This document shows positions 1 to 64,000 of a stretch of 64,000 nt of DNA, in pieces; within the stretch, counting starts at the first letter, position 1, and each line of letters starts with the position of its first letter. The position numbers were made by a program, and so were the translations under genes. The DNA comes from Acidimicrobiales bacterium (GTDB taxonomy: Bacteria > Actinomycetota > Acidimicrobiia > Acidimicrobiales > JBBRAZ01). Where the stretch lies: positions 8,728 to 72,727 of the forward strand of contig JBBRAZ010000018.1 of the NCBI GenBank assembly GCA_038206295.1. The letters are read 5' to 3'. Under the pieces are notes generated by a model, which was not told the origin of the DNA, did not search any database, and saw only the letters and a list, made by a program, of their open reading frames with translations.

Positions 1-236
1 ATCCCCGCCGGCAGCGAATCGAGGAAGCGCGTCACGTCCACGGGCTCGGCGCGCGATGCCGCGAACCCGATCGCGGCCGGCAGCAGCACCAGCATCAGGC
101 TCGGCACGATGAGCATGGGCAGCAGGACGGCCTTGGATCGGCGCACCGCGGTCAGGTCCTTGCGCACCACCGCGCCGATGGCGTACCAGTCGAGGCCCTC
201 GGGGGAGGACTGCACGCGCTCGGCGTCGTGGCTCAC
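1..236 (-). CDS. ABC-2-type transporter permease, N-terminal part only (gene runs off the window start)
   Basis: GTG at 236 overlaps the TGA of the upstream ATPase gene (GTGA). Translation VSHDAERVQSSPEGLDWYAIGAVVRKDLTAVRRSKAVLLPMLIVPSLMLVLLPAAIGF gives a basic lead-in plus a first TM helix. Strong GC3 bias in this frame. Confidence 0.5.
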   Translation of the reverse strand, partial: MSHDAERVQSSPEGLDWYAIGAVVRKDLTAVRRSKAVLLPMLIVPSLMLVLLPAAIGFAASRAEPVDVTRFLDSLPAG

Positions 237-1216
237 GGCTGCACCCCGTTCGATGCGATCGCGGCGAGGTGGTCGGCCTGCGCTCGCTGCTCGATCTCGT
301 AGTACACGTCCTCCAGCGAGGGGGGCTGGCCGCTGAGGCCGTAGAGGCGGCCCCCAGCGGCGACCACCGCCTGCGACAGCGCGGGGAGCACCGAGCGGTC
401 ACGGATCCGAAGGGCGGCTCCGCTCGCGCTGGGCGATGCGTCGAGCACGCCGTCCACCGCCCGCAGCGCGGCGATCATCGGCCCATCTGCCATCGCGTCC
501 AGCGTGACCTCGGCGCCCATGCCCGCCCAGAGGTCCGCCGCGAGCTCGTCGGGGCGGCCGAACGCCACGAGTCGGCCACGGTGCAGCACCGCCATGCGAT
601 CCGCCAGAGCGCCGGCCTCGGCCAGGAAGTGGGTGGCGAGCACCACCGTGCGCCCGTCGCCCTCGGTCAGGGTGCGGATGAGCTCGGCGACGTCGCGTGT
701 GGCGGTGGGATCGAGACCAGCGGTCGGCTCATCGAGGAAGAGCAGCTCGGGGTCGCCGAGCAGCGACCGCGCGAGCGCGATGCGCTTGCGCTGCCCGGTG
801 GAGAACCCCTGGGTGAGGTCGTCTGCCCGGTCGGCCATCTCGAATCTCTCCAGCAGCTCCATCACCGTCCGGCCCGCCGCCGGGCCGCGCCAGCCCCGGA
901 GTCGCGCGCTGGCGAGCAGGTTCTCGCGTGCGGTGAGCCGATCGTCGAGCCCAGCGTTCTCGGTGAGCACCCCGGTGCGCTGGCGGACCTCGTGGCCCTG
1001 CGTGAACGGGTCCAGCCCCAGCACGCGAGCGCTGCCCCGATCGGGTTGCAGGACGCCGTCGAGCAGGCGCACGGTCGTGGTCTTCCCGGCTCCGTTGGGG
1101 CCCAGCAGCGCGAGCACCTCGCCGGCGGGCAGCGAGAACGTGACGTCGTCCACCGCCACCCCGGAGGGGAAGGACCGCGTGAGGCCGTTCGTGGCGATGG
1201 CGGCGCTGGCATCCAT
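233..1216 (-). CDS. ABC transporter ATP-binding protein
   Basis: Walker A GPNGAGKTT, signature FSTGQRKRIALA, Walker B LLFLDEPTAGLD. Start taken at ATG 1216 (MDASAAIATNGL) rather than the ORF-track start 1321. Confidence 0.9.
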   Translation of the reverse strand: MDASAAIATNGLTRSFPSGVAVDDVTFSLPAGEVLALLGPNGAGKTTTVRLLDGVLQPDRGSARVLGLDPFTQGHEVRQRTGVLTENAGLDDRLTARENLLASARLRGWRGPAAGRTVMELLERFEMADRADDLTQGFSTGQRKRIALARSLLGDPELLFLDEPTAGLDPTATRDVAELIRTLTEGDGRTVVLATHFLAEAGALADRMAVLHRGRLVAFGRPDELAADLWAGMGAEVTLDAMADGPMIAALRAVDGVLDASPSASGAALRIRDRSVLPALSQAVVAAGGRLYGLSGQPPSLEDVYYEIEQRAQADHLAAIASNGVQP

Positions 1217-1323
1217 GAGGTGCCATTCTGCGGCGTGCGGCCCGTTCGCGCCCCATCTGCGGTCGCGCCACCGCGGTGGGTGTTCATCTGGGCCAAGCAC
1301 GTGGTTAACTGGAGTTACCACCC

Positions 1324-2835
1324 ATGGACGACGGAGTCGCCGTGAACCTGGCCCAGATCATCGAGTCCCACCCCGCTGACGCCCCCGCGATCATCAGCAG
1401 GGGCAAGGTCACCGCCTACGGCGAGCTCCGCTCCCAGGTGGCGGGGCTGCGTGGCGCGCTGGTGGACCTGGGACTCGAGCCCGGCGATCGGCTCGCAATC
1501 GTCTGCGGGAACAACTGGTACTTCGCCGTCACCTACTTCGCGGCGCTCGGCGCCGGCCTGGTGGTCGTCCCGCTCAACCCCTCAGCTCCCGGCCCCGAGC
1601 TCGAGCGGCAGCTCGCGGCGATCGGCGCTCGGGCGGCGGTCGTCGGTCCCACCGGCAAGGCGTCGTTCGCCGCCGTGCGCGACGAGCAGCTCCCGGTGCT
1701 CGAGCACGTGATCATGAGCGCGGGCGCCGACAACGGCGACGCCCTCCTCCTCGACGATCTGCTCGGGGCGACGCCGGTTCCCATCGTCGAGCGCGACGCC
1801 GGGGACCTCGCGGCGCTGCTGTTCACCTCCGGCACCGCCGGGTCGCCGAAGGCGGCGATGCTCACCCACGGCAACCTGCTCACCAACCTCGAGCAGATCA
1901 TCTCCACCCCCGGGCGCGACCAGGCCGAGGCCGACGTCATCTTCGGCGTGCTGCCCCTGTTCCACATCTTCGGGATGAACGTGATCCTCGGTCTCGCGGC
2001 GTACGTCGGGTCCGCGGTGCTGCTCATCGAGCGGTTCGACCCGGTGGCCGCGCTCGAAGCCGTCGAGAAGCACGGCGTGACGATGCTGTCGGGACCGCCG
2101 AACATGTGGGCCGCGTGGGCCGACCTGGTCGACGTCGATGCCGTCGCGTTCGCCTCGGTGAAGGTGGCGGCGTCCGGCGCCGCCAAGCTGCCGATCGACG
2201 TGGCCGAGCGCGTCGAGGCGCGCTTCGGCATCCGCCTGCGCGAGGGCTACGGCATGACGGAGGCCGGCCCGGTGATCACGATGTCCGCCGGGACCGAGGC
2301 GCCGTTCGGCTCGATCGGCCGACCGGTCCCGCGCCTCGAGCTGCGCCTCGTCGACGCTGAGGGCGACGACGTGCTCATCGGCGATGCGGGCGAGATCATC
2401 GTGCGCGGGCCCAACGTGTTCCTCGGCTACTGGAACGATCCTGAGGCCACATCCGCTGCGATCGACGCCGATGGGTGGCTGCACACCGGCGACGTGGCGG
2501 TGGTCGACGACGACGGGCACCTCTTCCTCGTCGACCGGGTGAAGGACCTCATCATCGTGTCGGGCTTCAACGTGTACCCCGCCGAGGTGGAGGAGGTGCT
2601 CATCGAGCACCCCGCCGTCGACGGCGTCGCGGTCGTCGGCACCGCGCACCCGCACACCGGCGAGACGGTTCGGGCCTACGTCGTGGCGTCGTCCGCGGTG
2701 TCGGTCGAGGAGGACGAGCTCATCTCGTGGTGCGCTGCGAGGCTCGCTCGCTACAAGTGCCCGACGAAGATCACCTTCGCCGACGAGCTGCCCCGCGGCG
2801 TCACCGGCAAGGTGCTGCGCCGCGCCCTGCGCTGA
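1324..2835 (+). CDS. AMP-forming acyl-CoA synthetase (long-chain fatty acid-CoA ligase family)
   Basis: AMP-binding motif LLFTSGTAGSPKAAMLTHGNL, GYGMTEAG, HTGDVAVVDDDGHLFLVDRVKDLI. 503-aa ORF with GGAG 9 nt upstream of the ATG. Confidence 0.9.
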   Translation: MDDGVAVNLAQIIESHPADAPAIISRGKVTAYGELRSQVAGLRGALVDLGLEPGDRLAIVCGNNWYFAVTYFAALGAGLVVVPLNPSAPGPELERQLAAIGARAAVVGPTGKASFAAVRDEQLPVLEHVIMSAGADNGDALLLDDLLGATPVPIVERDAGDLAALLFTSGTAGSPKAAMLTHGNLLTNLEQIISTPGRDQAEADVIFGVLPLFHIFGMNVILGLAAYVGSAVLLIERFDPVAALEAVEKHGVTMLSGPPNMWAAWADLVDVDAVAFASVKVAASGAAKLPIDVAERVEARFGIRLREGYGMTEAGPVITMSAGTEAPFGSIGRPVPRLELRLVDAEGDDVLIGDAGEIIVRGPNVFLGYWNDPEATSAAIDADGWLHTGDVAVVDDDGHLFLVDRVKDLIIVSGFNVYPAEVEEVLIEHPAVDGVAVVGTAHPHTGETVRAYVVASSAVSVEEDELISWCAARLARYKCPTKITFADELPRGVTGKVLRRALR

Positions 2836-2847
2836 CCTGCTCGACGG

Positions 2848-3645
2848 TCAGTCGCCGCTGGCCCGCCGCTGCTCGCGCGCCCAAGCCGCCTCCAGCGCGC
2901 TGCGCACCACGCCATCAGGCACGGATCGCAGCGTCCCGGCGCTCGAGCCGCCGCTGGTGATCAGGAACCCGCCGAAGATGAGGGTGATCCCCACCAGCAG
3001 CGAGATCGCGAAGCCGGTCATCTCGTCGACGACCGAGTTGAGCAAGCCACCCGCGCTCAGCACGATGGTGCCCGCCGCGATGGCGAGGTTCGCTGCCGCG
3101 AGGCGCCGCGGGCTCAGCGAGCCGGTCGGCTGCTCGCCGGGACGGCGCTGGCCGCGCAGGAGCCGCCACGCGCTCCACAACGCCCCGCCGAGCACGATCA
3201 CGGCGGCCACGCCGGAACCGATGCCGGCCATGAGCCGCGGCGCCAGGCCGAAGACCTCGCTGCCTCTGGGCAGGATCTCGGGGTCGATGCTGCCCGTCAG
3301 CGGGACGGTGACGACGACGCCGGTGCAGAAGGCGGCGAGCAGCGCGACCGCCACCCCCGCGCGGTCGCCGCGCTCGGCGCCGCCGAGGAGGTAGATGGTG
3401 CCCACCGCCAGGAACGGCACGTTGAGGATGGCGCCGAACAGGTAGAACGCGCGGAACGACCACGGCTCCCAACCCAGTGCGCCGCCCGCCCAGAGCGCTG
3501 CGGACCCAGCTGCGAACAGCGCCAGGGAGATGGACCAGGCCAGCTCGTGACGGCGACGCCGAGCGCACCACCGCTCCCACGTGGAGAGCGCGAAGGCGAT
3601 GGCCACCAGCGTGGCTGCGGCACCCATGGCCGCGTGCAGGGTCAC
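2848..3645 (-). CDS. Polytopic membrane protein of unknown function
   Basis: 265-aa ORF with about 7 hydrophobic helices and coding GC3 bias. No recognisable catalytic motif. Confidence 0.6.
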   Translation of the reverse strand: MTLHAAMGAAATLVAIAFALSTWERWCARRRRHELAWSISLALFAAGSAALWAGGALGWEPWSFRAFYLFGAILNVPFLAVGTIYLLGGAERGDRAGVAVALLAAFCTGVVVTVPLTGSIDPEILPRGSEVFGLAPRLMAGIGSGVAAVIVLGGALWSAWRLLRGQRRPGEQPTGSLSPRRLAAANLAIAAGTIVLSAGGLLNSVVDEMTGFAISLLVGITLIFGGFLITSGGSSAGTLRSVPDGVVRSALEAAWAREQRRASGD

Positions 3646-3781
3646 CGACGCAGGCTACGACGTCGCGGCGATCATCCTCCAGAGGGCTCGGGCCGCTGAC
3701 CGCGGTGACATCCGACCGCACCGATGGGTCAAGGGACGCGGTCGACCGACGCTGCGTAGGGTGCCGGCAGGAGGGGCGCGC

Positions 3782-5317
3782 ATGGTGACGGTCGTGGTCG
3801 GAGGCGGGACGAGCGGCTCGGTGGTCGCTGCTCGGCTGAGCGAGGACGGGCGGCGCCACGTCGTGCTCCTCGAGGCAGGTCCGGATCACACCTCCTACCC
3901 GCCGGAGGTGCGCGATCCGGCGCGTGAGTACGAGGCGATCCTCGGTTCCCTGATCGGGGTGCAGAGCTCGGTGCACGTCGGCGCGGCCAGCAGCCCGACG
4001 CTTCTGTACCGCGGCGAGGTGCTGGGCGGGACCTCCGCGGTGAACTTCATGGCCACCGTGCGAGGGCAGCCTGACGACTACGACGGGTGGGCCGCGCTCG
4101 GGTGCGACGGCTGGGGGTGGCAGGACGTCCTGCCGGCGTTCCGTCGGGCGGAGCACGACCTCGACCTGGGGGACGAGCCGCTGCACGGAGGCGACGGCCC
4201 CCTCACGGTTCGACGATGGCCCGAGCCCACCTGGGCGCGGTGCCACCGAGCGCTCTTCGATGGCGCACGAGAGCTCGGAGCGTCGCCCAGCCACGACATC
4301 AACGACGCGTCCACGCTGCCGGGCATCGGCGTCTTCCCGGGGTCGATCCAGCCCGACAGCGGGGAGCGCCTCACGGTGAGCCAGGCGTACCTCACCGACG
4401 AGGTGCGTCGGCGACCGAACCTCGAGGTGCGGTGTGGGGCGCCGGTCGCACGCGTGCTGGTCGACGACGGGCGAGTCGTCGGCGTCGAGCTCCGCTCTGG
4501 TGTCGAGGTCCCAGCGGACGAGGTCATCGTGTGCGCTGGTGCCATCGAGTCGCCCAAGCTGCTCCAGCTCTCGGGCATCGGGCCAGCGCATGTGCTCGCG
4601 AGCGCGGGGATCGATGTCGTCGTCGACCTGCCCGGCGTCGGCGCCAACCTCCAGGACCACGTGGGGCTGGGGTGCGTCTACCACCACCCCGACGACGAGG
4701 TCCTCGTCGGATCTCCAGCGAAGACGGTGTGGATCGGCTCCACGGGCGCCGGCCGGGGCGTGGACTTCCACATCCTCGCCTGCCCGATCTCCTCGGCACC
4801 CGGCGCCGGGACGCTGTTCCAGCTCTTCGTCTTCCACCTGCTTCCACGTAGCCGGGGCAGCGTGCGGATCACGAGCAGCGATCCAGCTGCGATGCCCACG
4901 GTCGAGATGCCCCTGCTGGTGGACGGCGCGGACCTGGACGACCTCGCGGCCGTGGTGGCGCTGGTCGCAGCCTGGGAGGGCACCGACGCCTTCACCGCGC
5001 TGGGCGCGACTCGCCTCTCCCCGGCAGGCTCGCTGCCTTCGGAGGTGGGACGTGACGCGCTGCTCGCCCTGCTCGACACCTCGACCTTCAGCTACTTCCA
5101 TCACGCCGGCACCTGTCGGATGGGACCGAGCGATGATCCCCACGCCGTGCTCGATTCCGAGCTGCGGGTGAGGGGCGTCGAGGGTCTGCGAGTCGTCGAT
5201 GCCTCTGCGATGCCGACGATCGTGCGAGGCAACACCTACCTCGGCTGCGTGATGCTCGCCGAGCACGTCACCGGACGCATGCTCGCAGCGGCTGGGGGAC
5301 CGCCCGGGTCTTTGTGA
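3782..5317 (+). CDS. GMC-family FAD oxidoreductase (choline dehydrogenase-like)
   Basis: N-terminal FAD fold VVVGGGTSGSVVAARLSEDGRRHVVLLEAGPD. C-terminal GMC signature HHAGTCRMGP...LRVVDASAMPTIVRGNT. ATG 3782 chosen because the track start 3581 overlaps the divergent gene. Confidence 0.85.
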   Translation: MVTVVVGGGTSGSVVAARLSEDGRRHVVLLEAGPDHTSYPPEVRDPAREYEAILGSLIGVQSSVHVGAASSPTLLYRGEVLGGTSAVNFMATVRGQPDDYDGWAALGCDGWGWQDVLPAFRRAEHDLDLGDEPLHGGDGPLTVRRWPEPTWARCHRALFDGARELGASPSHDINDASTLPGIGVFPGSIQPDSGERLTVSQAYLTDEVRRRPNLEVRCGAPVARVLVDDGRVVGVELRSGVEVPADEVIVCAGAIESPKLLQLSGIGPAHVLASAGIDVVVDLPGVGANLQDHVGLGCVYHHPDDEVLVGSPAKTVWIGSTGAGRGVDFHILACPISSAPGAGTLFQLFVFHLLPRSRGSVRITSSDPAAMPTVEMPLLVDGADLDDLAAVVALVAAWEGTDAFTALGATRLSPAGSLPSEVGRDALLALLDTSTFSYFHHAGTCRMGPSDDPHAVLDSELRVRGVEGLRVVDASAMPTIVRGNTYLGCVMLAEHVTGRMLAAAGGPPGSL

Positions 5318-5329
5318 ACGCGTGCACGA
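5312..5329. promoter_or_regulatory. Rex operator (ROP)-like palindrome upstream of rex
   Basis: TTGTGAACGCGTGCACGA versus the Rex consensus TTGTGAA-N4-TTCACAA: left half 7/7, right half 5/7. Located 18 nt upstream of the rex start. Confidence 0.6.
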
Positions 5330-5346
5330 GCGCGTAGCCTCGCCCC

Positions 5347-6021
5347 ATGGCGGAGGCACGTCGGATCCCCGAGGCCACGGTGCAGCGGCTCCCCGTGTAC
5401 CTGCGCAGCCTCGTGCAGCTCGCCGAGGAGCGCTCGACCACGACCATCTCCTCCGAGCAGCTGGCGGAGATGGCAGGGGTCAACGCGGCGAAGGTGCGCA
5501 AGGACCTCTCCTACCTCGGCTCCTACGGCACGCGCGGCGTGGGCTACGACGTGGAGTACCTCCTGTTCCAGATGAGTCGTGCGCTGGGCCTCACCCACGA
5601 CTGGCCCGTCGTCATCGTGGGCATGGGCAACCTCGGCCAGGCGCTCGCGAACTACGGCGGCTTCGGTGATCGCGGCTTCCCGGTCGCGGCGCTGGTCGAC
5701 GCCGATCGCGCCAAGGTCGGACAGGACGTCGGCGGCATCGCCATCCGCCACATCGACGACCTGCCCGAGATCGTCGCCGAGCTCCAGATCAGCATCGGCA
5801 TCATCGCCACGCCGGCGGCGGTGGCGCAGGAGGTCGCCGACCGGCTCGTCACCGCTGGCGTGGCCTCGGTGCTGAACTTCGCGCCGGCGGTCATCGCGGT
5901 GCCCGACGAGGTCTCCCTGCGCAAGGTCGACCTCGCCGTCGAGCTCCAGATCCTCAGCTTCTACCAGCAGCGGCGCGAGGAGCTGACCGCCGAGGCGCCC
6001 GGCGACCTGGCGGCTGGCTGA
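5347..6021 (+). CDS. rex: Redox-sensing transcriptional repressor Rex
   Basis: N-terminal IPEATVQRLPVYLRSL winged-helix motif and Rossmann VVIVGMGNLGQALANY. Followed by hem genes, as in the Streptomyces rex-hem operon. Confidence 0.9.
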   Translation: MAEARRIPEATVQRLPVYLRSLVQLAEERSTTTISSEQLAEMAGVNAAKVRKDLSYLGSYGTRGVGYDVEYLLFQMSRALGLTHDWPVVIVGMGNLGQALANYGGFGDRGFPVAALVDADRAKVGQDVGGIAIRHIDDLPEIVAELQISIGIIATPAAVAQEVADRLVTAGVASVLNFAPAVIAVPDEVSLRKVDLAVELQILSFYQQRREELTAEAPGDLAAG

Positions 6022-6653
6022 TGCCCATCACCGGACCGACGTATCCGGTGAACCTGCTGCTCACCGGCCAGCGCTGCCTCGTCGTCGGCGGGGGACGGGT
6101 GGCCGCGCACAAGGCTGAGGGTCTGCTGGCGGCGGGCGCGGTCGTCCACCTGGTCGCCGTTCAGGTGGGCGAGGGGGCACGAGCGCTGCCTCTGACGTGG
6201 GACGAGCGCCCCTACGCCGCCTCGGACCTCGACGGCGTCCGCCTGGTCATCAGCGCCACCGGAGATCCCGAGGTCGACGGGGCGGTGTTCGCCGATGCCG
6301 AGGCCGCTGGCGTCCTCGTCAACAGCGCGGATGATCCGGCGCACTGTCGCTGCACCTTGCCGTCGGTCGTGCGCCGCGGCGACCTGCAGGTGGCGATCTC
6401 CACCGGCGGGCGCAGCCCGGCGCTGGCCGCGTGGCTGCGCGAGCGACTTGGCGACGAGCTCGGCCCCGAGTACGCGCTGCTCCTGGACGTGCTCGCCGAG
6501 GAGCGTGAGCGGCTTCGTGCCGAAGGAATCGCCACCGAGGGCCTCGATTGGCGGGGGGCGCTCGCGTCGGGGATGCTGGAGATGGTCCATCAGGGCCGCA
6601 TCGCTGAGGCCAAGGAGCGCTTGCGGGCGTGTCTCTCGTCGTCATCGGACTGA
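6021..6653 (+). CDS. Precorrin-2 dehydrogenase / sirohydrochlorin ferrochelatase (CysG N-terminal-type, SirC-like)
   Basis: NAD motif CLVVGGGRVAAHKAEGLLAAGA and ISTGGRSPALAAWLRERL. ATG overlaps the rex TGA. Confidence 0.75.
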   Translation: MPITGPTYPVNLLLTGQRCLVVGGGRVAAHKAEGLLAAGAVVHLVAVQVGEGARALPLTWDERPYAASDLDGVRLVISATGDPEVDGAVFADAEAAGVLVNSADDPAHCRCTLPSVVRRGDLQVAISTGGRSPALAAWLRERLGDELGPEYALLLDVLAEERERLRAEGIATEGLDWRGALASGMLEMVHQGRIAEAKERLRACLSSSSD

Positions 6654-7888
6654 CCCATCGAACGGTCCCGCTCGACCTGCTCGAGCGGATGACCATCAGC
6701 GAGGCCCGCCTCCCCAAGGCGCTGGCCGACGTCGCCTCGCGCGAGCACATCCGCGAGGCGGTCATCCTCTCGACGTGCAACCGCACCGAGATCTACGCGG
6801 TGGCCGAGAAGTTCCACGGCGCGTACGCCGACCTGCGCGACTTCCTCGCCGAGACCGCCTACCTGGCACCCGAGGGGTTCAGCGACCTGCTCTACGTGCA
6901 GCACGACGAGGAGGCCGTCGCCCACCTGTTCTCCGTTGCGGGGGGCCTCGATTCCGCGGTCCTCGGAGAGGCGGAGATCCTCGGGCAGGTGCGTCGCGCA
7001 CTCGAGCGGGCTCGCGAGGAGGGCGCGGCCGGCCCGCAGCTCGAGCTCCTGTTCCGCCACGCGCTCGAGACCGGCAAGCGGGCGCGCACCGAGACCGGCA
7101 TCTCCCGCAACATCGCGTCGGTGTCGTCGGCTGCCGTCGCCATGGCGACCGATCGGCTCCAGGGGCTGGCAGGAAGGCGCGTGTGCGTTCTGGGCGTCGG
7201 AGAGATGGGCGAGGGCATGGCCGTCGCCCTGGCCGGTGCAGGTGTCGAGCAGGTGCAGGTCGTCAACAGGACGCACGACGCTGCGTCTGCGCTCGCCGAT
7301 CGCATCGGCGGCACCGCACTGGCCCTGGCCGAGCTCCCGCAGGCGCTGGAGGAGGTCGACCTGCTCCTCACCTCGACCGGGGCGTCGTCGCTGATGGTGG
7401 AGGAGGCGGACCTGGCGCCCGTGCTCGAACGGCGCGCAGGACGACCGCTGCTGATCGTCGACGTGGCGGTGCCCCGTGACGTCGACCCGGCGATCGGCTC
7501 GCTCGACGGCGTCACCCTGCTCGACATGGAGGACCTTCGGACGTTCGCGCAGGCGGGCGTCGCGGAGCGGATGCGCGAGGTGGACGCAGTGCGCTCCATC
7601 GTCGTGGAGGAGGCTCGGCGCTACCTCGACGTCGCGACAGCACGTGAGGTCGCGCCGCTCATCACCGCGCTGCGCGAGCGGATCGAGCAGGTCCGGCGAG
7701 CGGAGCTCGACCGCCAGCTCGCAAAGGTCGACGGCCTCGACGATGCCACGCACGCCGCCATCGATGCTGCGTCGCGCGCCGCGGTGGCCAAGCTCCTCCA
7801 CGAGCCGACGGTGCGCCTCAAGGAGGCGGCCGGCACGCCGCGCGGCGAGCGCCTCGCCGACGCCCTCCGCGAGCTCTTCGACCTCTGA
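6629..7888 (+). CDS. hemA: Glutamyl-tRNA reductase
   Basis: VVIGLTHRTVPLDLLE, ILSTCNRTEIY (catalytic Cys), NADPH motif VLGVGEMGEG. Confidence 0.93.
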   Translation: MSLVVIGLTHRTVPLDLLERMTISEARLPKALADVASREHIREAVILSTCNRTEIYAVAEKFHGAYADLRDFLAETAYLAPEGFSDLLYVQHDEEAVAHLFSVAGGLDSAVLGEAEILGQVRRALERAREEGAAGPQLELLFRHALETGKRARTETGISRNIASVSSAAVAMATDRLQGLAGRRVCVLGVGEMGEGMAVALAGAGVEQVQVVNRTHDAASALADRIGGTALALAELPQALEEVDLLLTSTGASSLMVEEADLAPVLERRAGRPLLIVDVAVPRDVDPAIGSLDGVTLLDMEDLRTFAQAGVAERMREVDAVRSIVVEEARRYLDVATAREVAPLITALRERIEQVRRAELDRQLAKVDGLDDATHAAIDAASRAAVAKLLHEPTVRLKEAAGTPRGERLADALRELFDL

Positions 7889-7893
7889 GCGAC

Positions 7894-8766
7894 GTGGCCG
7901 TTCGCATCGCCACGCGCGGCAGCGCGCTGGCTCGCTGGCAGGCGGAGCACGTCGCCGGGCTCCTGCGCGCGGCTGACCCAGCACTCGAGGTGCAGCTCGT
8001 CATCGTCCACACGGAGGCCGATGCGCGCCTCGACATCCCCATCGCCGAGCTCGGTGGCAAGGGGGCGTTCACCAAGGAGGTGCAGGTCGCCGTCCTCGAC
8101 GGTCGGGCGGACCTTGCGGTCCACAGCGCCAAGGACCTGCCCGCGCTGACGCCCGAGGGTCTCGTGCTCGCTGCGGTGCCGGCGCGAGCCGATCCGCGCG
8201 ACGCGCTCGTCGGTTCGACCCTCGCCGGGCTGGTCGAGGGTGCCAGCATCGCCACCGGATCGGCGCGTCGGCGTGTGCAGCTCGCGCATCTGCGGCCGGA
8301 TCTCACCTTCAGCGAGCTGCGGGGAAACATAGCGACGCGCCTCGAGCGGGGCGCCGCGCACGATGCCATCGTGGTGGCGGTGGCAGCGCTGGATCGTCTC
8401 GGGCTCAGCGCTCGTATCGACGACGCGCTGGCCGTCGACGTGCTCGTGCCCCAGGTCGGCCAGGGCGCGCTCGCGATCGAGTGCCGGGCCGACGACGAGG
8501 TCCTGCGTGCGCGGCTCGTCGTGCTGGAGCACACCGCATCGCGCACCGAGGTCGACGCCGAGCGCTCGTTCCTTCGAACCCTGGGTGGAGACTGCGACCT
8601 CCCCGCAGGAGCGCATGCGCGCACGGTCGACGGTGGTCTGGTCATCGACGCGCTGCTGGCATCTCCTGACGAGACGCAGCTGTGGCGCGCCGGTGAGGAG
8701 GGCGACGACCCGATCGTGCTGGGGCGCACGGTCGCCGAGCGCCTGCTCGCCGACGCAGGCACCTGA
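7894..8766 (+). CDS. hemC: Porphobilinogen deaminase (hydroxymethylbilane synthase)
   Basis: RIATRGSALARWQAEHV, GGKGAFTKEVQ, RGNIATRL, LGGDCDLPAGAHA (cofactor Cys). Confidence 0.93.
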   Translation: MAVRIATRGSALARWQAEHVAGLLRAADPALEVQLVIVHTEADARLDIPIAELGGKGAFTKEVQVAVLDGRADLAVHSAKDLPALTPEGLVLAAVPARADPRDALVGSTLAGLVEGASIATGSARRRVQLAHLRPDLTFSELRGNIATRLERGAAHDAIVVAVAALDRLGLSARIDDALAVDVLVPQVGQGALAIECRADDEVLRARLVVLEHTASRTEVDAERSFLRTLGGDCDLPAGAHARTVDGGLVIDALLASPDETQLWRAGEEGDDPIVLGRTVAERLLADAGT

Positions 8767-8782
8767 TGGCGGAGCCGATGCT

Positions 8783-10633
8783 GTGATCACGGCGGTGCTC
8801 CGCCGGCGTGTGAGCCCGGTGCTGCTGCGCCGCGGCGCGGTCGGGGTGGCAGCGGTCGCTGGGCTGCTCCTGGTCGTGGCGGCGCTGCGAGCTGCCAGCG
8901 GTGAGTGGCTCAGCACGGGGGACAACGCAGCCATCGAGATGCGCGTGCGCGATGTGGGATCTTCGGACACGCCCGTGCTCGGCGCCTACTCGCGGTTCGG
9001 CTTCCTCTATCCGGGGCCGTTGCTCTTCTGGGTGCTGGCGGTGCCGTACCGACTCGTCGGTGCCTCCTCGCTGTTCGCCGCGGCGGGCCTCCTGAGCGCG
9101 CTGACGGTGGGCGCGGTGGTGCTCGTGGGACGCCGCTCCAGACACAACGGCTTCGCACTGGTCGCCACCCTCCTCGTCCTGCTGCTCGCACGCGCCCAGG
9201 GCGTCGAGCTCCTCGATCCGTGGAACCCGTGGGTTCCGGTGTGCTGGCTCGTCGTGCTCTTCCTGGTCTCGTGGCGCATCGCACTCGGCGAGGTGCAGCT
9301 GCTGCCGGTCGGGGCCCTCCTCACCTCGTTCCTCGTGCAGAGCCACCTCCAGTACTCGTGGCCCAGCCTGGTGCTGGTCCTGTGGAGCACAGCGGCAGGT
9401 GCGCACGCGGCGTGGGCGGCGGCGCACGCCGCAGACGCCGACACGCTCATTCGTGCCCGGCGGAGCTGGTGGCGCACCGCCGTTCTGCTGGCCGCAGTCG
9501 TGCTGGTGTCGTGGATGGGGCCGATGGTGGATCACCTGACGAGCGAGTCCTCCAACATGTCGCGCATCGTGGCGTTCGTGACCGCCGGAGACGACCCGAA
9601 CGTCGACCCGATGACGTACGACCGCGGGGAGGCGCTCCGTGAGGTCGGCTACGCGGTGCGGCCGCTCGCACCGTGGACGACGGGCGTCGATCACTTCTGG
9701 ATCCGGCCGACGGGTCGCGACGTGGTGTGGCTCACCGCGCTCGGGACGCTCGTGATCGCGCTGTCGGTGCGGCTGCGGCGAGCCGGGGAGCGCGAGGCCG
9801 CCGCCCTGCTCACCGCTGCTGGTCTCGTGGTGGTCGGCGCCTACCTCCAGGTGCTGGGTCTTCGTGGTCCGCCCACGCAGTACCTCGTGCGCTTCCTGTG
9901 GCCGGTGGCCGCCTGCCTCTGGTTGGCGATCCTGTGGGGGGCCTGGCGGGCGCTGCCCGGACGCTGGCGCGTCCTGGTCCGCACCCCGGCGGCGTTCGCG
10001 CTCTTCGTTCTGCTCGCCGGTGCGCTGCTCGGCCTCGGTGGAGAGGTGCTCGCCGAGCACCAGGACTCCGCCGACGCGCTCCTCATCGAGGACGTGGGGC
10101 CAGAGCTGCTGGACGTGCTGCCCGATGACGAGGTGGTCTCGGTCCGCCACCGGGGGGCGTTGGGGTTCATGCCGCTGGCGATGACGCTGTACCTCGAGCG
10201 CGAGGGCCAGCCCGTCGCGGTGGGCGAGCCGTACCGACAGATCGCAGGTGACAGCAGGGTGGGTCGCGAGCCGGACACCGTGGTGACGGTGGTGGAGGGC
10301 TACGGGGTCGACGCCTGGCTCGCCCAGTCCGATGCAGGGGTCGATGGCCTCGAGCTGGTCGCGTTGCGCGAGTCGGCGCTCGGCGCACGCGAGCACTCGA
10401 GCGCGCTCGAGGCCCGGCGGGCGCTGCTCGCCTGCGACGTGCGCACAGAGGCCGAGGTCGACCGGGCCCTGTCCGACCAGGCCTATGGGAGCCTCCGGGA
10501 GGCGGGTATGACCTGCCCGGACGCGATCCGGCCGATCGACGAGGCGGAGCGCGCCATGCAGGCCTCGATCGCCGATGGACGCTGGGGTCGCTACGCGGTG
10601 TTCATCCAACCCATCGAGTCGCTGCGCCGATGA
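8783..10633 (+). CDS. Large polytopic membrane protein with a soluble C-terminal domain, function unknown
   Basis: GTG 8783 lies 17 nt after the hemC stop. About 10 TM helices over the first ~430 aa, then a hydrophilic ~180-aa domain. The track start 8363 would overlap hemC out of frame. Confidence 0.6.
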   Translation: MITAVLRRRVSPVLLRRGAVGVAAVAGLLLVVAALRAASGEWLSTGDNAAIEMRVRDVGSSDTPVLGAYSRFGFLYPGPLLFWVLAVPYRLVGASSLFAAAGLLSALTVGAVVLVGRRSRHNGFALVATLLVLLLARAQGVELLDPWNPWVPVCWLVVLFLVSWRIALGEVQLLPVGALLTSFLVQSHLQYSWPSLVLVLWSTAAGAHAAWAAAHAADADTLIRARRSWWRTAVLLAAVVLVSWMGPMVDHLTSESSNMSRIVAFVTAGDDPNVDPMTYDRGEALREVGYAVRPLAPWTTGVDHFWIRPTGRDVVWLTALGTLVIALSVRLRRAGEREAAALLTAAGLVVVGAYLQVLGLRGPPTQYLVRFLWPVAACLWLAILWGAWRALPGRWRVLVRTPAAFALFVLLAGALLGLGGEVLAEHQDSADALLIEDVGPELLDVLPDDEVVSVRHRGALGFMPLAMTLYLEREGQPVAVGEPYRQIAGDSRVGREPDTVVTVVEGYGVDAWLAQSDAGVDGLELVALRESALGAREHSSALEARRALLACDVRTEAEVDRALSDQAYGSLREAGMTCPDAIRPIDEAERAMQASIADGRWGRYAVFIQPIESLRR

Positions 10634-10664
10634 CGCCGACCGCTGCACGCCGTACGCTGGGGAC

Positions 10665-12125
10665 ATGACGGTCGCCCTCGTCGGTGCAGGTCCCGGCGAT
10701 CCCGGCCTGCTCACCGTGCGGGGGGCCGACCTGCTTGCGGCAGCGGAGGTGGTCATCTACGACCGGCTGTCGGTCGTCGAGTTCTTGCGCCTCGCTCCGG
10801 CGGGTGCGGAGCGCATCGACGTCGGCAAGCGCCCAGGTGCACCGGGGCCGACGCAGGACGAGATCACGGCCCTGCTCGTCGAGCGCGGCCGGCGCGGGCA
10901 GCGCGTGGTGCGCCTCAAGGGCGGGGACCCGTTCGTGTTCGCTCGGGGCGGCGAGGAGGCCGCCGCGCTCGAGGCGGCCGGCATCGAGTACGAGGTCGTG
11001 CCCGGGATCTCGTCCGCCATCGCTGCACCCGCCTACGCCGGCATCCCGGTGACGCTGCGCCACTCGTCCACCTCGTTCACGGTGGTCACCGGGCACGAGG
11101 ACCCCGACAAGGGCGGTGAGCTCGACTGGGACGCCGTGGCACGCCTCGGTGGAACGATCGTGATCCTCATGGGCATCGGCCGCCTGCCGAAGATCGTCGC
11201 CCGCCTGCTCGATGGCGGGCTGGCACCCGAGACGCCTGTGGCGTCGGTGACGTGGGGGACGCGCCCGGAGCAGACCACGGTGCGCGCCACGCTGGGGACG
11301 ATCCTCGACCGCCTCGATGAGCTGCACCCGCCATCGGTGATCGTCATCGGTCGGGTCGCAGCCGAGGAGCTCGGCTGGTTCACCCGGCGTCCCCTGCTGG
11401 GGCGGCGGGTCGTGGTGACCCGGACCCGCCAGCAAGCCTCAGCCCTCGTCGACGCGCTTCGCGCGCTGGGCGCGGCACCGGTGGAGGTCCCGCTCATCGA
11501 GATCGAGGCGCCGAGCGACGACGGCGCAGCGCTGCGCTCGGCCGTCGCCGCTCTCACCGGTGTCGCCTGGGTGGTGCTCACATCGCCCAACGGCGCCGAG
11601 CGGTTCTGCGCCGCGCTGCGCGACGGACGGGACCTCGCCGGCGTCCGCCTCGCCGCCATCGGGCCGGGCACCGCGGCTGTCCTCGCGCAGCACCACCTCG
11701 TCGTCGACCTGGTGCCGGAGCGCTACGTGGCCGAGGCGCTCCTGGACGCGATGCCCGACGCACCGCCGGGTGGGGGTCGCATCGTGCTGGCGCGTGCGGA
11801 GGCGGCGCGCGACGTGCTCCCCGACGGGCTGCGATCCAGGGGTTGGGACGTCGAGGTCGTCGCCGCCTACCGAACGGCGCCGGTGGCGCCCGATGAGCTG
11901 GCGCACGCCGCGGTGGCGAGCGCCGATGCGATCACCTTCACATCGTCATCGACGGTGACGTCGTTCGTGGATGCGTTCGGCACCGGCGCGCTGCCGCCGA
12001 CGGTGGCCTGCATCGGGCCGATCACCGCAGCCACCGCCCGATCGCTGGGCATCGAGGTCGACGTGGAGGCTGAGGAGCACACCATCGCCGGGCTCGTCGA
12101 AGCGCTGCGCACGCACCTCGCGTAG
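10665..12125 (+). CDS. cobA/hemD: Bifunctional uroporphyrinogen-III C-methyltransferase / uroporphyrinogen-III synthase
   Basis: N-terminal SUMT motifs VGAGPGDPGLLTVRG, VVRLKGGDPFVFARGGEE, VPGISSAIAAPAYAGIPVT. C-terminal half is HemD-like (VVVTRTRQQASAL...AIGPGTAAVL...CIGPITAATA). Confidence 0.9.
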   Translation: MTVALVGAGPGDPGLLTVRGADLLAAAEVVIYDRLSVVEFLRLAPAGAERIDVGKRPGAPGPTQDEITALLVERGRRGQRVVRLKGGDPFVFARGGEEAAALEAAGIEYEVVPGISSAIAAPAYAGIPVTLRHSSTSFTVVTGHEDPDKGGELDWDAVARLGGTIVILMGIGRLPKIVARLLDGGLAPETPVASVTWGTRPEQTTVRATLGTILDRLDELHPPSVIVIGRVAAEELGWFTRRPLLGRRVVVTRTRQQASALVDALRALGAAPVEVPLIEIEAPSDDGAALRSAVAALTGVAWVVLTSPNGAERFCAALRDGRDLAGVRLAAIGPGTAAVLAQHHLVVDLVPERYVAEALLDAMPDAPPGGGRIVLARAEAARDVLPDGLRSRGWDVEVVAAYRTAPVAPDELAHAAVASADAITFTSSSTVTSFVDAFGTGALPPTVACIGPITAATARSLGIEVDVEAEEHTIAGLVEALRTHLA

Positions 12126-12151
12126 CCCCCCACCACGCCAGCTGCCGACAT

Positions 12152-12190
12152 CTCGGTGATCGGCGTCGGTAGACGACGCCGATCACCGAG
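12152..12190 (+). terminator. Perfect 17-bp stem / 5-nt loop hairpin after cobA/hemD
   Basis: CTCGGTGATCGGCGTCG-gtaga-CGACGCCGATCACCGAG followed by ATTT. Begins 27 nt after the stop codon. Confidence 0.5.
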
Positions 12191-12257
12191 ATTTCGCACA
12201 TCAGAGGAGTGGGGCTGGCGTGAGGGATGTGGCGTCTGGACCTCCTAGCATCTGCAG

Positions 12258-13241
12258 GTGACCTTTCCCGAGCAGCGCCTCCGCCGCCTCCGCCGCACCC
12301 CGGCGCTGCGCCGCATGGTGGCCGAGACCCGCCTGTCGGTCGACGACCTGGTCGCGCCGCTGTTCGTGCGCGAGGGCATCGACGAGCCGCAGCCCATCGC
12401 CTCGCTGCCCGGCGTCGTCCAGCACACCGCCGGGTCCGTCGTCGACGAGGTGCGCTCGCTGCGAGACCTGGGCATCCCCGGCGTCATCCTCTTCGGCGTG
12501 CCGAGCACGAAGGACCCGGCCGGCCTCGGGGCGTCGGACCCCGACGGCATCGCTCAGGTGGCGCTGCGGGCGGTGCGCGACGCGGTGGGTGACGACGTCG
12601 TGCTCATGGCCGACCTCTGCCTCGACGAGTACACCGACCACGGCCACTGCGGCCTGCTCACCGACGCCGGCGAGGTCGACAACGACGCCACGCTCGAGCG
12701 CTACGCGGCGGTCGCCATCGCCCAGGCCGACGCCGGCGCGGCGATCGTCGCGCCCTCGGGGATGATGGACGGGCAGGTAGCCGCCATCCGCTCGGCGCTC
12801 GACGGCGCCGGCCACGAGCAGGTGGCCATCCTCGCCTATGCGGCAAAGTACGCGTCGGGGCTGTACGGCCCGTTCCGAGACGCGGTGGACGTGGAGATCG
12901 TCGGCGGCGGTGATCGCAAGGCGTACCAGCAGGACTGGCGCAACGCCCGCGAGGCGGCCGCCGAGCTGCGCGCGGACGTGGCTGAGGGAGCCGACATCGT
13001 GATGGTGAAGCCGGCGTTGACGTACCTCGACGTCATCACCCGCGCCCGCGCCGAGCTGGATGTTCCGATCGCTGCGTACCACGTGTCCGGCGAGTACGCG
13101 ATGGTGCACGCCGCGGCCGAGCGAGGGTGGATAGACGGGCAAGCGGTCATGCTCGAGCAGCTCACCGCGATCCGTCGCGCGGGGGCTGATCTCGTGCTCA
13201 CGTACTTCGCCCGCGATGCCGCCGAGCTGCTCGGATCCTGA
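12258..13241 (+). CDS. hemB: Porphobilinogen synthase (delta-aminolevulinate dehydratase)
   Basis: RLRRLRRTPALRRMV, LFGVP, MVKPALTYLD (Schiff-base Lys), YHVSGEYAM. Confidence 0.93.
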   Translation: MTFPEQRLRRLRRTPALRRMVAETRLSVDDLVAPLFVREGIDEPQPIASLPGVVQHTAGSVVDEVRSLRDLGIPGVILFGVPSTKDPAGLGASDPDGIAQVALRAVRDAVGDDVVLMADLCLDEYTDHGHCGLLTDAGEVDNDATLERYAAVAIAQADAGAAIVAPSGMMDGQVAAIRSALDGAGHEQVAILAYAAKYASGLYGPFRDAVDVEIVGGGDRKAYQQDWRNAREAAAELRADVAEGADIVMVKPALTYLDVITRARAELDVPIAAYHVSGEYAMVHAAAERGWIDGQAVMLEQLTAIRRAGADLVLTYFARDAAELLGS

Positions 13242-13251
13242 GGAGGCCCCG

Positions 13252-14496
13252 GTGACCAACGAGGAGCTGTTCGAGCGCGCCCAGCGAGTCATCCCCGGCG
13301 GCGTGTCGTCGCCGGTGCGGGCGTTCCGCTCGGTCGGGGGCGTGCCGCGATTCGTGGCACGCGCCGAGGGGGCCCGGGTGTGGGATGTCGAGGGACGGCC
13401 GTACCTCGACCTGGTGCAGAGCTACGGCGCGATCATCGCCGGCCATGCCCACCCTGCGGTGGTTGCAGCCATCACCGAGGCTGCAGCTGGCGGCACGTCC
13501 TACGGCGCGCCGACCGAGCGCGAGGTGCTCCTGGCCGAGGCGATCGGCGAGCGCGTGCCGTCGGTCGAGCTGGTGCGGTTCGTGAGCAGCGGCACGGAGG
13601 CCACCATGTCAGCGATCCGGGTGGCGCGCGGCTTCACAGGTCGAGCGAAGATCCTCAAGTTCGCGGGCTGCTACCACGGCCACAGCGACGGCCTGCTGGT
13701 GGCGGGCGGCACCGGCCTGGCGATGCTGGGCCTGCCTGGCTCTGCGGGTGTGACCGAGCACCAGGTGGCCGACACGATCGTGGCGCCCTACAACGTCGTG
13801 CCGACGCTGGACGACGACGTCGCCTGCGTCATCGTCGAGCCGGTCGCTGCGAACATGGGATTGGTGGTGCCGGGGCCGGGCTTCCTCGAGGGGTTGCGAG
13901 CCGAGTGCGACCGCGTCGGCGCGCTCCTCATCTTCGACGAGGTCATCACCGGCTTCCGCGTCGCCCGCGGTGGAGCGCAGTCGTTGGTCGGGGTCACGCC
14001 CGATCTCACCTGCTTCGGCAAGGTCATCGGCGGCGGTCTGCCCATCGGCGCGTTCGGCGGGCGTCGCGATGTCATGGAGGTGCTGGCGCCGCTCGGGCCG
14101 GTGTACCAAGCCGGGACGCTGTCGGGGAACCCGCTGGCCACCGCCGCTGGGCTGGCCGTGCTCGAGCTGCTCGACGGTGGCGCCTACGACGCGCTGCGCA
14201 CCTCGGCGACGCGCCTCGCGAGCATGTTCACCGACGCGCTCGCGGCTGCCGGCATCCCGGCGCAGGCGCCGCGCTTCGAGACGCTGGTCGGGTTGCACCT
14301 CGCCGCTGATCCCGCCGTCGACTACGAGACAGCGCAGCGAACCGACGAGCAGCAGTACGCGCGGCTGTTCCACGCCCTGCTCGACCAGGGCGTGCACCTC
14401 GCTCCCGGCGCCTACGAGGTCCTCTTCCCCGGCCTCGCCCACACCGACGATGTGCTGAGCGAGCTCGCCACCGCGCTCTCGAATGCGCTGCGCTGA
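13252..14496 (+). CDS. hemL: Glutamate-1-semialdehyde 2,1-aminomutase
   Basis: AGGAGG then GTG 13252. IPGGVSSPVRAF, FVSSGTEATMSAIRVARG, DEVITGFR, FGKVIGGGLP (PLP Lys). Confidence 0.93.
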   Translation: MTNEELFERAQRVIPGGVSSPVRAFRSVGGVPRFVARAEGARVWDVEGRPYLDLVQSYGAIIAGHAHPAVVAAITEAAAGGTSYGAPTEREVLLAEAIGERVPSVELVRFVSSGTEATMSAIRVARGFTGRAKILKFAGCYHGHSDGLLVAGGTGLAMLGLPGSAGVTEHQVADTIVAPYNVVPTLDDDVACVIVEPVAANMGLVVPGPGFLEGLRAECDRVGALLIFDEVITGFRVARGGAQSLVGVTPDLTCFGKVIGGGLPIGAFGGRRDVMEVLAPLGPVYQAGTLSGNPLATAAGLAVLELLDGGAYDALRTSATRLASMFTDALAAAGIPAQAPRFETLVGLHLAADPAVDYETAQRTDEQQYARLFHALLDQGVHLAPGAYEVLFPGLAHTDDVLSELATALSNALR

Positions 14497-14546
14497 CGCA
14501 GCTGGAGCACGAGGGGCACTCGCCGTGTGACGGTCCGTCGACGGGG

Positions 14547-14581
14547 GCGACCTCTGTGCGTTCGAAGGAACGTAGGGTCGC
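14547..14581. terminator. Compound hairpin between convergent hemL and the ATPase gene
   Basis: GCGACC...CGTTC-gaag-GAACG...GGTCGC. No U-tract, so weak. Confidence 0.3.
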
Positions 14582-14610
14582 TGCATCAGCTAGCGCCACC
14601 ACCGCAGTGC

Positions 14611-16002
14611 TCAGGTGGGCGAGAACACATCCGCGGCGGTCACCGCCAGCGTGCGCTCCGGAAGGGGACCGCGGACCTCCTCCCGTGCTGCCACCACCGT
14701 GATCAGGCCGTCCGCGACCCTGGGAAGGAACGCCGCCTTGCGACGCAGGTCGGCTGCGAGTCTCACCCCGTCGACCCGACGCGCCCACTTCGCCTCTGCG
14801 ACTGCGACGGCGACCCGATCTCGTCCTGCGAGCACGACGGCGTCGATCTCGACTGACTCGCGAGCGTCGGTCCAGTACGGACCGACCGCGACCCCGTCGG
14901 TGAGTGCTCCCTCTCGAACCATGCGTCGCAGGTGCCAGCGGACCGCCTCCTCCCACACGGGCCCCATGTGGCGATCGAGATCGGCAACCAGCGCGTCCAC
15001 GATCGTGTCGCCGAGCGATCGATCGATCTCACTTCGGTAGCGGTCGACCGCCCCGAGCCAGAACGCGAGGAAGTTGTCGCTGACGCGGTAGATGCGTCGG
15101 CGCGTCCGGCGGGGGTCCTCGGTCACCGGGGTGAGACGCTCGACGAGCCTGAGATCGACCAAGGTCTCGAGCACTCGCGTCGGGTCGGCCCGCACGGTGT
15201 CGGCGATCTCGTTGTGGCGCGTACGCCCCAGCGCGATGGCGTAGAGCACTCGCCGCGCAAGGTCGCCTGCGGAAAGCTCGGACGCGAGGACCAACGAGCC
15301 TTCGGTCAGCAGGGGAGCGCCCGGCTGGCAGAAGAGTCGGCGCACGTTGTGCCGAACGCTATGGCCTTGATCCCACAGGCTGAGGTAGTGGGGCATGCCT
15401 CCGCAGATCCCCCACACGAGTGCGCGGTCGGCGGCAGCGAGATCGGTCAGCATCAGCGCCGCATCAGCCGGCTCGAAGGGGTGGAGCTGCAGACGGAGGT
15501 CGAAGCGGCCGAAGAGCGGCGCACGTTCGTCCAGCATCGCTGTCATGGCGTGCATCGCCGAGCCGGCCACGAGCAGGCGGAGCTGCGTCGAGCCTTGGGC
15601 CTTGTCCCAGAACGCTCGCAGCACGTTGGGCAGCTCGGGCGCCGTTGCGACGAGCTCCGGGAACTCGTCGAGCACGACGAGCAGCGGCTCCTCGCTCGCG
15701 ACGCCAGCAAGCGTGGCGAGTGCATGGTCGAGGTCGACGAACCGGTCGCCGAGGCCGTCATCAGACCGGAGCACGCCGGCGTCCCTGCACGCCGCGTGGA
15801 GCAGCCGGAGCTCATCACCGAGGGGCCGCCCGGTTGCGGTGTGGTAGACGCTTCGCCGTCCATCAGCGAGGCGCTGCAGCAGCGCGGTCTTGCCGACGCG
15901 GCGTCGACCCCACACGATGCCCATTCGGCCACCACGGCCGCCCACGCACCACTCGTCGAGAAGCTGGAGCTCGCGGTGCCGGTTGACGAAGTCTGGTGCC
16001 AT
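14611..16002 (-). CDS. ATP-binding protein of the archaeal-ATPase / DUF234 family
   Basis: FVNRHRELQLL...GIVWGRRRVGKTALL (Walker A), LLVVLDEFPEL (Walker B), C-terminal DUF234-like tail (YWTDARESVEIDAVVLAG...VAEAKW). ATG 16002 chosen, because the track start 16149 runs through the upstream repeat array. Confidence 0.8.
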   Translation of the reverse strand: MAPDFVNRHRELQLLDEWCVGGRGGRMGIVWGRRRVGKTALLQRLADGRRSVYHTATGRPLGDELRLLHAACRDAGVLRSDDGLGDRFVDLDHALATLAGVASEEPLLVVLDEFPELVATAPELPNVLRAFWDKAQGSTQLRLLVAGSAMHAMTAMLDERAPLFGRFDLRLQLHPFEPADAALMLTDLAAADRALVWGICGGMPHYLSLWDQGHSVRHNVRRLFCQPGAPLLTEGSLVLASELSAGDLARRVLYAIALGRTRHNEIADTVRADPTRVLETLVDLRLVERLTPVTEDPRRTRRRIYRVSDNFLAFWLGAVDRYRSEIDRSLGDTIVDALVADLDRHMGPVWEEAVRWHLRRMVREGALTDGVAVGPYWTDARESVEIDAVVLAGRDRVAVAVAEAKWARRVDGVRLAADLRRKAAFLPRVADGLITVVAAREEVRGPLPERTLAVTAADVFSPT

Positions 16003-16016
16003 GGGCCGCACTATAC

Positions 16017-16064
16017 CGACATACCATGTCGGCGACATACCATGTCGGCGACATAGTATGTCGG
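16017..16064. promoter_or_regulatory. Three tandem 16-bp palindromic units (CGACAT-N3-ATGTCG-G) directly upstream of the ATPase start
   Basis: cgacataccatgtcgg / cgacataccatgtcgg / cgacatagtatgtcgg. The first unit begins 15 nt upstream of ATG 16002. AT-rich relative to the ~70% GC surroundings. Confidence 0.55.
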
Positions 16065-16106
16065 TAATCCTGTGAATGGGCGAGGCGCGAGTTCGGGCCG
16101 ACCGAC

Positions 16107-16147
16107 GTGCGTAGGTGAGTGCGTGGATCCGCAGCTCACCTACGCAC
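16107..16147 (-). terminator. 17-bp stem hairpin (one bulge) downstream of the anti-sigma-like gene
   Basis: GTGCGTAGGTGAGTGCG-tggatc-CGCAGCTCACCTACGCAC, 16 nt after the stop at 16163. It separates that gene from the ATPase promoter region. Confidence 0.45.
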
Positions 16148-16162
16148 ATCGAGAAGCGACGA

Positions 16163-16777
16163 TCAGCCGGCGGGTGCCGGGAACGCCTCGTCGAAGATGG
16201 CCTGAAGCTCGGGGGTGGCCGGGCCGCTGAAGCCGCAGCCGTTCACCACGCCACCCGCCGCGGTGACGAGGTACGACTCGCCGACGACGAACTCCACGCC
16301 CTCGATCGAGATCGTCGCCTCGGCCGGAGCGGTGAGCGCCACCTGCTCGGCGTCGCCTCCGACGTACCACTCGTTCACGTCGAGCAGCACCTGGTCGCCG
16401 TCGATCGAGACCGGCGTGGCGCGGAAGGCCGTCTCCATCGCACCGAGTGTCGTGGCATCGATCGCCATGCAGCTGGTCATGGTGATCCCCGGCTCGGGGG
16501 TGGTGAGCTCGAGCGGGGGGCCGGCGGCGACCGGTGCGTCGTCGCCGCTGTCGTCGCCTCCACCGCCGGCGAGCAGCGCGAACGCCACCACGCACGCGGC
16601 GACCGCAGCCAACGCCGCGATGGCGATGGTCCGTCGGGGTGCTCCGGTCTTTGTTTCCTCGGTGTCCATGATCTCCTCCAGGAGGTCCGGGGCGTCGCCG
16701 CCCGTGATGTGGTCCACGGGCACGCCGTCGGGGAGGGGGTCGATGCGCCGGAGGCGATCGTGCAGGTCCTCGGTCAT
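16163..16777 (-). CDS. Single-pass membrane protein, putative anti-sigma factor
   Basis: ATG overlaps the sigma gene stop (ATGA). Cytoplasmic N-terminus, one TM (TIAIAALAAVAACVVAFALLAG), extracytoplasmic ~130-aa domain. The anti-sigma call rests on position only. Confidence 0.5.
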   Translation of the reverse strand: MTEDLHDRLRRIDPLPDGVPVDHITGGDAPDLLEEIMDTEETKTGAPRRTIAIAALAAVAACVVAFALLAGGGGDDSGDDAPVAAGPPLELTTPEPGITMTSCMAIDATTLGAMETAFRATPVSIDGDQVLLDVNEWYVGGDAEQVALTAPAEATISIEGVEFVVGESYLVTAAGGVVNGCGFSGPATPELQAIFDEAFPAPAG

Positions 16778-17367
16778 GTCGTCGCTCCTCGCGCGTGTCC
16801 ACCGCTCCTGTGTTCGGCAGGTGCCGCGTCCTTTCGCTCCTCGAGCGCGCGGCGCAGGCGACCGTGCGCTCGGTGCAGGCGGATGCTCGCCGCGTTGGGG
16901 GTGATATCGAGAACGGTTGCGATCTCGCCGGCGCCGAGGGCCTCCCACGCCGAGAGGCGCAGCAGCTCCTGGTCGGCGTCGCTGAGCGTGCCGAGCGCGT
17001 CCAGCAGCTCGGGGTCGTCGGGCGCATCGACCGATGCGGCATCGCTCGGCCGACCATCCAATCCCGCCACCGGCGCTCGCTGCGCGCCGACGCGCCGCAC
17101 GAGGGCGAGGTGTCGGACGCCCGAGCGGCGGCGGTTGGCGAGGCATCGGCGGGCCACCCCGTAGCACCAGGGCAGCTCGGCGCCGACCGGCACGTCGTCG
17201 AGACGGCGCCACACCACCAGCAGCGCGTCGGCCCAGACGTCGTGGGCATCCTCAGGTGAGGCGCGGCGCCCCAGGTACCGCGCCAACGGGTCGCCGACGA
17301 GCGTCACCAGCGCAACGAACCGCTCGCGCCGCACCGGGTCGTGATCAGGGCTCGGGCTCACCCCCAC
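16774..17367 (-). CDS. ECF-type RNA polymerase sigma-70 factor
   Basis: Region 2 DAHDVWADALLVVWRRLDDV...WCYGVARRCLANRRR. Region 4 LSDADQELLRLSAWEALGAGEIATVLDITPNAASIRLHRAHGRLR. GGAGG 5 nt before the GTG. Confidence 0.85.
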   Translation of the reverse strand: MGVSPSPDHDPVRRERFVALVTLVGDPLARYLGRRASPEDAHDVWADALLVVWRRLDDVPVGAELPWCYGVARRCLANRRRSGVRHLALVRRVGAQRAPVAGLDGRPSDAASVDAPDDPELLDALGTLSDADQELLRLSAWEALGAGEIATVLDITPNAASIRLHRAHGRLRRALEERKDAAPAEHRSGGHARGATT

Positions 17368-17432
17368 CTCCTGTCCGGCTCCGCCCTGGATCTTTCACCT
17401 CCCGCCCATCCTGGAGGGACGGCGAGGGGTCG

Positions 17433-18701
17433 TCAGGCGATGGCGCGGTCGGGGACCTTGGCGACGATGGCGGCCGCGGCGCGGTACACCGCTTCTGCGG
17501 GACCCAGCTCGTCGTCACGCAGCAGGTTGGCCATGATCGCCAGCACCCACTCCATGATCGAGCGGGAGTGCATCCCGACGCGGGTCATCTCGCGCATCAG
17601 CGTGGGGTTGCCGATGACCTTCACGAACAGGCGGGCGACCTTGAAGTAGAGGCCGTACTCGGCGTCGAGCAGCTCCTCGTAGCGGCGCAGCGCGGTGGCG
17701 TCGCCGGTGCGCAGCGCGTCGCCGAGGACCTCCGCAGCCATGCGCCCGGTCTCGTACGCGTAGTCGATGCCCTCGCCGTTGAACGGGTTGACCGAGCCCG
17801 CCGCGTCGCCGATCGCCAGCCAGGTGGGGCCGATCTTCGGCCCGACCGAGCCGGCCATCGGCAGCTTGCCCCCGACCGGCGGCGCGACCGGCGAGTCGCC
17901 GAGGCCCCAGTGCTCGGGAGCGGTGGCTGCCCACTCGGTCATGAGGTGCGTCGTGTTGACCTTGCGGAAGTCGCGGAAGGTGGAGAGCAGGCCGATGCCG
18001 ACGTTCACCTGTCCGTCGCCGAGCGGGAAGATCCACCCGTAGCCCGGCAGGCTGTTGCCCTGCCGGTCGCGGACGTCGAGCGCGGACTCGATCCACGGGT
18101 CGTCGTGCAGGGGGCTCTCGAAGTAGCCGCGGATCGCCAGGCCGTAGGGGTACGAGCGATCACGAGCGGTGCCGAGCGCCCGGCCGAAGCGCGAGTTCGA
18201 CCCGTCGGCGACGACGACGTAGCGGGCGTGGAGCTCGCGCTCGACGCCGGACTCCTTGTCGAGCACCACCGCGCCGCGCACCAGGCCGTCGCGCAGCAGG
18301 GGGCGGACGGCCTCGGTGCCCTCGTGCAGCGTCGCTCCGGCATCGACCGCGTGCTGCGCGACGAGCTGGTCGAGGTCGCGCCGGCGCACGACGTAGCCGT
18401 AGGGCGGGAACCGCGGGTGCTCCGGCCAGCGCATCTCGATGGTGCGGTCGTGCGCGATGGCCCGCAGTCCGTCGTAGCGGTGGTGCACCTCGAGCTTCGG
18501 CTCGAGCCCCATCTCCTGGAGCTGCGCGACGGCCCGCGGGGTGAGCCCGTCGCCGCACGTCTTGTCGCGCGGGAAGCGCTTGCGCTCGACGACGGCGACG
18601 TCGTGGCCGTCGAGGGCGAGCCAGTACGCAGCTGCGGCTCCGGCGGGGCCTGCGCCGACGACGAGCACGTCGTGGCGATGCGGGGCGGTCACGACCCGCA
18701 C
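17433..18701 (-). CDS. FAD-dependent geranylgeranyl reductase family protein (MenJ-like menaquinone side-chain reductase candidate)
   Basis: HDVLVVGAGPAGAAAAYWLA...VVERKRFPRDKTCGDGLTPRAV. Start moved to GTG 18701, because the track start 19145 overlaps the cytochrome c gene. Confidence 0.8.
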   Translation of the reverse strand: MRVVTAPHRHDVLVVGAGPAGAAAAYWLALDGHDVAVVERKRFPRDKTCGDGLTPRAVAQLQEMGLEPKLEVHHRYDGLRAIAHDRTIEMRWPEHPRFPPYGYVVRRRDLDQLVAQHAVDAGATLHEGTEAVRPLLRDGLVRGAVVLDKESGVERELHARYVVVADGSNSRFGRALGTARDRSYPYGLAIRGYFESPLHDDPWIESALDVRDRQGNSLPGYGWIFPLGDGQVNVGIGLLSTFRDFRKVNTTHLMTEWAATAPEHWGLGDSPVAPPVGGKLPMAGSVGPKIGPTWLAIGDAAGSVNPFNGEGIDYAYETGRMAAEVLGDALRTGDATALRRYEELLDAEYGLYFKVARLFVKVIGNPTLMREMTRVGMHSRSIMEWVLAIMANLLRDDELGPAEAVYRAAAAIVAKVPDRAIA

Positions 18702-18714
18702 GCTACCGGGGAGG

Positions 18715-19500
18715 TCAATGACCCCCGCCGCCGCCTCCGCCTTCGGTGACGATGCCGTCGGTGAGGAACAGCTCGATGAAGGCAGCGTCGATCTCGCCTG
18801 CAGCCTCGAGCTCCTCGAGGATCGGCGTCCAGACCTCGGGATCGAACTCCTCACCGCCGAGGTTCTCACGCTCGTGCCGGACGATGAACAGGAGCTCGTG
18901 GATCTCGACCGTGTCGCCGAACCCAGGCATGCCACCCTTGACGGGCTTGTCGTTCGCGCCGTACGTGCTTCCGACCTCGGCCTTCCAGCCGTCTGAGCCG
19001 AGCTCCACCCACAGGAGGTGGTCGGCGGGGTCGGGGAACGTGTCGACGATCGCGCCGTTGGTGAACGCCGGACCGGCTCCACCGCCGCCGCCTGCGCCGT
19101 GGCACCCGCCGCAGGCGATGCTCGGGTTCGCGTACGCCTCCGCACCAGCGGCCAGCGGGGTCAGGCCGCCGCCCCCCGCCGGCGAGAGCGTGGCGACGTA
19201 GATGATCGCCCAGATGGGCAGGAAGGCCAGCACCGACACAGCCCACACCGGGACCCGGGGGCGGGTGGTGGCCGCCACGATGTGCGGCGCCGGAGGCTTC
19301 GCCGCCGCCTTGGGCTTGGCGGGTGTCGAGAACTCGGCGGTGGGGCCGGCGGGAGCAGCGGCGGCGGCCGTGGTGGCCGGCGCGGTGCTGGGCGCATCGC
19401 CTGCGGTGGGGATCGGGGCAGCTGCCTCGTCGCCGCCGAGGCCGAGTGCGGCGCGTCGGGCTCGGCTGCGCTCGAGCAGGTGCTCGGGGATCTTGCTCAA
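18715..19500 (-). CDS. Membrane-anchored mono-haem cytochrome c
   Basis: One CxxCH (ACGGCHG), a distal Met candidate (GGMPGF), one TM (VWAVSVLAFLPIWAIIYVATL). TTG start 19500 is preceded by GGAGGG. Confidence 0.75.
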   Translation of the reverse strand: MSKIPEHLLERSRARRAALGLGGDEAAAPIPTAGDAPSTAPATTAAAAAPAGPTAEFSTPAKPKAAAKPPAPHIVAATTRPRVPVWAVSVLAFLPIWAIIYVATLSPAGGGGLTPLAAGAEAYANPSIACGGCHGAGGGGGAGPAFTNGAIVDTFPDPADHLLWVELGSDGWKAEVGSTYGANDKPVKGGMPGFGDTVEIHELLFIVRHERENLGGEEFDPEVWTPILEELEAAGEIDAAFIELFLTDGIVTEGGGGGGGH

Positions 19501-19767
19501 CGTGCCCTCCGAGAGGCTCCGTGGTCCTGTACCTGCCCGCCGGACACCCTGGGGTGGTCGGGCGGCGGCGCCGTCGAGAGCGCACGCCGCGCTCACACTA
19601 GACGGGCCGCGGAGCGCCGAGCCAAGTCTCCGTCGTGGGCGTCATCCTCGTGCGAGGTGGGCACCTCCGCGACCCGGCCGCCGATGTGCGCGTGCCGGAG
19701 GGGGAGTGGTAGACCAAGGGCCACGGACCCCCGGTGTCAACGGCTGGCGGTCCACCGAGCACTACAA

Positions 19768-19785
19768 TTGTGAGCGATTTCACGA
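19768..19785. promoter_or_regulatory. Rex operator-like palindrome upstream of the bc-complex/nuo gene run
   Basis: TTGTGAGCGATTTCACGA versus TTGTGAA-N4-TTCACAA (6/7 + 6/7). 32 nt upstream of ATG 19817, in the divergent intergenic region shared with the cytochrome c gene. Confidence 0.55.
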
Positions 19786-19816
19786 GGAAGGACGCCACCC
19801 GGTGGTTGCGTTTTTG

Positions 19817-20251
19817 ATGTCGTGGCTGGTGCTGGTCGCTGGTATCGGCATCGTGGTCGTCATTGCCAAGCGTCGGGCCCCCGGCTCGCCCCTGCTGTGG
19901 GGCGATGCGATGGTGGCCGGCACAGCCGCGTTCTTCCTCATGTTCTGGGCCTACGGCATCCTCCCGCACCAGTGGTTGACGCTCGCCGACAACGAGTGGG
20001 CGTGGCGTCCGGACCGGATCCTCTACGGACCGTGGGACATCTTCAAGCCCACCTCCGACGGCGGGGCGGTCCCGGTGATCATCAGCTACCGCACGCTGCG
20101 CGACATCATCGCCACGGTCCTCTACATCGTCCTGCTCGGCGGCCAGATCGCCATGTGGGCGTGGTGGCAGGGCCGGGCCGACAAGAAGGTCGCCGATGTC
20201 GAGGTGTCGGACTACGGCCGGCCTCTGGTCAAGGCGAAGGGCGCCCGCTGA
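19817..20251 (+). CDS. Small integral membrane protein (about 3-4 TM), unknown function, first gene of the bc cluster
   Basis: MSWLVLVAGIGIVVVIAKRR...; 144 aa. Its stop overlaps the start of the next gene (ATGA-type). AGGAAGGA lies upstream. Confidence 0.6.
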   Translation: MSWLVLVAGIGIVVVIAKRRAPGSPLLWGDAMVAGTAAFFLMFWAYGILPHQWLTLADNEWAWRPDRILYGPWDIFKPTSDGGAVPVIISYRTLRDIIATVLYIVLLGGQIAMWAWWQGRADKKVADVEVSDYGRPLVKAKGAR

Positions 20252-20667
20252 TGGCCAAGATCGACGCGAACCCGCCGCTGCCCGAGTTCACCGAGGACTA
20301 CGTCCTCCAGGAGGTGGACGCCACCTGGTTGGCCAAGGCGGTCAAGCCCAAGCAGTTCATCCACATCGACCAGTCCGAGTGCATCATGTGCGAGGGCTGC
20401 GTCGACATCTGCCCGTGGAAGTGCATCCACATGCTGCGCACCGAGATCGTGTCGGAGGCCATCGGCGCCGACCGCCCGGGCAGCGATCCGAGCGACAACG
20501 TGGCCTTCGTCATCGATGACGACGTCTGCACCCGCTGCGCGCTGTACGTGGACCGGTGCCCGACCGGCGTGATCATCCTCGGCAAGGTCAGCGACCCGGA
20601 GGCGTCGGGCGATCCGCACCAGCGGACCAGCTCGCACGGCTACGGCTACGGCATGCGGCTCGTCTGA
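20251..20667 (+). CDS. Ferredoxin-like 2x[Fe-S] protein encoded inside the bc-complex cluster
   Basis: CIMCEGCVDICP (canonical CxxCxxCxxxCP) and CTRCALYVDRCP (third Cys replaced by Tyr). 138 aa. Confidence 0.8.
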   Translation: MAKIDANPPLPEFTEDYVLQEVDATWLAKAVKPKQFIHIDQSECIMCEGCVDICPWKCIHMLRTEIVSEAIGADRPGSDPSDNVAFVIDDDVCTRCALYVDRCPTGVIILGKVSDPEASGDPHQRTSSHGYGYGMRLV

Positions 20668-20708
20668 GCTGCGATCACAGAGACGACTGGGATAGGTAGG
20701 AGAGCGAA

Positions 20709-21500
20709 GTGCCGAGCAACGACTCGAAGGGCACGAAGGTCGGTGACGTCATCGGCCAGAAGATGTCCGATCTGACCGATTCGGTCCAGGGGTCTCAAGC
20801 GTGGAGCTCGATCTTCCGACCAGGGTCGATCTTCCGCAAGGGCTACTCCGACAGCCCCCGCAACCGGTCGTACGTGATCATGAACTCGGTGCTGTACCAC
20901 CTGCACCCGGTGAAGGTGAAGCGCCACGCGGTGAAGGTCAGCTACACGCTGTGCCTCGGCGGCTTGAGCTTCTTCCTCTTCATCCTGCTGACGGTGACGG
21001 GCATCTTCCTGATGTTCTTCTACCGCCCCGACGCCGCCACCGCATGGGACACCATCAGCACGATCCACTCGTCGGTGGCCTTCGGTCTGCTGATCCGCAA
21101 CATGCACCGGTGGGCGGCGCACCTCATGGTGCTCACCGTCTTCCTGCACATGGCTCGAGTCTTCTACCACGGCGCCTACAAGCCGCCCCGCGAGTTCAAC
21201 TGGGTCATCGGCGTCATCCTGCTGACGCTCACCCTGCTGCTGTCGTTCACCGGCTACCTGCTGCCCTGGGACCAGCTGGCCCTGTGGGCGGTGACCGTGG
21301 GAACCAACATGATGGGCTACACCCCGGTGTTCGGCGACCAGGTGCGCTTCGTGCTCCTGGGCGGCGCCGAGATCGGCTCGGAGACCCTGCTGCGCTGGTA
21401 CGTCCTGCACGTCCTGTTCGTCCCGTTCGTGACCGTCATCTTCCTTGCGATCCACTTCTGGCGGGTCCGCAAGGACGGTGGCATCTCGGGCCCGCTGTAA
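20709..21500 (+). CDS. qcrB: Cytochrome b, N-terminal (b6-type, 4-helix) subunit
   Basis: Haem-ligand His pairs in RNMHRWAAHLMVLTVFLHMARVF and LLRWYVLHVLFVPFVTVIFLAIHFWRV. LPWDQLALWA motif. 263 aa, so cytochrome b is split. Confidence 0.9.
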   Translation: MPSNDSKGTKVGDVIGQKMSDLTDSVQGSQAWSSIFRPGSIFRKGYSDSPRNRSYVIMNSVLYHLHPVKVKRHAVKVSYTLCLGGLSFFLFILLTVTGIFLMFFYRPDAATAWDTISTIHSSVAFGLLIRNMHRWAAHLMVLTVFLHMARVFYHGAYKPPREFNWVIGVILLTLTLLLSFTGYLLPWDQLALWAVTVGTNMMGYTPVFGDQVRFVLLGGAEIGSETLLRWYVLHVLFVPFVTVIFLAIHFWRVRKDGGISGPL

Positions 21501-21509
21501 GGAGCACAG

Positions 21510-22304
21510 GTGACTGAGATCCCCGAGCACCTCCGCAAGCGGGCAGCGGAGGCCAAGGCCAAGGCCGAGGCCAAGAAGGCCGATGCCGACGCGCCCGCCG
21601 AGGCCCCAGCGGCCGACGCAGCGGCCGACGACGCCCCCGCCGCCACCGACAGCCGCATCCCCGCCCACCTGCTGGCGCGCTCCAAGTCGGCCAAGTCCCG
21701 CAAGGGAGACGACGCGGCGGCCTCAGCGGACGGCGGTGCAGCGGTGCCTGCAGCAGCGGCCGCCACGGCCGTCGCCGCTGCAGCTCCCCCGACGGTGACG
21801 GGCCCCGGCGGCCACACCCAGCGCCTGCTCACGGTGGTCAAGGCGGGCTCGATCCAGGACGTGAAGGCCAAGCCCCAGGACAAGGTGCACGTCTGGCCGC
21901 ACCTGCTCATCATCGAGTTCGTGGCCGCACTCGCCGCCACGGCGTTCCTGTTCGTGGCGTCGATCTTCGCCAACGCCACGTTCCGCGAGCTGGCCGACGT
22001 CAACGCCACGCCCAACCCGTCCAAGGCGCCGTGGTACTTCCTGGGCCTCCAGGAGCTGCTCACGATGTTCCACCCGATGGTCGCAGGCGTGACCATCCCG
22101 GGCATGGGCATCTTCCTGCTGATCCTCGCCCCCTACATGGATCGCAACACGTCCAACAAGCCCGAGGACCGCAAGTTCGCAATCTCGGTGTTCACCGTCC
22201 AGCTCATGTTCTGGGGTGTGCTGGTGATGATCGGCTCCTTCTTCCGTGGGCCGGGCTTCAACTTCACCCTGCCCTGGATCGACGGCCTCTGGTTCGAGAT
22301 GTGA
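21510..22304 (+). CDS. Cytochrome b C-terminal part (subunit IV-like) with a ~110-aa Ala/Lys/Asp-rich N-terminal extension
   Basis: NPSKAPWYFLGLQELL aligns with the PEWY Qo-site segment. 3 TM helices. AAGGAG lies before the GTG. Confidence 0.85.
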   Translation: MTEIPEHLRKRAAEAKAKAEAKKADADAPAEAPAADAAADDAPAATDSRIPAHLLARSKSAKSRKGDDAAASADGGAAVPAAAAATAVAAAAPPTVTGPGGHTQRLLTVVKAGSIQDVKAKPQDKVHVWPHLLIIEFVAALAATAFLFVASIFANATFRELADVNATPNPSKAPWYFLGLQELLTMFHPMVAGVTIPGMGIFLLILAPYMDRNTSNKPEDRKFAISVFTVQLMFWGVLVMIGSFFRGPGFNFTLPWIDGLWFEM

Positions 22305-22350
22305 TGCCGACCCCACCGATCTGCCCCGCCCGCCATCGAGGAGGACGCTC

Positions 22351-23196
22351 GTGAACATCCTCGTGATCGCCATCCCGGTCCTGGTGGTGCTCGCACTGCT
22401 GGTCCTCGTCGGCGCCTCGCGCCGCAGCGACGCCGGCGCGGCCACCGGCCAGATGAGCCGCCTCACGCGCTCGCGCGACCGCGGGCCGCTCGACGAGGAC
22501 GAGGGGGTCCTGCGCGGGAAGGCCTTCGAGCGCGTCGCGGTGCTCGAGCGCCAGAGCGTCGGCGAGGTCGTGAAGGCCGAGGGAGGCCCGCCGGCCGCGT
22601 GGGTGGCCCCGGATGCCGACGTCATCGGCGTCAACCGCCGCCAGTTCCTCAACCGCAGCATCGTCGGCGGCTTCGTCTTCTCCCTCAGCGGCTTCGGCGC
22701 CGCGGTCATCGCCTTCCTGTGGCCGCCCGCCGGCGGCGGCTTCGGATCCAAGATCCGTGTCGGGAGCGTCGCCGACATCAAGGCCGAGATCCAGGCCGCC
22801 AACGGGTTCCTGTACAAGCCCGAGGGCCGCATGTGGGTCACCGAGTACCCGGCAGGAGCGATCGACAAGGCCAAGGACGTCTACTCGCCCGCTGAGCTCG
22901 CCGGCATGGAGGCCGGGGTCATCGCGCTCTACCAGAAGTGCCCGCACCTCGGCTGCCGCGTCCCGGAGTGCCTGACCTCGCAGTGGTTCGAGTGCCCGTG
23001 CCACGGCTCGCAGTACAACCGGGTCGGCGAGAAGCGCGGTGGCCCGGCGCCCCGTGGCATGGACCGGTTCGCGATGTCGATCGAGGGCGGCGCGCTCATC
23101 GTCGACACCGGCGCCATCATCCAGGGCCCGCCGATCGGCGTGAACACCACCGGCCAGGAGGCCGAGGGCCCGAACTGCATCGGCGGGACCCACTGA
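22351..23196 (+). CDS. qcrA: Rieske [2Fe-2S] subunit
   Basis: CPHLGC ... CPCHGS Rieske boxes. Two N-terminal TM segments. AGGAGG lies before GTG 22351. Confidence 0.88.
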   Translation: MNILVIAIPVLVVLALLVLVGASRRSDAGAATGQMSRLTRSRDRGPLDEDEGVLRGKAFERVAVLERQSVGEVVKAEGGPPAAWVAPDADVIGVNRRQFLNRSIVGGFVFSLSGFGAAVIAFLWPPAGGGFGSKIRVGSVADIKAEIQAANGFLYKPEGRMWVTEYPAGAIDKAKDVYSPAELAGMEAGVIALYQKCPHLGCRVPECLTSQWFECPCHGSQYNRVGEKRGGPAPRGMDRFAMSIEGGALIVDTGAIIQGPPIGVNTTGQEAEGPNCIGGTH

Positions 23197-24347
23197 TGCA
23201 GCTGCTCGCGAGCCAGCTCGTGCTGGCCAACACCCAGAAGACGATCGGCTACGTCATCGCCGTGCTCGTCGCCATCGGGTTCGTCACCTACGCGCTCATC
23301 AACGTGCGCCTGGGACGGCGCGAGGCCGGCAGCGAGATCGAGCTCGCTCCCAACCGCCAGCCCTACCTCGACGACGAGGAGCTCGAGACCAAGAAGCTCG
23401 ACCTCAGCCTCGCCTTCGCGCTGGTGCTGCTGCTCGCGCTCGGCATCGGGCTGCCCGGGTACTGGCTGGCGGAACCCGGTCGCCAGGCCGGTGAGGAGCT
23501 GCACCAGCTCGATCAGTACGTGCGCCGCGGGGAGCGGGTCTACAACGAGGGCGCCCAGTGCGTGAACTGCCACGGCCCCGAGGGCGTCGGCGGCGCGGTG
23601 TCCTACGCCATCACCGACGCCGAGGGGAACTTCGTCGACCAGGTCAACTGGAAGGCACCTGCCCTCGACACCCTCCTCTACCGCTACTCGCGCGCGGAGA
23701 TCACCGAGATCCTCACCTACGGCCGCGCCGGCACCCCCATGCCGGCGTGGGGCATCGAAGGTGGCGGTCCGCTGGATGCCAACGCCATCCAGGACGTCAT
23801 CACCTACCTCGAGACCGTGCAGCGTCCCGTGGGGGAGGTGCGCGACGAGGTCGAGCTCGCGGTCCAGGAGCTGTGCGCACCCGAGGTGGTCGACGCGTCG
23901 GCCTACGAGGCCGCCGTCGGTGACGGAGCAGACCAGCGCGACCTGATCGACCCTGCGTGCACCGCGGCGACCGCGGAGTTCGAGACGCTGGGCGAGACCC
24001 TGTTCAACCTGCCCACGGCCGAGGGCACGTTCGCCTGCGCCCGCTGCCACACCAAGTACTGGGCCGCGGACTCGAGGCTGGACGAGCCGCCCGAGGCCAC
24101 GCAGGACGGTCCCGCCGGCGGCGGCGCCTACGGGCCGAGCATCAACGGCGACGCGACCGCCAAGTACACACCGGCGGAGCACGTCGAGTTCGTCACACGC
24201 GGCGGCGACTTCCCCGGCACCTGGGAGATGCCCGGCTTCGGCTTCAACCCCAACGCCGAGGACGAGGGCAGCCCGATGGACGAGGAGCAGTTCATGCTCA
24301 CCGCCGCGCAGATCGAGGCGATCGTGTCCTACGAGCGGAGCCTGTGA
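23196..24347 (+). CDS. qcrC: Dihaem cytochrome c subunit (QcrC-like)
   Basis: Two CxxCH motifs (CVNCHG, CARCHT) with downstream MP motifs. Two N-terminal TM helices. Start overlaps the Rieske stop. Confidence 0.85.
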   Translation: MQLLASQLVLANTQKTIGYVIAVLVAIGFVTYALINVRLGRREAGSEIELAPNRQPYLDDEELETKKLDLSLAFALVLLLALGIGLPGYWLAEPGRQAGEELHQLDQYVRRGERVYNEGAQCVNCHGPEGVGGAVSYAITDAEGNFVDQVNWKAPALDTLLYRYSRAEITEILTYGRAGTPMPAWGIEGGGPLDANAIQDVITYLETVQRPVGEVRDEVELAVQELCAPEVVDASAYEAAVGDGADQRDLIDPACTAATAEFETLGETLFNLPTAEGTFACARCHTKYWAADSRLDEPPEATQDGPAGGGAYGPSINGDATAKYTPAEHVEFVTRGGDFPGTWEMPGFGFNPNAEDEGSPMDEEQFMLTAAQIEAIVSYERSL

Positions 24348-24349
24348 CC

Positions 24350-25267
24350 ATGGAGCACCTGCACGTCCTGGCCGGCCTGGCCTACGACCCGAACATCCGG
24401 GGCATCCTCATCGTCCTCGTGTCGACGGTGATCCTCTTCGGATCCATCTACCTCATCGTCGCCACCAACACCGGTTCCCGACTCGGCCTCCTCATCGCCG
24501 GAGCGGGGCTGGCCGGGTGGATGGTGATCATGGGTCTCACGTGGATGCTCTACGGCATCGGCCTCCGGGGCCAGGCGCCCGTCTGGCACGTGGTCGAGGT
24601 GAACGTCGCGCAGACGCACCAAGCGGAGACCGAGGCCGTCCGCTCGCTGCCGAACCCCGAGGAGCTGCCGAGCAGCGCCGAGCTGATCGAGTCCAACCCC
24701 GAGATCTGGGATCCCGAGGAGTTCGACGCCACCGACAGCTTGTCGGACCTGGCCGCAGCGCCGGGTGGTTGCGAGCTGTTCCGCGACATGGACCTCGGCG
24801 GCTGGACGCTGGCGTCGGTGTCGGACCTCGGCGAGCCGCAGGCCACCATCGACGCCGCGCTCGTGGCCGAGGGCATCTTCGAGCGCCCCACGGACTACCT
24901 CGTGCTGAGCGGGTTCGACAAGGGCGGCAAGGCGCCGCTCGCCACCTGCCCCGATGACGAGGTGACGCGCATCGACCGCATCACCCGCTACCTCACCTCG
25001 CTGAGCCCCACCCATCCCGTGCACCACTTCGTCCTCCAGGTGCAGCCGGTGATCCTCCAGACGCCCGTGCCGGGTGAGGCGCCGCCGGTGCCGCAGGTCG
25101 ACCCGACCGAGCCCGTGATCTCGGTGGTCATGGTGCGCGATCTCGGCAACCTGCGATTCCCCGCCGCGATGGTCACGCTGGCGAACCTGCTCGTGTTCAT
25201 GGTGCTCGTGTCGATGCTGAACCGGCGCGACCGCGTGGCGCAGCAGCACATCGACGAGGCTGGCTGA
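24350..25267 (+). CDS. Membrane protein of unknown function linking the bc cluster to nuoA
   Basis: 305 aa: 3 N-terminal TM helices, an acidic soluble middle, and a C-terminal TM. Gaps of 2 nt (upstream) and 3 nt (downstream) to the neighbouring genes. Confidence 0.6.
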   Translation: MEHLHVLAGLAYDPNIRGILIVLVSTVILFGSIYLIVATNTGSRLGLLIAGAGLAGWMVIMGLTWMLYGIGLRGQAPVWHVVEVNVAQTHQAETEAVRSLPNPEELPSSAELIESNPEIWDPEEFDATDSLSDLAAAPGGCELFRDMDLGGWTLASVSDLGEPQATIDAALVAEGIFERPTDYLVLSGFDKGGKAPLATCPDDEVTRIDRITRYLTSLSPTHPVHHFVLQVQPVILQTPVPGEAPPVPQVDPTEPVISVVMVRDLGNLRFPAAMVTLANLLVFMVLVSMLNRRDRVAQQHIDEAG

Positions 25268-25270
25268 CCG

Positions 25271-25738
25271 GTGGCGCAGTACCTGCCGATCCTCGCGCTC
25301 GCAATCCTGGCGAGCTTGTTCGCAGCGATCAGCTTCGTGGCATCTCGGCTGCTGGCGCCGCGCAACCCCACCGCAGCGAAGTCGGCTCCCTACGAGTGCG
25401 GCATCGAGTCCGGCCGTGAGCCGCCAGAGCGCTTCCCGGTGACCTTCTACCTCATCGCCATGATCTTCATCGTGTTCGACATCGAGGTGATCTTCTTCTT
25501 CCCGTGGGCGATCGTGCACAAGGAGCTCGGCTTCTTCGGCCTCGCGGCGATCTTGATGTTCGCGGCGCTGGTCTTCGAGTCGTTCGTGTACCTGATCGGC
25601 AACGGCGCGCTCGAGTGGGGACCCGCGAAGCGCCTGCGCTCCAACCCGATGGTCGACCCCGGTCGGACGATGGGCACCACCATCAGGCGGGTGGGCACCG
25701 AGGGGCGTGCGCCGCTCGCCTCCGACGAGGCGGCCTGA
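25271..25738 (+). CDS. nuoA: NADH-quinone oxidoreductase subunit A (operon 1)
   Basis: [25 protein letters not shown]. 155 aa with a C-terminal extension. Confidence 0.9.
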
Positions 25739-25739
25739 C

Positions 25740-26318
25740 GTGGGCGTGCGCGACCTTCCCGAGCACGGTCTCGAGGGGCTGGACCACAACGTCCTGACCG
25801 GGCGCATCGAGGACCTCGTCCGGTGGTCCCGCGCCCGCTCGTGCTGGCCGGCGACCTTCGGCCTCGCGTGCTGCGCCATCGAGATGATGGCGACAGGTGC
25901 CGCGCACTACGACATGGCCCGCTTCGGCATGGAGGTCTTCCGGGCCTCCCCGCGCCAGGCCGACCTGATGATCGTCGCGGGTCGGGTGTCCCAGAAGATG
26001 GCGCCGGTGCTGCGGCAGATCTACGACCAGATGATGGAGCCCAAGTGGGTGATCTCGATGGGCGTGTGCGCATCGAGCGGCGGCATGTTCAACAACTACG
26101 CCATCGTCCAGGGCGTCGATCAGGTCGTGCCCGTCGACGTCTACGCACCGGGCTGCCCGCCGGGTCCCGAGACGCTCCTGCACGCCATCCTCACCCTGCA
26201 CCACGAGATCGAGACCGGCGAGCTCCTCCGTCGCCGGGCCGAGAGCGGGGGCGGCGCCGGCATCGAGATCGACCAGCGCGACGGGCAGCAGGCACCGCTG
26301 ATCATCGGGCGACGGTAG
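25740..26318 (+). CDS. nuoB: NADH-quinone oxidoreductase subunit B (operon 1)
   Basis: [28 protein letters not shown] (cluster N2 ligands). GTG 25740 lies just after the nuoA stop. Confidence 0.9.
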
Positions 26319-26320
26319 CG

Positions 26321-26860
26321 ATGGCTGACACCGAGACCCCCGCGGCCGACGAGGCCGACGCTCCAGCCGCGCGTCACGAGCCGGAGGTGCTCCACGGCGT
26401 GCCCGTCACGTGGTCGCGCACGCAGCGCGTCGCACATCCGGCGCGCACCGGGCTGGTCGAGCTCGTCGCGACCCTGCACGGCGAGGGCTACGAGCAGCTG
26501 GTCGACCTCACCGCGGTCGACTACCTCGTGCACCACGGCCGCACCGACCTGCCCGCGGACGTCGTCGGCGAGCGCTTCGAGGTCGTCGTCAACCTGCTGT
26601 CGCATGCTGGGCGCGCCCGCCTGCGCCTGCGCGTGCAGGTGCCCGCAGACGATCCGGTGGTGCCCACCCTCACCGGGCTGCACCCCGCCGCCGACGCGTA
26701 CGAGCGCGAGGTGTGGGATCTCTTCGGCATCCGCTTCGAGGGCCATCCGGACCCGTCGCGCATCCTGCTCCCCGAGGACTGGTCGGGCCACCCGCTGCGC
26801 AAGGACCACGCCGTCGGGCGGGTCCCGGTGCAGTTCAAGGGGGTGGCACCGTCGCGATGA
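26321..26860 (+). CDS. nuoC: NADH-quinone oxidoreductase subunit C (operon 1)
   Basis: YEREVWDLFGIRFEGHPD, LLPEDWSGHPLRKD. Confidence 0.9.
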   Translation: MADTETPAADEADAPAARHEPEVLHGVPVTWSRTQRVAHPARTGLVELVATLHGEGYEQLVDLTAVDYLVHHGRTDLPADVVGERFEVVVNLLSHAGRARLRLRVQVPADDPVVPTLTGLHPAADAYEREVWDLFGIRFEGHPDPSRILLPEDWSGHPLRKDHAVGRVPVQFKGVAPSR

Positions 26861-28125
26861 GCCGCACCCTTCCGATCGTCGATCACCTGGCGCGCCGCGA
26901 CGCGGTGCTGCGCATGACCGAGGCCGAGAGCATCGCGCCCGACGTCCCCGGTCCCGACGACGACCGCACGATGATCATGAACATGGGTCCGCAGCACCCC
27001 TCGACGCACGGCGTCCTGCGGCTCATGCTCGAGCTCGACGGCGAGGAGGTCGTGCGGTCCAAGCCGGTCATCGGCTACCTCCACACCGGCATGGAGAAGA
27101 CCGGCGAGCAGCTCTCGTACCTCCAGGGCGGCACCAACGTCACCCGCATGGACTACGCCGCGCCGCTGTTCAACGAGCTGGCCTACTCGCTCGCGGTCGA
27201 GGAGCTCCTCGGCATCGAGGTGCCCGAGCGCGCCACGTGGATCCGGATGCTGCTCACCGAGCTCAACCGCATCTCCTCGCACCTGCTGTTCCTCGCCACC
27301 AACGGCATGGACATCGGCGCGGTGTCGATGATGATCTACGGCTGGCGCGAGCGCGAGGAGGTGCTGCGCTTCTTCGAGAAGGTCACCGGCCTGCGGATGA
27401 ACCACAACTTCATCCGCCCCGGCGGCGTCGCCGCGGACCTCACCGACGGGTGGCGCGACGACGTGCAGGCGCTCCTCGATATGCTCCCGCCACGCCTCGA
27501 GGAGTACGAGATCCTCATGACCGGCCAGCCGATCTGGCGGGAGCGGTTGCAGGGCGTGGGCGTCATCAGCCCCGAGGAGGCGATCGCCCTCGGCGCCTCA
27601 GGACCGATCCTCCGCTCCACCGGCATCGCGTGGGACCTCCGCCGCGAGACGCCGTACCTGCACTACGACCAGGTCGAGTTCGACGTCATCGTCGGCACCT
27701 ACGGCGACTGCTTCGACCGCTACGCCATCCGCCTCAACGAGATCCGCGAGTCCATGCGCATCGTCGCCCAGGTGATGGAGCGCATGCCGGCGGGCGACTA
27801 CCGCGCGCAGGACAAGAAGGTCACCCCGCCCCCGCGTGCTCGCATCGACGAGTCCATGGAGGCGCTGATCCACCACTTCAAGATCTTCACCGAGGGCTTC
27901 AAGGTGCCCGAGGGCGAGGTCTACGTCGCCGTCGAGTCCCCGCGCGGCGAGCTCGGCTGCTACATCGTGAGCGACGGGTCCGCCACCCCGTACCGCATCC
28001 ACGTGCGCGCCCCCAGCTTCGCCAACCTCCAGACGCTCCCGTACCTGATGCAGGGCGGCTTCCTCGCCGATGGCGTCGCAGTCATCTCCAGCGTGGATCC
28101 GATCATGGGGGAGGTCGACCGCTGA
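26857..28125 (+). CDS. nuoD: NADH-quinone oxidoreductase subunit D (operon 1), HTG-type
   Basis: NMGPQHPSTHGVLRL, GYLHTGMEK, C-terminal DPIMGEVDR. ATGA overlap with nuoC. Confidence 0.93.
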   Translation: MSRTLPIVDHLARRDAVLRMTEAESIAPDVPGPDDDRTMIMNMGPQHPSTHGVLRLMLELDGEEVVRSKPVIGYLHTGMEKTGEQLSYLQGGTNVTRMDYAAPLFNELAYSLAVEELLGIEVPERATWIRMLLTELNRISSHLLFLATNGMDIGAVSMMIYGWREREEVLRFFEKVTGLRMNHNFIRPGGVAADLTDGWRDDVQALLDMLPPRLEEYEILMTGQPIWRERLQGVGVISPEEAIALGASGPILRSTGIAWDLRRETPYLHYDQVEFDVIVGTYGDCFDRYAIRLNEIRESMRIVAQVMERMPAGDYRAQDKKVTPPPRARIDESMEALIHHFKIFTEGFKVPEGEVYVAVESPRGELGCYIVSDGSATPYRIHVRAPSFANLQTLPYLMQGGFLADGVAVISSVDPIMGEVDR

Positions 28126-28754
28126 TGGCCCGCCTCACTCCGGAGAACGTCGCGCTCGCCCAGGAGATCATCGCCCGCTACCCGCGGCCGCGCTCGGCGC
28201 TGATCCCGCTCCTGCACCTCGCCCAGGAGCAGGACGGCTGGGTCGCCGACGATGCGATGGAGCACCTGGCAGAGCTCATCGGCATCGAGCCGGCCGAGGT
28301 GCTCGGCACCTGCTCGTTCTACGAGATGTTCAAGCGCGAGCCGGTGGGCCGCTACGTCCTGAACATCTGCACCAACATCTCGTGCCAGCTGCTCGGCGCG
28401 GAGGATCTCCTGCACCACGCCGAGCGGAGCCTCGGCGTGAAGGCCGGTGGCACGACGCCCGACGGAGCGATCACCCTCGAGGACGTCGAGTGCATCGCGG
28501 CGTGCACCGAGGCACCGTGCCTGCAGGTCAACTACCGCTACCGCTACAAGGTCGGCCCCGACGAGCTCGACGCGCTGGTCGACGACCTGCGCGCTGGTCG
28601 TCTCGACGACGAGGTCCCGCCGCACGGCACCGTTGCTCGCATCCGCCAGCACATCCCCGCCGATCGCGCGGCTGGCCCCGCGGTGCCCGGCGTCGCCGGC
28701 GAGCCGGCGTGGCTCACCTCACGCCCGAAGCCGGCCGAGGAGGCGTCGTCGTGA
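28125..28754 (+). CDS. nuoE: NADH-quinone oxidoreductase subunit E
   Basis: [2Fe-2S] ligands in CTNISCQLLG and ECIAACTEAPC. SALIPLLHLAQEQDGW. Confidence 0.92.
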   Translation: MARLTPENVALAQEIIARYPRPRSALIPLLHLAQEQDGWVADDAMEHLAELIGIEPAEVLGTCSFYEMFKREPVGRYVLNICTNISCQLLGAEDLLHHAERSLGVKAGGTTPDGAITLEDVECIAACTEAPCLQVNYRYRYKVGPDELDALVDDLRAGRLDDEVPPHGTVARIRQHIPADRAAGPAVPGVAGEPAWLTSRPKPAEEASS

Positions 28755-30079
28755 GTGAGCGCACGGTGCCGAAGATCATCACGAGCCGCTTCGTCGTGGA
28801 CGATGCCCACACCCTCGCCGGCTACGAGCGAACCGGTGGCTACCAGGGGCTGCGCGCCGCGCTCGCCCGACGCCCCGACGAGGTCGTCGAGGAGGTCAAG
28901 GCCGCCAGCCTGCTGGGCCGCGGCGGCGCCGGCTTCCCCGCCGGCGTCAAGTGGACGTTCTGCCCACCGGGTGTGTGGCCGCGCTACCTCGTGGTCAACG
29001 GCGACGAGTCCGAGCCCGGCACCTACAAGGACCGCATCCTCATGGAGCGCGATCCGCACCAGCTCATCGAGGGGATCCTCATCGCCTGCTACGCGGTCGG
29101 GTGCGCCCAGGCGTTCCTCTACTGCCGCGGCGAGATGGCGCTGGCGCAGGAGCGCCTCGCCCAGGCGCTCAACGACGCCTACGCGGCGGGCTACATCGGC
29201 AAGGGCATCTTGGGCACCGACTTCTCCGTCGACGTGGTGCTCCACTGGGGCGCCGGCGCCTACATCGTGGGCGAGGAGACCGCGCTCATCGAGTCCCTCG
29301 AGGGCAACCGGGGGATGCCGCGCCTCAAGCCGCCGTTCTTCCCCGCGGCCAAGGGCCTCTACCTCCAGCCCACCATCGTCAACAACGTCGAGACGCTGTC
29401 GAACCTCCCGTGGCTCATGACCAACGGCGCCGCCGCCTACACCGAGCTCGGCGCCGAGGGCTCGCGCGGCACCCGGATGTTCGCCGTGTCGGGCCACGTG
29501 CGCCGGCCGGGCGTGTTCGAGGTCGAGTTCGGCGTCACCACCTTCCGCGACCTCATCGTCGGCGACCAGTACTGCCGCGGCCTGCACGAGGGGCGCACGC
29601 TGAAGGCGTTCATCCCCGGCGGCGCGTCCGCGCCGTGGTTCTTCGAGGAGCACCTGGACCTGCCGCTCGAGAAGGGCACCATCGACCGCGCCGGCTCCAT
29701 GCTCGGCTCCGGCGCCATCGTGGTGATGGACGACACGACCGACGCGGTGAAGGCCTGCCACCGCGTGGTGCGGTTCTTCGCCCGGGAGTCCTGCGGGAAG
29801 TGCACGCCGTGCCGCGAGGGCACGGACTGGCTGGAGAAGATCCTTCGGCGCATCCTCGACGGGCACGGGCGCCGCAGCGACCTCGCGCTGCTCATGGACG
29901 TCGCCGACAACATCAGCCCCGGCATCACGTGGCCGCCGAAGCAGACGACGATCTGCCCGCTCGGACCCTCCGCGGTCTCGCCGATCGCGTCCGCGCTCCG
30001 GCGGTTCCGCGACGAGTTCGAGGCTGCCGTCGGTGGCACGCCGGTGCGCGTGCCCAGGCGGGAGGTGGCCCGTGGCTGA
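28751..30079 (+). CDS. nuoF: NADH-quinone oxidoreductase subunit F (NADH/FMN site)
   Basis: GRGGAGFPAGVKW, GAGAYIVGEETALIESLEG, ESCGKCTPCREG. Confidence 0.94.
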   Translation: MSERTVPKIITSRFVVDDAHTLAGYERTGGYQGLRAALARRPDEVVEEVKAASLLGRGGAGFPAGVKWTFCPPGVWPRYLVVNGDESEPGTYKDRILMERDPHQLIEGILIACYAVGCAQAFLYCRGEMALAQERLAQALNDAYAAGYIGKGILGTDFSVDVVLHWGAGAYIVGEETALIESLEGNRGMPRLKPPFFPAAKGLYLQPTIVNNVETLSNLPWLMTNGAAAYTELGAEGSRGTRMFAVSGHVRRPGVFEVEFGVTTFRDLIVGDQYCRGLHEGRTLKAFIPGGASAPWFFEEHLDLPLEKGTIDRAGSMLGSGAIVVMDDTTDAVKACHRVVRFFARESCGKCTPCREGTDWLEKILRRILDGHGRRSDLALLMDVADNISPGITWPPKQTTICPLGPSAVSPIASALRRFRDEFEAAVGGTPVRVPRREVARG

Positions 30080-32705
30080 CCTGCATGCCGCAACCGAGGT
30101 CGACGGGGTTCCACTGACCGTCAACGGCACGCCGATCGTCGCCCGCAAGGGCGAGCTGCTCATCGAGGCCGCCGCGCGCGCGGGCACCTACATCCCGCAC
30201 TTCTGCTACCACCCGCGCATGGCGCCGGTGGGCATGTGCCGCATGTGCATCGTCGAGGTCGACACCGGCCGCGGCCCCGCCCTGCAGCCGGCGTGCATGC
30301 TCGAGTGCACGCCGGACATGGTCGTGGACACCGAGTCCGAGGTGACGAAGAAGGCGCAGGACGGCGTCCTGGAGTTCCTGCTCATCAACCACCCGCTCGA
30401 CTGCCCGGTGTGCGACAAGGGCGGCGAGTGCCCGCTGCAGGACCAGACCATCGCCTACGGCCCGGGCGAGAGCCGCTTCGTCGAGGAGAAGCGGCACAAC
30501 GAGAAGCCGATCCCGGTGAGCGAGCTGGTGCTGCTCGACCGCGAGCGCTGCATCTTGTGCGACCGCTGCACGCGGTTCGCGAAGGACGTCGCCGGCGATC
30601 CGCTCATCCACTTCGTGCAGCGCGGGAGCAGCACCGAGGTGAGCACCTTCCCCGACCACCCCTTCGCCTCCTACTTCAGCGGCAACACGGTGCAGATCTG
30701 CCCGGTGGGCGCGCTCACCGCATCGCCGTACCGCTTCAAGGCGCGACCGTGGGACCTCGACCAGGTCGAGTCGACGTGCACGACGTGCGCCGTGGGCTGC
30801 CGCATCGCCACGCAGACGTCTCGCAACGAGATCCTCCGCCACCAGGGCGTCGACAGCGATCCGGTCAACTGGGGCTGGCTGTGCGACAAGGGTCGGTTCG
30901 GGTTCGAGGCGGTGCACAGCGACGACCGCCTCACCGAGCCGCTGGTGCGCCGCGGCGAGGCCCTCGAGCCGGTGCGGTGGTCCGACGCCCTCGGCGCAGT
31001 CGCGGGCGTCGTCAGCCAGGTGCTCGCCGAGCGCGGTCCGACCGCCATCGGGGTGCTCGGCGGCGCGCGGCTCACCAACGAGGACGCGTACGCGTGGGTG
31101 AAGCTCGCCAAGGGCGTGCTCGGCACCGACAACGTCGACTGCCAGCTCGGCGATGGCCTCCCCCCCGAGCTCGTGCTCGGGACTCCCCGAGCCACCATCG
31201 ACGAGGTGTGCGCCCCGGGCGGCACCGTCGTCCTGCTCGCACCGGACCTCAAGGAGGAGCTGCCGGTCCTCTACCTGCGCCTGCGCGCCGCTGCGGTCGA
31301 GCACGGGGTGCGGATCGTCGAGGTCTCCTCTCTGCCGACCGGGCTCTCGACCTACGCCGCGGCGCGAGTCGCGCCGCGCCCCGGTGAGATCGGCGAGGTG
31401 GTGGCCGCACTCGTCGCCGGTCGCACCGACCGCGAGGTCGGCGGCGTTGCGCCCGAGGCCCTCGCCGCCGCGGCCGCACTCCTCACCGAGGGGCCGGTGA
31501 CGGTCATCGCCGGCCGGCCCTCGATCGCGGAGTCGCCGGTCGCGATCGTCGACGCCGTGGCCGCCCTGCTCCACGGGATCCCAGGCACCCGCGTGCTGAG
31601 CGCCTTGCGCCGCGGGAACGTCCACGGCGCGCTCGACGCCGGCATGGCGCCCGGACTGCTGCCGGGGCGTGTCACCTTGGAGGTGGGGCGCGACCGCTTC
31701 GCCGACGCCTGGCCGACGGTGCCGGCGGGGCGTGGCCTCGGCGCAACCGACATGCTCGCTGCTGCCGCGGACGGCGAGCTCGACGTGCTCTTCCTGCTCG
31801 GCGTCGACCTCGACGACATCCCCGACCGCGACCTCGTCGCCCGTGCGCTCGCAGGTGCACGCCTGGTGGTGGCGCTCGACCAGTTCGCGAACGGCTCCTC
31901 GTCGCGCGCTGATGTGATCCTCCCGGTCGCCGGCGCCGGCGAGTGCGACGGCACCACCACCAACCTCGAGGGTCGCGTCACGCAGGTGGCCGCAGCGGTC
32001 ACGCCGCCGGGCACCGCGCAGAGCGATTGGATCGTCGCCGTCGAGCTCGCGCGCCTCCTCGGCGCGGACCTCGGCGCCACCCGTCCTGCCGACCTGTGGG
32101 CCGAGCTCGAGCACGTCGGCGCCGCGCACGGCGGCGTCACCACCGAGGTGCTTCGCTCGCCGCTGGCGGTCGACGGCATCGTCCTGCCGCTGGCAGATCC
32201 TGCGCCGTACCTCGCCGCCATGGCGACGCCGGTCTCGATCAGCAACGCAGGGGCGCCTGTCACGGCGGCGACCGACGCCGAGACGACCGACGACGACGAG
32301 GCCGTGGACGAGCCGACCACCAGCTCCGGCCCGGCGCTGCTGGTGTTCGATCCGCCTGAGGCCACGCCGCCCACGCCGGTCGACTCGTACTCGCTGCGCC
32401 TCGTCAGCGGCCGGCAGCTCTACGACGACAGCATCGTGGTCCGTCGCTCGCCGTCGCTCGCGGGCCTGCGCGCGGACACCGTCCTACGGATCAACCCGTA
32501 CGACTTCGACCGCCTCGGCGTCGGCGTCGGCGACGAGGTGCGCATCAGCACCAACCGCGGCGCGGCCACGATCGCCTGCCACCCGGACGGCGACGTGCCG
32601 CGCGGCGCGGCATCGCTGCGCTACGCGCAGCCGAACCTCGCCGTGGCAGCGCTGCTGGACGCCACCCTGCCCGTGACCGACCTGCGCGTGGAGACGGTGG
32701 GATGA
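30072..32705 (+). CDS. nuoG: NADH-quinone oxidoreductase subunit G
   Basis: CYHPRMAPVGMCRMC, HPLDCPVCDKGGECPLQD, CILCDRCTRF, CPVGAL. 877 aa. Confidence 0.93.
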   Translation: MADLHAATEVDGVPLTVNGTPIVARKGELLIEAAARAGTYIPHFCYHPRMAPVGMCRMCIVEVDTGRGPALQPACMLECTPDMVVDTESEVTKKAQDGVLEFLLINHPLDCPVCDKGGECPLQDQTIAYGPGESRFVEEKRHNEKPIPVSELVLLDRERCILCDRCTRFAKDVAGDPLIHFVQRGSSTEVSTFPDHPFASYFSGNTVQICPVGALTASPYRFKARPWDLDQVESTCTTCAVGCRIATQTSRNEILRHQGVDSDPVNWGWLCDKGRFGFEAVHSDDRLTEPLVRRGEALEPVRWSDALGAVAGVVSQVLAERGPTAIGVLGGARLTNEDAYAWVKLAKGVLGTDNVDCQLGDGLPPELVLGTPRATIDEVCAPGGTVVLLAPDLKEELPVLYLRLRAAAVEHGVRIVEVSSLPTGLSTYAAARVAPRPGEIGEVVAALVAGRTDREVGGVAPEALAAAAALLTEGPVTVIAGRPSIAESPVAIVDAVAALLHGIPGTRVLSALRRGNVHGALDAGMAPGLLPGRVTLEVGRDRFADAWPTVPAGRGLGATDMLAAAADGELDVLFLLGVDLDDIPDRDLVARALAGARLVVALDQFANGSSSRADVILPVAGAGECDGTTTNLEGRVTQVAAAVTPPGTAQSDWIVAVELARLLGADLGATRPADLWAELEHVGAAHGGVTTEVLRSPLAVDGIVLPLADPAPYLAAMATPVSISNAGAPVTAATDAETTDDDEAVDEPTTSSGPALLVFDPPEATPPTPVDSYSLRLVSGRQLYDDSIVVRRSPSLAGLRADTVLRINPYDFDRLGVGVGDEVRISTNRGAATIACHPDGDVPRGAASLRYAQPNLAVAALLDATLPVTDLRVETVG

Positions 32706-33913
32706 GCGGCGATCCGCTCCTGTCGGGGGTCGTCGACCTCGAGATCGTCCTCATCGTCGTCGGCAAGGTCGTCTTCACGTTCGCGTTCCTGATGGTCGCG
32801 GTCATGTTCATGGTGTGGTTCGAGCGCAAGGTCGTCGCCGACATGCAGAACCGCATCGGGCCGGACAAGGCCGGTCCGTGGGGCCTGCTGCAGACGCTCG
32901 CCGATGGCATCAAGCTGTTCTTCAAGGAGGACCTGATCCCCGATCGCGCCGAGCGCCGGGTGTTCATCCTCGCCCCGTACCTGGCGTTGGTGCCGGCGTT
33001 CCTGCTCTTCGCCATCGTCCCGCTGGGCGGCGACTTCAACGGCGGCGGCGCCGGCACCGTCAGCATCGCCGGCCACGACACGTTCCTCCAGGTGGCCGAT
33101 CCGCCGATCGGCATCCTGTTCGCGCTGGCGATGAGCTCCATCGCGGTCTACGGCGTGATGCTCGCGGGTTGGTCCTCGGGATCGAAGTACCCGCTGCTCG
33201 GTGCGGTGCGCGCCTCGGCCCAGATGGTCTCCTACGAGGCGGCGCTCGGCTTGTCGGTCGCGGCGGTGGTCCTGCTCGTCGGTAGCCTCTCGACGCACGA
33301 CATCGTCGCCTGGCAGGCAGGAGCGGGTCCCGGCGGCGTCCTGCCCAACTGGGGCATCTTGCGCACCGGCTTCGTGCCGTTCGCGCTGTTCCTCATCGCG
33401 GCGACCGCCGAGCTCAACCGCCCGCCGTTCGACCTGGTCGAGGCCGAGCAGGAGCTCGTCGGCGGCTTCCACACCGAGTACTCGTCGATCCGCTTCGCTC
33501 TGTTCTTCCTCGCCGAGTTCATGAACACCGTCACCATGTCGGCGATCATGGTGACCTTGTTCCTCGGTGGCCCAGCGGGTCCGATGTGGTTCGGCGTCCT
33601 GTCGCCGACGATCTGGTTCTTCGTCAAGCTGCTCTGCTTCCTGTTCGCCTTCGTGTGGTTCCGCGGCACGCTGCCGAGGTTCCGCTACGACCAGCTCATG
33701 GACCTCGGCTGGAAGGTGCTGATCCCGCTGTCGCTGGCCTGGTTCCTGCTCCTCGGTGCGATCGAGCTCGCTCGCGACGAGGGCTGGAACCCGGTGGTGG
33801 TCGTCGGCGGGGGCATCGTGGTGCTGCTCGCGGGCGCTGCGCTGCTCGGCGCGGCGGTCGACAAGGCGCGCGCCGTCGACGAAGGCGCCGAGATCGAGGA
33901 GCCGGTGCGCTGA
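32702..33913 (+). CDS. nuoH: NADH-quinone oxidoreductase subunit H (operon 1)
   Basis: GPDKAGPWGLLQTLADGIKLF, AELNRPPFDLVEAEQELVGGFHTEYS. Confidence 0.93.
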   Translation: MSGDPLLSGVVDLEIVLIVVGKVVFTFAFLMVAVMFMVWFERKVVADMQNRIGPDKAGPWGLLQTLADGIKLFFKEDLIPDRAERRVFILAPYLALVPAFLLFAIVPLGGDFNGGGAGTVSIAGHDTFLQVADPPIGILFALAMSSIAVYGVMLAGWSSGSKYPLLGAVRASAQMVSYEAALGLSVAAVVLLVGSLSTHDIVAWQAGAGPGGVLPNWGILRTGFVPFALFLIAATAELNRPPFDLVEAEQELVGGFHTEYSSIRFALFFLAEFMNTVTMSAIMVTLFLGGPAGPMWFGVLSPTIWFFVKLLCFLFAFVWFRGTLPRFRYDQLMDLGWKVLIPLSLAWFLLLGAIELARDEGWNPVVVVGGGIVVLLAGAALLGAAVDKARAVDEGAEIEEPVR

Positions 33914-34569
33914 TGGGCTACCTCGACGGATTCCGCATCACGTTCAACAAGCTCTTCGAGGAGCGCGTCACCGGTGAGTACGAGATCGGCACCGGCGAGA
34001 AGTCGCCCAAGCCCGAGCGTCTCCACGGCCGCCACGTCCTGAACCGCTACGAGGACGGGATGGAGAAGTGCATCGGCTGCGAGCTGTGCGCTGGCGTGTG
34101 CCCGGCGCGCTGCATCTACGTGCGCGGCGCCGACAACCCGATCGACGATCCGGTCTCGCCGGGTGAGCGGTTCGGCTTCGTCTACGAGATCAACTACCTC
34201 CGCTGCATCCACTGCGACCTGTGCGTGGAGGCGTGCCCGACGGAGGCCATCACCGAGTCGAAGCTCTTCGAGTTCTCGTTCCTCAACCGGGCGGACGCGA
34301 TCTACACCAAGGACGAGCTGCTCGTCGACGACGAGGGCCGACCTCGCCAGATGCCGTGGGAGGACTGGCGGCCGGGCGAGGACGAGCACACCTCCGGATG
34401 GGTGCGCGCTACCGCGCCAGCTGGCGACCACCGCTACGAGGGGCGTGTCGGCTGGTCCGGCGAGCTCGGCTACGGCGTGCGCGCGCCTGAGGCCGCCCAG
34501 ACGGAGAAGGACGCATCATCGGCGCCACCCGCGTCGAGCGCCCCAGCCGATCACGGGGGAGGGCACTGA
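33913..34569 (+). CDS. nuoI: NADH-quinone oxidoreductase subunit I (operon 1)
   Basis: CIGCELCAGVCP and CIHCDLCVEACP. ~60-aa C-terminal extension. Confidence 0.92.
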   Translation: MGYLDGFRITFNKLFEERVTGEYEIGTGEKSPKPERLHGRHVLNRYEDGMEKCIGCELCAGVCPARCIYVRGADNPIDDPVSPGERFGFVYEINYLRCIHCDLCVEACPTEAITESKLFEFSFLNRADAIYTKDELLVDDEGRPRQMPWEDWRPGEDEHTSGWVRATAPAGDHRYEGRVGWSGELGYGVRAPEAAQTEKDASSAPPASSAPADHGGGH

Positions 34570-35168
34570 TGGTCGAGCTCGTCACCTTCGCCATCGCCGG
34601 ACTCGTCGTGCTCGGGGGCGCCGTCGGCGTCATCACCAGCCGCAACCCGGTGCACGCCGCGCTCAGCCTCGTCGCCACGCTCTTCGGCATCGCGGTGCTG
34701 TTCATCGCCCAGGAGGCGCACCTGCTCGCGGCGGTGCAGGTCATCGTCTACACCGGCGCCATCGTCGTGCTGATCCTCTTCGTGATCATGCTGCTCGGCA
34801 TCGACCGGATGGAGGACGTGATGTCCGAGCCGCTGCGCGGCCAGCGCGCGCTCGCCGCGCTGCTCGGGGTCGGGCTCCTCGGCTGCTCGGGCCTGCTCGT
34901 ATGGCTGGCCGACGGCGATGCAGACCGCTTCGTGACCGGAGCGCGTGCGGCCACCGCGGCGCTGGACCAGGACGAGGCCAACATCGCGCAGGTCGGTCGC
35001 TCGCTGTTCACCGACTACGTCTTCGCCTTCGAGCTCACCGCCGCCCTGCTCACGATCGCGGTGATCGGCGCCGTGGTGCTGGCCAAGCGGCCGACCGACC
35101 TCGCGCCGCTTCCCGAGCGCCCGGTCGACCCGGCGGCAGCAGCTGACGACGAGGAGGTGGCGGGCTGA
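34569..35168 (+). CDS. nuoJ: NADH-quinone oxidoreductase subunit J (operon 1)
   Basis: Position and NuoJ-like TM pattern ([21 protein letters not shown]). Start overlaps the nuoI stop. Confidence 0.88.
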
Positions 35169-35479
35169 TGGATCTCCACGTCACCCACGCCTGGTACCTG
35201 GTGCTCGGCGCGCTGCTGTTCACGCTCGGTGCCGTCGGGGTGGTGGTTCGCCGCAACCCACTCGTGATGCTGATGTGCGTCGAGCTGATGCTCAACGCCG
35301 TGAACCTGACCTTCGTGACGTTCAGCCGGATGCTGGGCGACGTCGGGGGCCAGACGATCGTGTTCTTCGTGCTGGTGGTCGCCGCCGCCGAGGTCGTGGT
35401 GGGCCTCGGCATCACCGTGGCCCTCCTGCGACGGCTCCCCGGTGCCACCGCCGACGACGTCTCGTACCTGAGGGGCTGA
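35168..35479 (+). CDS. nuoK: NADH-quinone oxidoreductase subunit K (operon 1)
   Basis: 103 aa, 3 [27 protein letters not shown]. Confidence 0.9.
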
Positions 35480-35486
35480 GGGAACC

Positions 35487-37439
35487 GTGGAGGAGCTCAT
35501 CTGGCTGATCCCCGCCCTGCCGCTCGCCGGCGCGCTGCTGCTGGTGGTCGCTGGCCGCCGTCTCGGCGAACCGGTGGCGGGCCTGGTCGCGACCGGCGCC
35601 ACGCTCGGGTCGTTCGCGCTGGCTCTCGGCATGTTCGCGAACCTGGTCTCGCTCGACGAGCACGAGCGGATCCTGACGCAGCGGCTCTTCACGTGGGTGC
35701 CCGCCGGCAGCTTCAGCGTCGACATGGGGTTCCTGCTCGACCCGCTGGCGATGACGATGGTCCTCTTCGTCACCGGCGTCGGCGCGCTGATCCACATCTA
35801 CTCGATCGGGTACATGCACGGTGACCCGCGCTTCCACCAGTTCTTCCTCTACCTCAACCTCTTCGTCGCCTCGATGCTGCTGCTGGTGCTCGGCGACAAC
35901 ATGCTGCTCACCTTCCTCGGCTGGGAGGGCGTCGGCGCCTGCTCCTACCTGCTGATCTCCTTCTGGTTCGAGGAGGAGGCCAACGCCAGCGCCGGCAAGA
36001 AGGCGTTCGTCACCAACCGCATCGGTGACTGGGGCTTCATGGTCGCCATGTTCTTCACCTTCACCACCTTCGGCACCCTGCAGTACGCCGAGGTGCTGAC
36101 CGGTGCCAGCAGCCTGGCCGAGACCACCGCCACGGCCATCGCCCTGCTCCTCTTCGTCGGCGCGGTGGGCAAGTCGGCGCAGATCCCGCTGTTCATCTGG
36201 CTCCCCGACGCCATGGCCGGCCCGACCCCTGTCTCCGCGCTCATCCACGCCGCCACGATGGTCACCGCCGGCGTCTTCCTGATGGTGCGCACCAGCCCGA
36301 TCCTCGTGGAGGCCGCCGACTGGGTGCCGACGACGATCGCGACGGTCGGCGCGCTCACCGCGCTCGTCGCCGCCACCATCGCGGTGGCCCAGAACGACAT
36401 CAAGAAGGTGCTCGCGTACTCCACGGTGAGCCAGCTCGGCTACATGTTCCTCGCTGTCGGCACCGGCGCCTACGTGGCCGCCATCTTCCACATGGTCACC
36501 CACGCCTTCTTCAAGGCGCTGCTGTTCCTCGGCTCCGGATCGGTCATCCACGGAATGGGCGACGAGCAGGACATGCGCCGCATGGGAGGTCTGCGGCGGT
36601 TCATGCCCGTCACCGCCGTCACCTTCATCATCGGTTGGCTGGCCATCGCTGGGGTGCCGCCGCTGGCGGGCTTCTGGTCCAAGGACGAGATCCTCCTCGG
36701 CGCCTGGGAGGAGAGCCCCGTGCTGTGGGCCATGGGTCTGCTCACCGCGCTGCTCACCGCGTTCTACATGAGCCGCCAGGTCTTCCTCACGTTCTTCGGG
36801 GAGCCGCGCTGGAGCCTCGAGGGCGACGGCGACGCCGCGGTCGACCCCGCGGCGGGCATGCCCGGTGACGAGCTCCCCGAGCCGAAGCCCGCTGGGTTCC
36901 ACCCGCACGAGTCGCCGTGGTCCATGACCATGCCGCTGGTGGTGCTGGCGTTCCTCGCCGTGGTCGCCGGCGGTCTCAACCTCCCCTTCAGCAAGGATCT
37001 CCACTTCCTCGAGTCCTGGCTCGAGCCCTCGCTCTTCGGCAACGGGCACCACAGCACCGCCGAGGGGAGCGAGAAGGTGGCGCTCGCCGTCGTCGCCATC
37101 GCGGCGGGTCTGGCGGGCATCGCCGGTGCCGCGGTCCTGTACCTGAAGCGCCGCGGCCGACCGGCGACCGTCGAGGCCGCCGTGCTGCGTCGCGGCTGGT
37201 ACATCGACTCGTCGGTCACCTGGTTCATGGGCGGACCGGGTCGCGCCGCGTTCGACGCCGTGGCCTGGTTCGATCGCACCGTCATCGACGGCGCGGTCAA
37301 CGGCGTGGGTGCCGCGGTGCGGCTCGTCGGCACCGGGGTGCGCCCGATGCAGAGCGGGTACGTTCGCACCTACGCGCTGACGTTGGGGCTCGGTGCGCTC
37401 GCGGTCCTCGTGCTGGTGCTCTCGAGGGTGGCGATCTGA
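35487..37439 (+). CDS. nuoL: NADH-quinone oxidoreductase subunit L (operon 1)
   Basis: FLGWEGVGACSYLLISFW, GKSAQIPLFIWLPDAMAGPTPVSALIHAATMV. 650 aa. Confidence 0.93.
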   Translation: MEELIWLIPALPLAGALLLVVAGRRLGEPVAGLVATGATLGSFALALGMFANLVSLDEHERILTQRLFTWVPAGSFSVDMGFLLDPLAMTMVLFVTGVGALIHIYSIGYMHGDPRFHQFFLYLNLFVASMLLLVLGDNMLLTFLGWEGVGACSYLLISFWFEEEANASAGKKAFVTNRIGDWGFMVAMFFTFTTFGTLQYAEVLTGASSLAETTATAIALLLFVGAVGKSAQIPLFIWLPDAMAGPTPVSALIHAATMVTAGVFLMVRTSPILVEAADWVPTTIATVGALTALVAATIAVAQNDIKKVLAYSTVSQLGYMFLAVGTGAYVAAIFHMVTHAFFKALLFLGSGSVIHGMGDEQDMRRMGGLRRFMPVTAVTFIIGWLAIAGVPPLAGFWSKDEILLGAWEESPVLWAMGLLTALLTAFYMSRQVFLTFFGEPRWSLEGDGDAAVDPAAGMPGDELPEPKPAGFHPHESPWSMTMPLVVLAFLAVVAGGLNLPFSKDLHFLESWLEPSLFGNGHHSTAEGSEKVALAVVAIAAGLAGIAGAAVLYLKRRGRPATVEAAVLRRGWYIDSSVTWFMGGPGRAAFDAVAWFDRTVIDGAVNGVGAAVRLVGTGVRPMQSGYVRTYALTLGLGALAVLVLVLSRVAI

Positions 37440-39079
37440 TGGGCCTGCTCGCAACGACCGAAGCTGCGGCGCACGCAGGCGATGTGCCGCTGCTGCCCCT
37501 GCTCGTGCTGACCCCGGTGGTCGGCGCGCTCCTGCTGCTGCTCGTGCCCGGGCGTCGCACCGAGCTCATCCGCCTCGTGGCGTTCCTCACCTCGGTGCTC
37601 GCCGCGGTGGCGAGCGTCTACGTCCTCGCCGAGTTCGACGCCGCCGATTCGGGCATGCAGCTCGTCTCGCACCGCACCTGGGTCGCGGACTTCGGCATCT
37701 CGTGGTTCCTCGGCATCGACGGGATCTCGCTGTTCCTCGTCGTGCTCACCGGCCTGCTGTTCCCGCTCACCATCATCGGGATCAGCCCCGGCCACGACGA
37801 CAAGGCGTACTACTTCTGGCTGCTGGTGCTCGAGGCCGGGTGCCTGGGCGTGTTCCTCGCCATGGACCTGTTCCTCTTCTTCGTCTTCTTCGAGATCGCG
37901 CTGGTCCCGATGTACATGCTCATCGGCGGGTGGGGCCACGGGAACCGCAGCTACGCCGCGACCAAGTTCTTCCTCTACACGATGGCCGGCTCCGCGCTGA
38001 TGCTCGTCGGCATCCTGACGCTGGTGCTGCTCAGCGCGGACGCCACCGGCGGGCCGACCTTCGACGTCCTGCGCCTCGGCGAGGCGCAGGCCCTCGCCCC
38101 GATGACGGCTCGCTGGGTGTTCTGCTCGTTCATGCTGGCGCTCGCCATCAAGGTGCCGGTGTTCCCGCTGCACACCTGGCTGCCCGATGCGCACACCGAG
38201 GCGCCGACGGCGGGCTCGATCATCCTCGCCGGCGTCATGCTCAAGATGGGCACCTACGGCTTCTTGCGCTTCGGGCTCTACCTCTTCCCGGAGGCGGCTG
38301 TGTGGGCTGCACCCGCGATGCTCACGCTCGGGGTGGTCGGCATCATCTGGGGCGCGGTGGTCGCCACCATGCAGAGGGACCTGAAGCGCCTCGTCGCCTA
38401 CTCGTCGGTCGCGCACCTCGGCTTCATCGTTCTGGGCACCTTCGCTCTCAACACCGAGGGGCTCCAGGGCGGCATCTTGCAGATGGTCAACCACGGCATC
38501 TCGACCGGTGCGCTGTTCCTCCTCGTCGGCCTCATCTACGAGCGTCGCCACACCCGTGAGATCAGCGAGCTCGGCGGGCTGCAGTCCGCTGCGCCGATGC
38601 TCGCAGCGGTGTTCGTGCTCGTGGTGTTCTCGTCGATCGGTCTGCCGGGGCTCAACGGCTTCGTCGGCGAGTTCCTCACGTTGCTCGGCGCCTTCATCTC
38701 ACATCGCTGGTGGGGGGTGGTCGCTGCCAGCGGCGTGATCCTCGCCGCGCTCTACCTGCTGTGGGCCTTCCAGCGCGTGTTCCACGGTCGAGCCGAGGGT
38801 GACAACGCGACGATGCCGGACCTCACCTGGAAGGAGGGCGTCGTGCTCGCCCCCTTCGTGCTGGCCATCATCGGCTTGGGTCTCTACCCGAGGCCCGTCC
38901 TCGAGCGGATCGAGCCATCGGTCGAGCGGCTGCTCGTGCACATGGACGCGCAGGTCGACGATTGGGAGCGGCCGGTGATCGAGCCGATCCAGATCGTGGT
39001 CGACGACGCCGAGGATGATCTCGGCGACGGCGGCGACCACGATGCCGGAGCAGATGAGCACGCGGAGGCCGGCCGATGA
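37439..39079 (+). CDS. nuoM: NADH-quinone oxidoreductase subunit M (operon 1)
   Basis: KVPVFPLHTWLPDAHTEAPTAGSIILAGVMLKMG. Acidic C-terminal tail. Confidence 0.93.
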   Translation: MGLLATTEAAAHAGDVPLLPLLVLTPVVGALLLLLVPGRRTELIRLVAFLTSVLAAVASVYVLAEFDAADSGMQLVSHRTWVADFGISWFLGIDGISLFLVVLTGLLFPLTIIGISPGHDDKAYYFWLLVLEAGCLGVFLAMDLFLFFVFFEIALVPMYMLIGGWGHGNRSYAATKFFLYTMAGSALMLVGILTLVLLSADATGGPTFDVLRLGEAQALAPMTARWVFCSFMLALAIKVPVFPLHTWLPDAHTEAPTAGSIILAGVMLKMGTYGFLRFGLYLFPEAAVWAAPAMLTLGVVGIIWGAVVATMQRDLKRLVAYSSVAHLGFIVLGTFALNTEGLQGGILQMVNHGISTGALFLLVGLIYERRHTREISELGGLQSAAPMLAAVFVLVVFSSIGLPGLNGFVGEFLTLLGAFISHRWWGVVAASGVILAALYLLWAFQRVFHGRAEGDNATMPDLTWKEGVVLAPFVLAIIGLGLYPRPVLERIEPSVERLLVHMDAQVDDWERPVIEPIQIVVDDAEDDLGDGGDHDAGADEHAEAGR

Positions 39080-40629
39080 GCCCGCTCGCCCTGCTCGCGC
39101 AGACCGAGGCCGTTCCCAACATCGACACGCCCATCATCGAGTGGAGCGCGGTGGCACCGATGCTAGTGCTCGGGGTCGGCGCGGTGCTGCTCCTCACGTT
39201 CACGTCGCTCGGGCGCATCCGACCCGAGCGCGGGACGACGACGCTGTTCACGGTCGTGGTGGCGCTCGGCGCCATGCTCGCCGCGGTGCCCCAGTGGGCG
39301 CAGGTGCAGGGGTGGACCGACTACCGGTGGATCGACGACGGCCACACGGGAGCGTGGACCGCCATCGGCGGCGCGGTCGGCGTGGACGGCTTCTCGGTCT
39401 TCATCACCTACATCCTGTGCATCTCGGTGATCCTCGTGTCGCTGCTGGCCGACGAGCACTGCCGTCGAGAGGGGATCGCCGGTCCCGAGCTGCACGCCCT
39501 GCTGCTCCTGTCCGCGACCGGCGGCGTCGTCATGGCGTCGGCCAACGACCTCATCGTCTTGTTCCTCGGCCTCGAGACGCTGTCGATCGCGGTCTACGTG
39601 CTCGTCGCGATGGATCTGCGGCGGATCCAGTCGCAGGAGGCGGGGTTCAAGTACTTCGTGCTGGGAGCGTTCGCGTCCGCGTTCCTGCTCTACGGCATCG
39701 CCATGATCTACGGCGCCACGGGCACGACGAACCTCGTCGGCATCGTCGACTTCCTCGCCGGCAACCTCGTCGCCGAGGACGCCCTGTTGCTCGCCGGCCT
39801 CTCGCTGCTCGTGGTGGGCCTGGGGTTCAAGGTGGCCGCGGTGCCGTTCCACCTGTGGACCCCCGACGTGTACGAGGGCGCCCCGAGCCCGGTCACCGCC
39901 TACATGGGCGCAGCGGTGAAGGCAGCAGCCTTCGCCGGCATGCTGCGGGTCCTGCTGCTCGGCTTCGGCAGCTACGACGGCACGTGGGTGCCGGTCATCG
40001 AGATCCTGGCTGCGCTGTCGCTGGTGGTCGGGGCGGTCATGGCCGTCGTGCAGACGAACGTGAAGCGGATGCTCGCCTACTCATCGATCAGCCACGCCGG
40101 CTTCCTCCTGGTGGGCGTGGCTGCCTCGCCGGAGGCCGGGACCGCGGACGTGCTCTTCTACCTCGCGGCGTACAGCCTGCTGGTCATCGGCTCCTTCGGG
40201 GTCGTCACCCTCGTGGGGCGCTCCGGCGACGCCCAGCACGACCTCGCCGACTACCGGGGCCTCGCCCAGGGATCGCCGGTGCTCGCCGCCATGTTGACGG
40301 TGTTCCTCCTCGCCCAGGCCGGCGTGCCGCTGACCTCCGGGTTCTTCGCCAAGTTCTACGTCATCGCCGGCGCGGTCGAGGCCCGGAGCTGGTGGCTGGC
40401 CATCGTGGCCATGCTCGCCTCGGTGATCGCCGCCTTCCTGTACCTGCGGATCATCGCTGCCATGTGGCTCAGCGACGACCCGGAGCCGCTTCGCGTCGAG
40501 GTGCCCTTCGCCGCCGGCCTGGCGCTGTGGGCGGCGCTGCTCGGCACCGTCGTCGTGGGCATCTTCCCGAGCATCCTCATCGATGCGGCTCGAGACGCCG
40601 TGCCGATGCTGGTCTCGCTGGCCCCGTAG
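39076..40629 (+). CDS. nuoN: NADH-quinone oxidoreductase subunit N (operon 1)
   Basis: KVAAVPFHLWTPDVYEGAPSPVTAYM. ATGA overlap with nuoM. Confidence 0.93.
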   Translation: MSPLALLAQTEAVPNIDTPIIEWSAVAPMLVLGVGAVLLLTFTSLGRIRPERGTTTLFTVVVALGAMLAAVPQWAQVQGWTDYRWIDDGHTGAWTAIGGAVGVDGFSVFITYILCISVILVSLLADEHCRREGIAGPELHALLLLSATGGVVMASANDLIVLFLGLETLSIAVYVLVAMDLRRIQSQEAGFKYFVLGAFASAFLLYGIAMIYGATGTTNLVGIVDFLAGNLVAEDALLLAGLSLLVVGLGFKVAAVPFHLWTPDVYEGAPSPVTAYMGAAVKAAAFAGMLRVLLLGFGSYDGTWVPVIEILAALSLVVGAVMAVVQTNVKRMLAYSSISHAGFLLVGVAASPEAGTADVLFYLAAYSLLVIGSFGVVTLVGRSGDAQHDLADYRGLAQGSPVLAAMLTVFLLAQAGVPLTSGFFAKFYVIAGAVEARSWWLAIVAMLASVIAAFLYLRIIAAMWLSDDPEPLRVEVPFAAGLALWAALLGTVVVGIFPSILIDAARDAVPMLVSLAP

Positions 40630-40724
40630 CTGAGGTCGCCGCCCACGGCGGCACCGGCGACGTGCGATGCAGCCGCAGCCGCCAACGACCGACCGCGTCG
40701 CCGCCGCCCCGTAGGATCGGCGCC

Positions 40725-42224
40725 GTGGATCCCGCTGGCCCCCCTCGAGACGGCACAGGCGCGCCCGTGGCGTGGGCCGGCGAGGGGCTGGTGCTGGTGC
40801 TGGCGCCCGATCTCGCCACCGCGGCGCCGGTCCTCGGGGCGCTCAACGGGCTCGAGGGGGCGGCGATCCGACGTCGGGCTGGGTCAGTCCAGCTCGCGGC
40901 GCGGCTCGGGCGCGAGGTCGAGCACAACCTCCTCGAGAACCGCGAGCTCGCCGGCGGCGCCAGCGCGCTGGAGGAGTCCGAGCGGGTGCGGCTCGGCATC
41001 GTGGCGCAGTCCAGTGCGGCGCGCCACGCGCGCACGCTGGCAGCGGACCTGATCGGGTTCGCGACCGACGTGCTCGACGTCGACCTGATCGTCGAGCCGG
41101 TCACCGGGCCCTCCGACGTGCTCATCGCCGCCGCCCAGCTCGTGCCCGCCGCCCGCCTGGTGGTGGTGGAGGTCGGCGACGACGGCCTCGGCGACGTCTT
41201 GCTGGACCGGTTCGGCACCGAGCGCGTCCTGGCGGTGACGCTCGAGGACGCCGCGGCCAGCGCGCGGGCGGTGGCGGCGTTCCTCGGTCGCTCGCTGCCG
41301 CACGACGATGCGGCGGTGAGCGCGGATGACGAGGCGAGCCCTGCGGCGGTTCCGCTGCGGGTCCCCGACCCTGCCGACGAGCACGTCGTGGTCTACCGGC
41401 CCCAGGACCGGCTCGACCTCGGGTACGTCGCTGCGTGGCGCTCGATCCTGGGCTCGGTGCGCACGCATCGCGACCTGGCGTGGCAGATGTTCCGCCGCGA
41501 CTTCTTCGCGCCGTACCGCAGCAGCTACCTCGGCATCAGCTGGCTCGTCATCGCACCCCTGCTGGCGATGGTGCAGTGGATGATCGTTCAGCGCAACGGC
41601 GTGCTCGATCCCGGCGAGATCTCCGTTCCCTACCCGGTCTTCGTGCTCATCGGCACCACGATGTGGACGATGTTCATGGGCGTGTACACCGCGACGAAGA
41701 TCACGCTCACCTCCAGCGGCCACCTGCTGCTCCAGATCAACTTCCCGCGGGAGATCCTCGTCTTCAAGCAGCTCGGGCAGCAGATGGCGACGTTCCTGGT
41801 GAGCTTCGGGGTCACCCTCGCGGTGCTCGGCGTGTACGCCATCGCTCCGGCGTGGCAGTCGATCTTCCTCCCCTTCGCCCTGATCCCCCTCATCTTGATG
41901 GGCACCGCGTGCGGGCTCGTGGTGGCGATGATCGCGGTGGTGGCCGTCGATCTCGATCGGCTCCTCACGACGGTGTGGGCGCTCGTGCTCTGGCTCACGC
42001 CGGTCGTGTACCAGCTGGGGGATACGACCGGCGCCCTCGCGACCGTCGTGCGCTGGAACCCCCTCACCTACCTCGTCCTCGCACCGCGCGACCTCATCCT
42101 CTTCGGTGAGGTGAGCCACCCTCAGCGCTTCGCCGTCGCCAGCGCGCTCGCGCTCCTCCTCTTCATCGGCGCCGGTCGCCTCTTCCACGTGTCGGAGCCG
42201 CAGCTGGTGGAGAGGCTGCTGTGA
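40725..42224 (+). CDS. ABC-2 (Wzm/TagG-type) polysaccharide export permease with an in-frame ~195-aa N-terminal extension of unknown function
   Basis: C-terminal ~300 aa has the typical Wzm lead-in (WRSILGSVRTHRDLAWQMFRRDFFAPYRSSYLGISW) and 6 TM helices. The upstream 40725-41315 has no stop and strong GC3 coding bias. An alternative internal start is GTG 41316. Confidence 0.7.
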   Translation: MDPAGPPRDGTGAPVAWAGEGLVLVLAPDLATAAPVLGALNGLEGAAIRRRAGSVQLAARLGREVEHNLLENRELAGGASALEESERVRLGIVAQSSAARHARTLAADLIGFATDVLDVDLIVEPVTGPSDVLIAAAQLVPAARLVVVEVGDDGLGDVLLDRFGTERVLAVTLEDAAASARAVAAFLGRSLPHDDAAVSADDEASPAAVPLRVPDPADEHVVVYRPQDRLDLGYVAAWRSILGSVRTHRDLAWQMFRRDFFAPYRSSYLGISWLVIAPLLAMVQWMIVQRNGVLDPGEISVPYPVFVLIGTTMWTMFMGVYTATKITLTSSGHLLLQINFPREILVFKQLGQQMATFLVSFGVTLAVLGVYAIAPAWQSIFLPFALIPLILMGTACGLVVAMIAVVAVDLDRLLTTVWALVLWLTPVVYQLGDTTGALATVVRWNPLTYLVLAPRDLILFGEVSHPQRFAVASALALLLFIGAGRLFHVSEPQLVERLL

Positions 42225-43096
42225 GCGGCGAGCTGCTCGACGAGCTCGACTCGGGAGGCGACGAGGTGCTGGCTCCCGGCGACGTCGTTGCGGTGCGCGG
42301 CGTCTCGAAGAAGTTCTCGCGCACGCTGCGGCGGAGCCTCGCGCACGGCATGGTCGATCTCGGTCGCAACGCGGTCGGCATATCCGCGCAGACCGGCGTG
42401 CTGCGCACCGGCGAGTTCTGGGCGGTCGACGACGTGAGCTTCACCGTGCGCCGCATGGAGCGCGTGGGGATCATCGGCGTCAACGGCAGCGGGAAGACCA
42501 CCCTCCTGCGCACCATCGCCGGGGTGTTCCCGCCTGACCGCGGCGAGATCGCGGTTCGTGGGCGGGTCACGGCCCTGCTGTCGGTCGGCACGGGCTTCCA
42601 CCCGCACCTCACCGGTCGGGAGAACATCTTCCTCAACGGTGCGGTCCTCGGCATGGATCGCAGCCGCATCGAGGATCGGCTCCCGGAGATCATCGACTTC
42701 GCAGAGCTGGGCGACTTCCTCGACTCGCCGGTGTCGATGTACTCGTCGGGAATGCGCGGGCGCCTCGGCTTCGCCGTGTCGGTGGCGCTGGATCCCCAGC
42801 TGCTGCTCCTCGACGAGGTGCTCGCCGTCGGTGACGTGGCGTTCAAGCAGCGCTGCTTCAAGCGCTTGGAGGAGATCAGCGGGCGCACCTCGCTGGTGCT
42901 CGTCGCGCACCTGCCGACGCACGTGCGCCGGATCTGCGAGCGCGTCCTGTGGATGGAGCACGGTCGCGTGATCATGGACGGGCCCACCGATGACGTCCTG
43001 GACGCCTACGCGGAGGCGATGCACCGGATCGATGATCAGTTCGCGACGCGTACGGGGCGGGAGCGCAGCGATCGGGACGACTTCGATGTCATCTGA
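42221..43096 (+). CDS. Polysaccharide/teichoic-acid export ABC ATP-binding protein (Wzt/TagH-type)
   Basis: Walker A GVNGSGKTTLL, signature YSSGMRGRLGFA, Walker B LLLLDEVLAVGD. GTGA overlap with the permease. Confidence 0.9.
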   Translation: MSGELLDELDSGGDEVLAPGDVVAVRGVSKKFSRTLRRSLAHGMVDLGRNAVGISAQTGVLRTGEFWAVDDVSFTVRRMERVGIIGVNGSGKTTLLRTIAGVFPPDRGEIAVRGRVTALLSVGTGFHPHLTGRENIFLNGAVLGMDRSRIEDRLPEIIDFAELGDFLDSPVSMYSSGMRGRLGFAVSVALDPQLLLLDEVLAVGDVAFKQRCFKRLEEISGRTSLVLVAHLPTHVRRICERVLWMEHGRVIMDGPTDDVLDAYAEAMHRIDDQFATRTGRERSDRDDFDVI

Positions 43097-45740
43097 TCGC
43101 TTCGAGCCCGAGCGGCTGCGCCGGGCCGTCACCTACCGCGCCCGGCGGTGGCTGCTCGTGCGTCGACACCGGTTCGAGCTGCGGCCGCACCCGGCGTTCG
43201 CGCCGACAGCGGTCGAGCTCCGCTCGGGCAGCACGTTGCCGGAGCGCACCGTGGTGCTGCGCGTGACGGCCGCGGCCGGTGACCCCCACGACCTCCGCCT
43301 CTTCGCACACGACCGTCACGGGCGAGGGCGGCTCGTGCACGAGATCCCGCACACCGAGGCCGGCGTGGCGGTCGACCGGCTCGTCAACCTGCCCACCCAG
43401 CTCACCGATCTGTACGTGGTCGACGCTGAAGCTGCCCGAGCGTTCACCGGCGAGGTCGAGGCGCTCGAGCTCGGCCGCGTGCCGTTGCTGGTGTGGCTCA
43501 TGGTCGCTCGCTCCCGGCGACCGACGTCGCGCGACCGAGCGGCGCCGGTCGCGGTGGCCAGGAGGGCAGGCGAGATCCTCGCCTCACACGGGCCTCGCGG
43601 GGTGCTGGAGCGCCTGTACCAGAGCCACATCGCGCGCGCCGACCCCCGACCCGGGCGCGTGCGCCTCTCGAGCGATCCGATCACCGCCAAGCGCACGGTC
43701 GACGGTGCTGATCCGCAGCTCGTGCAGCGCCACCACCGTTCTGCGGAGACGGACCTGGCTCGCCTGCTCGCCAGCGACCAGCGGGTCGTGCTCCCGCGTG
43801 CCGACGACCCAGAGGTGACGGTGGTGCTCGTGACGTGGGGCGGCGACGCGCTCACCCTCCAGGGCCTGCGAGCGCTCGCCACCAGCGTCGACGTCTCGAT
43901 CGAGGTGGTGATCGTCGACAACGGCTCGACCGATCAGACCCTCGCGCTGCTCGACCGCGTCGACGGCGCCACCATCATCCGCAACGGCGAGAACCTCGGC
44001 TACCAGGTGGCGTGCAACCAGGGCGCGTCTGCGGGGTCCGGCGAGTTCGTGCTCCTGTGCAACACCGATGCCGAGGTGCGGCCGCACGCCATCGCGGCTG
44101 CTGTCGCCGCAGCGCGCGCCCGCGGCGCCTGGGTCGTCGGTGGTCCGGTCGTCGCGCTCGACGGCCTCCTGCAGGAGGCCGGGGGCATCATGTGGTCCGA
44201 TGGCTCCTGCGAGGGATTCGGTCGGGGGCTGCGCCCCGACCGCGACGAGTTCCAGCACCCGCGCCCGGTCGACTACATCTCCGGGGTGTTCCTGCTCGCC
44301 CGCCGCGACCGCTGGGACGAGCTGGGTGGCCTCGACGAGCGGTACCACCCCGCGTACTACGAGGATGCGGACCTGTGCTTCCGGACGTGGGAGCGGGGTG
44401 GCTCGGTGTGGTACGAGCCCGAGGCATCGGTGATGCACGTGGAGCACGGCCTGGTGGCATCGGTCGATCGAGCGCGGCAGCTGATGCGCGAGCGCCGGGA
44501 GATCTTCAGGGAGATCCACGGGGCGTCGCTGGCGGAGCAGGAGCCACCCGATCGGTCCCGGCGGCTCCACGCGGCCTTGCGCGATCGCACGAGGCTCCGG
44601 GTGCTGGTGGTGGACGACCGCGTCCCGTTCGCCGATGAGGGCAGCGGGGCGCCCCGCATGGCGGCCATGGTCTCGGCGCTCGTCGAGCTGGGTTCGGTGG
44701 TCACGTTCTTCGCAAAGCTGCTGCCATCTGCCGGGCACCGTGATCCGCACGAGGTGCTGCCCCGCGAGGTCGAGGCGCTCGTCGGTCGAGGCATGACCGC
44801 CCTCGGCGAGCTCCTGCGCGAGCGCCGCGACCTCTACGACGTCGTGCTGATCAGCCGCCCGGCCAACATGGTCGACCTTCGTGCGATGCTCGACCAGGAG
44901 CCGGATCTTCTCGGCCGGAGCAAGCTGGTGTACGACGCCGAGGCCGTGGAGGCGCATCGCCTGGCGCTGGCGGCGCAGGTCGCCGGGGAGCCGATGTCGG
45001 CCTCCGCGGTGCAGGCGCTGGTTCGGCGCGAGGTCCAGCTCGCCGAGGTCGCATCGCTCGTGCTCGCGGTGTCCGAGCCCGAGGCGGCGGACTTCGTCGC
45101 CCACGGTGTCGAGCCGGTGGCGGTGGTCGGTCACGCTGTGGCGCCCGCGCCGGCGCCGGGGCGTGGTGGCCGGACATCGCTGCTCTTCGTCGGCAACCTG
45201 CGGTACACGACCCTGCCGAACGTGGACGGCCTGTGCTGGTTCCTCGACGAGGTCCTGCCGAAGCTCGTGGTCGAGCTGGCGGCGAGGGATCTCCCCATCC
45301 CTGAGGTGCGGGTCGTGGGCAGCACCACCCCGACCACCGAGGCGATGCTCGCGCACGAGGGAGCGATCCTCCTCGGAGCGGTGGCCGATCTGCGTGCCGA
45401 GTACGACCGTGCAGCGGTGTTCATCGCGCCGACACGCTTCGGTGCCGGCATCCCCCTCAAGGTCGTCGACGCGGCAGCGCACGGGGTTCCCGTCGCTGCG
45501 ACGGACCTGATCACCGCGCAGCTCCGCTGGCCGGACGGAGCGATCGTCGCGACGCCGGTGGACGGCGCAGCGATGGCGGTGGCGATCGCGGACCTCCTCG
45601 GAGACGACGCCGCCTGGGTGGCGCAGCGCACCGCTGCGCTCGAGCAGGTCGAGCGGTCGTGGTCGCACGAGGCTCTGCGAGCTGCGATGCGCACCGTGCT
45701 GGAGGGCTGCGGCCCGGAGCCGCTCTGGCGCCGCCGCTGA
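43086..45740 (+). CDS. Multidomain glycosyltransferase: unknown N-domain, then GT2, then a GT4-like domain
   Basis: GT2: VTVVLVTWGG...VVIVDNGSTDQT...LLCNTDAEV...YYEDADLCFR. C-terminal GT-B-like: LRVLVVDDRVP...LLFVGNLRY...FIAPTRFGAGIPLKVVDAAAHGVPVAAT. 884 aa. Confidence 0.8.
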   Translation: MSSDRFEPERLRRAVTYRARRWLLVRRHRFELRPHPAFAPTAVELRSGSTLPERTVVLRVTAAAGDPHDLRLFAHDRHGRGRLVHEIPHTEAGVAVDRLVNLPTQLTDLYVVDAEAARAFTGEVEALELGRVPLLVWLMVARSRRPTSRDRAAPVAVARRAGEILASHGPRGVLERLYQSHIARADPRPGRVRLSSDPITAKRTVDGADPQLVQRHHRSAETDLARLLASDQRVVLPRADDPEVTVVLVTWGGDALTLQGLRALATSVDVSIEVVIVDNGSTDQTLALLDRVDGATIIRNGENLGYQVACNQGASAGSGEFVLLCNTDAEVRPHAIAAAVAAARARGAWVVGGPVVALDGLLQEAGGIMWSDGSCEGFGRGLRPDRDEFQHPRPVDYISGVFLLARRDRWDELGGLDERYHPAYYEDADLCFRTWERGGSVWYEPEASVMHVEHGLVASVDRARQLMRERREIFREIHGASLAEQEPPDRSRRLHAALRDRTRLRVLVVDDRVPFADEGSGAPRMAAMVSALVELGSVVTFFAKLLPSAGHRDPHEVLPREVEALVGRGMTALGELLRERRDLYDVVLISRPANMVDLRAMLDQEPDLLGRSKLVYDAEAVEAHRLALAAQVAGEPMSASAVQALVRREVQLAEVASLVLAVSEPEAADFVAHGVEPVAVVGHAVAPAPAPGRGGRTSLLFVGNLRYTTLPNVDGLCWFLDEVLPKLVVELAARDLPIPEVRVVGSTTPTTEAMLAHEGAILLGAVADLRAEYDRAAVFIAPTRFGAGIPLKVVDAAAHGVPVAATDLITAQLRWPDGAIVATPVDGAAMAVAIADLLGDDAAWVAQRTAALEQVERSWSHEALRAAMRTVLEGCGPEPLWRRR

Positions 45741-45804
45741 GGTTCCCCGCTGCGGGCACCTGCACCGTCCGGGATGCGATCGGCCCGGGCGTACACTTCG
45801 GCCG

Positions 45805-47028
45805 GTGAGCATCAGCATCGTCCTCGAGCGCGACGACCGGCTCGACCGCACCACCTCCCTCGAGGTTCAGGTGATCGGTGGCGTGCTGCTGGTGACCGCG
45901 AGCCTGCGGGCGGGAGATGAGCTGGTCGTCCGCACGCCGCACCGGTTGCTCGGAACGGAACGTGCAGTCGGGGACGGGCCGGTCACCGTTGCGGTCCCCG
46001 CACTCATCCTCCCGCGCCGCTTCGAGGTGATCGTCGCCGTTCGCCGTGACGGCAAGCCGCATCGCCTCGCATCGCTCGCCGGCACCGCCAGCGTGCCGGT
46101 CGTCGCCTCCGACGCGGCGGTGCGCCCGCTGCTGGTCGCTGGCCTGGCCCGCGGGGGCACGACACTGCTGATGCGGCTGCTTCGTGAGCACCCGGCGCTG
46201 CTCGTGGTCGATGCGTACCCCTACGAGCAGCGTCACGCTGCGGTGCTGTTCCACCAGCTGCTCGCCACCGCAGCACCCGGTCTCGGGAGCGTGGCGCTTC
46301 CCGCAGGGTCGATCGGCCGATCTCGCGAGCCGGGGCCCATCGGCAACCCGTACTTCCGTCCAGAGCTGCCCCTGTTCCGGTTCCTCGCCACCGAGCACCT
46401 GGCGGCGAGGGCGCGGATGACCGCCGAGCTGGTGGATCTGCTGTACCGGGAGGTCGGAGGGCAGGCGGGAAGGCCGGCAGCGACGCACTTCGTCGAGAAG
46501 TTCGTCGGGCCGGTCCTGACGTGTGCGATGGACCACTGCTACGGGCGCACCGCCGAGCTGGTGCTCGTGCGTGACGCGCGTGATGCGGCGGTGTCGCAGC
46601 AGTCGTTCAACGAGCGGCGGGGCTTCGACGGCTTCGGCATCGGCGGCGACGAGCTCGTGGCCGTCGCTCAGCGGATCGCGAGCGCGCACCTCCAGCAGTA
46701 CAACGATCGTGTGGCCTCGAGGCCCGATCAGGTCGCGCTCATCCGCTACGAGGATCTGGTGCGCGACCCGGTGGCGACGCTCGACGCGGCGCTGGGAGGT
46801 CTCGGCCTCGGTGTCGACGGATCGGTGCTGGGCGCCATGGTCGAGGTGGCGCTCGGTGATGTGGAGATGCAGCGCTCCCACATGACGTCCTCGAGCGCCA
46901 GCGCGTCGATCGGGCGGTGGCGAGAGGTCGTCGACGACGCGCAGGCCGCGGCGCTCGACGACGCGCTCGAGGTCTTCGACCGGACCTACGGCTACGGCCG
47001 GTGGGCCGGCGGCGGCACGAGTGCCTGA
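45805..47028 (+). CDS. Sulfotransferase-family protein with a ~110-aa N-terminal extra domain
   Basis: PAPS 5-prime-phosphosulfate loop GLARGGTTLLMRLL and 3-prime-phosphate motif LVRDARDAAVSQ. Later YEDLVRDP. Confidence 0.7.
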   Translation: MSISIVLERDDRLDRTTSLEVQVIGGVLLVTASLRAGDELVVRTPHRLLGTERAVGDGPVTVAVPALILPRRFEVIVAVRRDGKPHRLASLAGTASVPVVASDAAVRPLLVAGLARGGTTLLMRLLREHPALLVVDAYPYEQRHAAVLFHQLLATAAPGLGSVALPAGSIGRSREPGPIGNPYFRPELPLFRFLATEHLAARARMTAELVDLLYREVGGQAGRPAATHFVEKFVGPVLTCAMDHCYGRTAELVLVRDARDAAVSQQSFNERRGFDGFGIGGDELVAVAQRIASAHLQQYNDRVASRPDQVALIRYEDLVRDPVATLDAALGGLGLGVDGSVLGAMVEVALGDVEMQRSHMTSSSASASIGRWREVVDDAQAAALDDALEVFDRTYGYGRWAGGGTSA

Positions 47029-47073
47029 GCGACCTCAGGTCGAGGTGGCGTCGGGGCGCGTTCCAGGTCGGGA

Positions 47074-48261
47074 TCAGGCGCCGGGCTGGCGGCGTCGCTC
47101 GCGCCTCGCCTGGAGGCTGAAGCGCACCAGCGGCCCGAGCACCAGCAGCATCGCAACCAGGCCCGCACCGACCAGCAGCGTGGCTTGGCGCGAGCTGTCC
47201 GCAGCGGCCTCGGCGGCGGTGTTGTCGACTTCGGCGCGGCCGGCGCGCAGGTCCCGGTAGCGGACGTCGAGCCCGTCGGCGAGCACCGAGGTGCCGTCGT
47301 CGAGCTGGACCACGCGGGTCACCCCGAAGCGCGATCCCTCATCGACCGTGTCGCCGACCAGCGAGGCGAGCTCGAGGAGGGTGAGCTCCACCTCGCTCGA
47401 TCCGGTCGACACGTTCAAGGTCAGCCGAGCGGTCCACGGCTTGCCGTCGATGGCCACCGTGGTCCCGGCCGCGTCTCGGGCGGTGACCCCGTCGGTGCCG
47501 ATGACGAGCGACAGCGCGCGTGGTGCGCGCAGGTCGTCGGTGGTGCGCATGACGACCTCGTCGACCGTCGAGGTGACGGGGATCGCGCCGAGCGCTGTGG
47601 GTGGGGCGTCCACGACGGTGATGCGGATGCCGGTGCCGGTGCGGGTCACCGCCGGGCCCGATGGGAGGAGTCCTGCGCTGGTGGTCGGGGCTCCGTCGGC
47701 ATCGAGGGTGACCGCGAGCGACGGCGTGCGGAGGCCGCCGTAGGGGATGCCGGTGAGCTGGTTCACGTCGATGGGTGCCAGCGCGACCTGGGCGGTGCCG
47801 GCCTCTTCACGTTGGACCGATCTGACGTGCATGCCCCCTGAGTTGGTCGGGCGACCGGGGACGTCGATGGCGACGCCCTCCTCCTCGATGGCGGTGGCAG
47901 CGGTGCCCGACGGGGTGGCCTCCGTGCCGTTCAGCGTGGCGATGGCGGAGGAGGGGACCCCGTCGTTGGTCATCATCGTGACGCGGATCGGGTCCGGCTG
48001 CCATCCGATCGTGGACATGCGGATCGCCCAGTCGTCGAGGTCGGTGCCCTCGGAGGTGATCAGGTGGTAGCGGTTCGTCGGCGACTCGTCGCGCCACACG
48101 GCGACGATCGGGATGGGTTCGGGACCGGTGTGGAGGTCGGCGATCGCGGCGATGGCCGGAGGCTCGTCGGCGGCGGGCACCTGTGCGGAGGCAGCGGTGG
48201 GAGCGAGCAGCACCAGCGTCGCTGCGATCAGGAGGGCGACGCGGCGCGGCACGTCGACCAT
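47074..48261 (-). CDS. Secreted Thr/Ala/Val-rich protein with a C-terminal TM anchor, unknown function
   Basis: Signal peptide MVDVPRRVALLIAATLVLLAPTAASAQ. C-terminal TLLVGAGLVAMLLVLGPLV followed by RFSLQARRERRRQ. Confidence 0.6.
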   Translation of the reverse strand: MVDVPRRVALLIAATLVLLAPTAASAQVPAADEPPAIAAIADLHTGPEPIPIVAVWRDESPTNRYHLITSEGTDLDDWAIRMSTIGWQPDPIRVTMMTNDGVPSSAIATLNGTEATPSGTAATAIEEEGVAIDVPGRPTNSGGMHVRSVQREEAGTAQVALAPIDVNQLTGIPYGGLRTPSLAVTLDADGAPTTSAGLLPSGPAVTRTGTGIRITVVDAPPTALGAIPVTSTVDEVVMRTTDDLRAPRALSLVIGTDGVTARDAAGTTVAIDGKPWTARLTLNVSTGSSEVELTLLELASLVGDTVDEGSRFGVTRVVQLDDGTSVLADGLDVRYRDLRAGRAEVDNTAAEAAADSSRQATLLVGAGLVAMLLVLGPLVRFSLQARRERRRQPGA

Positions 48262-48309
48262 CCTAGGGGGCGAGCGCGCGGGGGTCGGACGAGGGGGGAA
48301 TTGTCCCCC

Positions 48310-48327
48310 TTGTGCGCCCGTTCACTA
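48310..48327. promoter_or_regulatory. Weak Rex-box-like palindrome upstream of the second nuo operon
   Basis: TTGTGCGCCCGTTCACTA versus TTGTGAA-N4-TTCACAA (5/7 + 6/7). It overlaps the first candidate GTG (48312) of nuoA2 and favours GTG 48339 as the start. Confidence 0.3.
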
Positions 48328-48338
48328 ATCTCGCCCGC

Positions 48339-48704
48339 GTGTCGGACTTCCTGCGGTCCTACCTCACCGTCGGCATCTTCTGCGGCCTTGGCTTCGGCAT
48401 GGTCGCGGCCCTCCTGGGCCTGGGCAGCGTGCTGCGCCCGTCGCGCCCCCAGGGCCAGAAGTACCTGACGTACGAGTCGGGCGTCGATCCGGTGCCCGGC
48501 GGCTGGGGGCAGACGCAGATCCGCTACTACGTGTTCGCGCTCCTCTTCGTGCTCTTCGACGTCGAGGCGGTGTTCATCTTCCCGTGGGCCACCCGCGTCG
48601 AGGCGTACGGCGTGTTCGGCCTGGTCGAGATGGGCATCTTCATCGGGATCCTCGCCCTCGGGCTCATCTACGCGTGGCGCAAGGGGGTCCTCAAGTGGGC
48701 CTAG
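48339..48704 (+). CDS. nuoA: Complex I-like subunit A (operon 2)
   Basis: [23 protein letters not shown]. 121 aa from GTG 48339 (alternative GTG 48312). Confidence 0.85.
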
Positions 48705-49195
48705 TCGACAGCGGCCACTCGCCCAAGGCGCTCACCGCGCTGCTCAACACGGCGCGCAAGTACTCGCTGTGGGTCTACCAGTGGGGCCTCGCGTGCTGCG
48801 CCATCGAGATGGGCGCCGCCTTCGTATCGCCGCGCTACGACATCATGCGCCTGGGTGTGATCCCGTTCCCCGCCAGCCCCCGCCAGGCTGACCTGGTCAT
48901 CGTCTCGGGCACGCTCACCGACAAGATGGTGCCGTCGCTCGTCCGCCTCTACGAGCAGATGCCGGACCCGAAGTACGTCATCTCCATGGGATCGTGCGCC
49001 AACTGCGGCGGTCCTTACTGGGACAGCTACTCGGTGACCAAGGGCGTCGACCAGGTGCTGCCCGTCGACGTGTACATCCCTGGCTGCCCGCCGCGGCCCG
49101 AGGCGCTGCTCGAGGGCGTGATCCTGCTCCAGGAGCGGATCCAGAACGAGGACCCGGTCGAGCGCTGGAAGGGTGATCCCATTGTCGTCGGCTGA
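48695..49195 (+). CDS. nuoB: Complex I-like subunit B (operon 2)
   Basis: [34 protein letters not shown]. Confidence 0.9.
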
Positions 49196-49868
49196 CGCGG
49201 GCACCGAGGTCGAAGCGGTCGACGCGCCCCGCGACGAGGCGCTCGATGCCCTTCTGGCGATCTTCGGCGACGCGCTCGGCGACTCCGTGGTCGGCAGCCA
49301 CCAGCGCCCCGGAGGCGACCTGTGGGTCCGCGTCGCCGCCGAGGCGTGGGTCGCCGCCGGCGAGTGCGCACGGCACCGCGCCAAGCGACCGTTCTTCGAC
49401 TTCCTCTCCGTCATCGACTGGCTGCCGTCGCCGTTCGGGCGGGAGATGGACAGCGAGGTCGACACCATCGTCCACGGCGCCGCGGACAAGGAGGCACCGG
49501 CGATGGCCACCGGCGTCGCCGGCGGCGACACCCGGTTCCAGGTCTTCGCTCGGGTGGCGCCCGCGGGCCCCGGCCCCGGCGTGGTGCTCAAGGTCGACGT
49601 CCCCGATGACACGATGACGCTGCCCACGTGGGTGCCGGTGTACGTCGGTGCCGACTGGCACGAGCGCGAGGCGTGGGAGATGTACGGCGTGACCTTCGCC
49701 GGTCACCCCTACCTGCGCCACATCTACCTCCCCGGCGAGTTCGAGGGCCACCCGGGCCGCAAGGACTTCCCGCTCCTGGCGCGCAAGGTCAAGCCGTGGC
49801 CCGGCATCGTGGACGTCGAGCCAATGCCCGGCGCTGCCGATGACGAGGACTCGGAGGCGAGCGAGTGA
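49173..49868 (+). CDS. nuoC: Complex I-like subunit C (operon 2)
   Basis: [37 protein letters not shown]. Internal ~25-aa insertion and acidic tail. Start uncertain (GTG 49173 or TTG 49182). Confidence 0.85.
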
Positions 49869-51037
49869 CCGCCATCACCGACCGCGAGATGCGCGCGTAC
49901 GTGAGCCAGCAGGCAGCCGACGCACGCGTGAACGTCGAGATCGAGACCGAGGGGATGACCCTCAACATCGGCCCGCAGCACCCCGCCACGCACGGCACCC
50001 TGCGCATCGTCGTGAAGCTCGACGGCGAGCAGGTGATCGCGGCCGAGCCGATCATGGGCTACATGCACCGGGGCTACGAGAAGCTCACCGAGGTCCGGAC
50101 GTACCCCCAGATCACGACGCTCATCAACCGCATCGACTGGGTCGGCAGCTTCGCCAACGAGGTCCCGTTCGTCCTCGCCGCGGAGCAGCTCATGGAGGTC
50201 GAGGCCCCCGAGCGAGCCCAGTGGATCCGCACGATCCTCTTCGAGATGAGCCGCATCGCCAACATCGTGCTCTTCCTCGGCGACCTCGGCGCCCAGCTCG
50301 GCGGCGTCACGGCGGTCTTCTACGCCTTCCGCGACCGCGAGTACGTCCTCAACCAGATCGAGTCGCTGACCGGTGGCCGGTTCCACCCCAACTTCGACCG
50401 CATCGGCGGCCTGAAGGACGACCTGCCGAAGGGCTGGGTCGAGGAGACCAAGGTCGTGATGGAGAAGGTCCGTGGCTTCTGCGACGAGATCGAGGACCTG
50501 CTCGTCGGCAACGAGATCTTCCAGGCCCGCACCCGGGGGATCGGCGTCATCCCGCCCGAGGTCGGCCTCGCCTACGGCCTGTCGGGGCCCAACATCCGCG
50601 CCAGCGGTGTCGACTGGGACCTGCGCCGCGACGCGCCCTGCGGCCTCGTCTACGACGAGCTGGACTGGAAGGTCTGGACGCACCCCGACGGCGTCTCGTT
50701 CGCCCGCACCTGGGTGCGGCTCCAGGAGACCCGTGAGGCGACGAAGATCGTCGACCAGCTCCTCGACGGCCTGCCCGGCGGGCCGATCATGGCCAAGGTG
50801 CCGCGCATCATCAAGGTGCCTGCGGGCGAGGCCTACGTCGAGACGGAGAACCCGCTCGGTGCCATGGGCTACTACGTGGTGTCCAAGGGCGACCTCAACC
50901 CGTTCCGGGTCAAGATCCGCTCGGCGTCGTTCAACAACGTCTCGATCGTGCCGTGGATCATGCGCGGCGTCTACGTGCCCGACGTGATCACGATCCTCGC
51001 CTCGCTGTACTTCATCCTGGGGGACATCGACCGGTGA
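49865..51037 (+). CDS. nuoD: Complex I-like subunit D (operon 2), HRG-type
   Basis: [24 protein letters not shown] (Arg codon 50069-50071), C-terminal [13 protein letters not shown]. Confidence 0.92.
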
Positions 51038-52074
51038 GCGTGCTGGCGGACATCTCCGCACTCGATCCGTACTGGGCCCAGACCGTCCTCAAGGGCGCCG
51101 TCGTCGCGCTCGTCATCCCGACGGGCGCGCTCATCTTGGGCTGGACGTTCCTGTTCAAGATGATGGCGCACATGCAGAGCCGGCACGGCCCGATGGAGGC
51201 CGGCCCGCACGGCCTGCTCCAGCTCCTCGCCGAGGGCGTGAAGTTCCTCCAGAAGGAGGACCTCACCCCCGACGGAGCCGACTTGCGCGTCTTCCGCTGG
51301 GCGCCGGCAGTGGTGCTCGTGAGCACCTTCCTGCTCTACGTCGTCATCCCCGTCGGCCCCGACCTCATCGTCGAGGACCTGCCGACCGGCATCTACTACG
51401 CGCTGGCGGTCTCGTCGCTGTCGGTCATCGGCATCCTGATGGCGGGCTGGGGCTCGGCCAACAAGTACTCGCTGCTCGGCGGCCTGCGCGCCGCAGGCCA
51501 GCTCATCGCGTACGAGCTGCCGATGGTGCTCGCGGTGGTCGGCGTGGTCATCCAGGCGGGCACGCTGTCGATGCAGGGCATCGTCTACGCCCAGGCCGAG
51601 GGCTCCATCTTCGGCATCGACTGGTTCGGCAACCCGTTCATCATCACGCAGATCGTCGGGTTCGGGATCTTCCTCGTCGCCATCCAGGCCGAGCTCACGC
51701 AGCCGCCGTTCGACATGCCGGTCGCCGAGTCCGAGATCGTGGGCGGCTACCAGGTCGAGTACTCGGGCTTCCGCTTCCTCATCTTCTTCATGGGCGAGTT
51801 CGGCACGGCGTTCGCCTTCGCAGCCATCACCTCGGTGCTGTTCCTCGGCGGCTGGTCGGTGCCGTTCATCGACCCGAGCGACAACATCATGAACGTCATC
51901 GGGCCGATCGCCATGCTGACGAAGGTCATGTTCGTGTCGTTCCTCATCTTCTGGGCGCGGTTCACCTATCCCCGCTTCCGCGAGGACCAGCTCCAGAAGC
52001 TGGCGTGGAAGGTCCTCATCCCGCTCTCGCTCGTCAACATCGTCGTCACCGCGGTCCTGAAGGTGGTGTTCTGA
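51034..52074 (+). CDS. nuoH: Complex I-like subunit H (operon 2)
   Basis: [54 protein letters not shown] overlap with nuoD2. Confidence 0.92.
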
Positions 52075-52565
52075 TGCCTCCCAAGCTCCCCGGTCTCATC
52101 AAGGGCCTCGGCGTCACCTTCAAGGAGATGCTGAAGCCGACGGTGACCGTGCAGTACCCGCACGTCAAGGAGGCGCCCCCGACGCGGGCCCGTGGCGTGA
52201 TCGCGCTGCACGAGGAGAACTGCACCGCCTGCATGCTGTGCGTCCGCGAGTGCCCGGACTGGTGCATCTACATCGAGGGCCACAAGGTCCTGGCGCCGCC
52301 GCGACGCGAGGGGGGCAAGCCCCGCGCCAAGAACAAGCTCGACCGCTTCGACATCGACTACGCGCTGTGCATGTACTGCGGCATCTGCGTCGAGGTGTGC
52401 CCGTTCGAGGCGATCTTCTGGAGCCCGGAGTACGAGTTCTCCGAGCCGCGGATCGCGGACCTCCTCCACGACAAGACCCGCCTGGGCGAGTGGATGGAGA
52501 CCGTCCCCGAGTTCGAGCCGTACGAGGCGGGCGCCGAGGTCAAGATCAAGAAGGTGCCGCGCTGA
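52074..52565 (+). CDS. nuoI: Complex I-like subunit I (operon 2)
   Basis: [12 protein letters not shown] and [12 protein letters not shown], separated by a Lys/Arg-rich loop. Confidence 0.9.
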
Positions 52566-53056
52566 TGGTGGCCCAGAACATCGCCTTCGGCGTGATCGCC
52601 GCGATCATGATCGGCTCCGCGCTGCGCGTGGTCACCACCCCCAACATCGTGCACGCCGCGCTCTACCTCGTGCTGGTGCTCGCCGGCGCCGCGGCGCAGT
52701 TCCTGCTGCTCGCGGCGGAGTTCGTCGCCGTCACGCAGGTGCTCGTCTACATCGGCGCCATCGTCGTGCTGTTCCTGTTCGGCATCATGCTCACCAAGCG
52801 CGAGATGGGCAGCGAGGACGAGCTCGACAACGACCAGAAGCTTCTCGCCGGCGTCGTCGCCTTCGGTCTGCTCGGCGTGCTCGGTGGCACGTTGTGGGAC
52901 ACGTGGCGCGACGCCGAGTTCGGCGCCATCACGCCGCAGACAACAGCGCAGGTCAGCGACAGCATCTTCGGTCCGTACCTCATCGCGTTCGAGGTCATCT
53001 CGGTCCTCCTCCTCGCCGCCCTCATCGGGGCCATCGTCGTGGCCAGGAGGGACTGA
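52565..53056 (+). CDS. nuoJ: Complex I-like subunit J (operon 2)
   Basis: [20 protein letters not shown]. Start overlaps the nuoI2 stop. Confidence 0.87.
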
Positions 53057-53057
53057 C

Positions 53058-53357
53058 GTGCTGCTCAACCAGTTCCTCCTCCTCGCCGCCGTCCTGTTCT
53101 GCATCGGCGTCTACGGCGTGCTCGCCCGGCGCAACGGCGTCGCGGTGCTCATGTCCGTCGAGCTCATCTTGAACGCCGTGAACATCAACCTCGTGGCCTT
53201 CGGGGCCTGGCACGGCGACGTGGCCGGCGCCGTCTTCGCCCTGTTCGTGATCGCCGTCGCCGCCGCCGAGGTCGGCGTGGGCCTCGCGATCGTGCTGCTC
53301 CTGTACCGCAACCGCCAGAGCATCGACATCGATGACGTCGATCTCATGAAGGGCTGA
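53058..53357 (+). CDS. nuoK: Complex I-like subunit K (operon 2)
   Basis: 99 aa. [28 protein letters not shown]. Confidence 0.9.
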
Positions 53358-53360
53358 GCT

Positions 53361-55676
53361 GTGTCCGACACCTGGCTGCTCGAGAACGTGTGGATCATCC
53401 CGACGATCCCCTTCGTCTCGTTCTGGCTGATCCTCTTCTTCGGCAAGCGCCTCCCCGGCCGCGGCCACGAGATCGGCATCGCGTCGGTCGTCGCCGCGTT
53501 CGTGCTGGCCTGCATGGTGGGCGTGGCGTGGATCGGCCACGTCGACGACGCCGCGGCCGGCCACGGCGAGCCCGCGACCGAGGAGCACGGCACCGAGCCC
53601 GCCGCCGACGACCACGGCTTGGGCACCGGCGAGCTGTCCGCCGCGGTCGACACCGGCGACACGGCCGCCGCCGACGACCACGGCACCGAGGTGGCCGCGG
53701 AGCTGGCGGCCGAGGAGGAGCACGCGGCGGAGGGCGAGCACGCCGGGGTCGAGCCCATCTCGCGCCGGGTGGTGTGGCTGCAGTCCGACGGCGTCGAGAT
53801 CAACGCCGGCACCATGGTCGACGGGCTCACCGCGGTGATGCTCTTCGTCGTCACCTTCATCTCGCTGCTGGTGCACGTGTTCAGCACCGACTACGTGCAC
53901 GGCGACCGCCGCTACACGCACTACTTCGCCTTCCTCAGCCTGTTCACCGCCTCGATGCTGCTGTTCGTCATGAGCGACAACACGCTGCAGATGCTGGTCG
54001 GCTGGGAGCTCGTCGGCGTCTGCTCGTTCGCTCTCATCGGCCACTGGTGGGAGGAGAAGCCCAACTCCGACGCCGCCCTCAAGGCGTTCCTCACCAACCG
54101 CGTGGGCGACATGGGCCTCATCATCGGGGTGAGCATCCTGTTCATCGAGGCCGGCACCTTCGACGTGGTGCGCATCAACCAGATGGCGATCGCCGGTGAG
54201 CTCAACCACCTCGTCCTGCTCGTCTCGGCCTGCAGCCTCATCGGCGCGGTGATGTCGAAGTCCGGCCAGTTCTTCCTGCACACCTGGCTGCCCGATGCCA
54301 TGGCCGGACCGACGCCGGTCTCGGCGCTCATCCACGCCGCCACCATGGTGGTCGCCGGCATCTTCATGGTCGCCCGCCTCTACGGCGTGTTCTGGCACGG
54401 CCTGTCCATCGGCACCTCCAGCATCAACCTCCTGGCGCTCGTCGGCGGCACCACCACGCTGGTCGGCGGCTCGCTGGCGTTCGTGCAGAAGGACATCAAG
54501 AAGGTCCTCGCCTACTCGACCGTCTCGCAGCTCGGCTACATGGTCATGGCGCTCGGGGTCGGGGCGTGGACCGCGGCGATCTTCCACCTCTTCACGCACG
54601 CCTTCTTCAAGGCCTGCCTGTTCCTGGGCGCCGGCTCGCTCAGCCACGCCTGCCACCACAGCTTCAACATGGTCGACGACATGGGCGGGCTGCGGAAGCG
54701 GATGCCGATCACCCACGCCACGTTCGCCATCGGCACCCTGGCGCTGGCCGGCATCCCGATCTTCGCCGGCTTCTGGTCCAAGGACGAGATCCTCGCCGGG
54801 GCCATGCAGAACGGCGACGGCGGCTACCCGATCATGCTGGTCATGGGCCTCATGACGGCGTTCATGACCGCCGCCTACATGGGTCGCGCCTACTTCTACG
54901 CCTTCCTCGGCGAGTACCGCGGCGGCCACGACGACGCCCACGGCCACGCCGATGCGCACGACGCCCACGCGGCACCAGCCCATGACGTGCACGATGAGCA
55001 CGACGCCCACGCCGGCGAGCCCCACGAGTCCGGTCCCCGGATCGTGGTGCCGCTCATGATCCTGGCGTTCCTCTCGGTCGTCGCCGGCTTCGCCAACCTT
55101 CCCGGCGACCTCGGCTTCGCGACGGTCCCCGAAGATCTGGCGCACCGGTTCCAGCACTACGTGGAGCCGACGGGCAGCTACTTCCCTGCGGTCTCCCACG
55201 CCGACTTCGATCTCGGCCTGGCCATCGGCTCCAGCCTGCTGGCCATCAGTGGGCTGGTGGTCGCCTACCTCTTCTTCGTGCGCAACCTCGGCCCGCACGG
55301 GATCTCGCAGCGCAACGCGGTGTTCGGCTTCGGCCGCCGGGTGCTCGAGAACAAGTACTACCTCGACTGGCTGTACACCGACGTCATCGCCGGCGGCACC
55401 AAGGGCCCGATCGCCCGCGCTGCCTACTGGTTCAACCAGAACGTCATCGACGGCGTCGTCAACGGCGTCGGCGTCGGCGCCAAGCGCTTCGGGGTGGTCG
55501 TCTACGAGCAGATCGACCAGAAGGTGGTCGACGGGGCCGTCAACGGCTCCGGTGCAGGGGCCAGCGGCACGGGGGAGATCCTCCGCCACATCCAGACGGG
55601 CAGGGTGCAGCAGTACGGCGCACTGTTCTTCATCGCCACGGCGTTCCTCGCCGGTGTCTTCGTCGTGATCATCTAG
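53361..55676 (+). CDS. nuoL: Complex I-like subunit L (operon 2) with two His/Asp-rich insertions
   Basis: LVGWELVGVCSFALIGHWW, KSGQFFLHTWLPDAMAGPTPVSALIHAATMV. 771 aa versus 650 aa for the operon-1 copy. Confidence 0.92.
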   Translation: MSDTWLLENVWIIPTIPFVSFWLILFFGKRLPGRGHEIGIASVVAAFVLACMVGVAWIGHVDDAAAGHGEPATEEHGTEPAADDHGLGTGELSAAVDTGDTAAADDHGTEVAAELAAEEEHAAEGEHAGVEPISRRVVWLQSDGVEINAGTMVDGLTAVMLFVVTFISLLVHVFSTDYVHGDRRYTHYFAFLSLFTASMLLFVMSDNTLQMLVGWELVGVCSFALIGHWWEEKPNSDAALKAFLTNRVGDMGLIIGVSILFIEAGTFDVVRINQMAIAGELNHLVLLVSACSLIGAVMSKSGQFFLHTWLPDAMAGPTPVSALIHAATMVVAGIFMVARLYGVFWHGLSIGTSSINLLALVGGTTTLVGGSLAFVQKDIKKVLAYSTVSQLGYMVMALGVGAWTAAIFHLFTHAFFKACLFLGAGSLSHACHHSFNMVDDMGGLRKRMPITHATFAIGTLALAGIPIFAGFWSKDEILAGAMQNGDGGYPIMLVMGLMTAFMTAAYMGRAYFYAFLGEYRGGHDDAHGHADAHDAHAAPAHDVHDEHDAHAGEPHESGPRIVVPLMILAFLSVVAGFANLPGDLGFATVPEDLAHRFQHYVEPTGSYFPAVSHADFDLGLAIGSSLLAISGLVVAYLFFVRNLGPHGISQRNAVFGFGRRVLENKYYLDWLYTDVIAGGTKGPIARAAYWFNQNVIDGVVNGVGVGAKRFGVVVYEQIDQKVVDGAVNGSGAGASGTGEILRHIQTGRVQQYGALFFIATAFLAGVFVVII

Positions 55677-55693
55677 GGAGCGCTGAACGAGCC

Positions 55694-57370
55694 ATGGAAG
55701 AGTTCATCAACGACTGGGGCCTCACGGTCGCCACGTTCCTCCCCATCGTGGGCGCACTCGCGCTGCTGGTGGTGCCGAAGGATGAGGAGGGCACCATCAA
55801 GGGGTTCGCCCTGCTCGTCTCGCTGGCCACCGCGGCCATCGGCGTCGGCGTCATGGCGCAGTTCGACTACGACGACGCGGGCGCGCTGCAGTTCGTCTAC
55901 GAGCACGACTGGATCGACGTCATCCACAGCCGCTACATCGTCGGCATCGACGGCATCTCGCTGCCGATGTTCGCCTTGACGCTGCTCATCGTGCCGCTGT
56001 GCATCGTCTACTCGTGGAACCACTTCCCCGAGCCGCACAACCCCAAGGCCTTCCTGGCGCTGCTGCTCGTGCTCGAGACCGGCATGCTCGGCTCGTTCAT
56101 CGCCCAGGACCTCATCTTGTTCTTCGTCTTCTTCGAGCTCGTGCTGCTGCCGATGTACTTCATGATCGGCGTGTGGGGCGGGCCTGACCGCCAGTACGCC
56201 TCGATCAAGTTCTTCCTGTACACGCTGTTCGGCTCGGCGCTGATGATCGTCGCCTTCGTCGCCCTCTTCTTCGCGACCGACGGCCAGACGTTCGACATCC
56301 GCGTCGGGGTGGAGGGCGCGCTGCCGGCTGCGGCGGCCGGCATCCCGAAGACCACCGCGCTGTGGATCTTCGGCGGCATGTTCATGGGCTTCGCCATCAA
56401 GGTGCCGATGTTCCCGTTCCACACCTGGCTGCCCGACGCCCACACCCAGGCGCCGACGGTCGGCTCGGTCATCCTGGCCGCCGTGCTCCTGAAGCTCGGC
56501 ACCTACGGCTTCATCCGCATCGCGCTGCCGATCCTTCCCGAGGCCGCGGTCGAGTTCGCACCGTGGATCGGCCTGCTGGCGGTCATCGGCATCATCTACG
56601 GCGCGCTGGGCTGCCTCGCGCAGTCCGACATGAAGCGGCTCATCGCGTTCTCGTCGGTGGCGCACATGGGCTTCGTGATGCTCGGCATCGCGACGCTCAC
56701 GCCCTTCGGCATCAACGCCGCCATCTTCGGCATGGTCGCCCACGGCCTCATCACCGGGATGCTGTTCTTCATCGCCGGGTCCACCAAGGAGCGCTACCAC
56801 ACGCTCGAGATCTCACGGCTCGGCGGCCTGCTGGTCACCGCGCCGAAGATGGGTTGGATCCTCGGCCTGTGCACCATGGCGTCGCTGGGGCTGCCCGGCC
56901 TCGCCGGATTCTGGGGCGAGTTCCCCGCCATCCTCTCGGCGTACCGCCCCGGCGCCGGGATGCCCGAGGAGACGTTCCGGGCGTTCATGGTCATCGCAGC
57001 GCTGGGTACCGTGCTCGCCGCGGGCTACCTGCTGTGGCTGTACCAGCGGGTCGCGTTCGGCACGCCCAAGCCCGAGTGGGAGGGCCACGACATCCCCGAC
57101 GTGCAGCCGGCGGAGTGGATCGCCTGGCTGCCGCTGCTCGCCCTCATCCTGGGGCTCGGCATCTACCCGCACGCCATGTACCGGGTCATCGATCCGGCGG
57201 TGACCCAGCAGACGGTCTGCGCCGCGGTCGACCCCGCCGCGCCCGCGTGCCACGAGGACGACGCGGAGCCGTCCGACGACCACGCCGAGGACGCTGAGGA
57301 CGCTGAGGACGCCGACCACGGCGACGCCGTCGACGACCACGCCGCGCCCCTCGGCGCGGCGGGGGGCTGA
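55694..57370 (+). CDS. nuoM: Complex I-like subunit M (operon 2)
   Basis: KVPMFPFHTWLPDAHTQAPTVGSVILAAVLLKLG. Acidic/His-rich C-terminal tail. Confidence 0.92.
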   Translation: MEEFINDWGLTVATFLPIVGALALLVVPKDEEGTIKGFALLVSLATAAIGVGVMAQFDYDDAGALQFVYEHDWIDVIHSRYIVGIDGISLPMFALTLLIVPLCIVYSWNHFPEPHNPKAFLALLLVLETGMLGSFIAQDLILFFVFFELVLLPMYFMIGVWGGPDRQYASIKFFLYTLFGSALMIVAFVALFFATDGQTFDIRVGVEGALPAAAAGIPKTTALWIFGGMFMGFAIKVPMFPFHTWLPDAHTQAPTVGSVILAAVLLKLGTYGFIRIALPILPEAAVEFAPWIGLLAVIGIIYGALGCLAQSDMKRLIAFSSVAHMGFVMLGIATLTPFGINAAIFGMVAHGLITGMLFFIAGSTKERYHTLEISRLGGLLVTAPKMGWILGLCTMASLGLPGLAGFWGEFPAILSAYRPGAGMPEETFRAFMVIAALGTVLAAGYLLWLYQRVAFGTPKPEWEGHDIPDVQPAEWIAWLPLLALILGLGIYPHAMYRVIDPAVTQQTVCAAVDPAAPACHEDDAEPSDDHAEDAEDAEDADHGDAVDDHAAPLGAAGG

Positions 57371-57372
57371 TC

Positions 57373-58881
57373 GTGCCGCTGCTGCTCGCCGCCGAGGGGT
57401 TCGTGCGTCCGGTCATCGACTGGCACGCCTTCGCGCCCGAGCTGGTCCTCGCCGCGGTCATCGCGGTGCTCGTGCTCGTCGACTCGTTCACCCGCCCGGG
57501 GAACAAGTGGGCCGTGCCGTCGCTCGCCGGCATCGGGCTCCTGGCGACCGCCGTGCCGCTGCTGTCGCTGGTCTCCGACGGCACCGACCGCTCCATGTTC
57601 GGCGGGGCGTACGTCGTCGACGACTTCGCCCTGACGCTCAAGCTGCTCTTCGTCGCCTCCGCGTACGTGGTGGTCCTGCTGGCCACCAACTACATCGCCG
57701 AGGGCGACTACTGGGAGGGCGAGTTCTACACGATGCTGCTGTGCTCGGTGCTGGGCATGCTCGTCATGGCCAGCGCGCGCGACCTCATCACGATCTTCGT
57801 CGCCCTCGAGCTGCTCTCGATCCCCGCCTACCTCCTGGCCGCGTGGCGCAAGCGCGACCCGCGCTCCAACGAAGCCGGCCTCAAGTACTACCTGATGGGC
57901 GTGTTCGCCACCGCCGTGCTCCTGTACGGCATGTCGCTGCTGTACGGCGTCACCGGCTCCACGCTGCTGACCGACATCGGCGCCTACGTGCAGCAGGGCT
58001 CGAGCTCGACACCGATCGTCACCCTCGCGATCGTGCTGGTCATCATCGGGTTCGCCTTCAAGGTCTCCGCCGTGCCGTTCCACACGTGGGCGCCGGACAC
58101 CTACGAGGGCGCACCGACGCCGGTCGCCGCGTTCCTGGCCGTGGCGTCGAAGACCGCCGGGTTCGTGGCGCTGATGCAGCTGGTGGTCGTCGGCTTCCTC
58201 GGTCGCTCGGATGTGTACGAGCCGATGATCTGGGCGCTGGCGGTGGCGTCGATGACCGTCGGCAACCTGATCGCGATCCGCCAGGACAACGTGGTGCGCA
58301 TGCTCGCGTACTCCGGCATCGCGCAGGCCGGCTACATCCTGGCGCCGCTGGCGGTGGCGTCGCACGACCCGAACCAGGCCGTCGGCTCCATGGTGAGCTA
58401 CCTGATGATCTACGCCGCCATGAACCTCGGCGCCTTCGCGGTGATCATCGCCGCGGCGCGCAAGACGCGCTCCGCCGAGGTCGACAGCTTCAACGGCCTC
58501 TTCTCGTACGCGCCGGCGCTGGCGGTGACGATGAGCATCTTCCTGTTCTCGCTCGCGGGCATCCCGCCGCTCGGCGGCTGGTTCGCCAAGTTCCAGATCT
58601 TCTACGCCGTGATCGACGCCCAGACCACGTCGGCCTACGTGCTGGCGGTCATCATCGGCCTCAACTCGGTGCTGGCGCTCTACTACTACGCCCGGGTGGC
58701 CCGCGCGATGTGGTTCGAGGAGTCGCCAGACGGCGACGTGTCGCCGGTGCAGGTGCCGGTCTCGCTGCGAGCGGCGATCGGCATGTGCGCAGTGGCGACC
58801 GTCGTGGTCGGTGTGCTGCCGGGCCTTGTCGGCCACGTCAGCGAGACGGTCGGCCTCCTCGCCACCGCCGCCGGCCGCTGA
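57373..58881 (+). CDS. nuoN: Complex I-like subunit N (operon 2)
   Basis: KVSAVPFHTWAPDTYEGAPTPVAAFL. Confidence 0.92.
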   Translation: MPLLLAAEGFVRPVIDWHAFAPELVLAAVIAVLVLVDSFTRPGNKWAVPSLAGIGLLATAVPLLSLVSDGTDRSMFGGAYVVDDFALTLKLLFVASAYVVVLLATNYIAEGDYWEGEFYTMLLCSVLGMLVMASARDLITIFVALELLSIPAYLLAAWRKRDPRSNEAGLKYYLMGVFATAVLLYGMSLLYGVTGSTLLTDIGAYVQQGSSSTPIVTLAIVLVIIGFAFKVSAVPFHTWAPDTYEGAPTPVAAFLAVASKTAGFVALMQLVVVGFLGRSDVYEPMIWALAVASMTVGNLIAIRQDNVVRMLAYSGIAQAGYILAPLAVASHDPNQAVGSMVSYLMIYAAMNLGAFAVIIAAARKTRSAEVDSFNGLFSYAPALAVTMSIFLFSLAGIPPLGGWFAKFQIFYAVIDAQTTSAYVLAVIIGLNSVLALYYYARVARAMWFEESPDGDVSPVQVPVSLRAAIGMCAVATVVVGVLPGLVGHVSETVGLLATAAGR

Positions 58882-60023
58882 CCTCCACCGCCACCCCCGC
58901 CGCCGCGCTCGTCGCCGAGCAGGTCGCGCGCCACGGACCGGTCTCGTTCTCCACCTTCCTCGACCTCGCGCTGTACGACCCAGCCCACGGCTTCTACGCC
59001 GGCAGCGGCGGCCAGGCCGGTCGAGGAGGGGATTTCCTCACCAGCCCGGAGGTCGGTCCGCTGTTCGGCGCGGTCCTCGCTCGAGCGCTCGACGCCTGGT
59101 GGACCGAGCTCGGCGAGCCCGATCCGTTCGTCGTGGTGGAAGCCGGCGCCGGGCGCGGCGCGCTGGCGATCGCGGTGCGCGCCGCGGCGCCGCGTTGCGC
59201 GCCGGCCCTGCACTACGTCCTCGTCGAGCGCTCTGCGACGCTGCGGGCGAGTCAGGCCGAGCACCTCTCGCTCACGGTGCCGAGCCAGGTGCTGGGCGCG
59301 GCGGCCGGGCCTGATCCCGACGCAGGTTCGCTGCGTGGGACCGGTCCGCTGTTCACCTCGCTCGGTGAGCTGCCCGAGACCGCCATGACCGGTGTGGTCC
59401 TCGCCAACGAGCTGCTCGACAACCTGACGTTCGATCTGCTCGAGCGCACCGCCGAGGGCTGGGACGAGGTCCGGGTCGGCGTCGGAGCTGATGGCGAGCT
59501 CGTCGAGGTGCTCGTGCCCGCCCGTGAGGCCGATGGCGCGCTCGCAGCGCACCTCGCGCCCGGCGCGTCAGCGGGCGGGCGTCTGCCCCTGCAGCACCAG
59601 GCAGCCAGCTTCCTGCGAGAGGCACTCGCGCTCCTGGAGGCAGGCAGGGTCGTGCTCATCGACTACGCGGACACCTCGCAGCACCTCGTGGAGCGGGCGA
59701 CCGACGAGTGGCTGCGCACGTACCGCGACCACGGCCGCGGCCAGCGCCCGCTGGAGGCAGCTGGGCTGCAGGACGTGACCTGCGAGGTCGACGTCGACCA
59801 GCTGGCGCGCATCCGTCGCCCGGATGTGCAGCGCACCCAGGCCGAGCTCCTCGTGGCCCAAGGCATCGACGAGCTCGTCGACGAGGGCCGTGCCATCTGG
59901 GAGGAGCGTGGCCACCTCGGCGACCTCGCGGCGCTGCGGGGCCGCAGCCGCGTCCGGGAGGCGGAGGCGCTGTGCGACCCCGCCGGCCTCGGCGCCTTCA
60001 CCGTCCTCGAGTGGATCGTCTGA
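58878..60023 (+). CDS. MidA/NDUFAF7-family (DUF185) SAM-dependent methyltransferase
   Basis: [26 protein letters not shown] (SAM loop), [14 protein letters not shown]. 5-prime end uncertain: the only in-frame start-like codon near the conserved N-terminus is CTG 58878, overlapping the nuoN2 TGA. Confidence 0.8.
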
Positions 60024-60102
60024 CCCCACCGCAGCGCCCCACCGCCCCACGTCCCGGTACGCTCCTGCGGCGCATCCGAGCCGACCGCACCGAGGGGAAC
60101 AG

Positions 60103-62064
60103 ATGGCCGCCGAGCCCACGATCGAGGACTACTTCCACGAGGACCGGGTCTTCCCGCCGTCCGCCGAGTTCCAGGCCGCTGCGCTGGTCTCCGACCGCAC
60201 GCCCTACGACGAGGCGGCGGCGGACCGGGTCGGCTTCTGGGCGACGCAGGCCCGCGAGCACCTCAGCTGGTACGACGACTTCCACACCACCCTGGAGTGG
60301 GAGCTGCCGTTCGCGAAGTGGTTCGTGGGCGGGACGCTGAACGTCTCGTACAACTGCCTCGACCGCCATGTCGAGGCAGGCCGCGGCGACAAGGTCGCCT
60401 TCCACTGGGAGGGCGAGCCGGGCGACACCCGCACCATCACCTACGCGGCGCTGCTCGACGAGGTGGCCCGGTTCGCCAACGTGCTCAAGGGCCTCGGCCT
60501 CGAGCGAGGCGACCGGGTCGCCATCTACATGCCGATGATCCCCGAGCTGCCGGTCGCCATGCTCGCGTGCACCCGCATCGGCGTGGCCCACTCGGTCATC
60601 TTCGGCGGCTTCTCTCCGGACTCGATCATCGACCGGGTCAACGACGCCGAGGCGAAGGTCGTCATCACCGCCGACGGCGGCTACCGCAGGGGCGCCGCCG
60701 CGGCGCTCAAGCCCAACGTCGACGCCGCCGTCGGCTCCTGCCCGACGATCACCGGCGTGGTGGTGGTGCAGCGCACCGGCGGCGAGGTCGAGATGGTCGA
60801 AGGCCGCGACCACTGGTACCACGAGCTCATGGCCGACGCCTCCGCTGACTGCCCGCCTGAGCACATGGACAGCGAGGACCTGCTGTACCTGCTCTACACG
60901 TCGGGCACGACGGCCAAGCCCAAGGGCATCATGCACACCACCGGCGGCTACCTCGCCCAGGTGGCGTACACGCACAAGGTGGTGTTCGACCTCCGGCCCG
61001 AGACCGACGTGTACTGGTGCGCGGCGGACGTCGGCTGGGTGACCGGCCACAGCTACATCGTGTACGGGCCGCTGACGAACGGCTGCACCTCGGTCATGTA
61101 CGAGGGCACGCCCGACACCCCCGGGCGCGACCGGCTGTGGGACATCGTCGAGCGCTACGGCGTCACGCAGCTGTACACCGCGCCGACCGCCATCCGGATG
61201 TTCATGAAGTGGGGTGAGACCGAGCCCGCCGCGCACGACCTCTCCAGCCTGCGCGTGCTGGGGACCGTCGGCGAGCCCATCAACCCCGAGGCGTGGATGT
61301 GGTACCACGAGAACATCGGCGGCGAGCGGTGCCCGATCGTGGACACCTGGTGGCAGACCGAGACCGGCGCGCACATGATCACGCCGTTGCCGGGGGTCAC
61401 CACCACCAAGCCAGGCTCTGCCACCCACGCCATCCCGGGCGTCGTGGTCGAGGTCGTCGACGACGAGGGAAACCCCGTCGAGCGTGGAGGCGGCTACCTG
61501 ACGATCTCCGAGCCGTGGCCCGCGATGCTGCGCGGCATCTGGGGGGACCCGGAGCGCTACGCGGAGACGTACTGGAGCCGATTCCCCGGCCGGTACTTCG
61601 CCGGCGACGGCGCCAAGCTCGACGATGACGGGTACCTGTGGCTGCTCGGGCGCGTGGACGACGTCATGAACGTGTCGGGTCACCGCATCTCCACCACCGA
61701 GGTCGAGTCCGCGCTGGTCGACCACCACGCGGTGGCCGAGGCGGCGGTGGTCGGCGCCAACGACGCCCTCACCGGCCAGGCGATCGTCGGCTACGTGATC
61801 CTGCGTGGCAGCGCGGACGAGCACGACGACGCGCTTGTTGAGGAGATCCGCCAGCACGTCGCCACGAAGATCGGCCCGACCGCTCGGCCCAAGGCGCTGT
61901 TCGCGGTGCCGGACCTCCCCAAGACGCGCTCGGGCAAGATCATGCGTCGACTCCTGCGCGACGTCGCCGAGGGCCACGAGCTCGGCGACACCACCACCCT
62001 CGCCGATCCGGCGGTCGTCGAGGCCATCCGCCGCCGCGCCGAGGAGTCCCCGACCGAGGACTGA
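60103..62064 (+). CDS. acs: Acetyl-CoA synthetase
   Basis: [62 protein letters not shown]. Confidence 0.94.
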
Positions 62065-62075
62065 TCCTCGCGAGG

Positions 62076-62182
62076 GTTCTGGGCGCGCTGCGGGTACTGG
62101 GAGTCTCTGCTCTGGGAGTCTCAAAACCCTGCCCAGAACGCCACAGTCGCGTTCTGGGTGCGCTACGGGTACTCCCAGTCTC
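62076..62182. repeat. Repeat-rich structured intergenic element (two 32-nt direct repeats, an 11-nt tandem, and mutually exclusive inverted repeats)
   Basis: gttctgggcgcgctgcgggtactgggagtctc (62076-62107) versus gttctgggtgcgctacgggtactcccagtctc (62151-62182), 27/32 identical. ctgggagtctc occurs twice (62097, 62112). cccagaac (62132-62139) is complementary to both gttctggg copies. Confidence 0.6.
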
Positions 62183-62245
62183 AGCAGGACACCTAGAAGC
62201 CCGGGGTCGAGGTGCGTGGTGCTCGTCCGGGTAGGTTGTCCGCCG

Positions 62246-62734
62246 ATGCTGGGCCCGTTCGACAACTGGTGGTGGCGCGAGGGCCCGATCGAAGCCGGAC
62301 CATCCATCGTGTTCGACATGGACGGCGTGCTGTCCGACGCCGCCGGACGGCAGCACTACCTCGATCAGCCCTACCGCGACTGGGAGGGGTTCTTCGAGGC
62401 CTGCGGTGAGGACGAGCTCATCGGAGAGGTGGCCCGACTCCTCGAGGTGATCGACCACGGCCACCGCATCGTGCTGCTGACGGCTCGCCCGATCCGCGTC
62501 CAGGCGCAGACGCTGGGCTGGCTGGACCGCTACGACCTGCGCTGGGACCTGCTGATCATGCGCGACATCGGTGACTACCAGGCGTCGCAGTCGTTCAAGC
62601 GTCGCACCGTCGGGGAGCTGCGCCGAGCCGGGTTCGATCTGCGCCTCGCCTTCGAGGACGACCGGCGCAACGTGGACATGTTCCACGCCGAGGGCGTCCC
62701 CTGCATCTACATCCACTCCGGCTACTACGACTGA
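62246..62734 (+). CDS. HAD-superfamily phosphatase-like protein (polynucleotide-kinase-phosphatase-type fold)
   Basis: IVFDMDGVLSD (DxDGV nucleophile motif), IVLLTARP, FEDDRRNVDMF. 162 aa. Confidence 0.65.
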   Translation: MLGPFDNWWWREGPIEAGPSIVFDMDGVLSDAAGRQHYLDQPYRDWEGFFEACGEDELIGEVARLLEVIDHGHRIVLLTARPIRVQAQTLGWLDRYDLRWDLLIMRDIGDYQASQSFKRRTVGELRRAGFDLRLAFEDDRRNVDMFHAEGVPCIYIHSGYYD

Positions 62735-62815
62735 TCGACCTTCTGGTGGGTCCAGCGCGTCGCCGTGCGCGCCGAACCCCACTGGAGCGGGAGCAGCAGC
62801 GCAGGCAGCGAGCCG

Positions 62816-63304
62816 TCAGTCGCGGAAGTTCCCGAACTGCAGCGGCACGCCGAAGTCGTGCTCCTTCAGGGCGGCGATGACCTCTTGGAGATCGTCGCGC
62901 TTCTTGCCCGTCACGCGGAGCTGGTCGCCCTGGCTCTGGGACTGCACGCCCTTGAGGCCCAGCGCCTTGATGAACTTGTTGAGCTCCTTGGCCTTGTCCG
63001 AGGAGATGCCGGCGGCCAGCGTGCCGACCTGGCGGGCGGTGCTGCCGGCTGCGTCCTCGACCTTGCCCCACGCCAGGCCCTTGAGCGACACCTTGCGCTT
63101 CACGAGCTTCTCCTCGAGGACCTGGCGGGCGGCGTTGAGCCGGTCCTCGGTGGCGGAGCGCAGGGTCACGCTGCTCTCGTCGAGCTCGACGGTGGTGTCG
63201 GTGCCCTTGAAGTCGAACCGGGTCGTGAGCTCGCGGGTGGCCTGGTCGACCGCGTTGCGGATCTCCTGCTGGTCGACCTCGGAGGTGACATCGAAGGTTG
63301 GCAT
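62816..63304 (-). CDS. yajQ: YajQ-family nucleotide-binding protein (UPF0234)
   Basis: MPTFDVTSEVDQQEIRNAVDQATRELTTRFDFKG ... QLRVTGKKRDDLQ. 162 aa. Confidence 0.88.
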   Translation of the reverse strand: MPTFDVTSEVDQQEIRNAVDQATRELTTRFDFKGTDTTVELDESSVTLRSATEDRLNAARQVLEEKLVKRKVSLKGLAWGKVEDAAGSTARQVGTLAAGISSDKAKELNKFIKALGLKGVQSQSQGDQLRVTGKKRDDLQEVIAALKEHDFGVPLQFGNFRD

Positions 63305-63405
63305 GCCGCGCAACCTACCTGACGAGGTGCCGGAGCAGCAGCGTCGCCCGGTCCCGGTCGGCGTTGTTGGCCGGGGCGCCGCGTTGGCTATCGTGACCCA
63401 GTTCT

Positions 63406-63490
<85 letters not shown>

Positions 63491-63495
63491 CTGCA

Positions 63496-63546
63496 CGTTC
63501 TGTGCATCCTCGCTTCCGGTGGTCGGAAGCACGGATGCACAGAACG
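63496..63546. terminator. Long hairpin between tRNA-Tyr and the convergent GH1 gene
   Basis: CGTTCTGTGCATCC..GCTTCCG-gtggt-CGGAAGC..GGATGCACAGAACG (14 + 7 bp arms). Confidence 0.5.
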
Positions 63547-63560
63547 AGTGCGGCGCTAGA

Positions 63561-64000
63561 TCAGCCCCAGCGGTCCAGGGCGCCGGGGGCGTGCTCGGCG
63601 ACGATCTCCGGCGTGATGGCGTTGGCTTCGATGATCGCCTGCATGAGGTGCGCGCTCTGCCGGGGCCTGCGCTCCAGGGAGGGGTCGTCGTGGTCCATGG
63701 CCACGATGCCGAACCGCTTGGCGAACCCCTCGCGCCACTCGAAGTTGTCGATGAAGCTCCACAGCAGGTAGCCGCGCACGTCCGCACCGTCGGCGATCGC
63801 CCTGTGCACCTGCGAGAGGTGGCTCACGAGGTAGCGACGTCGCAGCTCGTCGCCGTCGTCGCAGCAGCCGTTCTCGGTGATGTAGATCGGCGCCTGCATG
63901 GTGCGCGCCACCTTCGTCAGCACCGCGTGGAAGCCAGGGGGGTACACCTGCCAGCCCATGCCGGTGGTCTCGATGCCCGGCGGGACGTCGTACTCGCCGC
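63561..64000 (-). CDS. Glycoside hydrolase family 1 (beta-glucosidase-like), C-terminal part; gene continues beyond the window end
   Basis: YITENG nucleophile motif, GYLLWSFIDNFEWREGFAKRFG. Confidence 0.85.
   Translation of the reverse strand, partial: GEYDVPPGIETTGMGWQVYPPGFHAVLTKVARTMQAPIYITENGCCDDGDELRRRYLVSHLSQVHRAIADGADVRGYLLWSFIDNFEWREGFAKRFGIVAMDHDDPSLERRPRQSAHLMQAIIEANAITPEIVAEHAPGALDRWG

Follow-up and report, generated by a model that had tools for sequence, protein, structure and literature searches.

Gene organization of the locus

Within the window, the whole stretch of 64,000 nucleotides of Acidimicrobiales DNA that was analysed, seven co-directional genes occupy positions 19802-25267 of the + strand in the order g1, ferredoxin, cytochrome b6, subunit IV, Rieske, di-haem cytochrome c and g7, mostly overlapping or with short spacers (2-46 nt outside the two TGATG overlaps). 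Pfam and NCBIfam models assigned the families Fer4, Cytochrome_B, Cytochrom_B_C, Rieske and Cytochrom_C within the operon, and the gene boundaries were backed by RBS-like sequences and exact product matches in the protein collection. A preliminary description of this DNA had reported seven tightly packed genes forming an atypical cluster, and both points were borne out, apart from the start of g1, which had been placed at ATG 19817 and is called here at GTG 19802. The features are as follows.

19802-20251, + strand: g1, 149 aa (GTG start, GGAAGGA RBS; exact product in the collection)
20251-20667, + strand: dicluster ferredoxin, 138 aa (Fer4 families; TGATG overlap with g1)
20545-20547, + strand: Tyr99 codon TAC in the ferredoxin gene (comparison with 80 relatives and P0510)
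20709-21500, + strand: cytochrome b6, 263 aa (NF040969 match; alignment with spinach and cyanobacterial b6)
21510-22304, + strand: subunit IV, 264 aa (Cytochrom_B_C; hydropathy; motif scan)
22351-23196, + strand: Rieske protein, 281 aa (Pfam Rieske; exact 281-aa product recorded)
23196-24347, + strand: di-haem cytochrome c, 383 aa (Cytochrome_CBB3 and Cytochrom_C; TGATG overlap with Rieske)
24350-25267, + strand: g7, 305 aa (ORF; hydropathy)
18715-19500, - strand: mono-haem cytochrome c, 261 aa (TTG start, GGAGGG RBS; exact product recorded)
25271-25738, + strand: nuoA (Oxidored_q4 and NuoA families)

The complex I operon opens with nuoA, which begins 3 nt past the g7 stop, and no terminator-like site was found at this junction; the seven-gene operon is continuous with nuo, which the preliminary description had missed along with the GltD/anammox-type precedent described below. 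Since the nuo operon encodes its own NuoI, the ferredoxin is not a NuoI substitute. The divergent mono-haem cytochrome c is membrane-anchored (TM 117-135), bears a CGGCH motif and, according to a motif scan, has at its N-terminus an IPEHLLxRS motif as in subunit IV; it was found at 69/80 Acidimicrobiales loci.

Conservation of the gene order

The gene order was conserved at 80/80 Acidimicrobiales loci as far as each contig extends (b6 was present at 80, g1 at 79 and g7 at 58, and nuoA followed g7 at 55). It was also kept in L081 and L083, two far more diverged modules from Actinomycetota, whose identity to the window was 67-69% for b6, 55-62% for subunit IV, ~50% for Rieske and 41% for the ferredoxin, and whose neighbourhood contains cytochrome c maturation and cytochrome oxidase genes. 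The seven-gene arrangement is far beyond chance, and the operon is conserved in Acidimicrobiia-type actinobacteria. In the synteny check that the preliminary description had proposed, the ferredoxin, g1 and g7 remained syntenic with the Rieske/cytochrome b genes in all relatives compared, even in lineages whose ferredoxin is only ~41% identical.

The ferredoxin

The ferredoxin is acidic (KR 12, DE 22), and neither a TM segment nor a signal peptide was found in it. Its cluster motifs in the window are CIMCEGCVDICP and CTRCALYVDRCP, and the relatives' form of the motif is CTRCALCVDRCP. The preliminary assignment as a 2x[Fe-S] ferredoxin calls for one correction: in this protein the second motif reads CxxCxxYxxxCP, with Tyr99 in place of the third Cys. 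The codon of this Cys was TGC or TGT in 80/80 relatives, and the closest relative, P0510, also has Cys at ferredoxin position 99; judged from these sequences, the substitution is private to this genome. If real, it would mean that cluster II is altered or lost here, and it counts against the model proposed below.

Mean column identity of the ferredoxin across Acidimicrobiales was 79%, second among the products after b6 (84%), and its N- and C-terminal extensions were invariant in this alignment. An AF2 monomer gave a poor pLDDT of 50, with the terminal extensions below 50; extensions predicted to be unfolded are as expected for segments that would order on a partner. The earlier suggestion that the ferredoxin may be an extra redox subunit fits its very strong conservation and its lack of a signal peptide or TM segment.

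The ferredoxin family is small (378 representatives at E<1e-3 among 1.84 billion proteins), and cytochrome b or Rieske genes adjoin the ferredoxin in every context sampled. At Actinomycetota-type loci it lies immediately 5' of b6, and at GltD-type loci, which belong to other phyla, it adjoins the Rieske/cytochrome b genes in variable order. In 7/7 cases sampled, the distant members (30-39% identity, E 5e-9 to 5e-20) were linked to a GltD-like FAD/NAD(P) oxidoreductase, either by fusion or as a neighbouring gene, within a Rieske/cytochrome b cluster, an arrangement also described for anammox complexes. The closest solved structures were generic polyferredoxin and NuoI/NdhI domains.

The cytochrome and Rieske subunits

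Cytochrome b6 contains four His haem ligands and an LCLGG haem-ci motif (the CxGG cysteine). Its residues 77-263 aligned to 30-215 of spinach and cyanobacterial b6 (E 7e-47), with the His ligands and Cys35 matching up, and it scored 307 bits against NF040969 (cut-off 290) with coverage only from residue 57. Its 47-residue N-terminal extension, conserved and with a basic N-terminus, was seen in both ferredoxin-only and GltD-ferredoxin types and was absent from the PDB b6 structures and the ExtP model; a W-x-SIFR-x-G motif and His64 of the N-terminus were common to all ferredoxin-associated b6 sampled. The haem-ci CxGG cysteine was kept in all ferredoxin-only modules, whereas it was lost in 4/5 GltD-type b6 sampled. 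In subunit IV, which has three TM segments, the Qo motif is APWY (a clade described in PMC4122944) and a Glu-Phe pair ahead of TM1 is conserved; the protein is extended at its N-terminus by 130 residues that include two IPxHLLxRS motifs.

The Rieske protein has an N-terminal TM, a cytoplasmic loop, a Tat-like NRRQFL motif, a second TM, and the motifs CPHLGC and CPCHGSQY, with Ser and Tyr. The di-haem cytochrome c (383 aa; haem motifs CVNCH and CARCH at residues 122 and 281) is membrane-anchored by an N-terminal TM hairpin and is 42% conserved in Acidimicrobiales; its L081 counterpart is mono-haem. The preliminary description had read the cluster as a mosaic with an actinobacterial-style QcrC. 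Since the cytochrome c fails the QcrC model (NF050122, 18 bits against a cut-off of 200) and is mono-haem in one divergent lineage, this reading falls and identity as a QcrC orthologue was rejected; the QcrA and QcrB models fail as well. Overall, the interpretation given in that description was partly supported.

The membrane proteins g1 and g7

g1 is translationally coupled to the ferredoxin gene and has three TM segments predicted by KD hydropathy (3-21, 36-54, 99-117), with a predicted N-out topology, a basic C-tail inside, and a conserved Trp-rich segment whose loop is predicted on the outer side. It had no relative in Pfam, NCBIfam or PDB, and the small protein at the g1 position in L081/L083 was homologous to it (hhalign Prob 96%, E 2e-9; controls below 2%). 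g7 has TM segments at 19-37, 45-63 and 272-290 and a 208-residue acidic loop. No match to it was found in Pfam, NCBIfam or PDB, its AF2 single-sequence model (pLDDT 49) was too poor to use, and the last genes of the L081 and L083 modules were homologous to it (E 6e-10 and 1.5e-8). In the GltD-type clusters, BLAST found no g7 homologue and no small gene was annotated at the g1 position.

Proposed complex and rival explanations

The best explanation of the operon, to which we give a probability of about 0.6, is a complex III with a cytoplasmic ferredoxin module as an extra electron port, all encoded in one operon. Its product is most likely a menaquinol:cytochrome c reductase with the ferredoxin bound on the cytoplasmic side, and g1 and g7 would serve as accessory subunits or as assembly factors specific to this lineage. 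From the gene content, cofactor motifs, synteny, conservation and homology observed, we infer binding, contact topology, electron direction and partner as follows. The core would be a menaquinol:cytochrome c oxidoreductase of b6 type with three haems (bL, bH, ci), belonging to the "APWY" lineage, and a 2x[4Fe-4S] ferredoxin module would be carried atop this b6/subunit IV/Rieske/cytochrome c core. The ferredoxin would dock onto the negative (cytoplasmic) face of the b6 dimer, where the b6 N-terminal extension and/or the basic tails of g1 and subunit IV would hold it, and this could bring its clusters within electron-transfer distance of haems bH/ci. A third electron port would thus link the low-potential b-haem chain to a cytoplasmic partner, and the complex would be a minimal "ferredoxin-only" relative of GltD-like FAD/NAD(P) (anammox-type) Rieske/cytochrome b complexes. 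On this reading, the operon points to a route for electrons, not described before, that would connect the inner face of complex III with the cytoplasm. The electron direction that we prefer is outward: menaquinol oxidation could send the second electron, at very low potential, to the FeS clusters, and the potential-raising Ser and Tyr in Rieske would favour this direction, an argument drawn from these two residues only. The Q cycle would be retained for normal turnover, since neither the haem-ci Cys nor the Glu of subunit IV has been lost.

The acidic ferredoxin facing a basic b6 N-terminus and g1 tail would suit such docking. Several points count against it: genes may also share an operon through co-regulation or because they act in assembly, the FAD/NAD(P) module is absent from the operon, the hosts appear to be aerobic heterotrophs with an adjacent complex I for which a plain Q-cycle enzyme would suffice, and the extra-haem idea derives from AF3 models of another organism.

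The ferredoxin might instead be an ordinary soluble carrier that is co-transcribed with complex III but not bound to it, serving for example ferredoxin-dependent enzymes whose expression tracks respiration, with g1 and g7 as unrelated operon-mates. Its standard dicluster core without TM and its generic top matches among solved structures would suit such a carrier, and the AF2 monomer (pLDDT 50) gives no structural support for contact. However, a soluble carrier would rarely be kept just 5' of b6 over lineages down to 41% identity, in a tiny family whose sampled members all lie in Rieske/cytochrome b clusters. Its invariant terminal extensions, the co-occurrence of the b6 N-terminal extension with it, and the covalent joining of the relatives' module to an oxidoreductase which, in Kuenenia, forms part of the complex also argue for a bound protein, and we regard the soluble carrier as unlikely. 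Slightly less likely still is that g1, the ferredoxin and/or g7 are biogenesis factors rather than stable subunits, providing reducing power or a scaffold for covalent haem ci attachment on the cytoplasmic side or for Rieske insertion. No haem-ci ligation system is known for bacteria with b6-type complexes outside cyanobacteria, which leaves room for such factors, and the conserved Trp-rich segment of g1, the distribution of the CxGG cysteine (kept in ferredoxin-only modules, mostly lost in GltD-type b6) and the apparent lack of g1 and g7 in GltD-type clusters are consistent with them. Yet the ferredoxin module is also found alongside b6 proteins without the haem-ci cysteine and its role is therefore not haem-ci-specific; moreover, 79% conservation and invariant termini are more than one would expect of a maturation factor, and the Trp-rich loop of g1 is predicted outside whereas haem ci lies inside.

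The NCBI product name of the b6 orthologues would make the cluster an ExtOPQ-type selenite/tellurite reduction module. Acidimicrobiales and Ilumatobacter b6 orthologues are indeed labelled ExtP, in line with the NF040969 score above cut-off, but the first 56 b6 residues lie outside this model, the ExtQ model stayed below threshold (42 bits against 150), and none of the remaining ext genes (multihaem ExtKLMNS, porin ExtI and rhodanese ExtH; PMC5877670) is present. With complex I as the context here, and cytochrome c maturation and cytochrome oxidase in L081/L083, we consider this assignment very improbable.

Comparison with known systems

The 'PDWF-FeS' cytochromes b (Kao and Hunte 2014) resemble the operon in combining an FeS module with a Qo-motif cytochrome b, but there the module (4Fe-4S/MvhD or ferredoxin-flavin) is covalently fused, the clade is a different one (GPWY/PDWF) and the cluster has no Rieske gene, whereas in the operon the ferredoxin is a separate protein and Rieske is present. 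Geobacter ExtOPQ, the Cbc-type module of the extHIJKLMNOPQS cluster, includes the nearest curated b6 family and shares a short b6 and a small subunit IV-like protein; it differs in that no ferredoxin is encoded in the ext cluster, whose ExtM is a 12-haem cytochrome, the N-terminal 56 residues have no counterpart in ExtP, ExtQ is below cut-off, and the periplasmic/outer-membrane ext partners are all absent here. Actinobacterial QcrCAB (the Mycobacterium/Corynebacterium bc1 of the III2IV2 supercomplex) has in common with the operon the phylum, a membrane-anchored di-haem cytochrome c, a Rieske with an extra N-terminal TM and an internal Tat-like motif, and probably the menaquinol substrate. However, the cytochrome b of the operon is split and short, the gene order is different, and all NCBIfam scores were below cut-off (QcrB 118/500, QcrA 18/275, QcrC 18/200).

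Cyanobacterial/chloroplast b6f and Firmicutes b6c (Bacillus QcrABC, Heliobacterium) share with the operon an identical cytochrome b split point, four His ligands, the CxGG cysteine aligned with Cys35 and a b6 C-terminus ending in ...GISGPL, and the window Rieske is PetC-like with CPCHGSQY. The Glu beside the Phe40-equivalent in subunit IV is as in menaquinol-type complexes (PMC12954380). In contrast, the Qo motif reads APWY rather than PEWY or PDWY, the b6 N-terminus is 47 residues longer, cytochrome f and PetG/L/M/N are missing, the cytochrome c stands apart from subunit IV as its own protein, and the operon adds the ferredoxin, g1 and g7. In b6f, ferredoxin/FNR binding is only transient and still debated.

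Anammox and other "subfamily G" Rieske/cytochrome b complexes have a cytoplasmic FeS/FAD/NAD(P) subunit; in Kuenenia, such an FeS/NAD(P) subunit is documented on small cytochromes b and co-migrates in complexome data, and AF3 models put the FeS chain beside bN/cN (PMC5600118, PMC12954380). The anammox type (Kuenenia stuttgartiensis Kuste4569-4574 and Kustd1480-1485) resembles the operon in its split b6 and subunit IV, in a Rieske with Ser and Tyr near the cluster, and in a cytoplasmic FeS module encoded in the operon. Among solved structures, Kuste4569 was the best match of the window Rieske (9rk4, E 1.7e-12). Homology also links the window ferredoxin with the ferredoxin module that GltD-like proteins carry in such clusters; the probable homology to Kuste4570 and Kustd1483 is drawn via non-anammox GltD-ferredoxin proteins, with two Rieske domains as the Kuenenia sequences compared. 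The GltD-type clusters also share the b6 N-terminal extension with its conserved His. The operon differs from the anammox type in that it lacks the FAD/NAD(P) domain and has only two clusters where the latter has four, three TM helices in subunit IV against five, and a mono-/di-haem cytochrome c against a hexa-/octa-haem one, without an HAO-like partner. It further differs by the additional g1 and g7, by keeping the haem-ci Cys and the subunit IV Glu, and by its Actinomycetota hosts, in which complex I/oxidase genes lie beside the module.

Organization of the gene cluster

The seven genes at 19802-25267 (+) can be assigned with high confidence to the complex III operon of the host bacteria, in which the ferredoxin and the two membrane proteins g1 and g7 are functionally tied to complex III. 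The genes and the divergent neighbour are as follows.

Genes of the complex III cluster and the divergent cytochrome c gene (coordinates, strand, product)
18715-19500, -, membrane-anchored mono-haem cytochrome c, divergent from the seven-gene cluster
19802-20251, +, g1, 149 aa; GTG start, not the ATG at 19817
20251-20667, +, ferredoxin, 138 aa
20709-21500, +, cytochrome b6, 263 aa
21510-22304, +, subunit IV, 264 aa
22351-23196, +, Rieske protein, 281 aa
23196-24347, +, cytochrome c, 383 aa; CxxCH at residues 122 and 281
24350-25267, +, g7, 305 aa

All seven gene boundaries were backed by RBS-like sequences and by exact product matches in the protein collection, and Pfam and NCBIfam searches called Fer4, Cytochrome_B, Cytochrom_B_C, Rieske and Cytochrom_C in the cluster. 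The genes g1/ferredoxin and Rieske/cytochrome c overlap by TGATG, and the remaining gaps are 2–46 nt. A gap of only 3 nt separates g7 from nuoA (25267-25271), from which nuo genes continue to about 42000. A promoter and terminator scan found no promoter-like site, and no terminator-like site between g7 and nuoA; the four terminator-like sites were discounted because all of them lie within coding sequence or at the g1 start. In all of the 55 loci that extend far enough, g7 is likewise followed by nuoA, and the two clusters have the look of a super-operon for complex III and complex I. A canonical NuoI is encoded among the nuo genes (within 33586-34569), so that the idea of the ferredoxin as a displaced NuoI was rejected.

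On the other side of the cluster, a geranylgeranyl-reductase family gene (17433-18716, -) adjoins the divergent cytochrome c, and the top NCBIfam match of its product was the menaquinone reductase MenJ (349 bits, under the equivalog cut-off of 700). Just upstream of this MenJ-like gene lies an ECF-type sigma factor gene (16774-17367, -), followed by a possible anti-sigma ORF.

The Rieske/cytochrome b core

Cytochrome b is split, with PF00033 on the 263-aa b6 and PF00032 on subunit IV, the product of the adjacent gene, for which hydropathy predicted three TM segments. The b6 protein matched chloroplast and cyanobacterial b6 with E = 7e-47 and aligned end-to-end with PDB b6, sharing the C-terminus ...GISGPL, and its N-terminus is 47 residues longer than theirs. 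In HMMER alignments, the His pairs of helices B and D (the bL and bH ligands) fell on those of spinach and Nostoc b6, and these four positions were invariant in 72 orthologues. LCLGG of b6 aligned with YCLGG, which contains Cys35, the cysteine that binds haem ci/cn covalently; it is invariant in the orthologues, and a haem ci/cn site is predicted in the window b6 from this CxGG cysteine. In subunit IV, a conserved Glu-Phe occupies the site from which haem ci is ligated in menaquinol-type complexes (PMC12954380). The Qo motif of subunit IV is APWY (...SKAPWYFLGLQELL), not the canonical PEWY or PDWY, which assigns the enzyme to Kao and Hunte's APWY clade, a wholly uncharacterised group that already included an Ilumatobacter split cytochrome b (PMC4122944).

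The Rieske protein (PF00355) carries CPHLGC at residue 197 and CPCH at residue 215 (CPCHGSQY), indicating that the potential-raising Ser and Tyr are both present. Among solved structures, it was closest to Kuenenia Kuste4569 (9rk4, E = 1.7e-12), with PetC marginally behind. The core is of the b6 type, combining a split cytochrome b, the four His, the CxGG cysteine and Rieske motifs with their disulfide cysteines. The preliminary description had seen a mosaic with an actinobacterial QcrC-style cytochrome c, a label that had to be dropped because all three QcrCAB models of NCBIfam failed by wide margins (QcrB, NF050120, 118 versus a cut-off of 500 bits; QcrA, NF050121, 17.8 versus 275; QcrC, NF050122, 18.1 versus 200).

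The N-terminal extension of b6 contains an internal duplication, SIFRPG-SIFRKG (20790-20850, residues 28–47), and GltD-associated relatives have a single SIFRxG. A six-frame translation of the whole window contains exactly three copies of the motif IP[EA]HL[LR]x[RK][SA]: one at the subunit IV N-terminus (21519, +), one 46 residues further into that protein (21657, +) and one at the N-terminus of the divergent cytochrome c (19491, -). Each belongs to a cytoplasmic extension, after which come an Ala/Pro-rich linker and then a TM helix. The motif is kept in Acidimicrobiales subunit IV and absent from two divergent actinomycetotal loci, L081 and L083, and may be a common docking or targeting signal.

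The ferredoxin and the membrane proteins g1 and g7

The 138-aa ferredoxin is acidic, has no TM segment by hydropathy and consists of Fer4 domains only, without the GltD-like FAD/NAD(P) domain. The family consensus comprises two CxxCxxCxxxCP motifs with eight Cys ligands, and the window copy has seven Cys; its first motif is intact, whereas the second reads CTRCALYVDRCP instead of the CTRCALCVDRCP found in 80 of 80 relatives and in P0510, the ferredoxin of the closest relative (93% identity). The substituted residue is Tyr99 (TAC, 20545-20547), which replaces the third Cys of the motif, encoded by TGC or TGT in all 80 relatives and likewise a Cys in P0510. Tyr99 may be a sequencing or assembly error; otherwise it is a mutation private to this genome, in which case cluster II would be altered. 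An AF2 model of the ferredoxin from a 30-sequence alignment was too poor for fold search (pLDDT 50); the termini are invariant in relatives and unfolded in this monomer model.

Hydropathy predicted three TM segments in g1, and three TM segments plus a 208-residue acidic loop in g7. Searches of both against Pfam, NCBIfam and PDB sequences gave nothing credible, even with lenient thresholds and divergent orthologues, and matches to PPR, MFS and Na/H-exchanger families were dismissed as low-complexity or TM noise. The single-sequence AF2 model of g7 was also too poor for fold search (pLDDT 49).

Conservation of the seven-gene module

A scan across GTDB species representatives gave at least 573 loci with a ferredoxin relative, and the best 80 were taken for synteny. 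All of these 80 were of Acidimicrobiales type, including Iamiaceae, Microthrixaceae, Acidimicrobiaceae and Aldehydirespiratoraceae, and the seven-gene order was identical in all 80 as far as the contigs extend, with the divergent cytochrome c upstream in 69 and nuoA downstream in 55. Measured against the window, average conservation was highest for b6 and the ferredoxin (84 and 79%), followed by subunit IV (68%) and Rieske (62%), and lower for g1 (44%), cytochrome c (42%) and g7 (39%). The ferredoxin family is small: an exhaustive search among 1.84 billion representatives yielded only 378 relatives at E<1e-3, many of them fragments, and divergent full-length members with 34–50% identity came from other Actinomycetota.

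Two of these divergent contexts, L081 and L083, were examined, and both encode a small membrane protein, ferredoxin, b6, subunit IV, Rieske, cytochrome c and a 245–275-aa membrane protein, adjoining cytochrome c maturation and oxidase genes, not nuo. The last of these proteins is homologous to g7 (BLAST, E = 6e-10 and 1.5e-8), and g1 is homologous across the divergent lineages as well (hhalign, Prob 96%, E = 2e-9; controls below 2%). The seven-gene cluster recognized in the preliminary description is real, its order being kept in the 80 best loci and in L081 and L083. The cytochrome c after Rieske in L081 (10810-11553) is mono-haem with 247 aa, and di-haem in the window and L083; L081 also has a 41-aa ORF after the g7 homologue.

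Ferredoxins of GltD-type Rieske/cytochrome b clusters

The window ferredoxin is also related to P0249, a 615-aa GltD-like FAD/NAD(P) protein with a Rieske gene after its own, whose C-terminal 115 residues matched with 38% identity (E = 5e-20). Ferredoxins of three GltD-type loci matched as well (L106 and L107, E = 3e-16 and 2e-15; L108, 30% identity, E = 5e-9), and a search with the P0249 ferredoxin domain returned 154 relatives in NC10, Planctomycetes, Terriglobia, Sulfuricaulis and Actinomycetota. In all six contexts examined, the ferredoxin is fused to, or directly follows, a GltD-like gene and stands beside genes for cytochrome b, subunit IV (APWY where readable), Rieske and cytochrome c. 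A metagenome scan with full-length P0249 was uninformative, giving only generic GltD-like loci without Rieske/cytochrome b genes. Neither the window cluster nor the modules of L001–L083 contain a Pyr_redox or Fer4_20 gene.

These ferredoxin-only modules and the GltD-ferredoxin type have in common the W-x-SIFR-x-G of the b6 extension and an invariant His (His64 in the window). Every ferredoxin-only module retains the haem-ci cysteine; of the GltD-type b6, one has kept it and four have lost it. Among the GltD-type loci, L106 and L107 appear to represent one cluster with frameshifts. Partner genes differ between the GltD-ferredoxin clusters of other phyla, and those noted were in L106 (9769-11841, a 690-aa protein of repeated units of ~115 residues with only a faint cupredoxin-like annotation), L110 (10467-12227, a molybdopterin enzyme) and L111 (1-1851, NrfD-like and Fer4_11 genes).

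Possible role of the ferredoxin in complex III

We consider the ferredoxin to be probably (roughly 60%) a subunit on the cytoplasmic side, through which electrons would pass between haems bH/ci and a cytoplasmic partner. Binding is suggested by its exclusive genomic association, by the co-occurring N-terminal extension of b6, by the invariant termini that do not fold alone in the AF2 model, by complementary charges and by the covalent or adjacent arrangement of the GltD versions. It is unlikely that the ferredoxin is a soluble protein only co-transcribed with complex III, and we regard it as rather improbable that g1, the ferredoxin and/or g7 are biogenesis factors instead of stable subunits.

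Another reading arises from gene names. NCBI names the b6 orthologues, including that of Ilumatobacter sp. (WP_395156279.1), "selenite/tellurite reduction operon b-type cytochrome ExtP"; the window b6 falls within a cluster of 671 sequences at 90% identity (the cluster of P0517), and b6 of Ilumatobacter, a cultured genus, is at least 90% identical to that of the window. A true Ext module would accord with the score of b6 against the ExtP model NF040969 (307 versus a cut-off of 290), but this model leaves out the first 56 residues, the ExtQ model failed (42 versus 150 bits) and there were no ext neighbours or partners of the Geobacter type around the cluster, making such a module extremely improbable. 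The name is a carry-over from the Geobacter-derived NF040969, misleading and unfit for the gene context. Nor was the ext cluster accepted as a precedent for the ferredoxin, because Geobacter ExtM is a 12-haem cytochrome c (PMC5877670), not a 4Fe-4S ferredoxin.

Menaquinone would be the quinone used, judging from actinobacterial chemotaxonomy and from the neighbouring MenJ-like reductase gene. As for the direction of electron flow through a bound ferredoxin, a high-potential Rieske protein working with menaquinol would leave a second electron of low enough potential to reduce FeS clusters, an argument already made for Kuenenia (PMC12954380); this would favour an outward, bifurcating branch. The anatomy would equally permit an inward path, with the ferredoxin feeding a ferredoxin:menaquinone reductase at Qi. 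A quinol-driven electron-bifurcating complex III (or, in reverse, a ferredoxin:menaquinone-reducing one), with direct electron exchange between the bound ferredoxin and haems bH/ci at the cytoplasmic face, is a tentative proposal that we consider doubtful; it might include an extra inter-monomer haem on the conserved His64, by analogy with the AF3 models of Kuenenia.

We found no description of an Acidimicrobiia complex III with a ferredoxin, or of the ferredoxin-only module, in the open-access literature. Acidimicrobiia and their relatives are abundant (Ilumatobacter, Iamia, Microthrix, marine and soil MAG lineages), and if the ferredoxin is a true subunit, the only recognisable complex III of these hosts would have a third, cytoplasmic-side electron port, and models of their respiratory chain would need change. 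The module would then be a minimal two-cluster system for testing electron transfer between haem ci/cn and ferredoxin, as well as Rieske/cytochrome b bifurcation to low-potential acceptors. If the bifurcating reading holds too, complex III would be a site where abundant aerobic Acidimicrobiia produce or use low-potential reductant. Such a complex would also be a natural, genetically hard-wired model for the route from ferredoxin to haem cn that has long been debated for cyclic electron flow in cytochrome b6f.

Comparison with known Rieske/cytochrome b complexes

The preliminary description, which suggested the ferredoxin as a possible extra redox subunit and the membrane proteins as possible accessory subunits, was largely right apart from the QcrC label, and it missed the precedent of GltD-type and anammox clusters. 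The window ferredoxin is an FeS protein lacking an export signal, encoded inside a Rieske/cytochrome b operon and homologous to those of other such clusters. Kuste4569-4574 and Kustd1480-1485 of Kuenenia and "subfamily G" match the architecture of the GltD-ferredoxin clusters. In those systems, the cytoplasmic NAD(P)/FAD/FeS subunit is reported to co-migrate with the Rieske/cytochrome b complex (PMC5600118) and proposed to take electrons from the b-haem chain (PMC12954380); in AF3 models of Kuenenia, each cytochrome b contributes an N-terminal His as ligand of an additional predicted haem that faces this subunit (PMC12954380). The FeS subunit of Kuenenia and subfamily G has an FAD/NAD(P) domain, whereas the window ferredoxin has none. 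If the latter is a true subunit, the idea of an FeS subunit on a small cytochrome b would reach beyond anammox specialists to common aerobes.

Follow-up and report, generated by a model that had tools for sequence, protein, structure and literature searches.

Among complex I-like enzymes that lack NuoEFG, cyanobacterial and chloroplast NDH-1 is a ferredoxin:plastoquinone oxidoreductase and archaeal Fpo an F420H2:methanophenazine oxidoreductase. Bacterial operons without the N-module, composed of 11 subunits, are already known as well, and Streptomyces possesses a second such set (PMC3765725), consisting of nuoA2, B2, H2-N2 and an unlinked nuoD2 (PMC3765725, PMC9739823). The electron donor of complex I lacking the N-module has been an open question since 2011, ferredoxin being the accepted or proposed donor for other enzymes of this kind (PMC3144371, PMC11238625). 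In mitochondria, NDUFAF7 dimethylates Arg85 of NDUFS2, and the same arginine of Nqo4 is modified in Paracoccus (PMC3750175, PMC3829151, PMC8042128). MidA, of the same family, was described as alpha-proteobacterial in origin, and its function in prokaryotes is so far only an in silico inference.

Here, we analysed a stretch of 64,000 nucleotides (the window; GC 70%) from an Acidimicrobiales bacterium that carries two nuo operons, the second of them (operon 2) without NuoEFG. As both the 11-subunit kind and the Streptomyces nuoA2-N2 set are documented, a second operon without the N-module is not new as such. Operon 2 shares with the known 11-subunit operons the same genes (A, B, C, D, H-N) and, like them, has neither NuoEFG, nor NiFe cysteines, nor a linked donor gene. 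It differs from them in that it coexists with a 14-subunit operon, to which it is usually adjacent, in the loss of Tyr87, Asp139 and Asp401 from NuoD2, and in the MidA/NDUFAF7-type gene found at its end. With the second set of Streptomyces, a member of the same phylum, it has in common the presence of an N-module-less set beside nuoA-N; in contrast to that set, it is contiguous, including nuoC2 and nuoD2, and contains the methyltransferase gene.

Layout and conservation of operon 2

Operon 1 (25271-40629) is a complete 14-gene nuoA-N operon, as the first-pass annotation had read it; NuoF and NuoG have Pfam matches, and NuoE (around 28122-28754) was recognised from its translation alone. Operon 2 lies 7.7 kb downstream on the plus strand (48339-58881) and comprises nuoA2, B2, C2, D2, H2, I2, J2, K2, L2, M2 and N2 without interruption, the junctions being overlaps of 1, 23, 4, 4, 1 and 4 nt followed by gaps of 1-17 nt. 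All 11 products match the expected Pfam families, in order and far above the gathering score, and the 10 subunits scanned with NCBIfam, a set that left out nuoM2, are all named Nuo, in agreement with the compact operon that had been annotated. The eleven nuo genes of the earlier list thus stand, but a twelfth gene, extending to position 60023, had been overlooked. The features are as follows:

48310..48325, plus strand: Rex-operator-like inverted repeat TTGTGCGCCCGTTCAC, 14 nt upstream of the nuoA2 GTG (pattern search)
48339..48704, plus strand: nuoA2, 121 aa; PF00507, E 1e-34; 30% identical to NuoA1; GTG start
48704..49195, plus strand: nuoB2, 163 aa; PF01058; NF005012, 218 bits against a cut-off of 116
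49173..49868, plus strand: nuoC2, 231 aa; PF00329 on residues 112-203 only, E 8e-25
49865..51037, plus strand: nuoD2, 390 aa; PF00346
51034..52074, plus strand: nuoH2, 346 aa; PF00146, E 1.5e-99; 44% identical to NuoH1
52074..52565, plus strand: nuoI2, 163 aa; Fer4 families and NuoI models; two CxxCxxCxxxCP motifs
52562..53056, plus strand: nuoJ2, 164 aa; PF00499
53058..53357, plus strand: nuoK2, 99 aa; PF00420; NF004322, 129.5 against a cut-off of 128
53361..55676, plus strand: nuoL2, 771 aa; PF00361 and PF00662; NF005141, 574 against a cut-off of 556
55694..57370, plus strand: nuoM2, 558 aa; PF00361 and PF01059
57373..58881, plus strand: nuoN2, 502 aa; PF00361; TIGR01770, 408 against a cut-off of 332.6
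58785..60023, plus strand: twelfth gene, MidA/NDUFAF7-family SAM-dependent methyltransferase; PF02636, E 2e-35

The absence of an own NuoEFG, previously annotated, was confirmed: nuoE, nuoF and nuoG are absent between 48339 and 60023, and in 80 related loci E/F/G queries gave no match up to a distance of 10 kb from nuoD2. Scans for promoter and terminator consensus sequences at the ends of operon 2 gave no match. The N-terminal half of NuoC2 is divergent and its start codon uncertain. NuoL2 carries, behind TM2, an insert of about 75 residues rich in His, Asp and Glu and, ahead of its long C-terminal helix, another His-rich stretch.

The residues on which catalysis and pumping depend are kept. 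NuoB2 has the four N2 cysteines (CC, SMGSC, GCPP) and NuoI2, read directly from the sequence, both CxxCxxCxxxCP motifs, as claimed before, so that the ligands of N2, N6a and N6b are complete. By the same reading the two membrane glutamates of NuoK2 are present, and the conserved charges are retained in NuoL2 (WE, SKS, HAFFK, FWSKDE), along with the corresponding residues of NuoM2 (FFE, AIKVP, LLK, FWGEF) and NuoN2 (LELLS, AFKVS, SKTA, WFAKF). Pairwise alignments of the conserved motifs revealed the same Glu and Lys in the antiporter-like subunits (TM5, TM7, TM8, TM12) of both operons. Inactivating changes in proton-channel residues, which the first-pass annotation had named as evidence that would speak against it, were thus not encountered, all antiporter Lys and Glu being kept.

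The subunits of the two operons share 30-50% identity (31-38% for NuoC2, NuoD2 and NuoI2), which makes operon 2 an old paralogue and no recent duplicate. It has no frameshifts or internal stops on reading and recurs in at least 80 Acidimicrobiia species; against the closest relative, dN/dS ranges from 0.04 to 0.29 (nuoI2 0.04, nuoC2 0.27, methyltransferase gene 0.21). NuoC2 is the least conserved subunit, with a mean identity of 55% in related loci. Together with the intact catalytic and pumping residues, the dN/dS values and the retention across Acidimicrobiia agree with the earlier statement that operon 2 is no decayed copy. A nuoEFG-bearing operon lies at most 6.5 kb upstream in 40 of the 80 loci, and in about 12 related genomes the 14-subunit operon directly precedes nuoA2 (gap below 200 nt).

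Quinone site and clade of NuoD2

Alignment of NuoD2 to Nqo4 of T. thermophilus (Tt) revealed that His43 (Tt His38) and Arg69, the latter within HRGYEK, are retained, and that Tt Tyr87 is replaced by Trp92, Asp139 by Gln144 and Asp401 by Tyr382. From the canonical His38/Tyr87/Asp139 set only the histidine is left, and the H-R-Y-D-D pattern becomes H-R-W-x-x throughout the NuoD2 clade. In quinone reduction, Tyr87 and Asp139 are considered to donate protons or to act in coupling. Tyr-to-Trp mutants at the Tyr87-equivalent position lose most of their decylubiquinone activity, according to work cited in PMC4758237, and, since both Tyr87 and Asp139 are lost, reduction of menaquinone by Nuo2 is not assured. 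Tyr87 mutants still reduce short-chain quinones, and the change of Tyr87 to Trp and changes at Asp401 have been linked to piericidin and rotenone resistance (PMC4758237).

NuoD2 is about 25 residues shorter than long-type NuoD and has no NiFe cysteines, its N-terminal GPQHPATHG and its C-terminal stretch being Cys-free. The 25-residue deletion was considered as a marker of lost N-module docking and rejected, as cyanobacterial NdhH, also without N-module, is of the long type. With all solved complex I structures NuoD2 scores far below NuoD1 (best scores 325 and 449 bits), and it aligns end to end with subunit 6u8y_L of the Pyrococcus membrane-bound sulfane reductase, like short-type NuoD homologues. 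In a neighbour-joining tree rooted with an outgroup, midpoint rooting being uninformative, the "short, Trp-type" NuoDs are monophyletic with NuoD1 outside, and the nearest relatives of NuoD2 beyond this clade are short-type NuoDs rather than NuoD1. Of the three subunits whose placement the first-pass annotation had suggested, the tree covers NuoD.

The Trp-type clade also contains, as judged from NuoD alone, orphan nuoD genes of Actinomycetes related to Streptomyces (Embleya, Actinoallomurus, Carbonactinospora, Mumia), which by inference correspond to the nuoD2 that belongs to the nuoA2-N2 set in Streptomyces; their layout agrees with the description of that set as "contiguous with the exception of nuoD2" (PMC3765725). 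The Actinomycetes that were inspected have nuoD on its own and, 3-6 kb from it, a divergent gene of the Methyltransf_28 family, the product of which shares 29-32% identity with the methyltransferase of operon 2 and has no GDFLTSPE motif.

The methyltransferase gene at the end of operon 2

At its 3' end, operon 2 is fused to the methyltransferase gene. It starts either at the GTG at 58785, which gives a 97-nt overlap with nuoN2, or at a non-canonical CTG at 58878 that overlaps the nuoN2 stop. In the mechanical list of open reading frames it is hidden within a long frame (57507-60023). Its product matches PF02636 with 122.9 bits (cut-off 23.3) and carries the motifs GDFxTSPE, GxGxG and ANELxD, the last as ANELLDN in the alignments with 4f3n and 1zkd, which are its solved relatives together with the Dictyostelium NDUFAF7 homologue 5ztz. 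In the closest relative an independent gene caller also predicts a methyltransferase gene, and in 38 of about 67 related loci it is the next gene after nuoN2, in the same orientation. An open reading frame on the minus strand (58686-59552), matched in 33 loci, has no domain and a junk-like sequence, and was rejected as the shadow of the plus-strand MidA gene.

At the target site of NDUFAF7, which reads LLHRGTEK in the bovine protein (PMC3750175), NuoD2 has GYMHRGYEK and NuoD1 GYLHTGMEK. As NuoD1 has a threonine at this site, NuoD2 would be the one NuoD of the genome that can serve as a target. NuoB2 has a threonine at the position of Arg83 in T. thermophilus Nqo6; its best solved matches are mitochondrial NDUFS7, "SGTLTDKM" being aligned to "AGTLTNKM". 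The two operons thus hold reciprocal pairs, Arg/Thr in NuoD2/NuoB2 as in mitochondria and Thr/Arg in NuoD1/NuoB1 as in Thermus. Operon 2 therefore resembles the mitochondrial and Paracoccus complex I (PMC3750175, PMC3829151, PMC8042128) in the HRGxE arginine beside N2, in the threonine of NuoB/NDUFS7 and in the PF02636 motifs of the methyltransferase, and differs from it in having no N-module gene in cis, no quinone-site tyrosine and a methylation that is predicted. An alpha-proteobacterial origin has been described for MidA, whereas the methyltransferase of operon 2 comes from Actinomycetota.

We propose, as a rather doubtful possibility suggested by these sequence features, that the operon-encoded MidA homologue dimethylates the N2-proximal arginine of NuoD2 in an enzyme that would reduce menaquinone or another acceptor in a non-canonical way, with Tyr, Asp and Asp replaced. 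The methylation proposal is weakened by two facts: many NuoD proteins have the HRG arginine, and in E. coli it carries no methyl group (PMC3750175). Likewise, the absence of MidA from the nuoN2 flank in about one third of the related loci and the divergence of the Actinomycete Methyltransf_28 proteins weaken the link between MidA and the complex.

Electron donor and alternative readings

The reading that we favour, with a confidence that falls a little short of even, is that operon 2 specifies a working proton pump of the complex I kind, which diverged long ago, consists of the Q- and P-modules only and is equipped with its own maturation enzyme. The methyltransferase would dimethylate Arg69 of NuoD2, the HRG arginine beside cluster N2. 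By analogy with other enzymes, NuoI2 would receive electrons from a soluble carrier of low potential, of the ferredoxin or flavodoxin type, and not from a dedicated NADH module; the electrons would pass through N6a, N6b and N2 to menaquinone, bound in a remodelled pocket in which the histidine is kept and Tyr, Asp and Asp become Trp, Gln and Tyr. This transfer would then drive proton pumping via NuoH/A/J/K and L/M/N.

Our best guess for the donor, on the same analogy, is ferredoxin, and the placement of NuoD2 nearest to short-type NuoDs instead of NuoD1 is in line with it. Nothing but analogy leads to this step, because no donor gene is present in the window or conserved beside the operon (80 loci). 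Among the window ORFs that were scanned with Pfam, none had a FpoF/FrhB- or NdhS-like domain, as the first-pass annotation had it, and the Fpo and Ndh models stayed far below cut-off; the ferredoxin-like gene that it had placed in the bc cluster (20251-20667) does have a Fer4 match. Clustering of all flanking ORFs of the related loci holding both nuoA2 and nuoN2, in search of a conserved donor gene, returned only operon 1 subunits, MidA, its shadow ORF and minor unrelated families, and no conserved small gene that could be an NDH-1-type partner (NdhS/V/O etc.) was found in these flanks. NdhH is the second-best solved match to NuoD2 (307 bits); however, it is of the long type and keeps the tyrosine in the Nqo4 alignment, and the NCBIfam models for NDH-1 (H, I, J, F, B) remain below cut-off (NdhH 343 against 583, NdhI 68 against 302).

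The candidate Rex site before nuoA2 fits the TTGTGAA-N4-TTCACAA consensus at 11 of 14 positions, the window contains a rex gene (5347-6021) with its own box (5312-5329), and 13 of 73 related loci, with 0.4 expected, have GTGAA-N4-TTCAC with at most one mismatch ahead of nuoA2; no Rex-like operator was found before nuoA1. Under the predicted Rex control, operon 2 would probably be derepressed at high NADH/NAD+, which would also suit an NADH-linked enzyme and counts against a ferredoxin donor. The claim that the donor cannot be NADH via the usual module goes beyond the sequence evidence: operon 2 has no N-module of its own, but with a nuoEFG-bearing operon nearby and a Rex-like operator it may share one.

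The main rival to ferredoxin is therefore a shared N-module, Nuo2 being an NADH:menaquinone oxidoreductase isozyme that borrows NuoEFG of operon 1 for docking on another Q/P-module, would be turned on through Rex upon accumulation of NADH and has an inhibitor-insensitive or retuned quinone site. We regard it as unlikely, yet deserving serious attention: the operons are neighbours here and directly tandem in the dozen or so genomes mentioned above, a Rex-like operator was found before nuoA2 and not before nuoA1, the changes at Tyr87 and Asp401 are those tied to piericidin and rotenone resistance (PMC4758237), and in Syntrophobacter a single nuoEFG has been proposed to be used by two sets of the remaining genes (PMC4453560). 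However, the subunits with which NuoG would need to interact, NuoC2, NuoD2 and NuoI2, share no more than 31-38% identity with their operon 1 paralogues, NuoD2 clusters with short-type NuoDs rather than with NuoD1, and a second nuoEFG set is linked in no locus. That Nuo2 is no forward quinone reductase, but oxidises menaquinol at the expense of the pmf to reduce ferredoxin or uses an acceptor other than menaquinone, seems distinctly improbable. It would account for the lost Tyr, Asp and Asp, with H-R-W-x-x clade-wide, and the end-to-end alignment with 6u8y_L speaks for it; yet the membrane arm is that of a standard complex I (NuoH, A, J, K, L, M, N, with a long NuoL) and not of the Mrp/Mbx type, His38 and the HRGxE motif are kept, and Tyr87 mutants remain active with short-chain quinones (PMC4758237).

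We give very little credence to a Fpo-type F420H2 dehydrogenase served by a FpoF/FrhB-like subunit encoded elsewhere. NuoEFG is absent as in Fpo and NuoD2 is short-type like FpoD, aligning in a single stretch, but no FpoF is linked to operon 2, the FrhB/FpoF domain being found neither in the window ORFs scanned nor conserved beside the operon, and the NCBIfam scores are far below their cut-offs (FpoD 328/600, FpoH 260/475, FpoL 358/1050, FpoI 50/180, FpoC 47/220). That operon 2 is a superfluous or decaying copy of operon 1 without a separate function is scarcely credible, as nothing but the presence of two copies speaks for it: it is ruled out by the selection and conservation data (30-50% identity, intact frames, dN/dS of 0.04-0.29, at least 80 species), and homologous Streptomyces proteins were found by proteomics (PMC9739823).

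Returning to the diverged proton pump that we favour, operon 2 gives no answer to the donor question itself, and offers other handles on the problem: a linked NDUFAF7-type methyltransferase with its target arginine and an altered NuoD quinone pocket. If the proposed methylation is true, enzyme and substrate of this arginine dimethylation would be linked genetically in a bacterium outside Proteobacteria, and the arginine of NuoD2 and threonine of NuoD1 in one cell would provide a natural internal control for the effect of arginine dimethylation on N2 and on assembly. Members of the NuoD2 clade occur widely among Acidimicrobiia, a group abundant in activated sludge, sponges, soils and lakes, and extend to relatives of Streptomyces. 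A whole clade of NuoD does without Tyr87 and Asp139, residues with a central place in present models of quinone reduction and coupling; should the enzyme pump, these models would need another proton-donor route.

Gene content and spread of the second nuo operon

The first-pass annotation had described an 11-gene operon lacking nuoEFG beside a full 14-gene operon, and the description is correct as written. At 48339-58881 of the window, whose GC content is about 70%, eleven plus-strand genes (operon 2, products suffixed 2) encode NuoA, B, C, D, H, I, J, K, L, M and N in this order, with Pfam matches far above gathering scores, and NCBIfam labels each of the ten subunits scanned (nuoM2 was left out) as Nuo. 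Neighbouring genes overlap by 1-23 nt or stand 1-17 nt apart, all four N2 cysteines are present in the NuoB2 sequence and both CxxCxxCxxxCP motifs are kept in that of NuoI2. Operon 1 (25271-40629, products suffixed 1) holds the full 14-gene set, NuoF and NuoG being recognized by Pfam and NuoE read from the translation. That operon 2 is not a decayed copy is borne out by the identity between paralogues of the two operons (only 30-50%), by dN/dS values of 0.04-0.29 for ten genes against the closest relative, locus L085, and by the charged residues of the proton channels, where inactivating changes had been envisaged: in alignments, NuoL2, NuoM2 and NuoN2 agree with operon 1 at the Glu of TM5, at the Lys of TM7 and of TM8 and at the TM12 Lys/Glu. 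NuoL2 carries a low-complexity insert of about 75 residues after TM2 (residues ~58-135, rich in His, Asp, Glu and Ala) that is absent from NuoL1, and a His-rich stretch ahead of the lateral helix (residues ~520-560); the C-terminal tail of NuoM2 (57200-57370) is acidic and His-rich, and NuoM1 has one too. The NuoL2 and NuoM2 inserts could be metal-binding or disordered.

A second 11-subunit operon without NuoEFG is, by itself, already known: NUO11 enzymes have been described from many phyla, actinobacteria included (PMC3144371), as has the Streptomyces nuoA2-N2 set, whose proteins were detected (PMC3765725, PMC9739823). The nearest NuoD2 homologues (82-93% identical) belong to Acidimicrobiales/Microthrix-type MAGs and not to Streptomyces. 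In a scan of GTDB with a single genome for each species, 592 stretches were confirmed, and the 80 best were taken as related loci; these 80 all belong to Acidimicrobiia or unclassified Actinomycetota (78-83% identity), show the eleven genes in unchanged order as far as their contigs extend, and have no NuoE, NuoF or NuoG homologue less than 10 kb from nuoD2. In 40/80 loci, nuoA2 is preceded at a distance of at most 6.5 kb by an operon-1-type nuoN of the same orientation, and in about a dozen of the 80 the gap is below 200 nt, so that both nuo operons stand in direct tandem. Between the operons, the window holds:

40632-47028: glycan export and sulfation cassette (ABC-2 permease, ABC ATPase, 916-aa double glycosyltransferase, sulfotransferase)
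47074-48261, minus strand: 395-aa gene divergent from nuoA2, GC3 coding-like

The ABC-2-type permease is concealed within a long ORF (39015-42224). The 395-aa gene has no Pfam or NCBIfam match and no conservation beside operon 2 in related loci.

The quinone site of NuoD2 and its clade

Quinone-site residues of NuoD2 were mapped by alignment to Thermus thermophilus (Tt) Nqo4:

Tt His38: kept
Tt Tyr87: Trp92 in NuoD2
Tt Asp139: Gln144 in NuoD2
Tt Asp401: Tyr382 in NuoD2

About 25 residues matching Tt 314-336 are missing from NuoD2. The Trp is found in 120/120 close homologues and, by pattern search, the Gln in nearly all 120 and the Tyr in those with the C-terminal motif detected. In Streptomyces that produce piericidin, Degli Esposti had noted that NuoD has Trp for Tyr87 and is also altered at position 401, and interpreted both changes as self-resistance (PMC4758237); our results show that these two changes are a lineage-wide property. 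We found no report of a clade-wide loss of the Tyr/Asp/Asp residues in the literature searched.

The phylogenetic placement proposed for operon 2 subunits was run for NuoD, using 150 representatives of 50%-identity clusters, and sets NuoD2 in a Trp-type clade apart from NuoD1. Fourteen representatives have H-R-W-x-x, most other full-length NuoDs having H-R-Y-D-D, and in an outgroup-rooted neighbour-joining tree these 14 form a pure clade with NuoD2 and without NuoD1; the closest relatives of NuoD2 outside it are short-type NuoDs, not NuoD1. Compared with the NuoD of Thermus and that of M. smegmatis, NuoD1 reaches 449 and 447 bits, respectively, and NuoD2 reaches 325 bits at best against solved NuoD. 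A Trp-type profile search also matched named proteins of Embleya, Yinghuangia, Actinoallomurus, Actinomadura, Planotetraspora, Mumia and Carbonactinospora. In all four Actinomycete loci (Embleya, Carbonactinospora, Mumia, Actinoallomurus) the Trp-type nuoD is solitary, outside any nuo operon:

L081-L084, around 3300-11200: solitary nuoD region, adjoining a folE/folP/folB/folK/DUF3180 cluster

This is consistent with what has been published on Streptomyces, where nuoD2 is the one gene that stands apart from an otherwise contiguous second nuo set (PMC3765725). In 3/4 loci the solitary nuoD is directly preceded by two genes for bPH_2 membrane proteins.

Rex-like sites and the electron donor

5312-5329: palindromic Rex box just upstream of rex
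5347-6021: rex gene (PF06971 and PF02629)
19768-19783: Rex-like box ahead of a bc-type cluster
48310-48325: Rex-like box, 14 nt ahead of the nuoA2 start

Downstream of the rex gene come genes of haem synthesis (sirohaem synthase-like, GlutR, HemD/methylase, ALAD, aminotransferase), a rex-hem layout shared with Streptomyces. Besides the rex box, TTGTG-N6-TTCAC occurs with zero mismatches at the two Rex-like boxes; none was found upstream of nuoA1. Among related loci, 13/73 have GTGAA-N4-TTCAC (at most one mismatch, within 200 nt upstream of nuoA2) vs 0.4 expected, often at -29 or -38. Rex control of operon 2 via this predicted operator is suggestive only. The bc-type cluster (19768-24347) is of unusual make-up, with a 4Fe-4S dicluster protein, a Rieske protein, a c-type cytochrome and a cytochrome b split into separate N- and C-terminal genes, like b6 and subunit IV.

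As the first-pass annotation had stated for FpoF- and NdhS-like genes in the window, no ferredoxin, flavodoxin, FpoF/FrhB or NdhS-like partner of operon 2 was found there or in conserved flanks, and the Fpo and Ndh equivalog models of NCBIfam score far below cut-off on operon 2 subunits. The main rival explanation, use of the NuoEFG of neighbouring operon 1, would agree with the tandem arrangement in relatives, the Rex-like site before nuoA2 and the resistance-type substitutions of NuoD2, but the low identity of NuoC2, NuoD2 and NuoI2 to their operon-1 counterparts argues against such sharing. Since ferredoxin is thought to be the donor of other enzymes lacking this N-module (PMC3144371, PMC11238625), we favour a soluble low-potential carrier that would reduce NuoI2 directly, electrons thus entering the operon 2 complex at this subunit.

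A MidA/NDUFAF7-like methyltransferase and its candidate target

58785 (GTG start) or 58878 (CTG start) to 60023, plus strand: MidA-like gene, PF02636 (Methyltransf_28), E 2e-35

With either start, this twelfth gene overlaps the end of nuoN2. Relatives of its product with solved structures are 4f3n and 1zkd (COG1565/DUF185) and 5ztz, an NDUFAF7 homologue from Dictyostelium; the GDFxTSPE, GxGxG and ANELxD motifs are visible in alignments to the first two. Of the ~67 loci with enough downstream sequence, 38 have the gene right behind nuoN2 in the same orientation, and about six others have it no more than 2 kb away. Its dN/dS against L085 is 0.21, and in that locus, where a FitA-like/PIN toxin-antitoxin pair (10823-11445) is inserted between it and nuoN2, it is also predicted by an independent gene caller. 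A minus-strand ORF behind nuoN2 (58686-59552) looked conserved but was rejected, having no domain and a junk-like sequence; it is a shadow of the MidA-like gene, in matching register. The high GC of the window produces such long antisense ORFs, which give conserved cross-species tblastn matches because they mirror real genes, and the mechanical ORF list conceals real genes in longer out-of-frame ORFs, as with the MidA-like gene (57507-60023) and the ABC-2 permease.

In 4/4 Actinomycete loci the solitary nuoD has a Methyltransf_28 gene on its own strand, at a distance of 3.4-6 kb upstream. The products of these Methyltransf_28 genes share 29-32% identity with the MidA-like protein and have HFRTSVH in place of GDFLTSPE, and this linkage is therefore supportive, not decisive.

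NDUFAF7 symmetrically dimethylates Arg85 in LLHRGTEK of the bovine/human 49-kDa subunit; Nqo4 of Paracoccus carries the modification too, E. coli lacks it, and in Thermus the residue is a Thr (PMC3750175, PMC3829151). Hameedi et al. described an inter-subunit switch, the Thermus Nqo4 Thr being paired with Nqo6-Arg83 and Yarrowia NDUFS2-Arg121 with NDUFS7-Thr122 (PMC8042128). The window has:

Operon 1: NuoD1 GYLHTGMEK (Thr), NuoB1 VAGRVSQKM (Arg); Thermus-like
Operon 2: NuoD2 GYMHRGYEK (Arg69), NuoB2 VSGTLTDKM (Thr); mitochondrion-like

In alignments, Thermus R83 corresponds to the Arg of NuoB1, and mitochondrial AGTLTNKM to the stretch with the NuoB2 Thr; judged from these residues, both switch states occur in one genome. 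The literature searched yielded no report of reciprocal Arg/Thr pairs in one genome or of an operon-encoded MidA/NDUFAF7 homologue; that nuo operons can include methyltransferase genes has an in-silico precedent in urf7 of the Rhodobacter capsulatus nuo cluster, a SAM-dependent methyltransferase (PMC9036352). As NuoD1 has Thr at this position, NuoD2 is the sole NuoD in the cell offering the target arginine, and its Arg69 is the likely target of predicted methylation by the MidA-like enzyme.

Follow-up and report, generated by a model that had tools for sequence, protein, structure and literature searches.

The 64,000-nucleotide stretch of Acidimicrobiales DNA analyzed here (the window) carries two complex-I operons, and the second of these, nuo2, ends in a methyltransferase gene whose probable substrate is encoded in the same operon. 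The ORF at positions 58878..60023 of the forward strand is predicted from homology to encode a class I SAM-dependent protein arginine methyltransferase of the MidA/NDUFAF7 type. It is co-directional with the nuo genes, directly follows nuoN2, and is the twelfth and last gene of nuo2. Based on homology and gene context, we consider it probable that this enzyme symmetrically dimethylates Arg69 of NuoD2 and thereby aids the assembly of NuoD2 with NuoB2.

The ORF comprises 381 codons and terminates with a TGA at 60021-60023. The MidA/NDUFAF7 family corresponds to Pfam PF02636 (Methyltransf_28) and COG1565. The original prediction had placed the ORF in this family, quoting three motifs, all of which were found in the translation of 58878-60023. 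The assignment was confirmed by an HMM search against PF02636, in which the ORF scored 122.9 bits against a cut-off of 23.3 (E 2e-35) and covered profile positions 1-237 of 249; none of the NCBIfam models matched. The codon-position GC content (0.82/0.51/0.89, in a window of 70% GC) is a coding signature. Alignments to MidA homologues of 370-396 aa run from about residue 5 to the end, and the close homologues are all from Acidimicrobiia; a Streptomyces origin, which GC content and the presence of two nuo operons had suggested, was rejected on this ground. Two MidA-family motifs were read in the translation on the forward strand, one of 13 residues (59031-59069) and one of 14 residues (59400-59441). 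The SAM-binding glycine-rich motif (12 residues; 59133..59168, forward strand) aligns to VEMGPGRGTL in Dictyostelium MidA and to IEIGPGRGTM in 1zkd.

Sequence matches in the PDB included 4f3n (E 5e-23), 1zkd, and the Dictyostelium MidA 5ztz (E 1e-13). By alignment, both the glycine-rich SAM motif and the N-terminal DFxT(S/A)PE motif have counterparts in these three structures. An AF2 model of the ORF (pLDDT 92.5, pTM 0.91) has the MidA fold, that is, a seven-beta-strand methyltransferase core with the family-specific inserted domain. In a Foldseek search, the best matches of this model were the MidA-family crystal structures 4g67, 4f3n, 5zu0, 5ztz, and 1zkd, with TM values of 0.75-0.78. The six best PDB matches were all MidA-family (TM 0.69-0.78, E 1e-27 to 1e-21), whereas non-MidA methyltransferases reached a TM of only about 0.3-0.37. 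Residues T55, S56, N177, E178, D181, and D262 are invariant in a 28-sequence MidA alignment.

The ORF had also been described as fused to the end of the nuo operon. As a statement about the protein this is wrong: nuoN2 has its own stop codon (TGA, 58879-58881), MidA is read in a frame shifted by one base, and a NuoN2-MidA protein fusion is ruled out. A longer ORF of 838 aa (57507-60023) was rejected as a gene, being an open frame of high GC that overlaps nuoN2. Homology supports the limits 58878 and 60023; translation may start at CTG 58878 or at GTG 58785. The former is non-canonical and lies in the cTGA overlap with the nuoN2 stop. The latter (58785..58787, forward strand) is the nearest canonical start in an in-frame scan, 31 codons 5' of 58878 and within the 3' end of nuoN2. 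No ATG, GTG, or TTG was found in the MidA frame between GTG 58785 and GTG 59133. Most MidA homologues have a canonical start at about -4 to +19 relative to the aligned N-terminus; at a position where the window reads GCC, the closest relative carries an ATG. At 296 aa, the deposited protein (P0001) is truncated, and the DFLTSPE motif is missing from it. These features would fit a gene that is poorly translated or decaying in this genome, whatever the family does elsewhere. We regard this as quite unlikely, since the frame is open and homologous across all 381 codons with normal codon-position GC, and a few homologues resemble the window gene in having no canonical start near the aligned N-terminus. 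Moreover, GTG 58785 could serve as the start, adding 31 residues, and translational coupling at the near-cognate CTG is possible.

Each of the eleven nuo2 genes (nuoABCDHIJKLMN; 48339..58881, forward strand) had a Pfam match, which bears out the earlier description of an 11-subunit operon with the methyltransferase ORF after nuoN. With gene limits set by GC3-based ORF choice, the operon comprises nuoA2 (48339-48704), nuoB2 (48695-49195), nuoC2 (49182-49868), nuoD2 (49865-51037), nuoH2 (51034-52074), nuoI2 (52074-52565), nuoJ2 (52565-53056), nuoK2 (53058-53357), nuoL2 (53361-55676), nuoM2 (55694-57370), and nuoN2 (57373-58881; PF00361), all on the forward strand. No nuoE, nuoF, or nuoG was detected in the Pfam scan of the operon genes. 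Among NCBIfam models, NuoD2 best fits NF008974, the short 366-residue NuoD type. NuoB2 aligns to NDUFS7 and contains the four cysteine ligands of cluster N2 (in IPGCPP and a 16-residue motif). The other operon, nuo1 (25271..40629, forward strand), lies about 23 kb away in the same genome and has 14 genes, nuoA-N, including nuoE, F, and G; nuoA-H and nuoN were identified by Pfam, and nuoI-M by ORF position and size only. The MidA gene is followed by an acetyl-CoA synthetase gene (Acs; 60103..62064, forward strand; PF16177, PF00501, PF13193), which is a conserved downstream neighbor. A scan of 47000-62500 found no promoter-like sites, and the number of terminator-like sites in the same region equaled the expectation from shuffled sequence.

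The best 80 loci from each of a genome and a metagenome scan all came from one class, Acidimicrobiia. Among the best 80 genome loci, all 78 with upstream DNA have nuoN2 upstream of MidA on the same strand, with MidA 47-62% identical to the window copy. The synteny of MidA with nuo2 extends across the class. A cultured carrier of the operon is Rhabdothermincola sediminis (GCA_014805525.1, locus L001). Four more distant MidA homologues (37-47% identity) also end nuo2. When loci were fetched with NuoD2 instead, MidA was located 6-144 nt after nuoN2 in 33 of 35 (one at 568 nt). In another of these 35 (L139), MidA lies directly upstream of nuoA2, at the head of the same operon. Exceptions were also found: in L091, whose NuoD2 is 84% identical, the 2.5 kb downstream contain no MidA, and in L084, the closest MidA relative (78% identity), MidA is located behind a PIN-toxin gene.

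Does this linkage reflect function, or only inherited gene order? The surrounding gene order is also conserved among the syntenic loci, all from one class (Acs, HAD_PNKP, YajQ, and EF-Tu); part of the linkage is therefore inheritance and not independent evidence. In four loci (L084, L035, L051, and L059), MidA is still beside Acs but apart from nuoN2. In the only sample from outside Acidimicrobiia, two alphaproteobacterial contigs, MidA is downstream of lgt and no nuo genes occur within 10 kb of it. These observations would suit an enzyme that has no functional tie to nuo2 and serves another pathway (for example, that of Acs) or a general target. However, nuoN2 and MidA are separated by insertions far less often than MidA and Acs are: the gap is at most 150 nt in 65 of 78 genome loci for the former pair and in only 26 of 72 for the latter. 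One locus (L085) retains the nuo2-MidA pairing without Acs, and the MidA gene that has moved in L139 has moved to the head of nuo2. Together with the family's one known role, which is in complex I, this makes mere inheritance of gene order very unlikely in our assessment. Acs as a functional partner was ranked low, given its looser adjacency to MidA and its absence from L085.

A pointer to the substrate is the distribution of the arginine that NDUFAF7 modifies. NuoD2 reads GYMHRGYEK, with Arg69 encoded by CGG at 50069..50071 (forward strand), whereas NuoD1 reads GYLHTGMEK, with Thr77 (ACC, 27085..27087, forward strand) at the same position; the claim that only the NuoD of the MidA-linked operon has the arginine is correct. 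In an ungapped alignment, the predicted target Arg69 corresponds to Thr64 of Thermus thermophilus Nqo4 and to the R of GLLHRGTEK in Drosophila, and it occupies the position of the NDUFS2 arginine in HRGxE. The NuoB subunits show the reciprocal state. NuoB2 has Thr73 (ACG, 48911..48913, forward strand) in VSGTLTDKM, which aligns, also without gaps, to AGTLTNKM of mouse NDUFS7 and is the non-Arg side of the switch, whereas NuoB1 has Arg82 (CGG, 25983..25985, forward strand) in VAGRVSQKM. The latter residue is equivalent to Arg83 of T. thermophilus Nqo6 (2fug_6, AGRLSKKM; VAGRLSKKM in Nqo6), and the NuoB1 motif is identical in NuoB of M. smegmatis (8e9g_B). The configuration is thus Arg (NuoD2)/Thr (NuoB2) in nuo2 and the Thermus type, Thr (NuoD1)/Arg (NuoB1), in nuo1. 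This Arg/Thr intersubunit switch, and the proximity of the HRGxE arginine to cluster N2, have been described (PMC8042128).

All 50 related loci that were selected by MidA and cover NuoD (L086 and L087 included) have exactly GYMHRGYEK, and the NuoB2 threonine is present in 26 of 26 MidA-selected loci. The same NuoD motif occurs in 80 of 80 metagenome loci, but we left this count out of the evidence because YMHRGYEK was itself a search pattern. Arginine is the common state in NuoD, and the Thr-type NuoD1 is the unusual member. An arginine in NuoD is not in itself a sign of methylation; the HRG motif alone is no predictor, because NuoCD of E. coli has the same arginine (Arg249) in unmodified form (PMC3750175).

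The evidence from gene context and family membership is silent on the choice of substrate. The enzyme could be a true accessory methyltransferase of nuo2 and yet modify a different Nuo2 subunit or a different residue, and some divergence of the enzyme is compatible with this: the window subfamily has ANELLDN where proteobacterial and mitochondrial MidA have (A/G)(N/Q)ExxDA(L/M)P, and the ORF is only 22-27% identical to solved MidA structures (22-24% to those from Dictyostelium). We nevertheless judge a different substrate to be unlikely. The HRGxE arginine of NDUFS2/Nqo4 is the sole known substrate of the family (PMC3829151, PMC3750175), and every one of the 50 linked NuoD2 sequences carries this arginine, which is missing from the unlinked NuoD1.

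We favor NuoD2 Arg69 as the target and propose the following mechanism. MidA would symmetrically dimethylate Arg69, as NDUFAF7 does Arg85 of NDUFS2, in the same reaction as that of the enzyme acting on Arg65 of Paracoccus Nqo4. Arg69, as the HRGxE arginine, is predicted to pack against cluster N2 at the NuoD-NuoB interface; its modification would take place before or during Q-module assembly and may help NuoD2 dock onto NuoB2. In complex 1, the equivalent guanidinium would be supplied by Arg82 of NuoB1, so that this complex would neither need nor offer a MidA substrate. Co-transcription with nuo2 would tie the supply of MidA to that of its substrate.

The quinone site of NuoD2 departs from the canonical one. 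The H of the H-R-G motif had been taken for the histidine adjacent to the target at the quinone site; this was mistaken, as the true counterpart of Nqo4 His38 is NuoD2 His43, which lies 26 residues upstream. The second canonical quinone-headgroup ligand, Nqo4 Tyr87, is replaced by Trp at NuoD2 position 92 (TGG, 50138-50140), and the Trp is present in all 50 MidA-selected NuoD2 sequences. Judged from this residue, nuo2 may therefore not behave as a textbook complex I. A more speculative extension, to which we assign a low probability, is that the two arginine placements form an orthogonality lock between the co-resident paralogues. NuoD1 (Thr) paired with NuoB2 (Thr) would lack the N2-stabilizing arginine, and NuoD2 (Arg) paired with NuoB1 (Arg) would clash; methylation of Arg69 by MidA would be the step that licenses and commits NuoD2 to NuoB2. 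Together with the replacement of the quinone-ligand Tyr by Trp, the lock would make nuo2 depend on MidA and give it a non-canonical acceptor chemistry.

The original prediction presented the arrangement as a complex-I arginine-methylation and assembly module not characterized in bacteria. Its family assignment, operon position, and cognate-arginine logic stand and gain strength from the synteny across the class and from the reciprocal state of NuoB, but the claim of novelty was overstated. NDUFAF7 methylates Arg85 of NDUFS2 (PMC3829151), and symmetric dimethylation of the equivalent Arg65 in Paracoccus denitrificans Nqo4 was demonstrated experimentally in 2013 (PMC3750175). A role of bacterial MidA in NuoD methylation was proposed in silico by Shahul Hameed (2018), as cited in PMC9006661 and PMC12455994; according to the latter, MidA function in prokaryotes has been inferred in silico only. 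A 2021 study of Ca. Actinomarinales reported NDUFAF7 after an 11-subunit nuo operon that has a 14-subunit operon in its vicinity (bioRxiv 10.1101/2021.02.01.429150). The gain is incremental: earlier work has already described the enzyme family, the modification, and this very gene order. What the lineage offers is a clean natural design for asking whether bacterial MidA methylates NuoD: one genome with two complex-I paralogues, one with the target arginine and the enzyme, the other with the arginine on NuoB and no enzyme. The presence of an Arg-type NuoD and MidA in one operon also supports the view that the pairing of NDUFAF7 with NDUFS2 is older than mitochondria and extends beyond proteobacteria.

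Human NDUFAF7 and Dictyostelium MidA (5ztz, 5zu0) share with the window enzyme the Pfam family, the fold, and the DFxT(S/A)PE and glycine-rich SAM motifs; their known target, the HRGxE arginine of the NuoD orthologue (PMC3829151), is present in the cognate NuoD2. However, NDUFAF7 is an unlinked nuclear gene, whereas the window gene belongs to the operon that encodes its presumed substrate, and its partner complex, unlike that of NDUFAF7, lacks the NADH-oxidizing module. The complex I of P. denitrificans is bacterial and, like nuo2, has the Arg (NuoD)/Thr (NuoB) configuration, with the arginine dimethylated (PMC3750175); alphaproteobacterial MidA homologues (1zkd) have been inferred in silico to be the Nqo4-methylating enzyme (PMC9006661). 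The Paracoccus complex is a 14-subunit NADH-dependent enzyme, in contrast to the 11-gene nuo2. T. thermophilus (Nqo4 Thr64/Nqo6 Arg83) has the same configuration as nuo1, as does M. smegmatis NuoB (PMC8042128); unlike Thermus, the window genome has both configurations, and MidA is linked only to the version with arginine on NuoD. [quoted passage not shown] NuoD2 of the window's 11-gene operon also differs from Nqo4 by the Trp at the Tyr87 position. Ca. Actinomarinales, also of the class Acidimicrobiia, has essentially the same arrangement: nuoABCDHIJKLMN, then the PF02636 gene, with the 14-subunit operon close by. There, the cluster comprises heliorhodopsin, the 11-subunit nuo operon, NDUFAF7, htpX, and pspE (bioRxiv 10.1101/2021.02.01.429150); in the window, a scan of the neighbors of nuo2 found neither heliorhodopsin nor iron-uptake genes, and the gene after MidA is Acs, where the Actinomarinales cluster has htpX and pspE. 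Judging by its text, that study mentions the gene order in passing and does not compare the NuoD and NuoB residues, which in the window set the two operons apart.

The ORF that follows nuoN2 on the + strand (58878-60023) comprises 381 codons in translation, with a TGA stop, and its GC content at the three codon positions (0.82/0.51/0.89) is a coding signature at the base composition of the window (GC ~70%). The original prediction had named it a MidA/NDUFAF7-type methyltransferase. All three motifs quoted for it were found in the translation, and the product matched Pfam PF02636 (Methyltransf_28, MidA/NDUFAF7 family) with 122.9 bits and an E-value of 2e-35. Its sequence relatives in the PDB were 4f3n (Burkholderia, COG1565; E 5e-23), 1zkd (Rhodopseudomonas, DUF185), and Dictyostelium MidA 5ztz (E 1e-13); the DFxT(S/A)PE and glycine-rich SAM motifs align with all three. 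An AlphaFold2 model, calculated from an input alignment of 28 sequences (pLDDT 92.5), had strong structural matches only to the same MidA-family entries (TM 0.69-0.78), with other methyltransferases at ~0.3-0.37. Because the Pfam match, PDB relatives, shared motifs, and structural matches agree, the assignment to this family is secure.

The gene had been described as fused to the end of the nuo operon; instead, nuoN2 has its own TGA (58879-58881), and the MidA frame is one base off. At 58878 the codon reads CTG and overlaps the nuoN2 stop as cTGA. A scan for in-frame starts (58785-59135) found none of ATG, GTG, and TTG where the N-terminus would be expected. In-frame GTG codons, the only canonical starts in the vicinity, lie at 58785, 31 codons upstream of 58878 and within nuoN2, and at 59133, the start used in the public annotation. 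The protein deposited there (296 aa) is without the conserved N-terminal 85 residues, including the DFLTSPE region. The alignment to MidA homologues of 370-396 aa begins at about residue 5, and in most of them a canonical start is found no more than a few codons from the aligned N-terminus; in the closest relative, an ATG takes the place of a GCC in the window. Since 58878 is CTG, while homologues mostly start canonically near there, we retained two candidates: MidA may start at the GTG at 58785 or, by coupling to the nuoN2 stop, at the near-cognate CTG. The closest relative (78% identity, locus L084) has its own ATG start and is followed by the acetyl-CoA synthetase gene (Acs), as in the window; ahead of it (141-764) are a PIN-domain gene and a short upstream ORF resembling the cognate antitoxin, the pair being VapBC-like.

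Pfam confirmed the eleven genes ahead of MidA, nuoA2-B2-C2-D2-H2-I2-J2-K2-L2-M2-N2 (48339-58881), and the absence of nuoE, F, and G. The nuo1 operon (25271-40629) has Pfam matches for A-H, including E, F, and G, and for N, with genes I-M assigned by ORF position and size alone. A 7.7 kb insert (40767-48261) separates the two operons and contains an ABC-2 transporter pair, a large two-domain glycosyltransferase, a sulfotransferase, and a minus-strand ORF without assignment. The operons are in tandem in several relatives, with a nuoN1-nuoA2 gap of ~150 nt in one of them (L148, 8298-8446). Upstream of nuo1 lies a respiratory cluster (17433-24347) with a geranylgeranyl-reductase-like flavoprotein (17433-18701, - strand), cytochrome b (20709-21500), a Rieske protein (22351-23196), and a c-type cytochrome (23196-24347).

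[quoted passage not shown] NuoD2 has Trp92 (codon 50138-50140) where Nqo4 of T. thermophilus has Tyr87, the conserved quinone-headgroup ligand. This Trp is present in 50/50 MidA-selected NuoD2 sequences, and NuoD1 retains the Tyr; we found no mention of a Trp at this position in the papers checked on 11-subunit complex I.

The predicted difference at the target site is borne out by both codons: NuoD2 reads GYMHRGYEK (Arg69, CGG, 50069-50071) and NuoD1 reads GYLHTGMEK (Thr, ACC, 27085-27087). In an ungapped alignment, Arg69 corresponds to Thr64 of T. thermophilus Nqo4, the position of bovine Arg85 according to Rhein et al. and Carroll et al. (PMC3829151, PMC3750175). The His of H-R-G had been taken for the quinone-site His; the latter is instead His43, retained in NuoD2 as the equivalent of Nqo4 His38. 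The HRGxE arginine adjoins cluster N2, and Hameedi et al. reported that Nqo6 Arg83 compensates for the Nqo4 Thr in T. thermophilus, with Thr at the Nqo6 position in mitochondria (PMC8042128). Both Arg/Thr configurations are present in the window. A 13-residue stretch of NuoB1 aligns to VAGRLSKKMAP of Nqo6 and matches M. smegmatis NuoB at every residue; the NuoB2 stretch aligns to AGTLTNKMAP of mitochondrial NDUFS7. Because NuoB1 and NuoB2 carry the matching switch, the NuoD difference is half of a coordinated pair and no stray substitution. The N2-proximal arginine comes from NuoB in complex 1 and from NuoD in complex 2, as it does in mitochondria, Paracoccus, and E. coli. NuoB2 (48695-49195) best matched mitochondrial NDUFS7 among solved structures (E 6e-53), with weaker matches to Paracoccus (6e-49), Thermus (4e-45), and M. 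smegmatis (3e-44); for NuoB1, the nearest are NuoB of M. smegmatis and Thermus.

A MidA profile scan with one genome per species gave >590 relatives, the best 80 of which, analyzed here, are all from Acidimicrobiia MAGs (47-62% identity to the window protein). In this set, nuoN2 precedes MidA on the same strand in 78/78 loci with upstream DNA. Measured from the nuoN2 stop, the first aligned residue of MidA lies within 150 nt in 65/78 loci, at 151-300 nt in 6, and at 0.9-3.6 kb in 7. MidA and Acs are within 150 nt in only 26/72 loci; insertions are far better tolerated there than between nuoN2 and MidA. A position at the end of nuo2 is shared by four homologues of lower identity (37-47%), one without Acs nearby. 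NuoD reads GYMHRGYEK in all 50 MidA-selected loci covering it, and NuoB has the Thr in 26/26. In the reverse search, the best 80 metagenome loci fetched by NuoD2 (78-84% identity) had MidA directly after nuoN2 in 33 of the 35 with sequence past nuoN2. In one locus (L139, 7060-8112), MidA lies immediately upstream of nuoA2, between nuo1 and nuo2. The closest NuoD2 relative among these 80 (L091) has no MidA within 2.5 kb downstream of nuoN2 (18691-21170), a stretch resembling opposite-strand coding sequence. MidA is ~7 kb upstream of nuoA2 in L157 (2-922). In a distant relative (L085, 2557-4205), DUF4178, PspA/IM30, and PspAA genes are inserted between nuoI and nuoJ of nuo2, with MidA still last.

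Outside the class, two alphaproteobacterial MidA genes were placed 3' of lgt, and no nuo gene is present within 10 kb of either. In these Bradyrhizobiaceae-like contigs (L089, 9585-10582; L090, 9343-11114), MidA is directly 3' of lgt (prolipoprotein diacylglyceryl transferase), and gene calls are split as in frameshifted long-read assemblies; database protein P0295 carries both Pfam domains in one chain. Common descent accounts for part of the linkage signal, since all linked loci belong to one class with a wider conserved neighborhood. Acs, a HAD_PNKP phosphatase, and YajQ (DUF520) are conserved downstream of MidA class-wide (60103-63313 in the window, and most related loci); GNAT acetyltransferases are frequent near this block, and EF-Tu, SecE, and NusG lie farther downstream.

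With human NDUFAF7, methylation comes before NDUFS2 and NDUFS7 form their subcomplex (PMC3829151). From this precedent and the key-and-lock idea put forward in PMC8042128, we infer that MidA probably dimethylates NuoD2 Arg69 symmetrically, which would help NuoD2 join NuoB2. Four points raise doubt about this function: the equivalent arginine is unmodified in E. coli (PMC3750175), the function of MidA in prokaryotes has been inferred only in silico (PMC12455994), the start codon of the window gene is odd, and nuo2 departs from the textbook complex.

The prediction that such a module is uncharacterized in bacteria stands only in part. The literature searched held no target-residue contrast between two NuoD paralogues, no matching NuoB switch, and no quantified class-wide MidA-nuo2 linkage; with its two paralogues, the window is a useful natural control. 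However, the modification is known from Arg65 of Paracoccus Nqo4 (PMC3750175), and Shahul Hameed et al. 2018, as related in PMC9006661, argued in silico for a bacterial MidA role. An in-silico paper describes urf7, in the Rhodobacter capsulatus nuo cluster, as a SAM-methyltransferase gene (PMC9036352). In Ca. Actinomarinales (Acidimicrobiia), Bulzu et al. reported an 11-subunit nuo operon with NDUFAF7 (PF02636) after it and a 14-subunit operon nearby (bioRxiv 10.1101/2021.02.01.429150); they termed NDUFAF7 an accessory assembly component, and this gene order is like that of the window.
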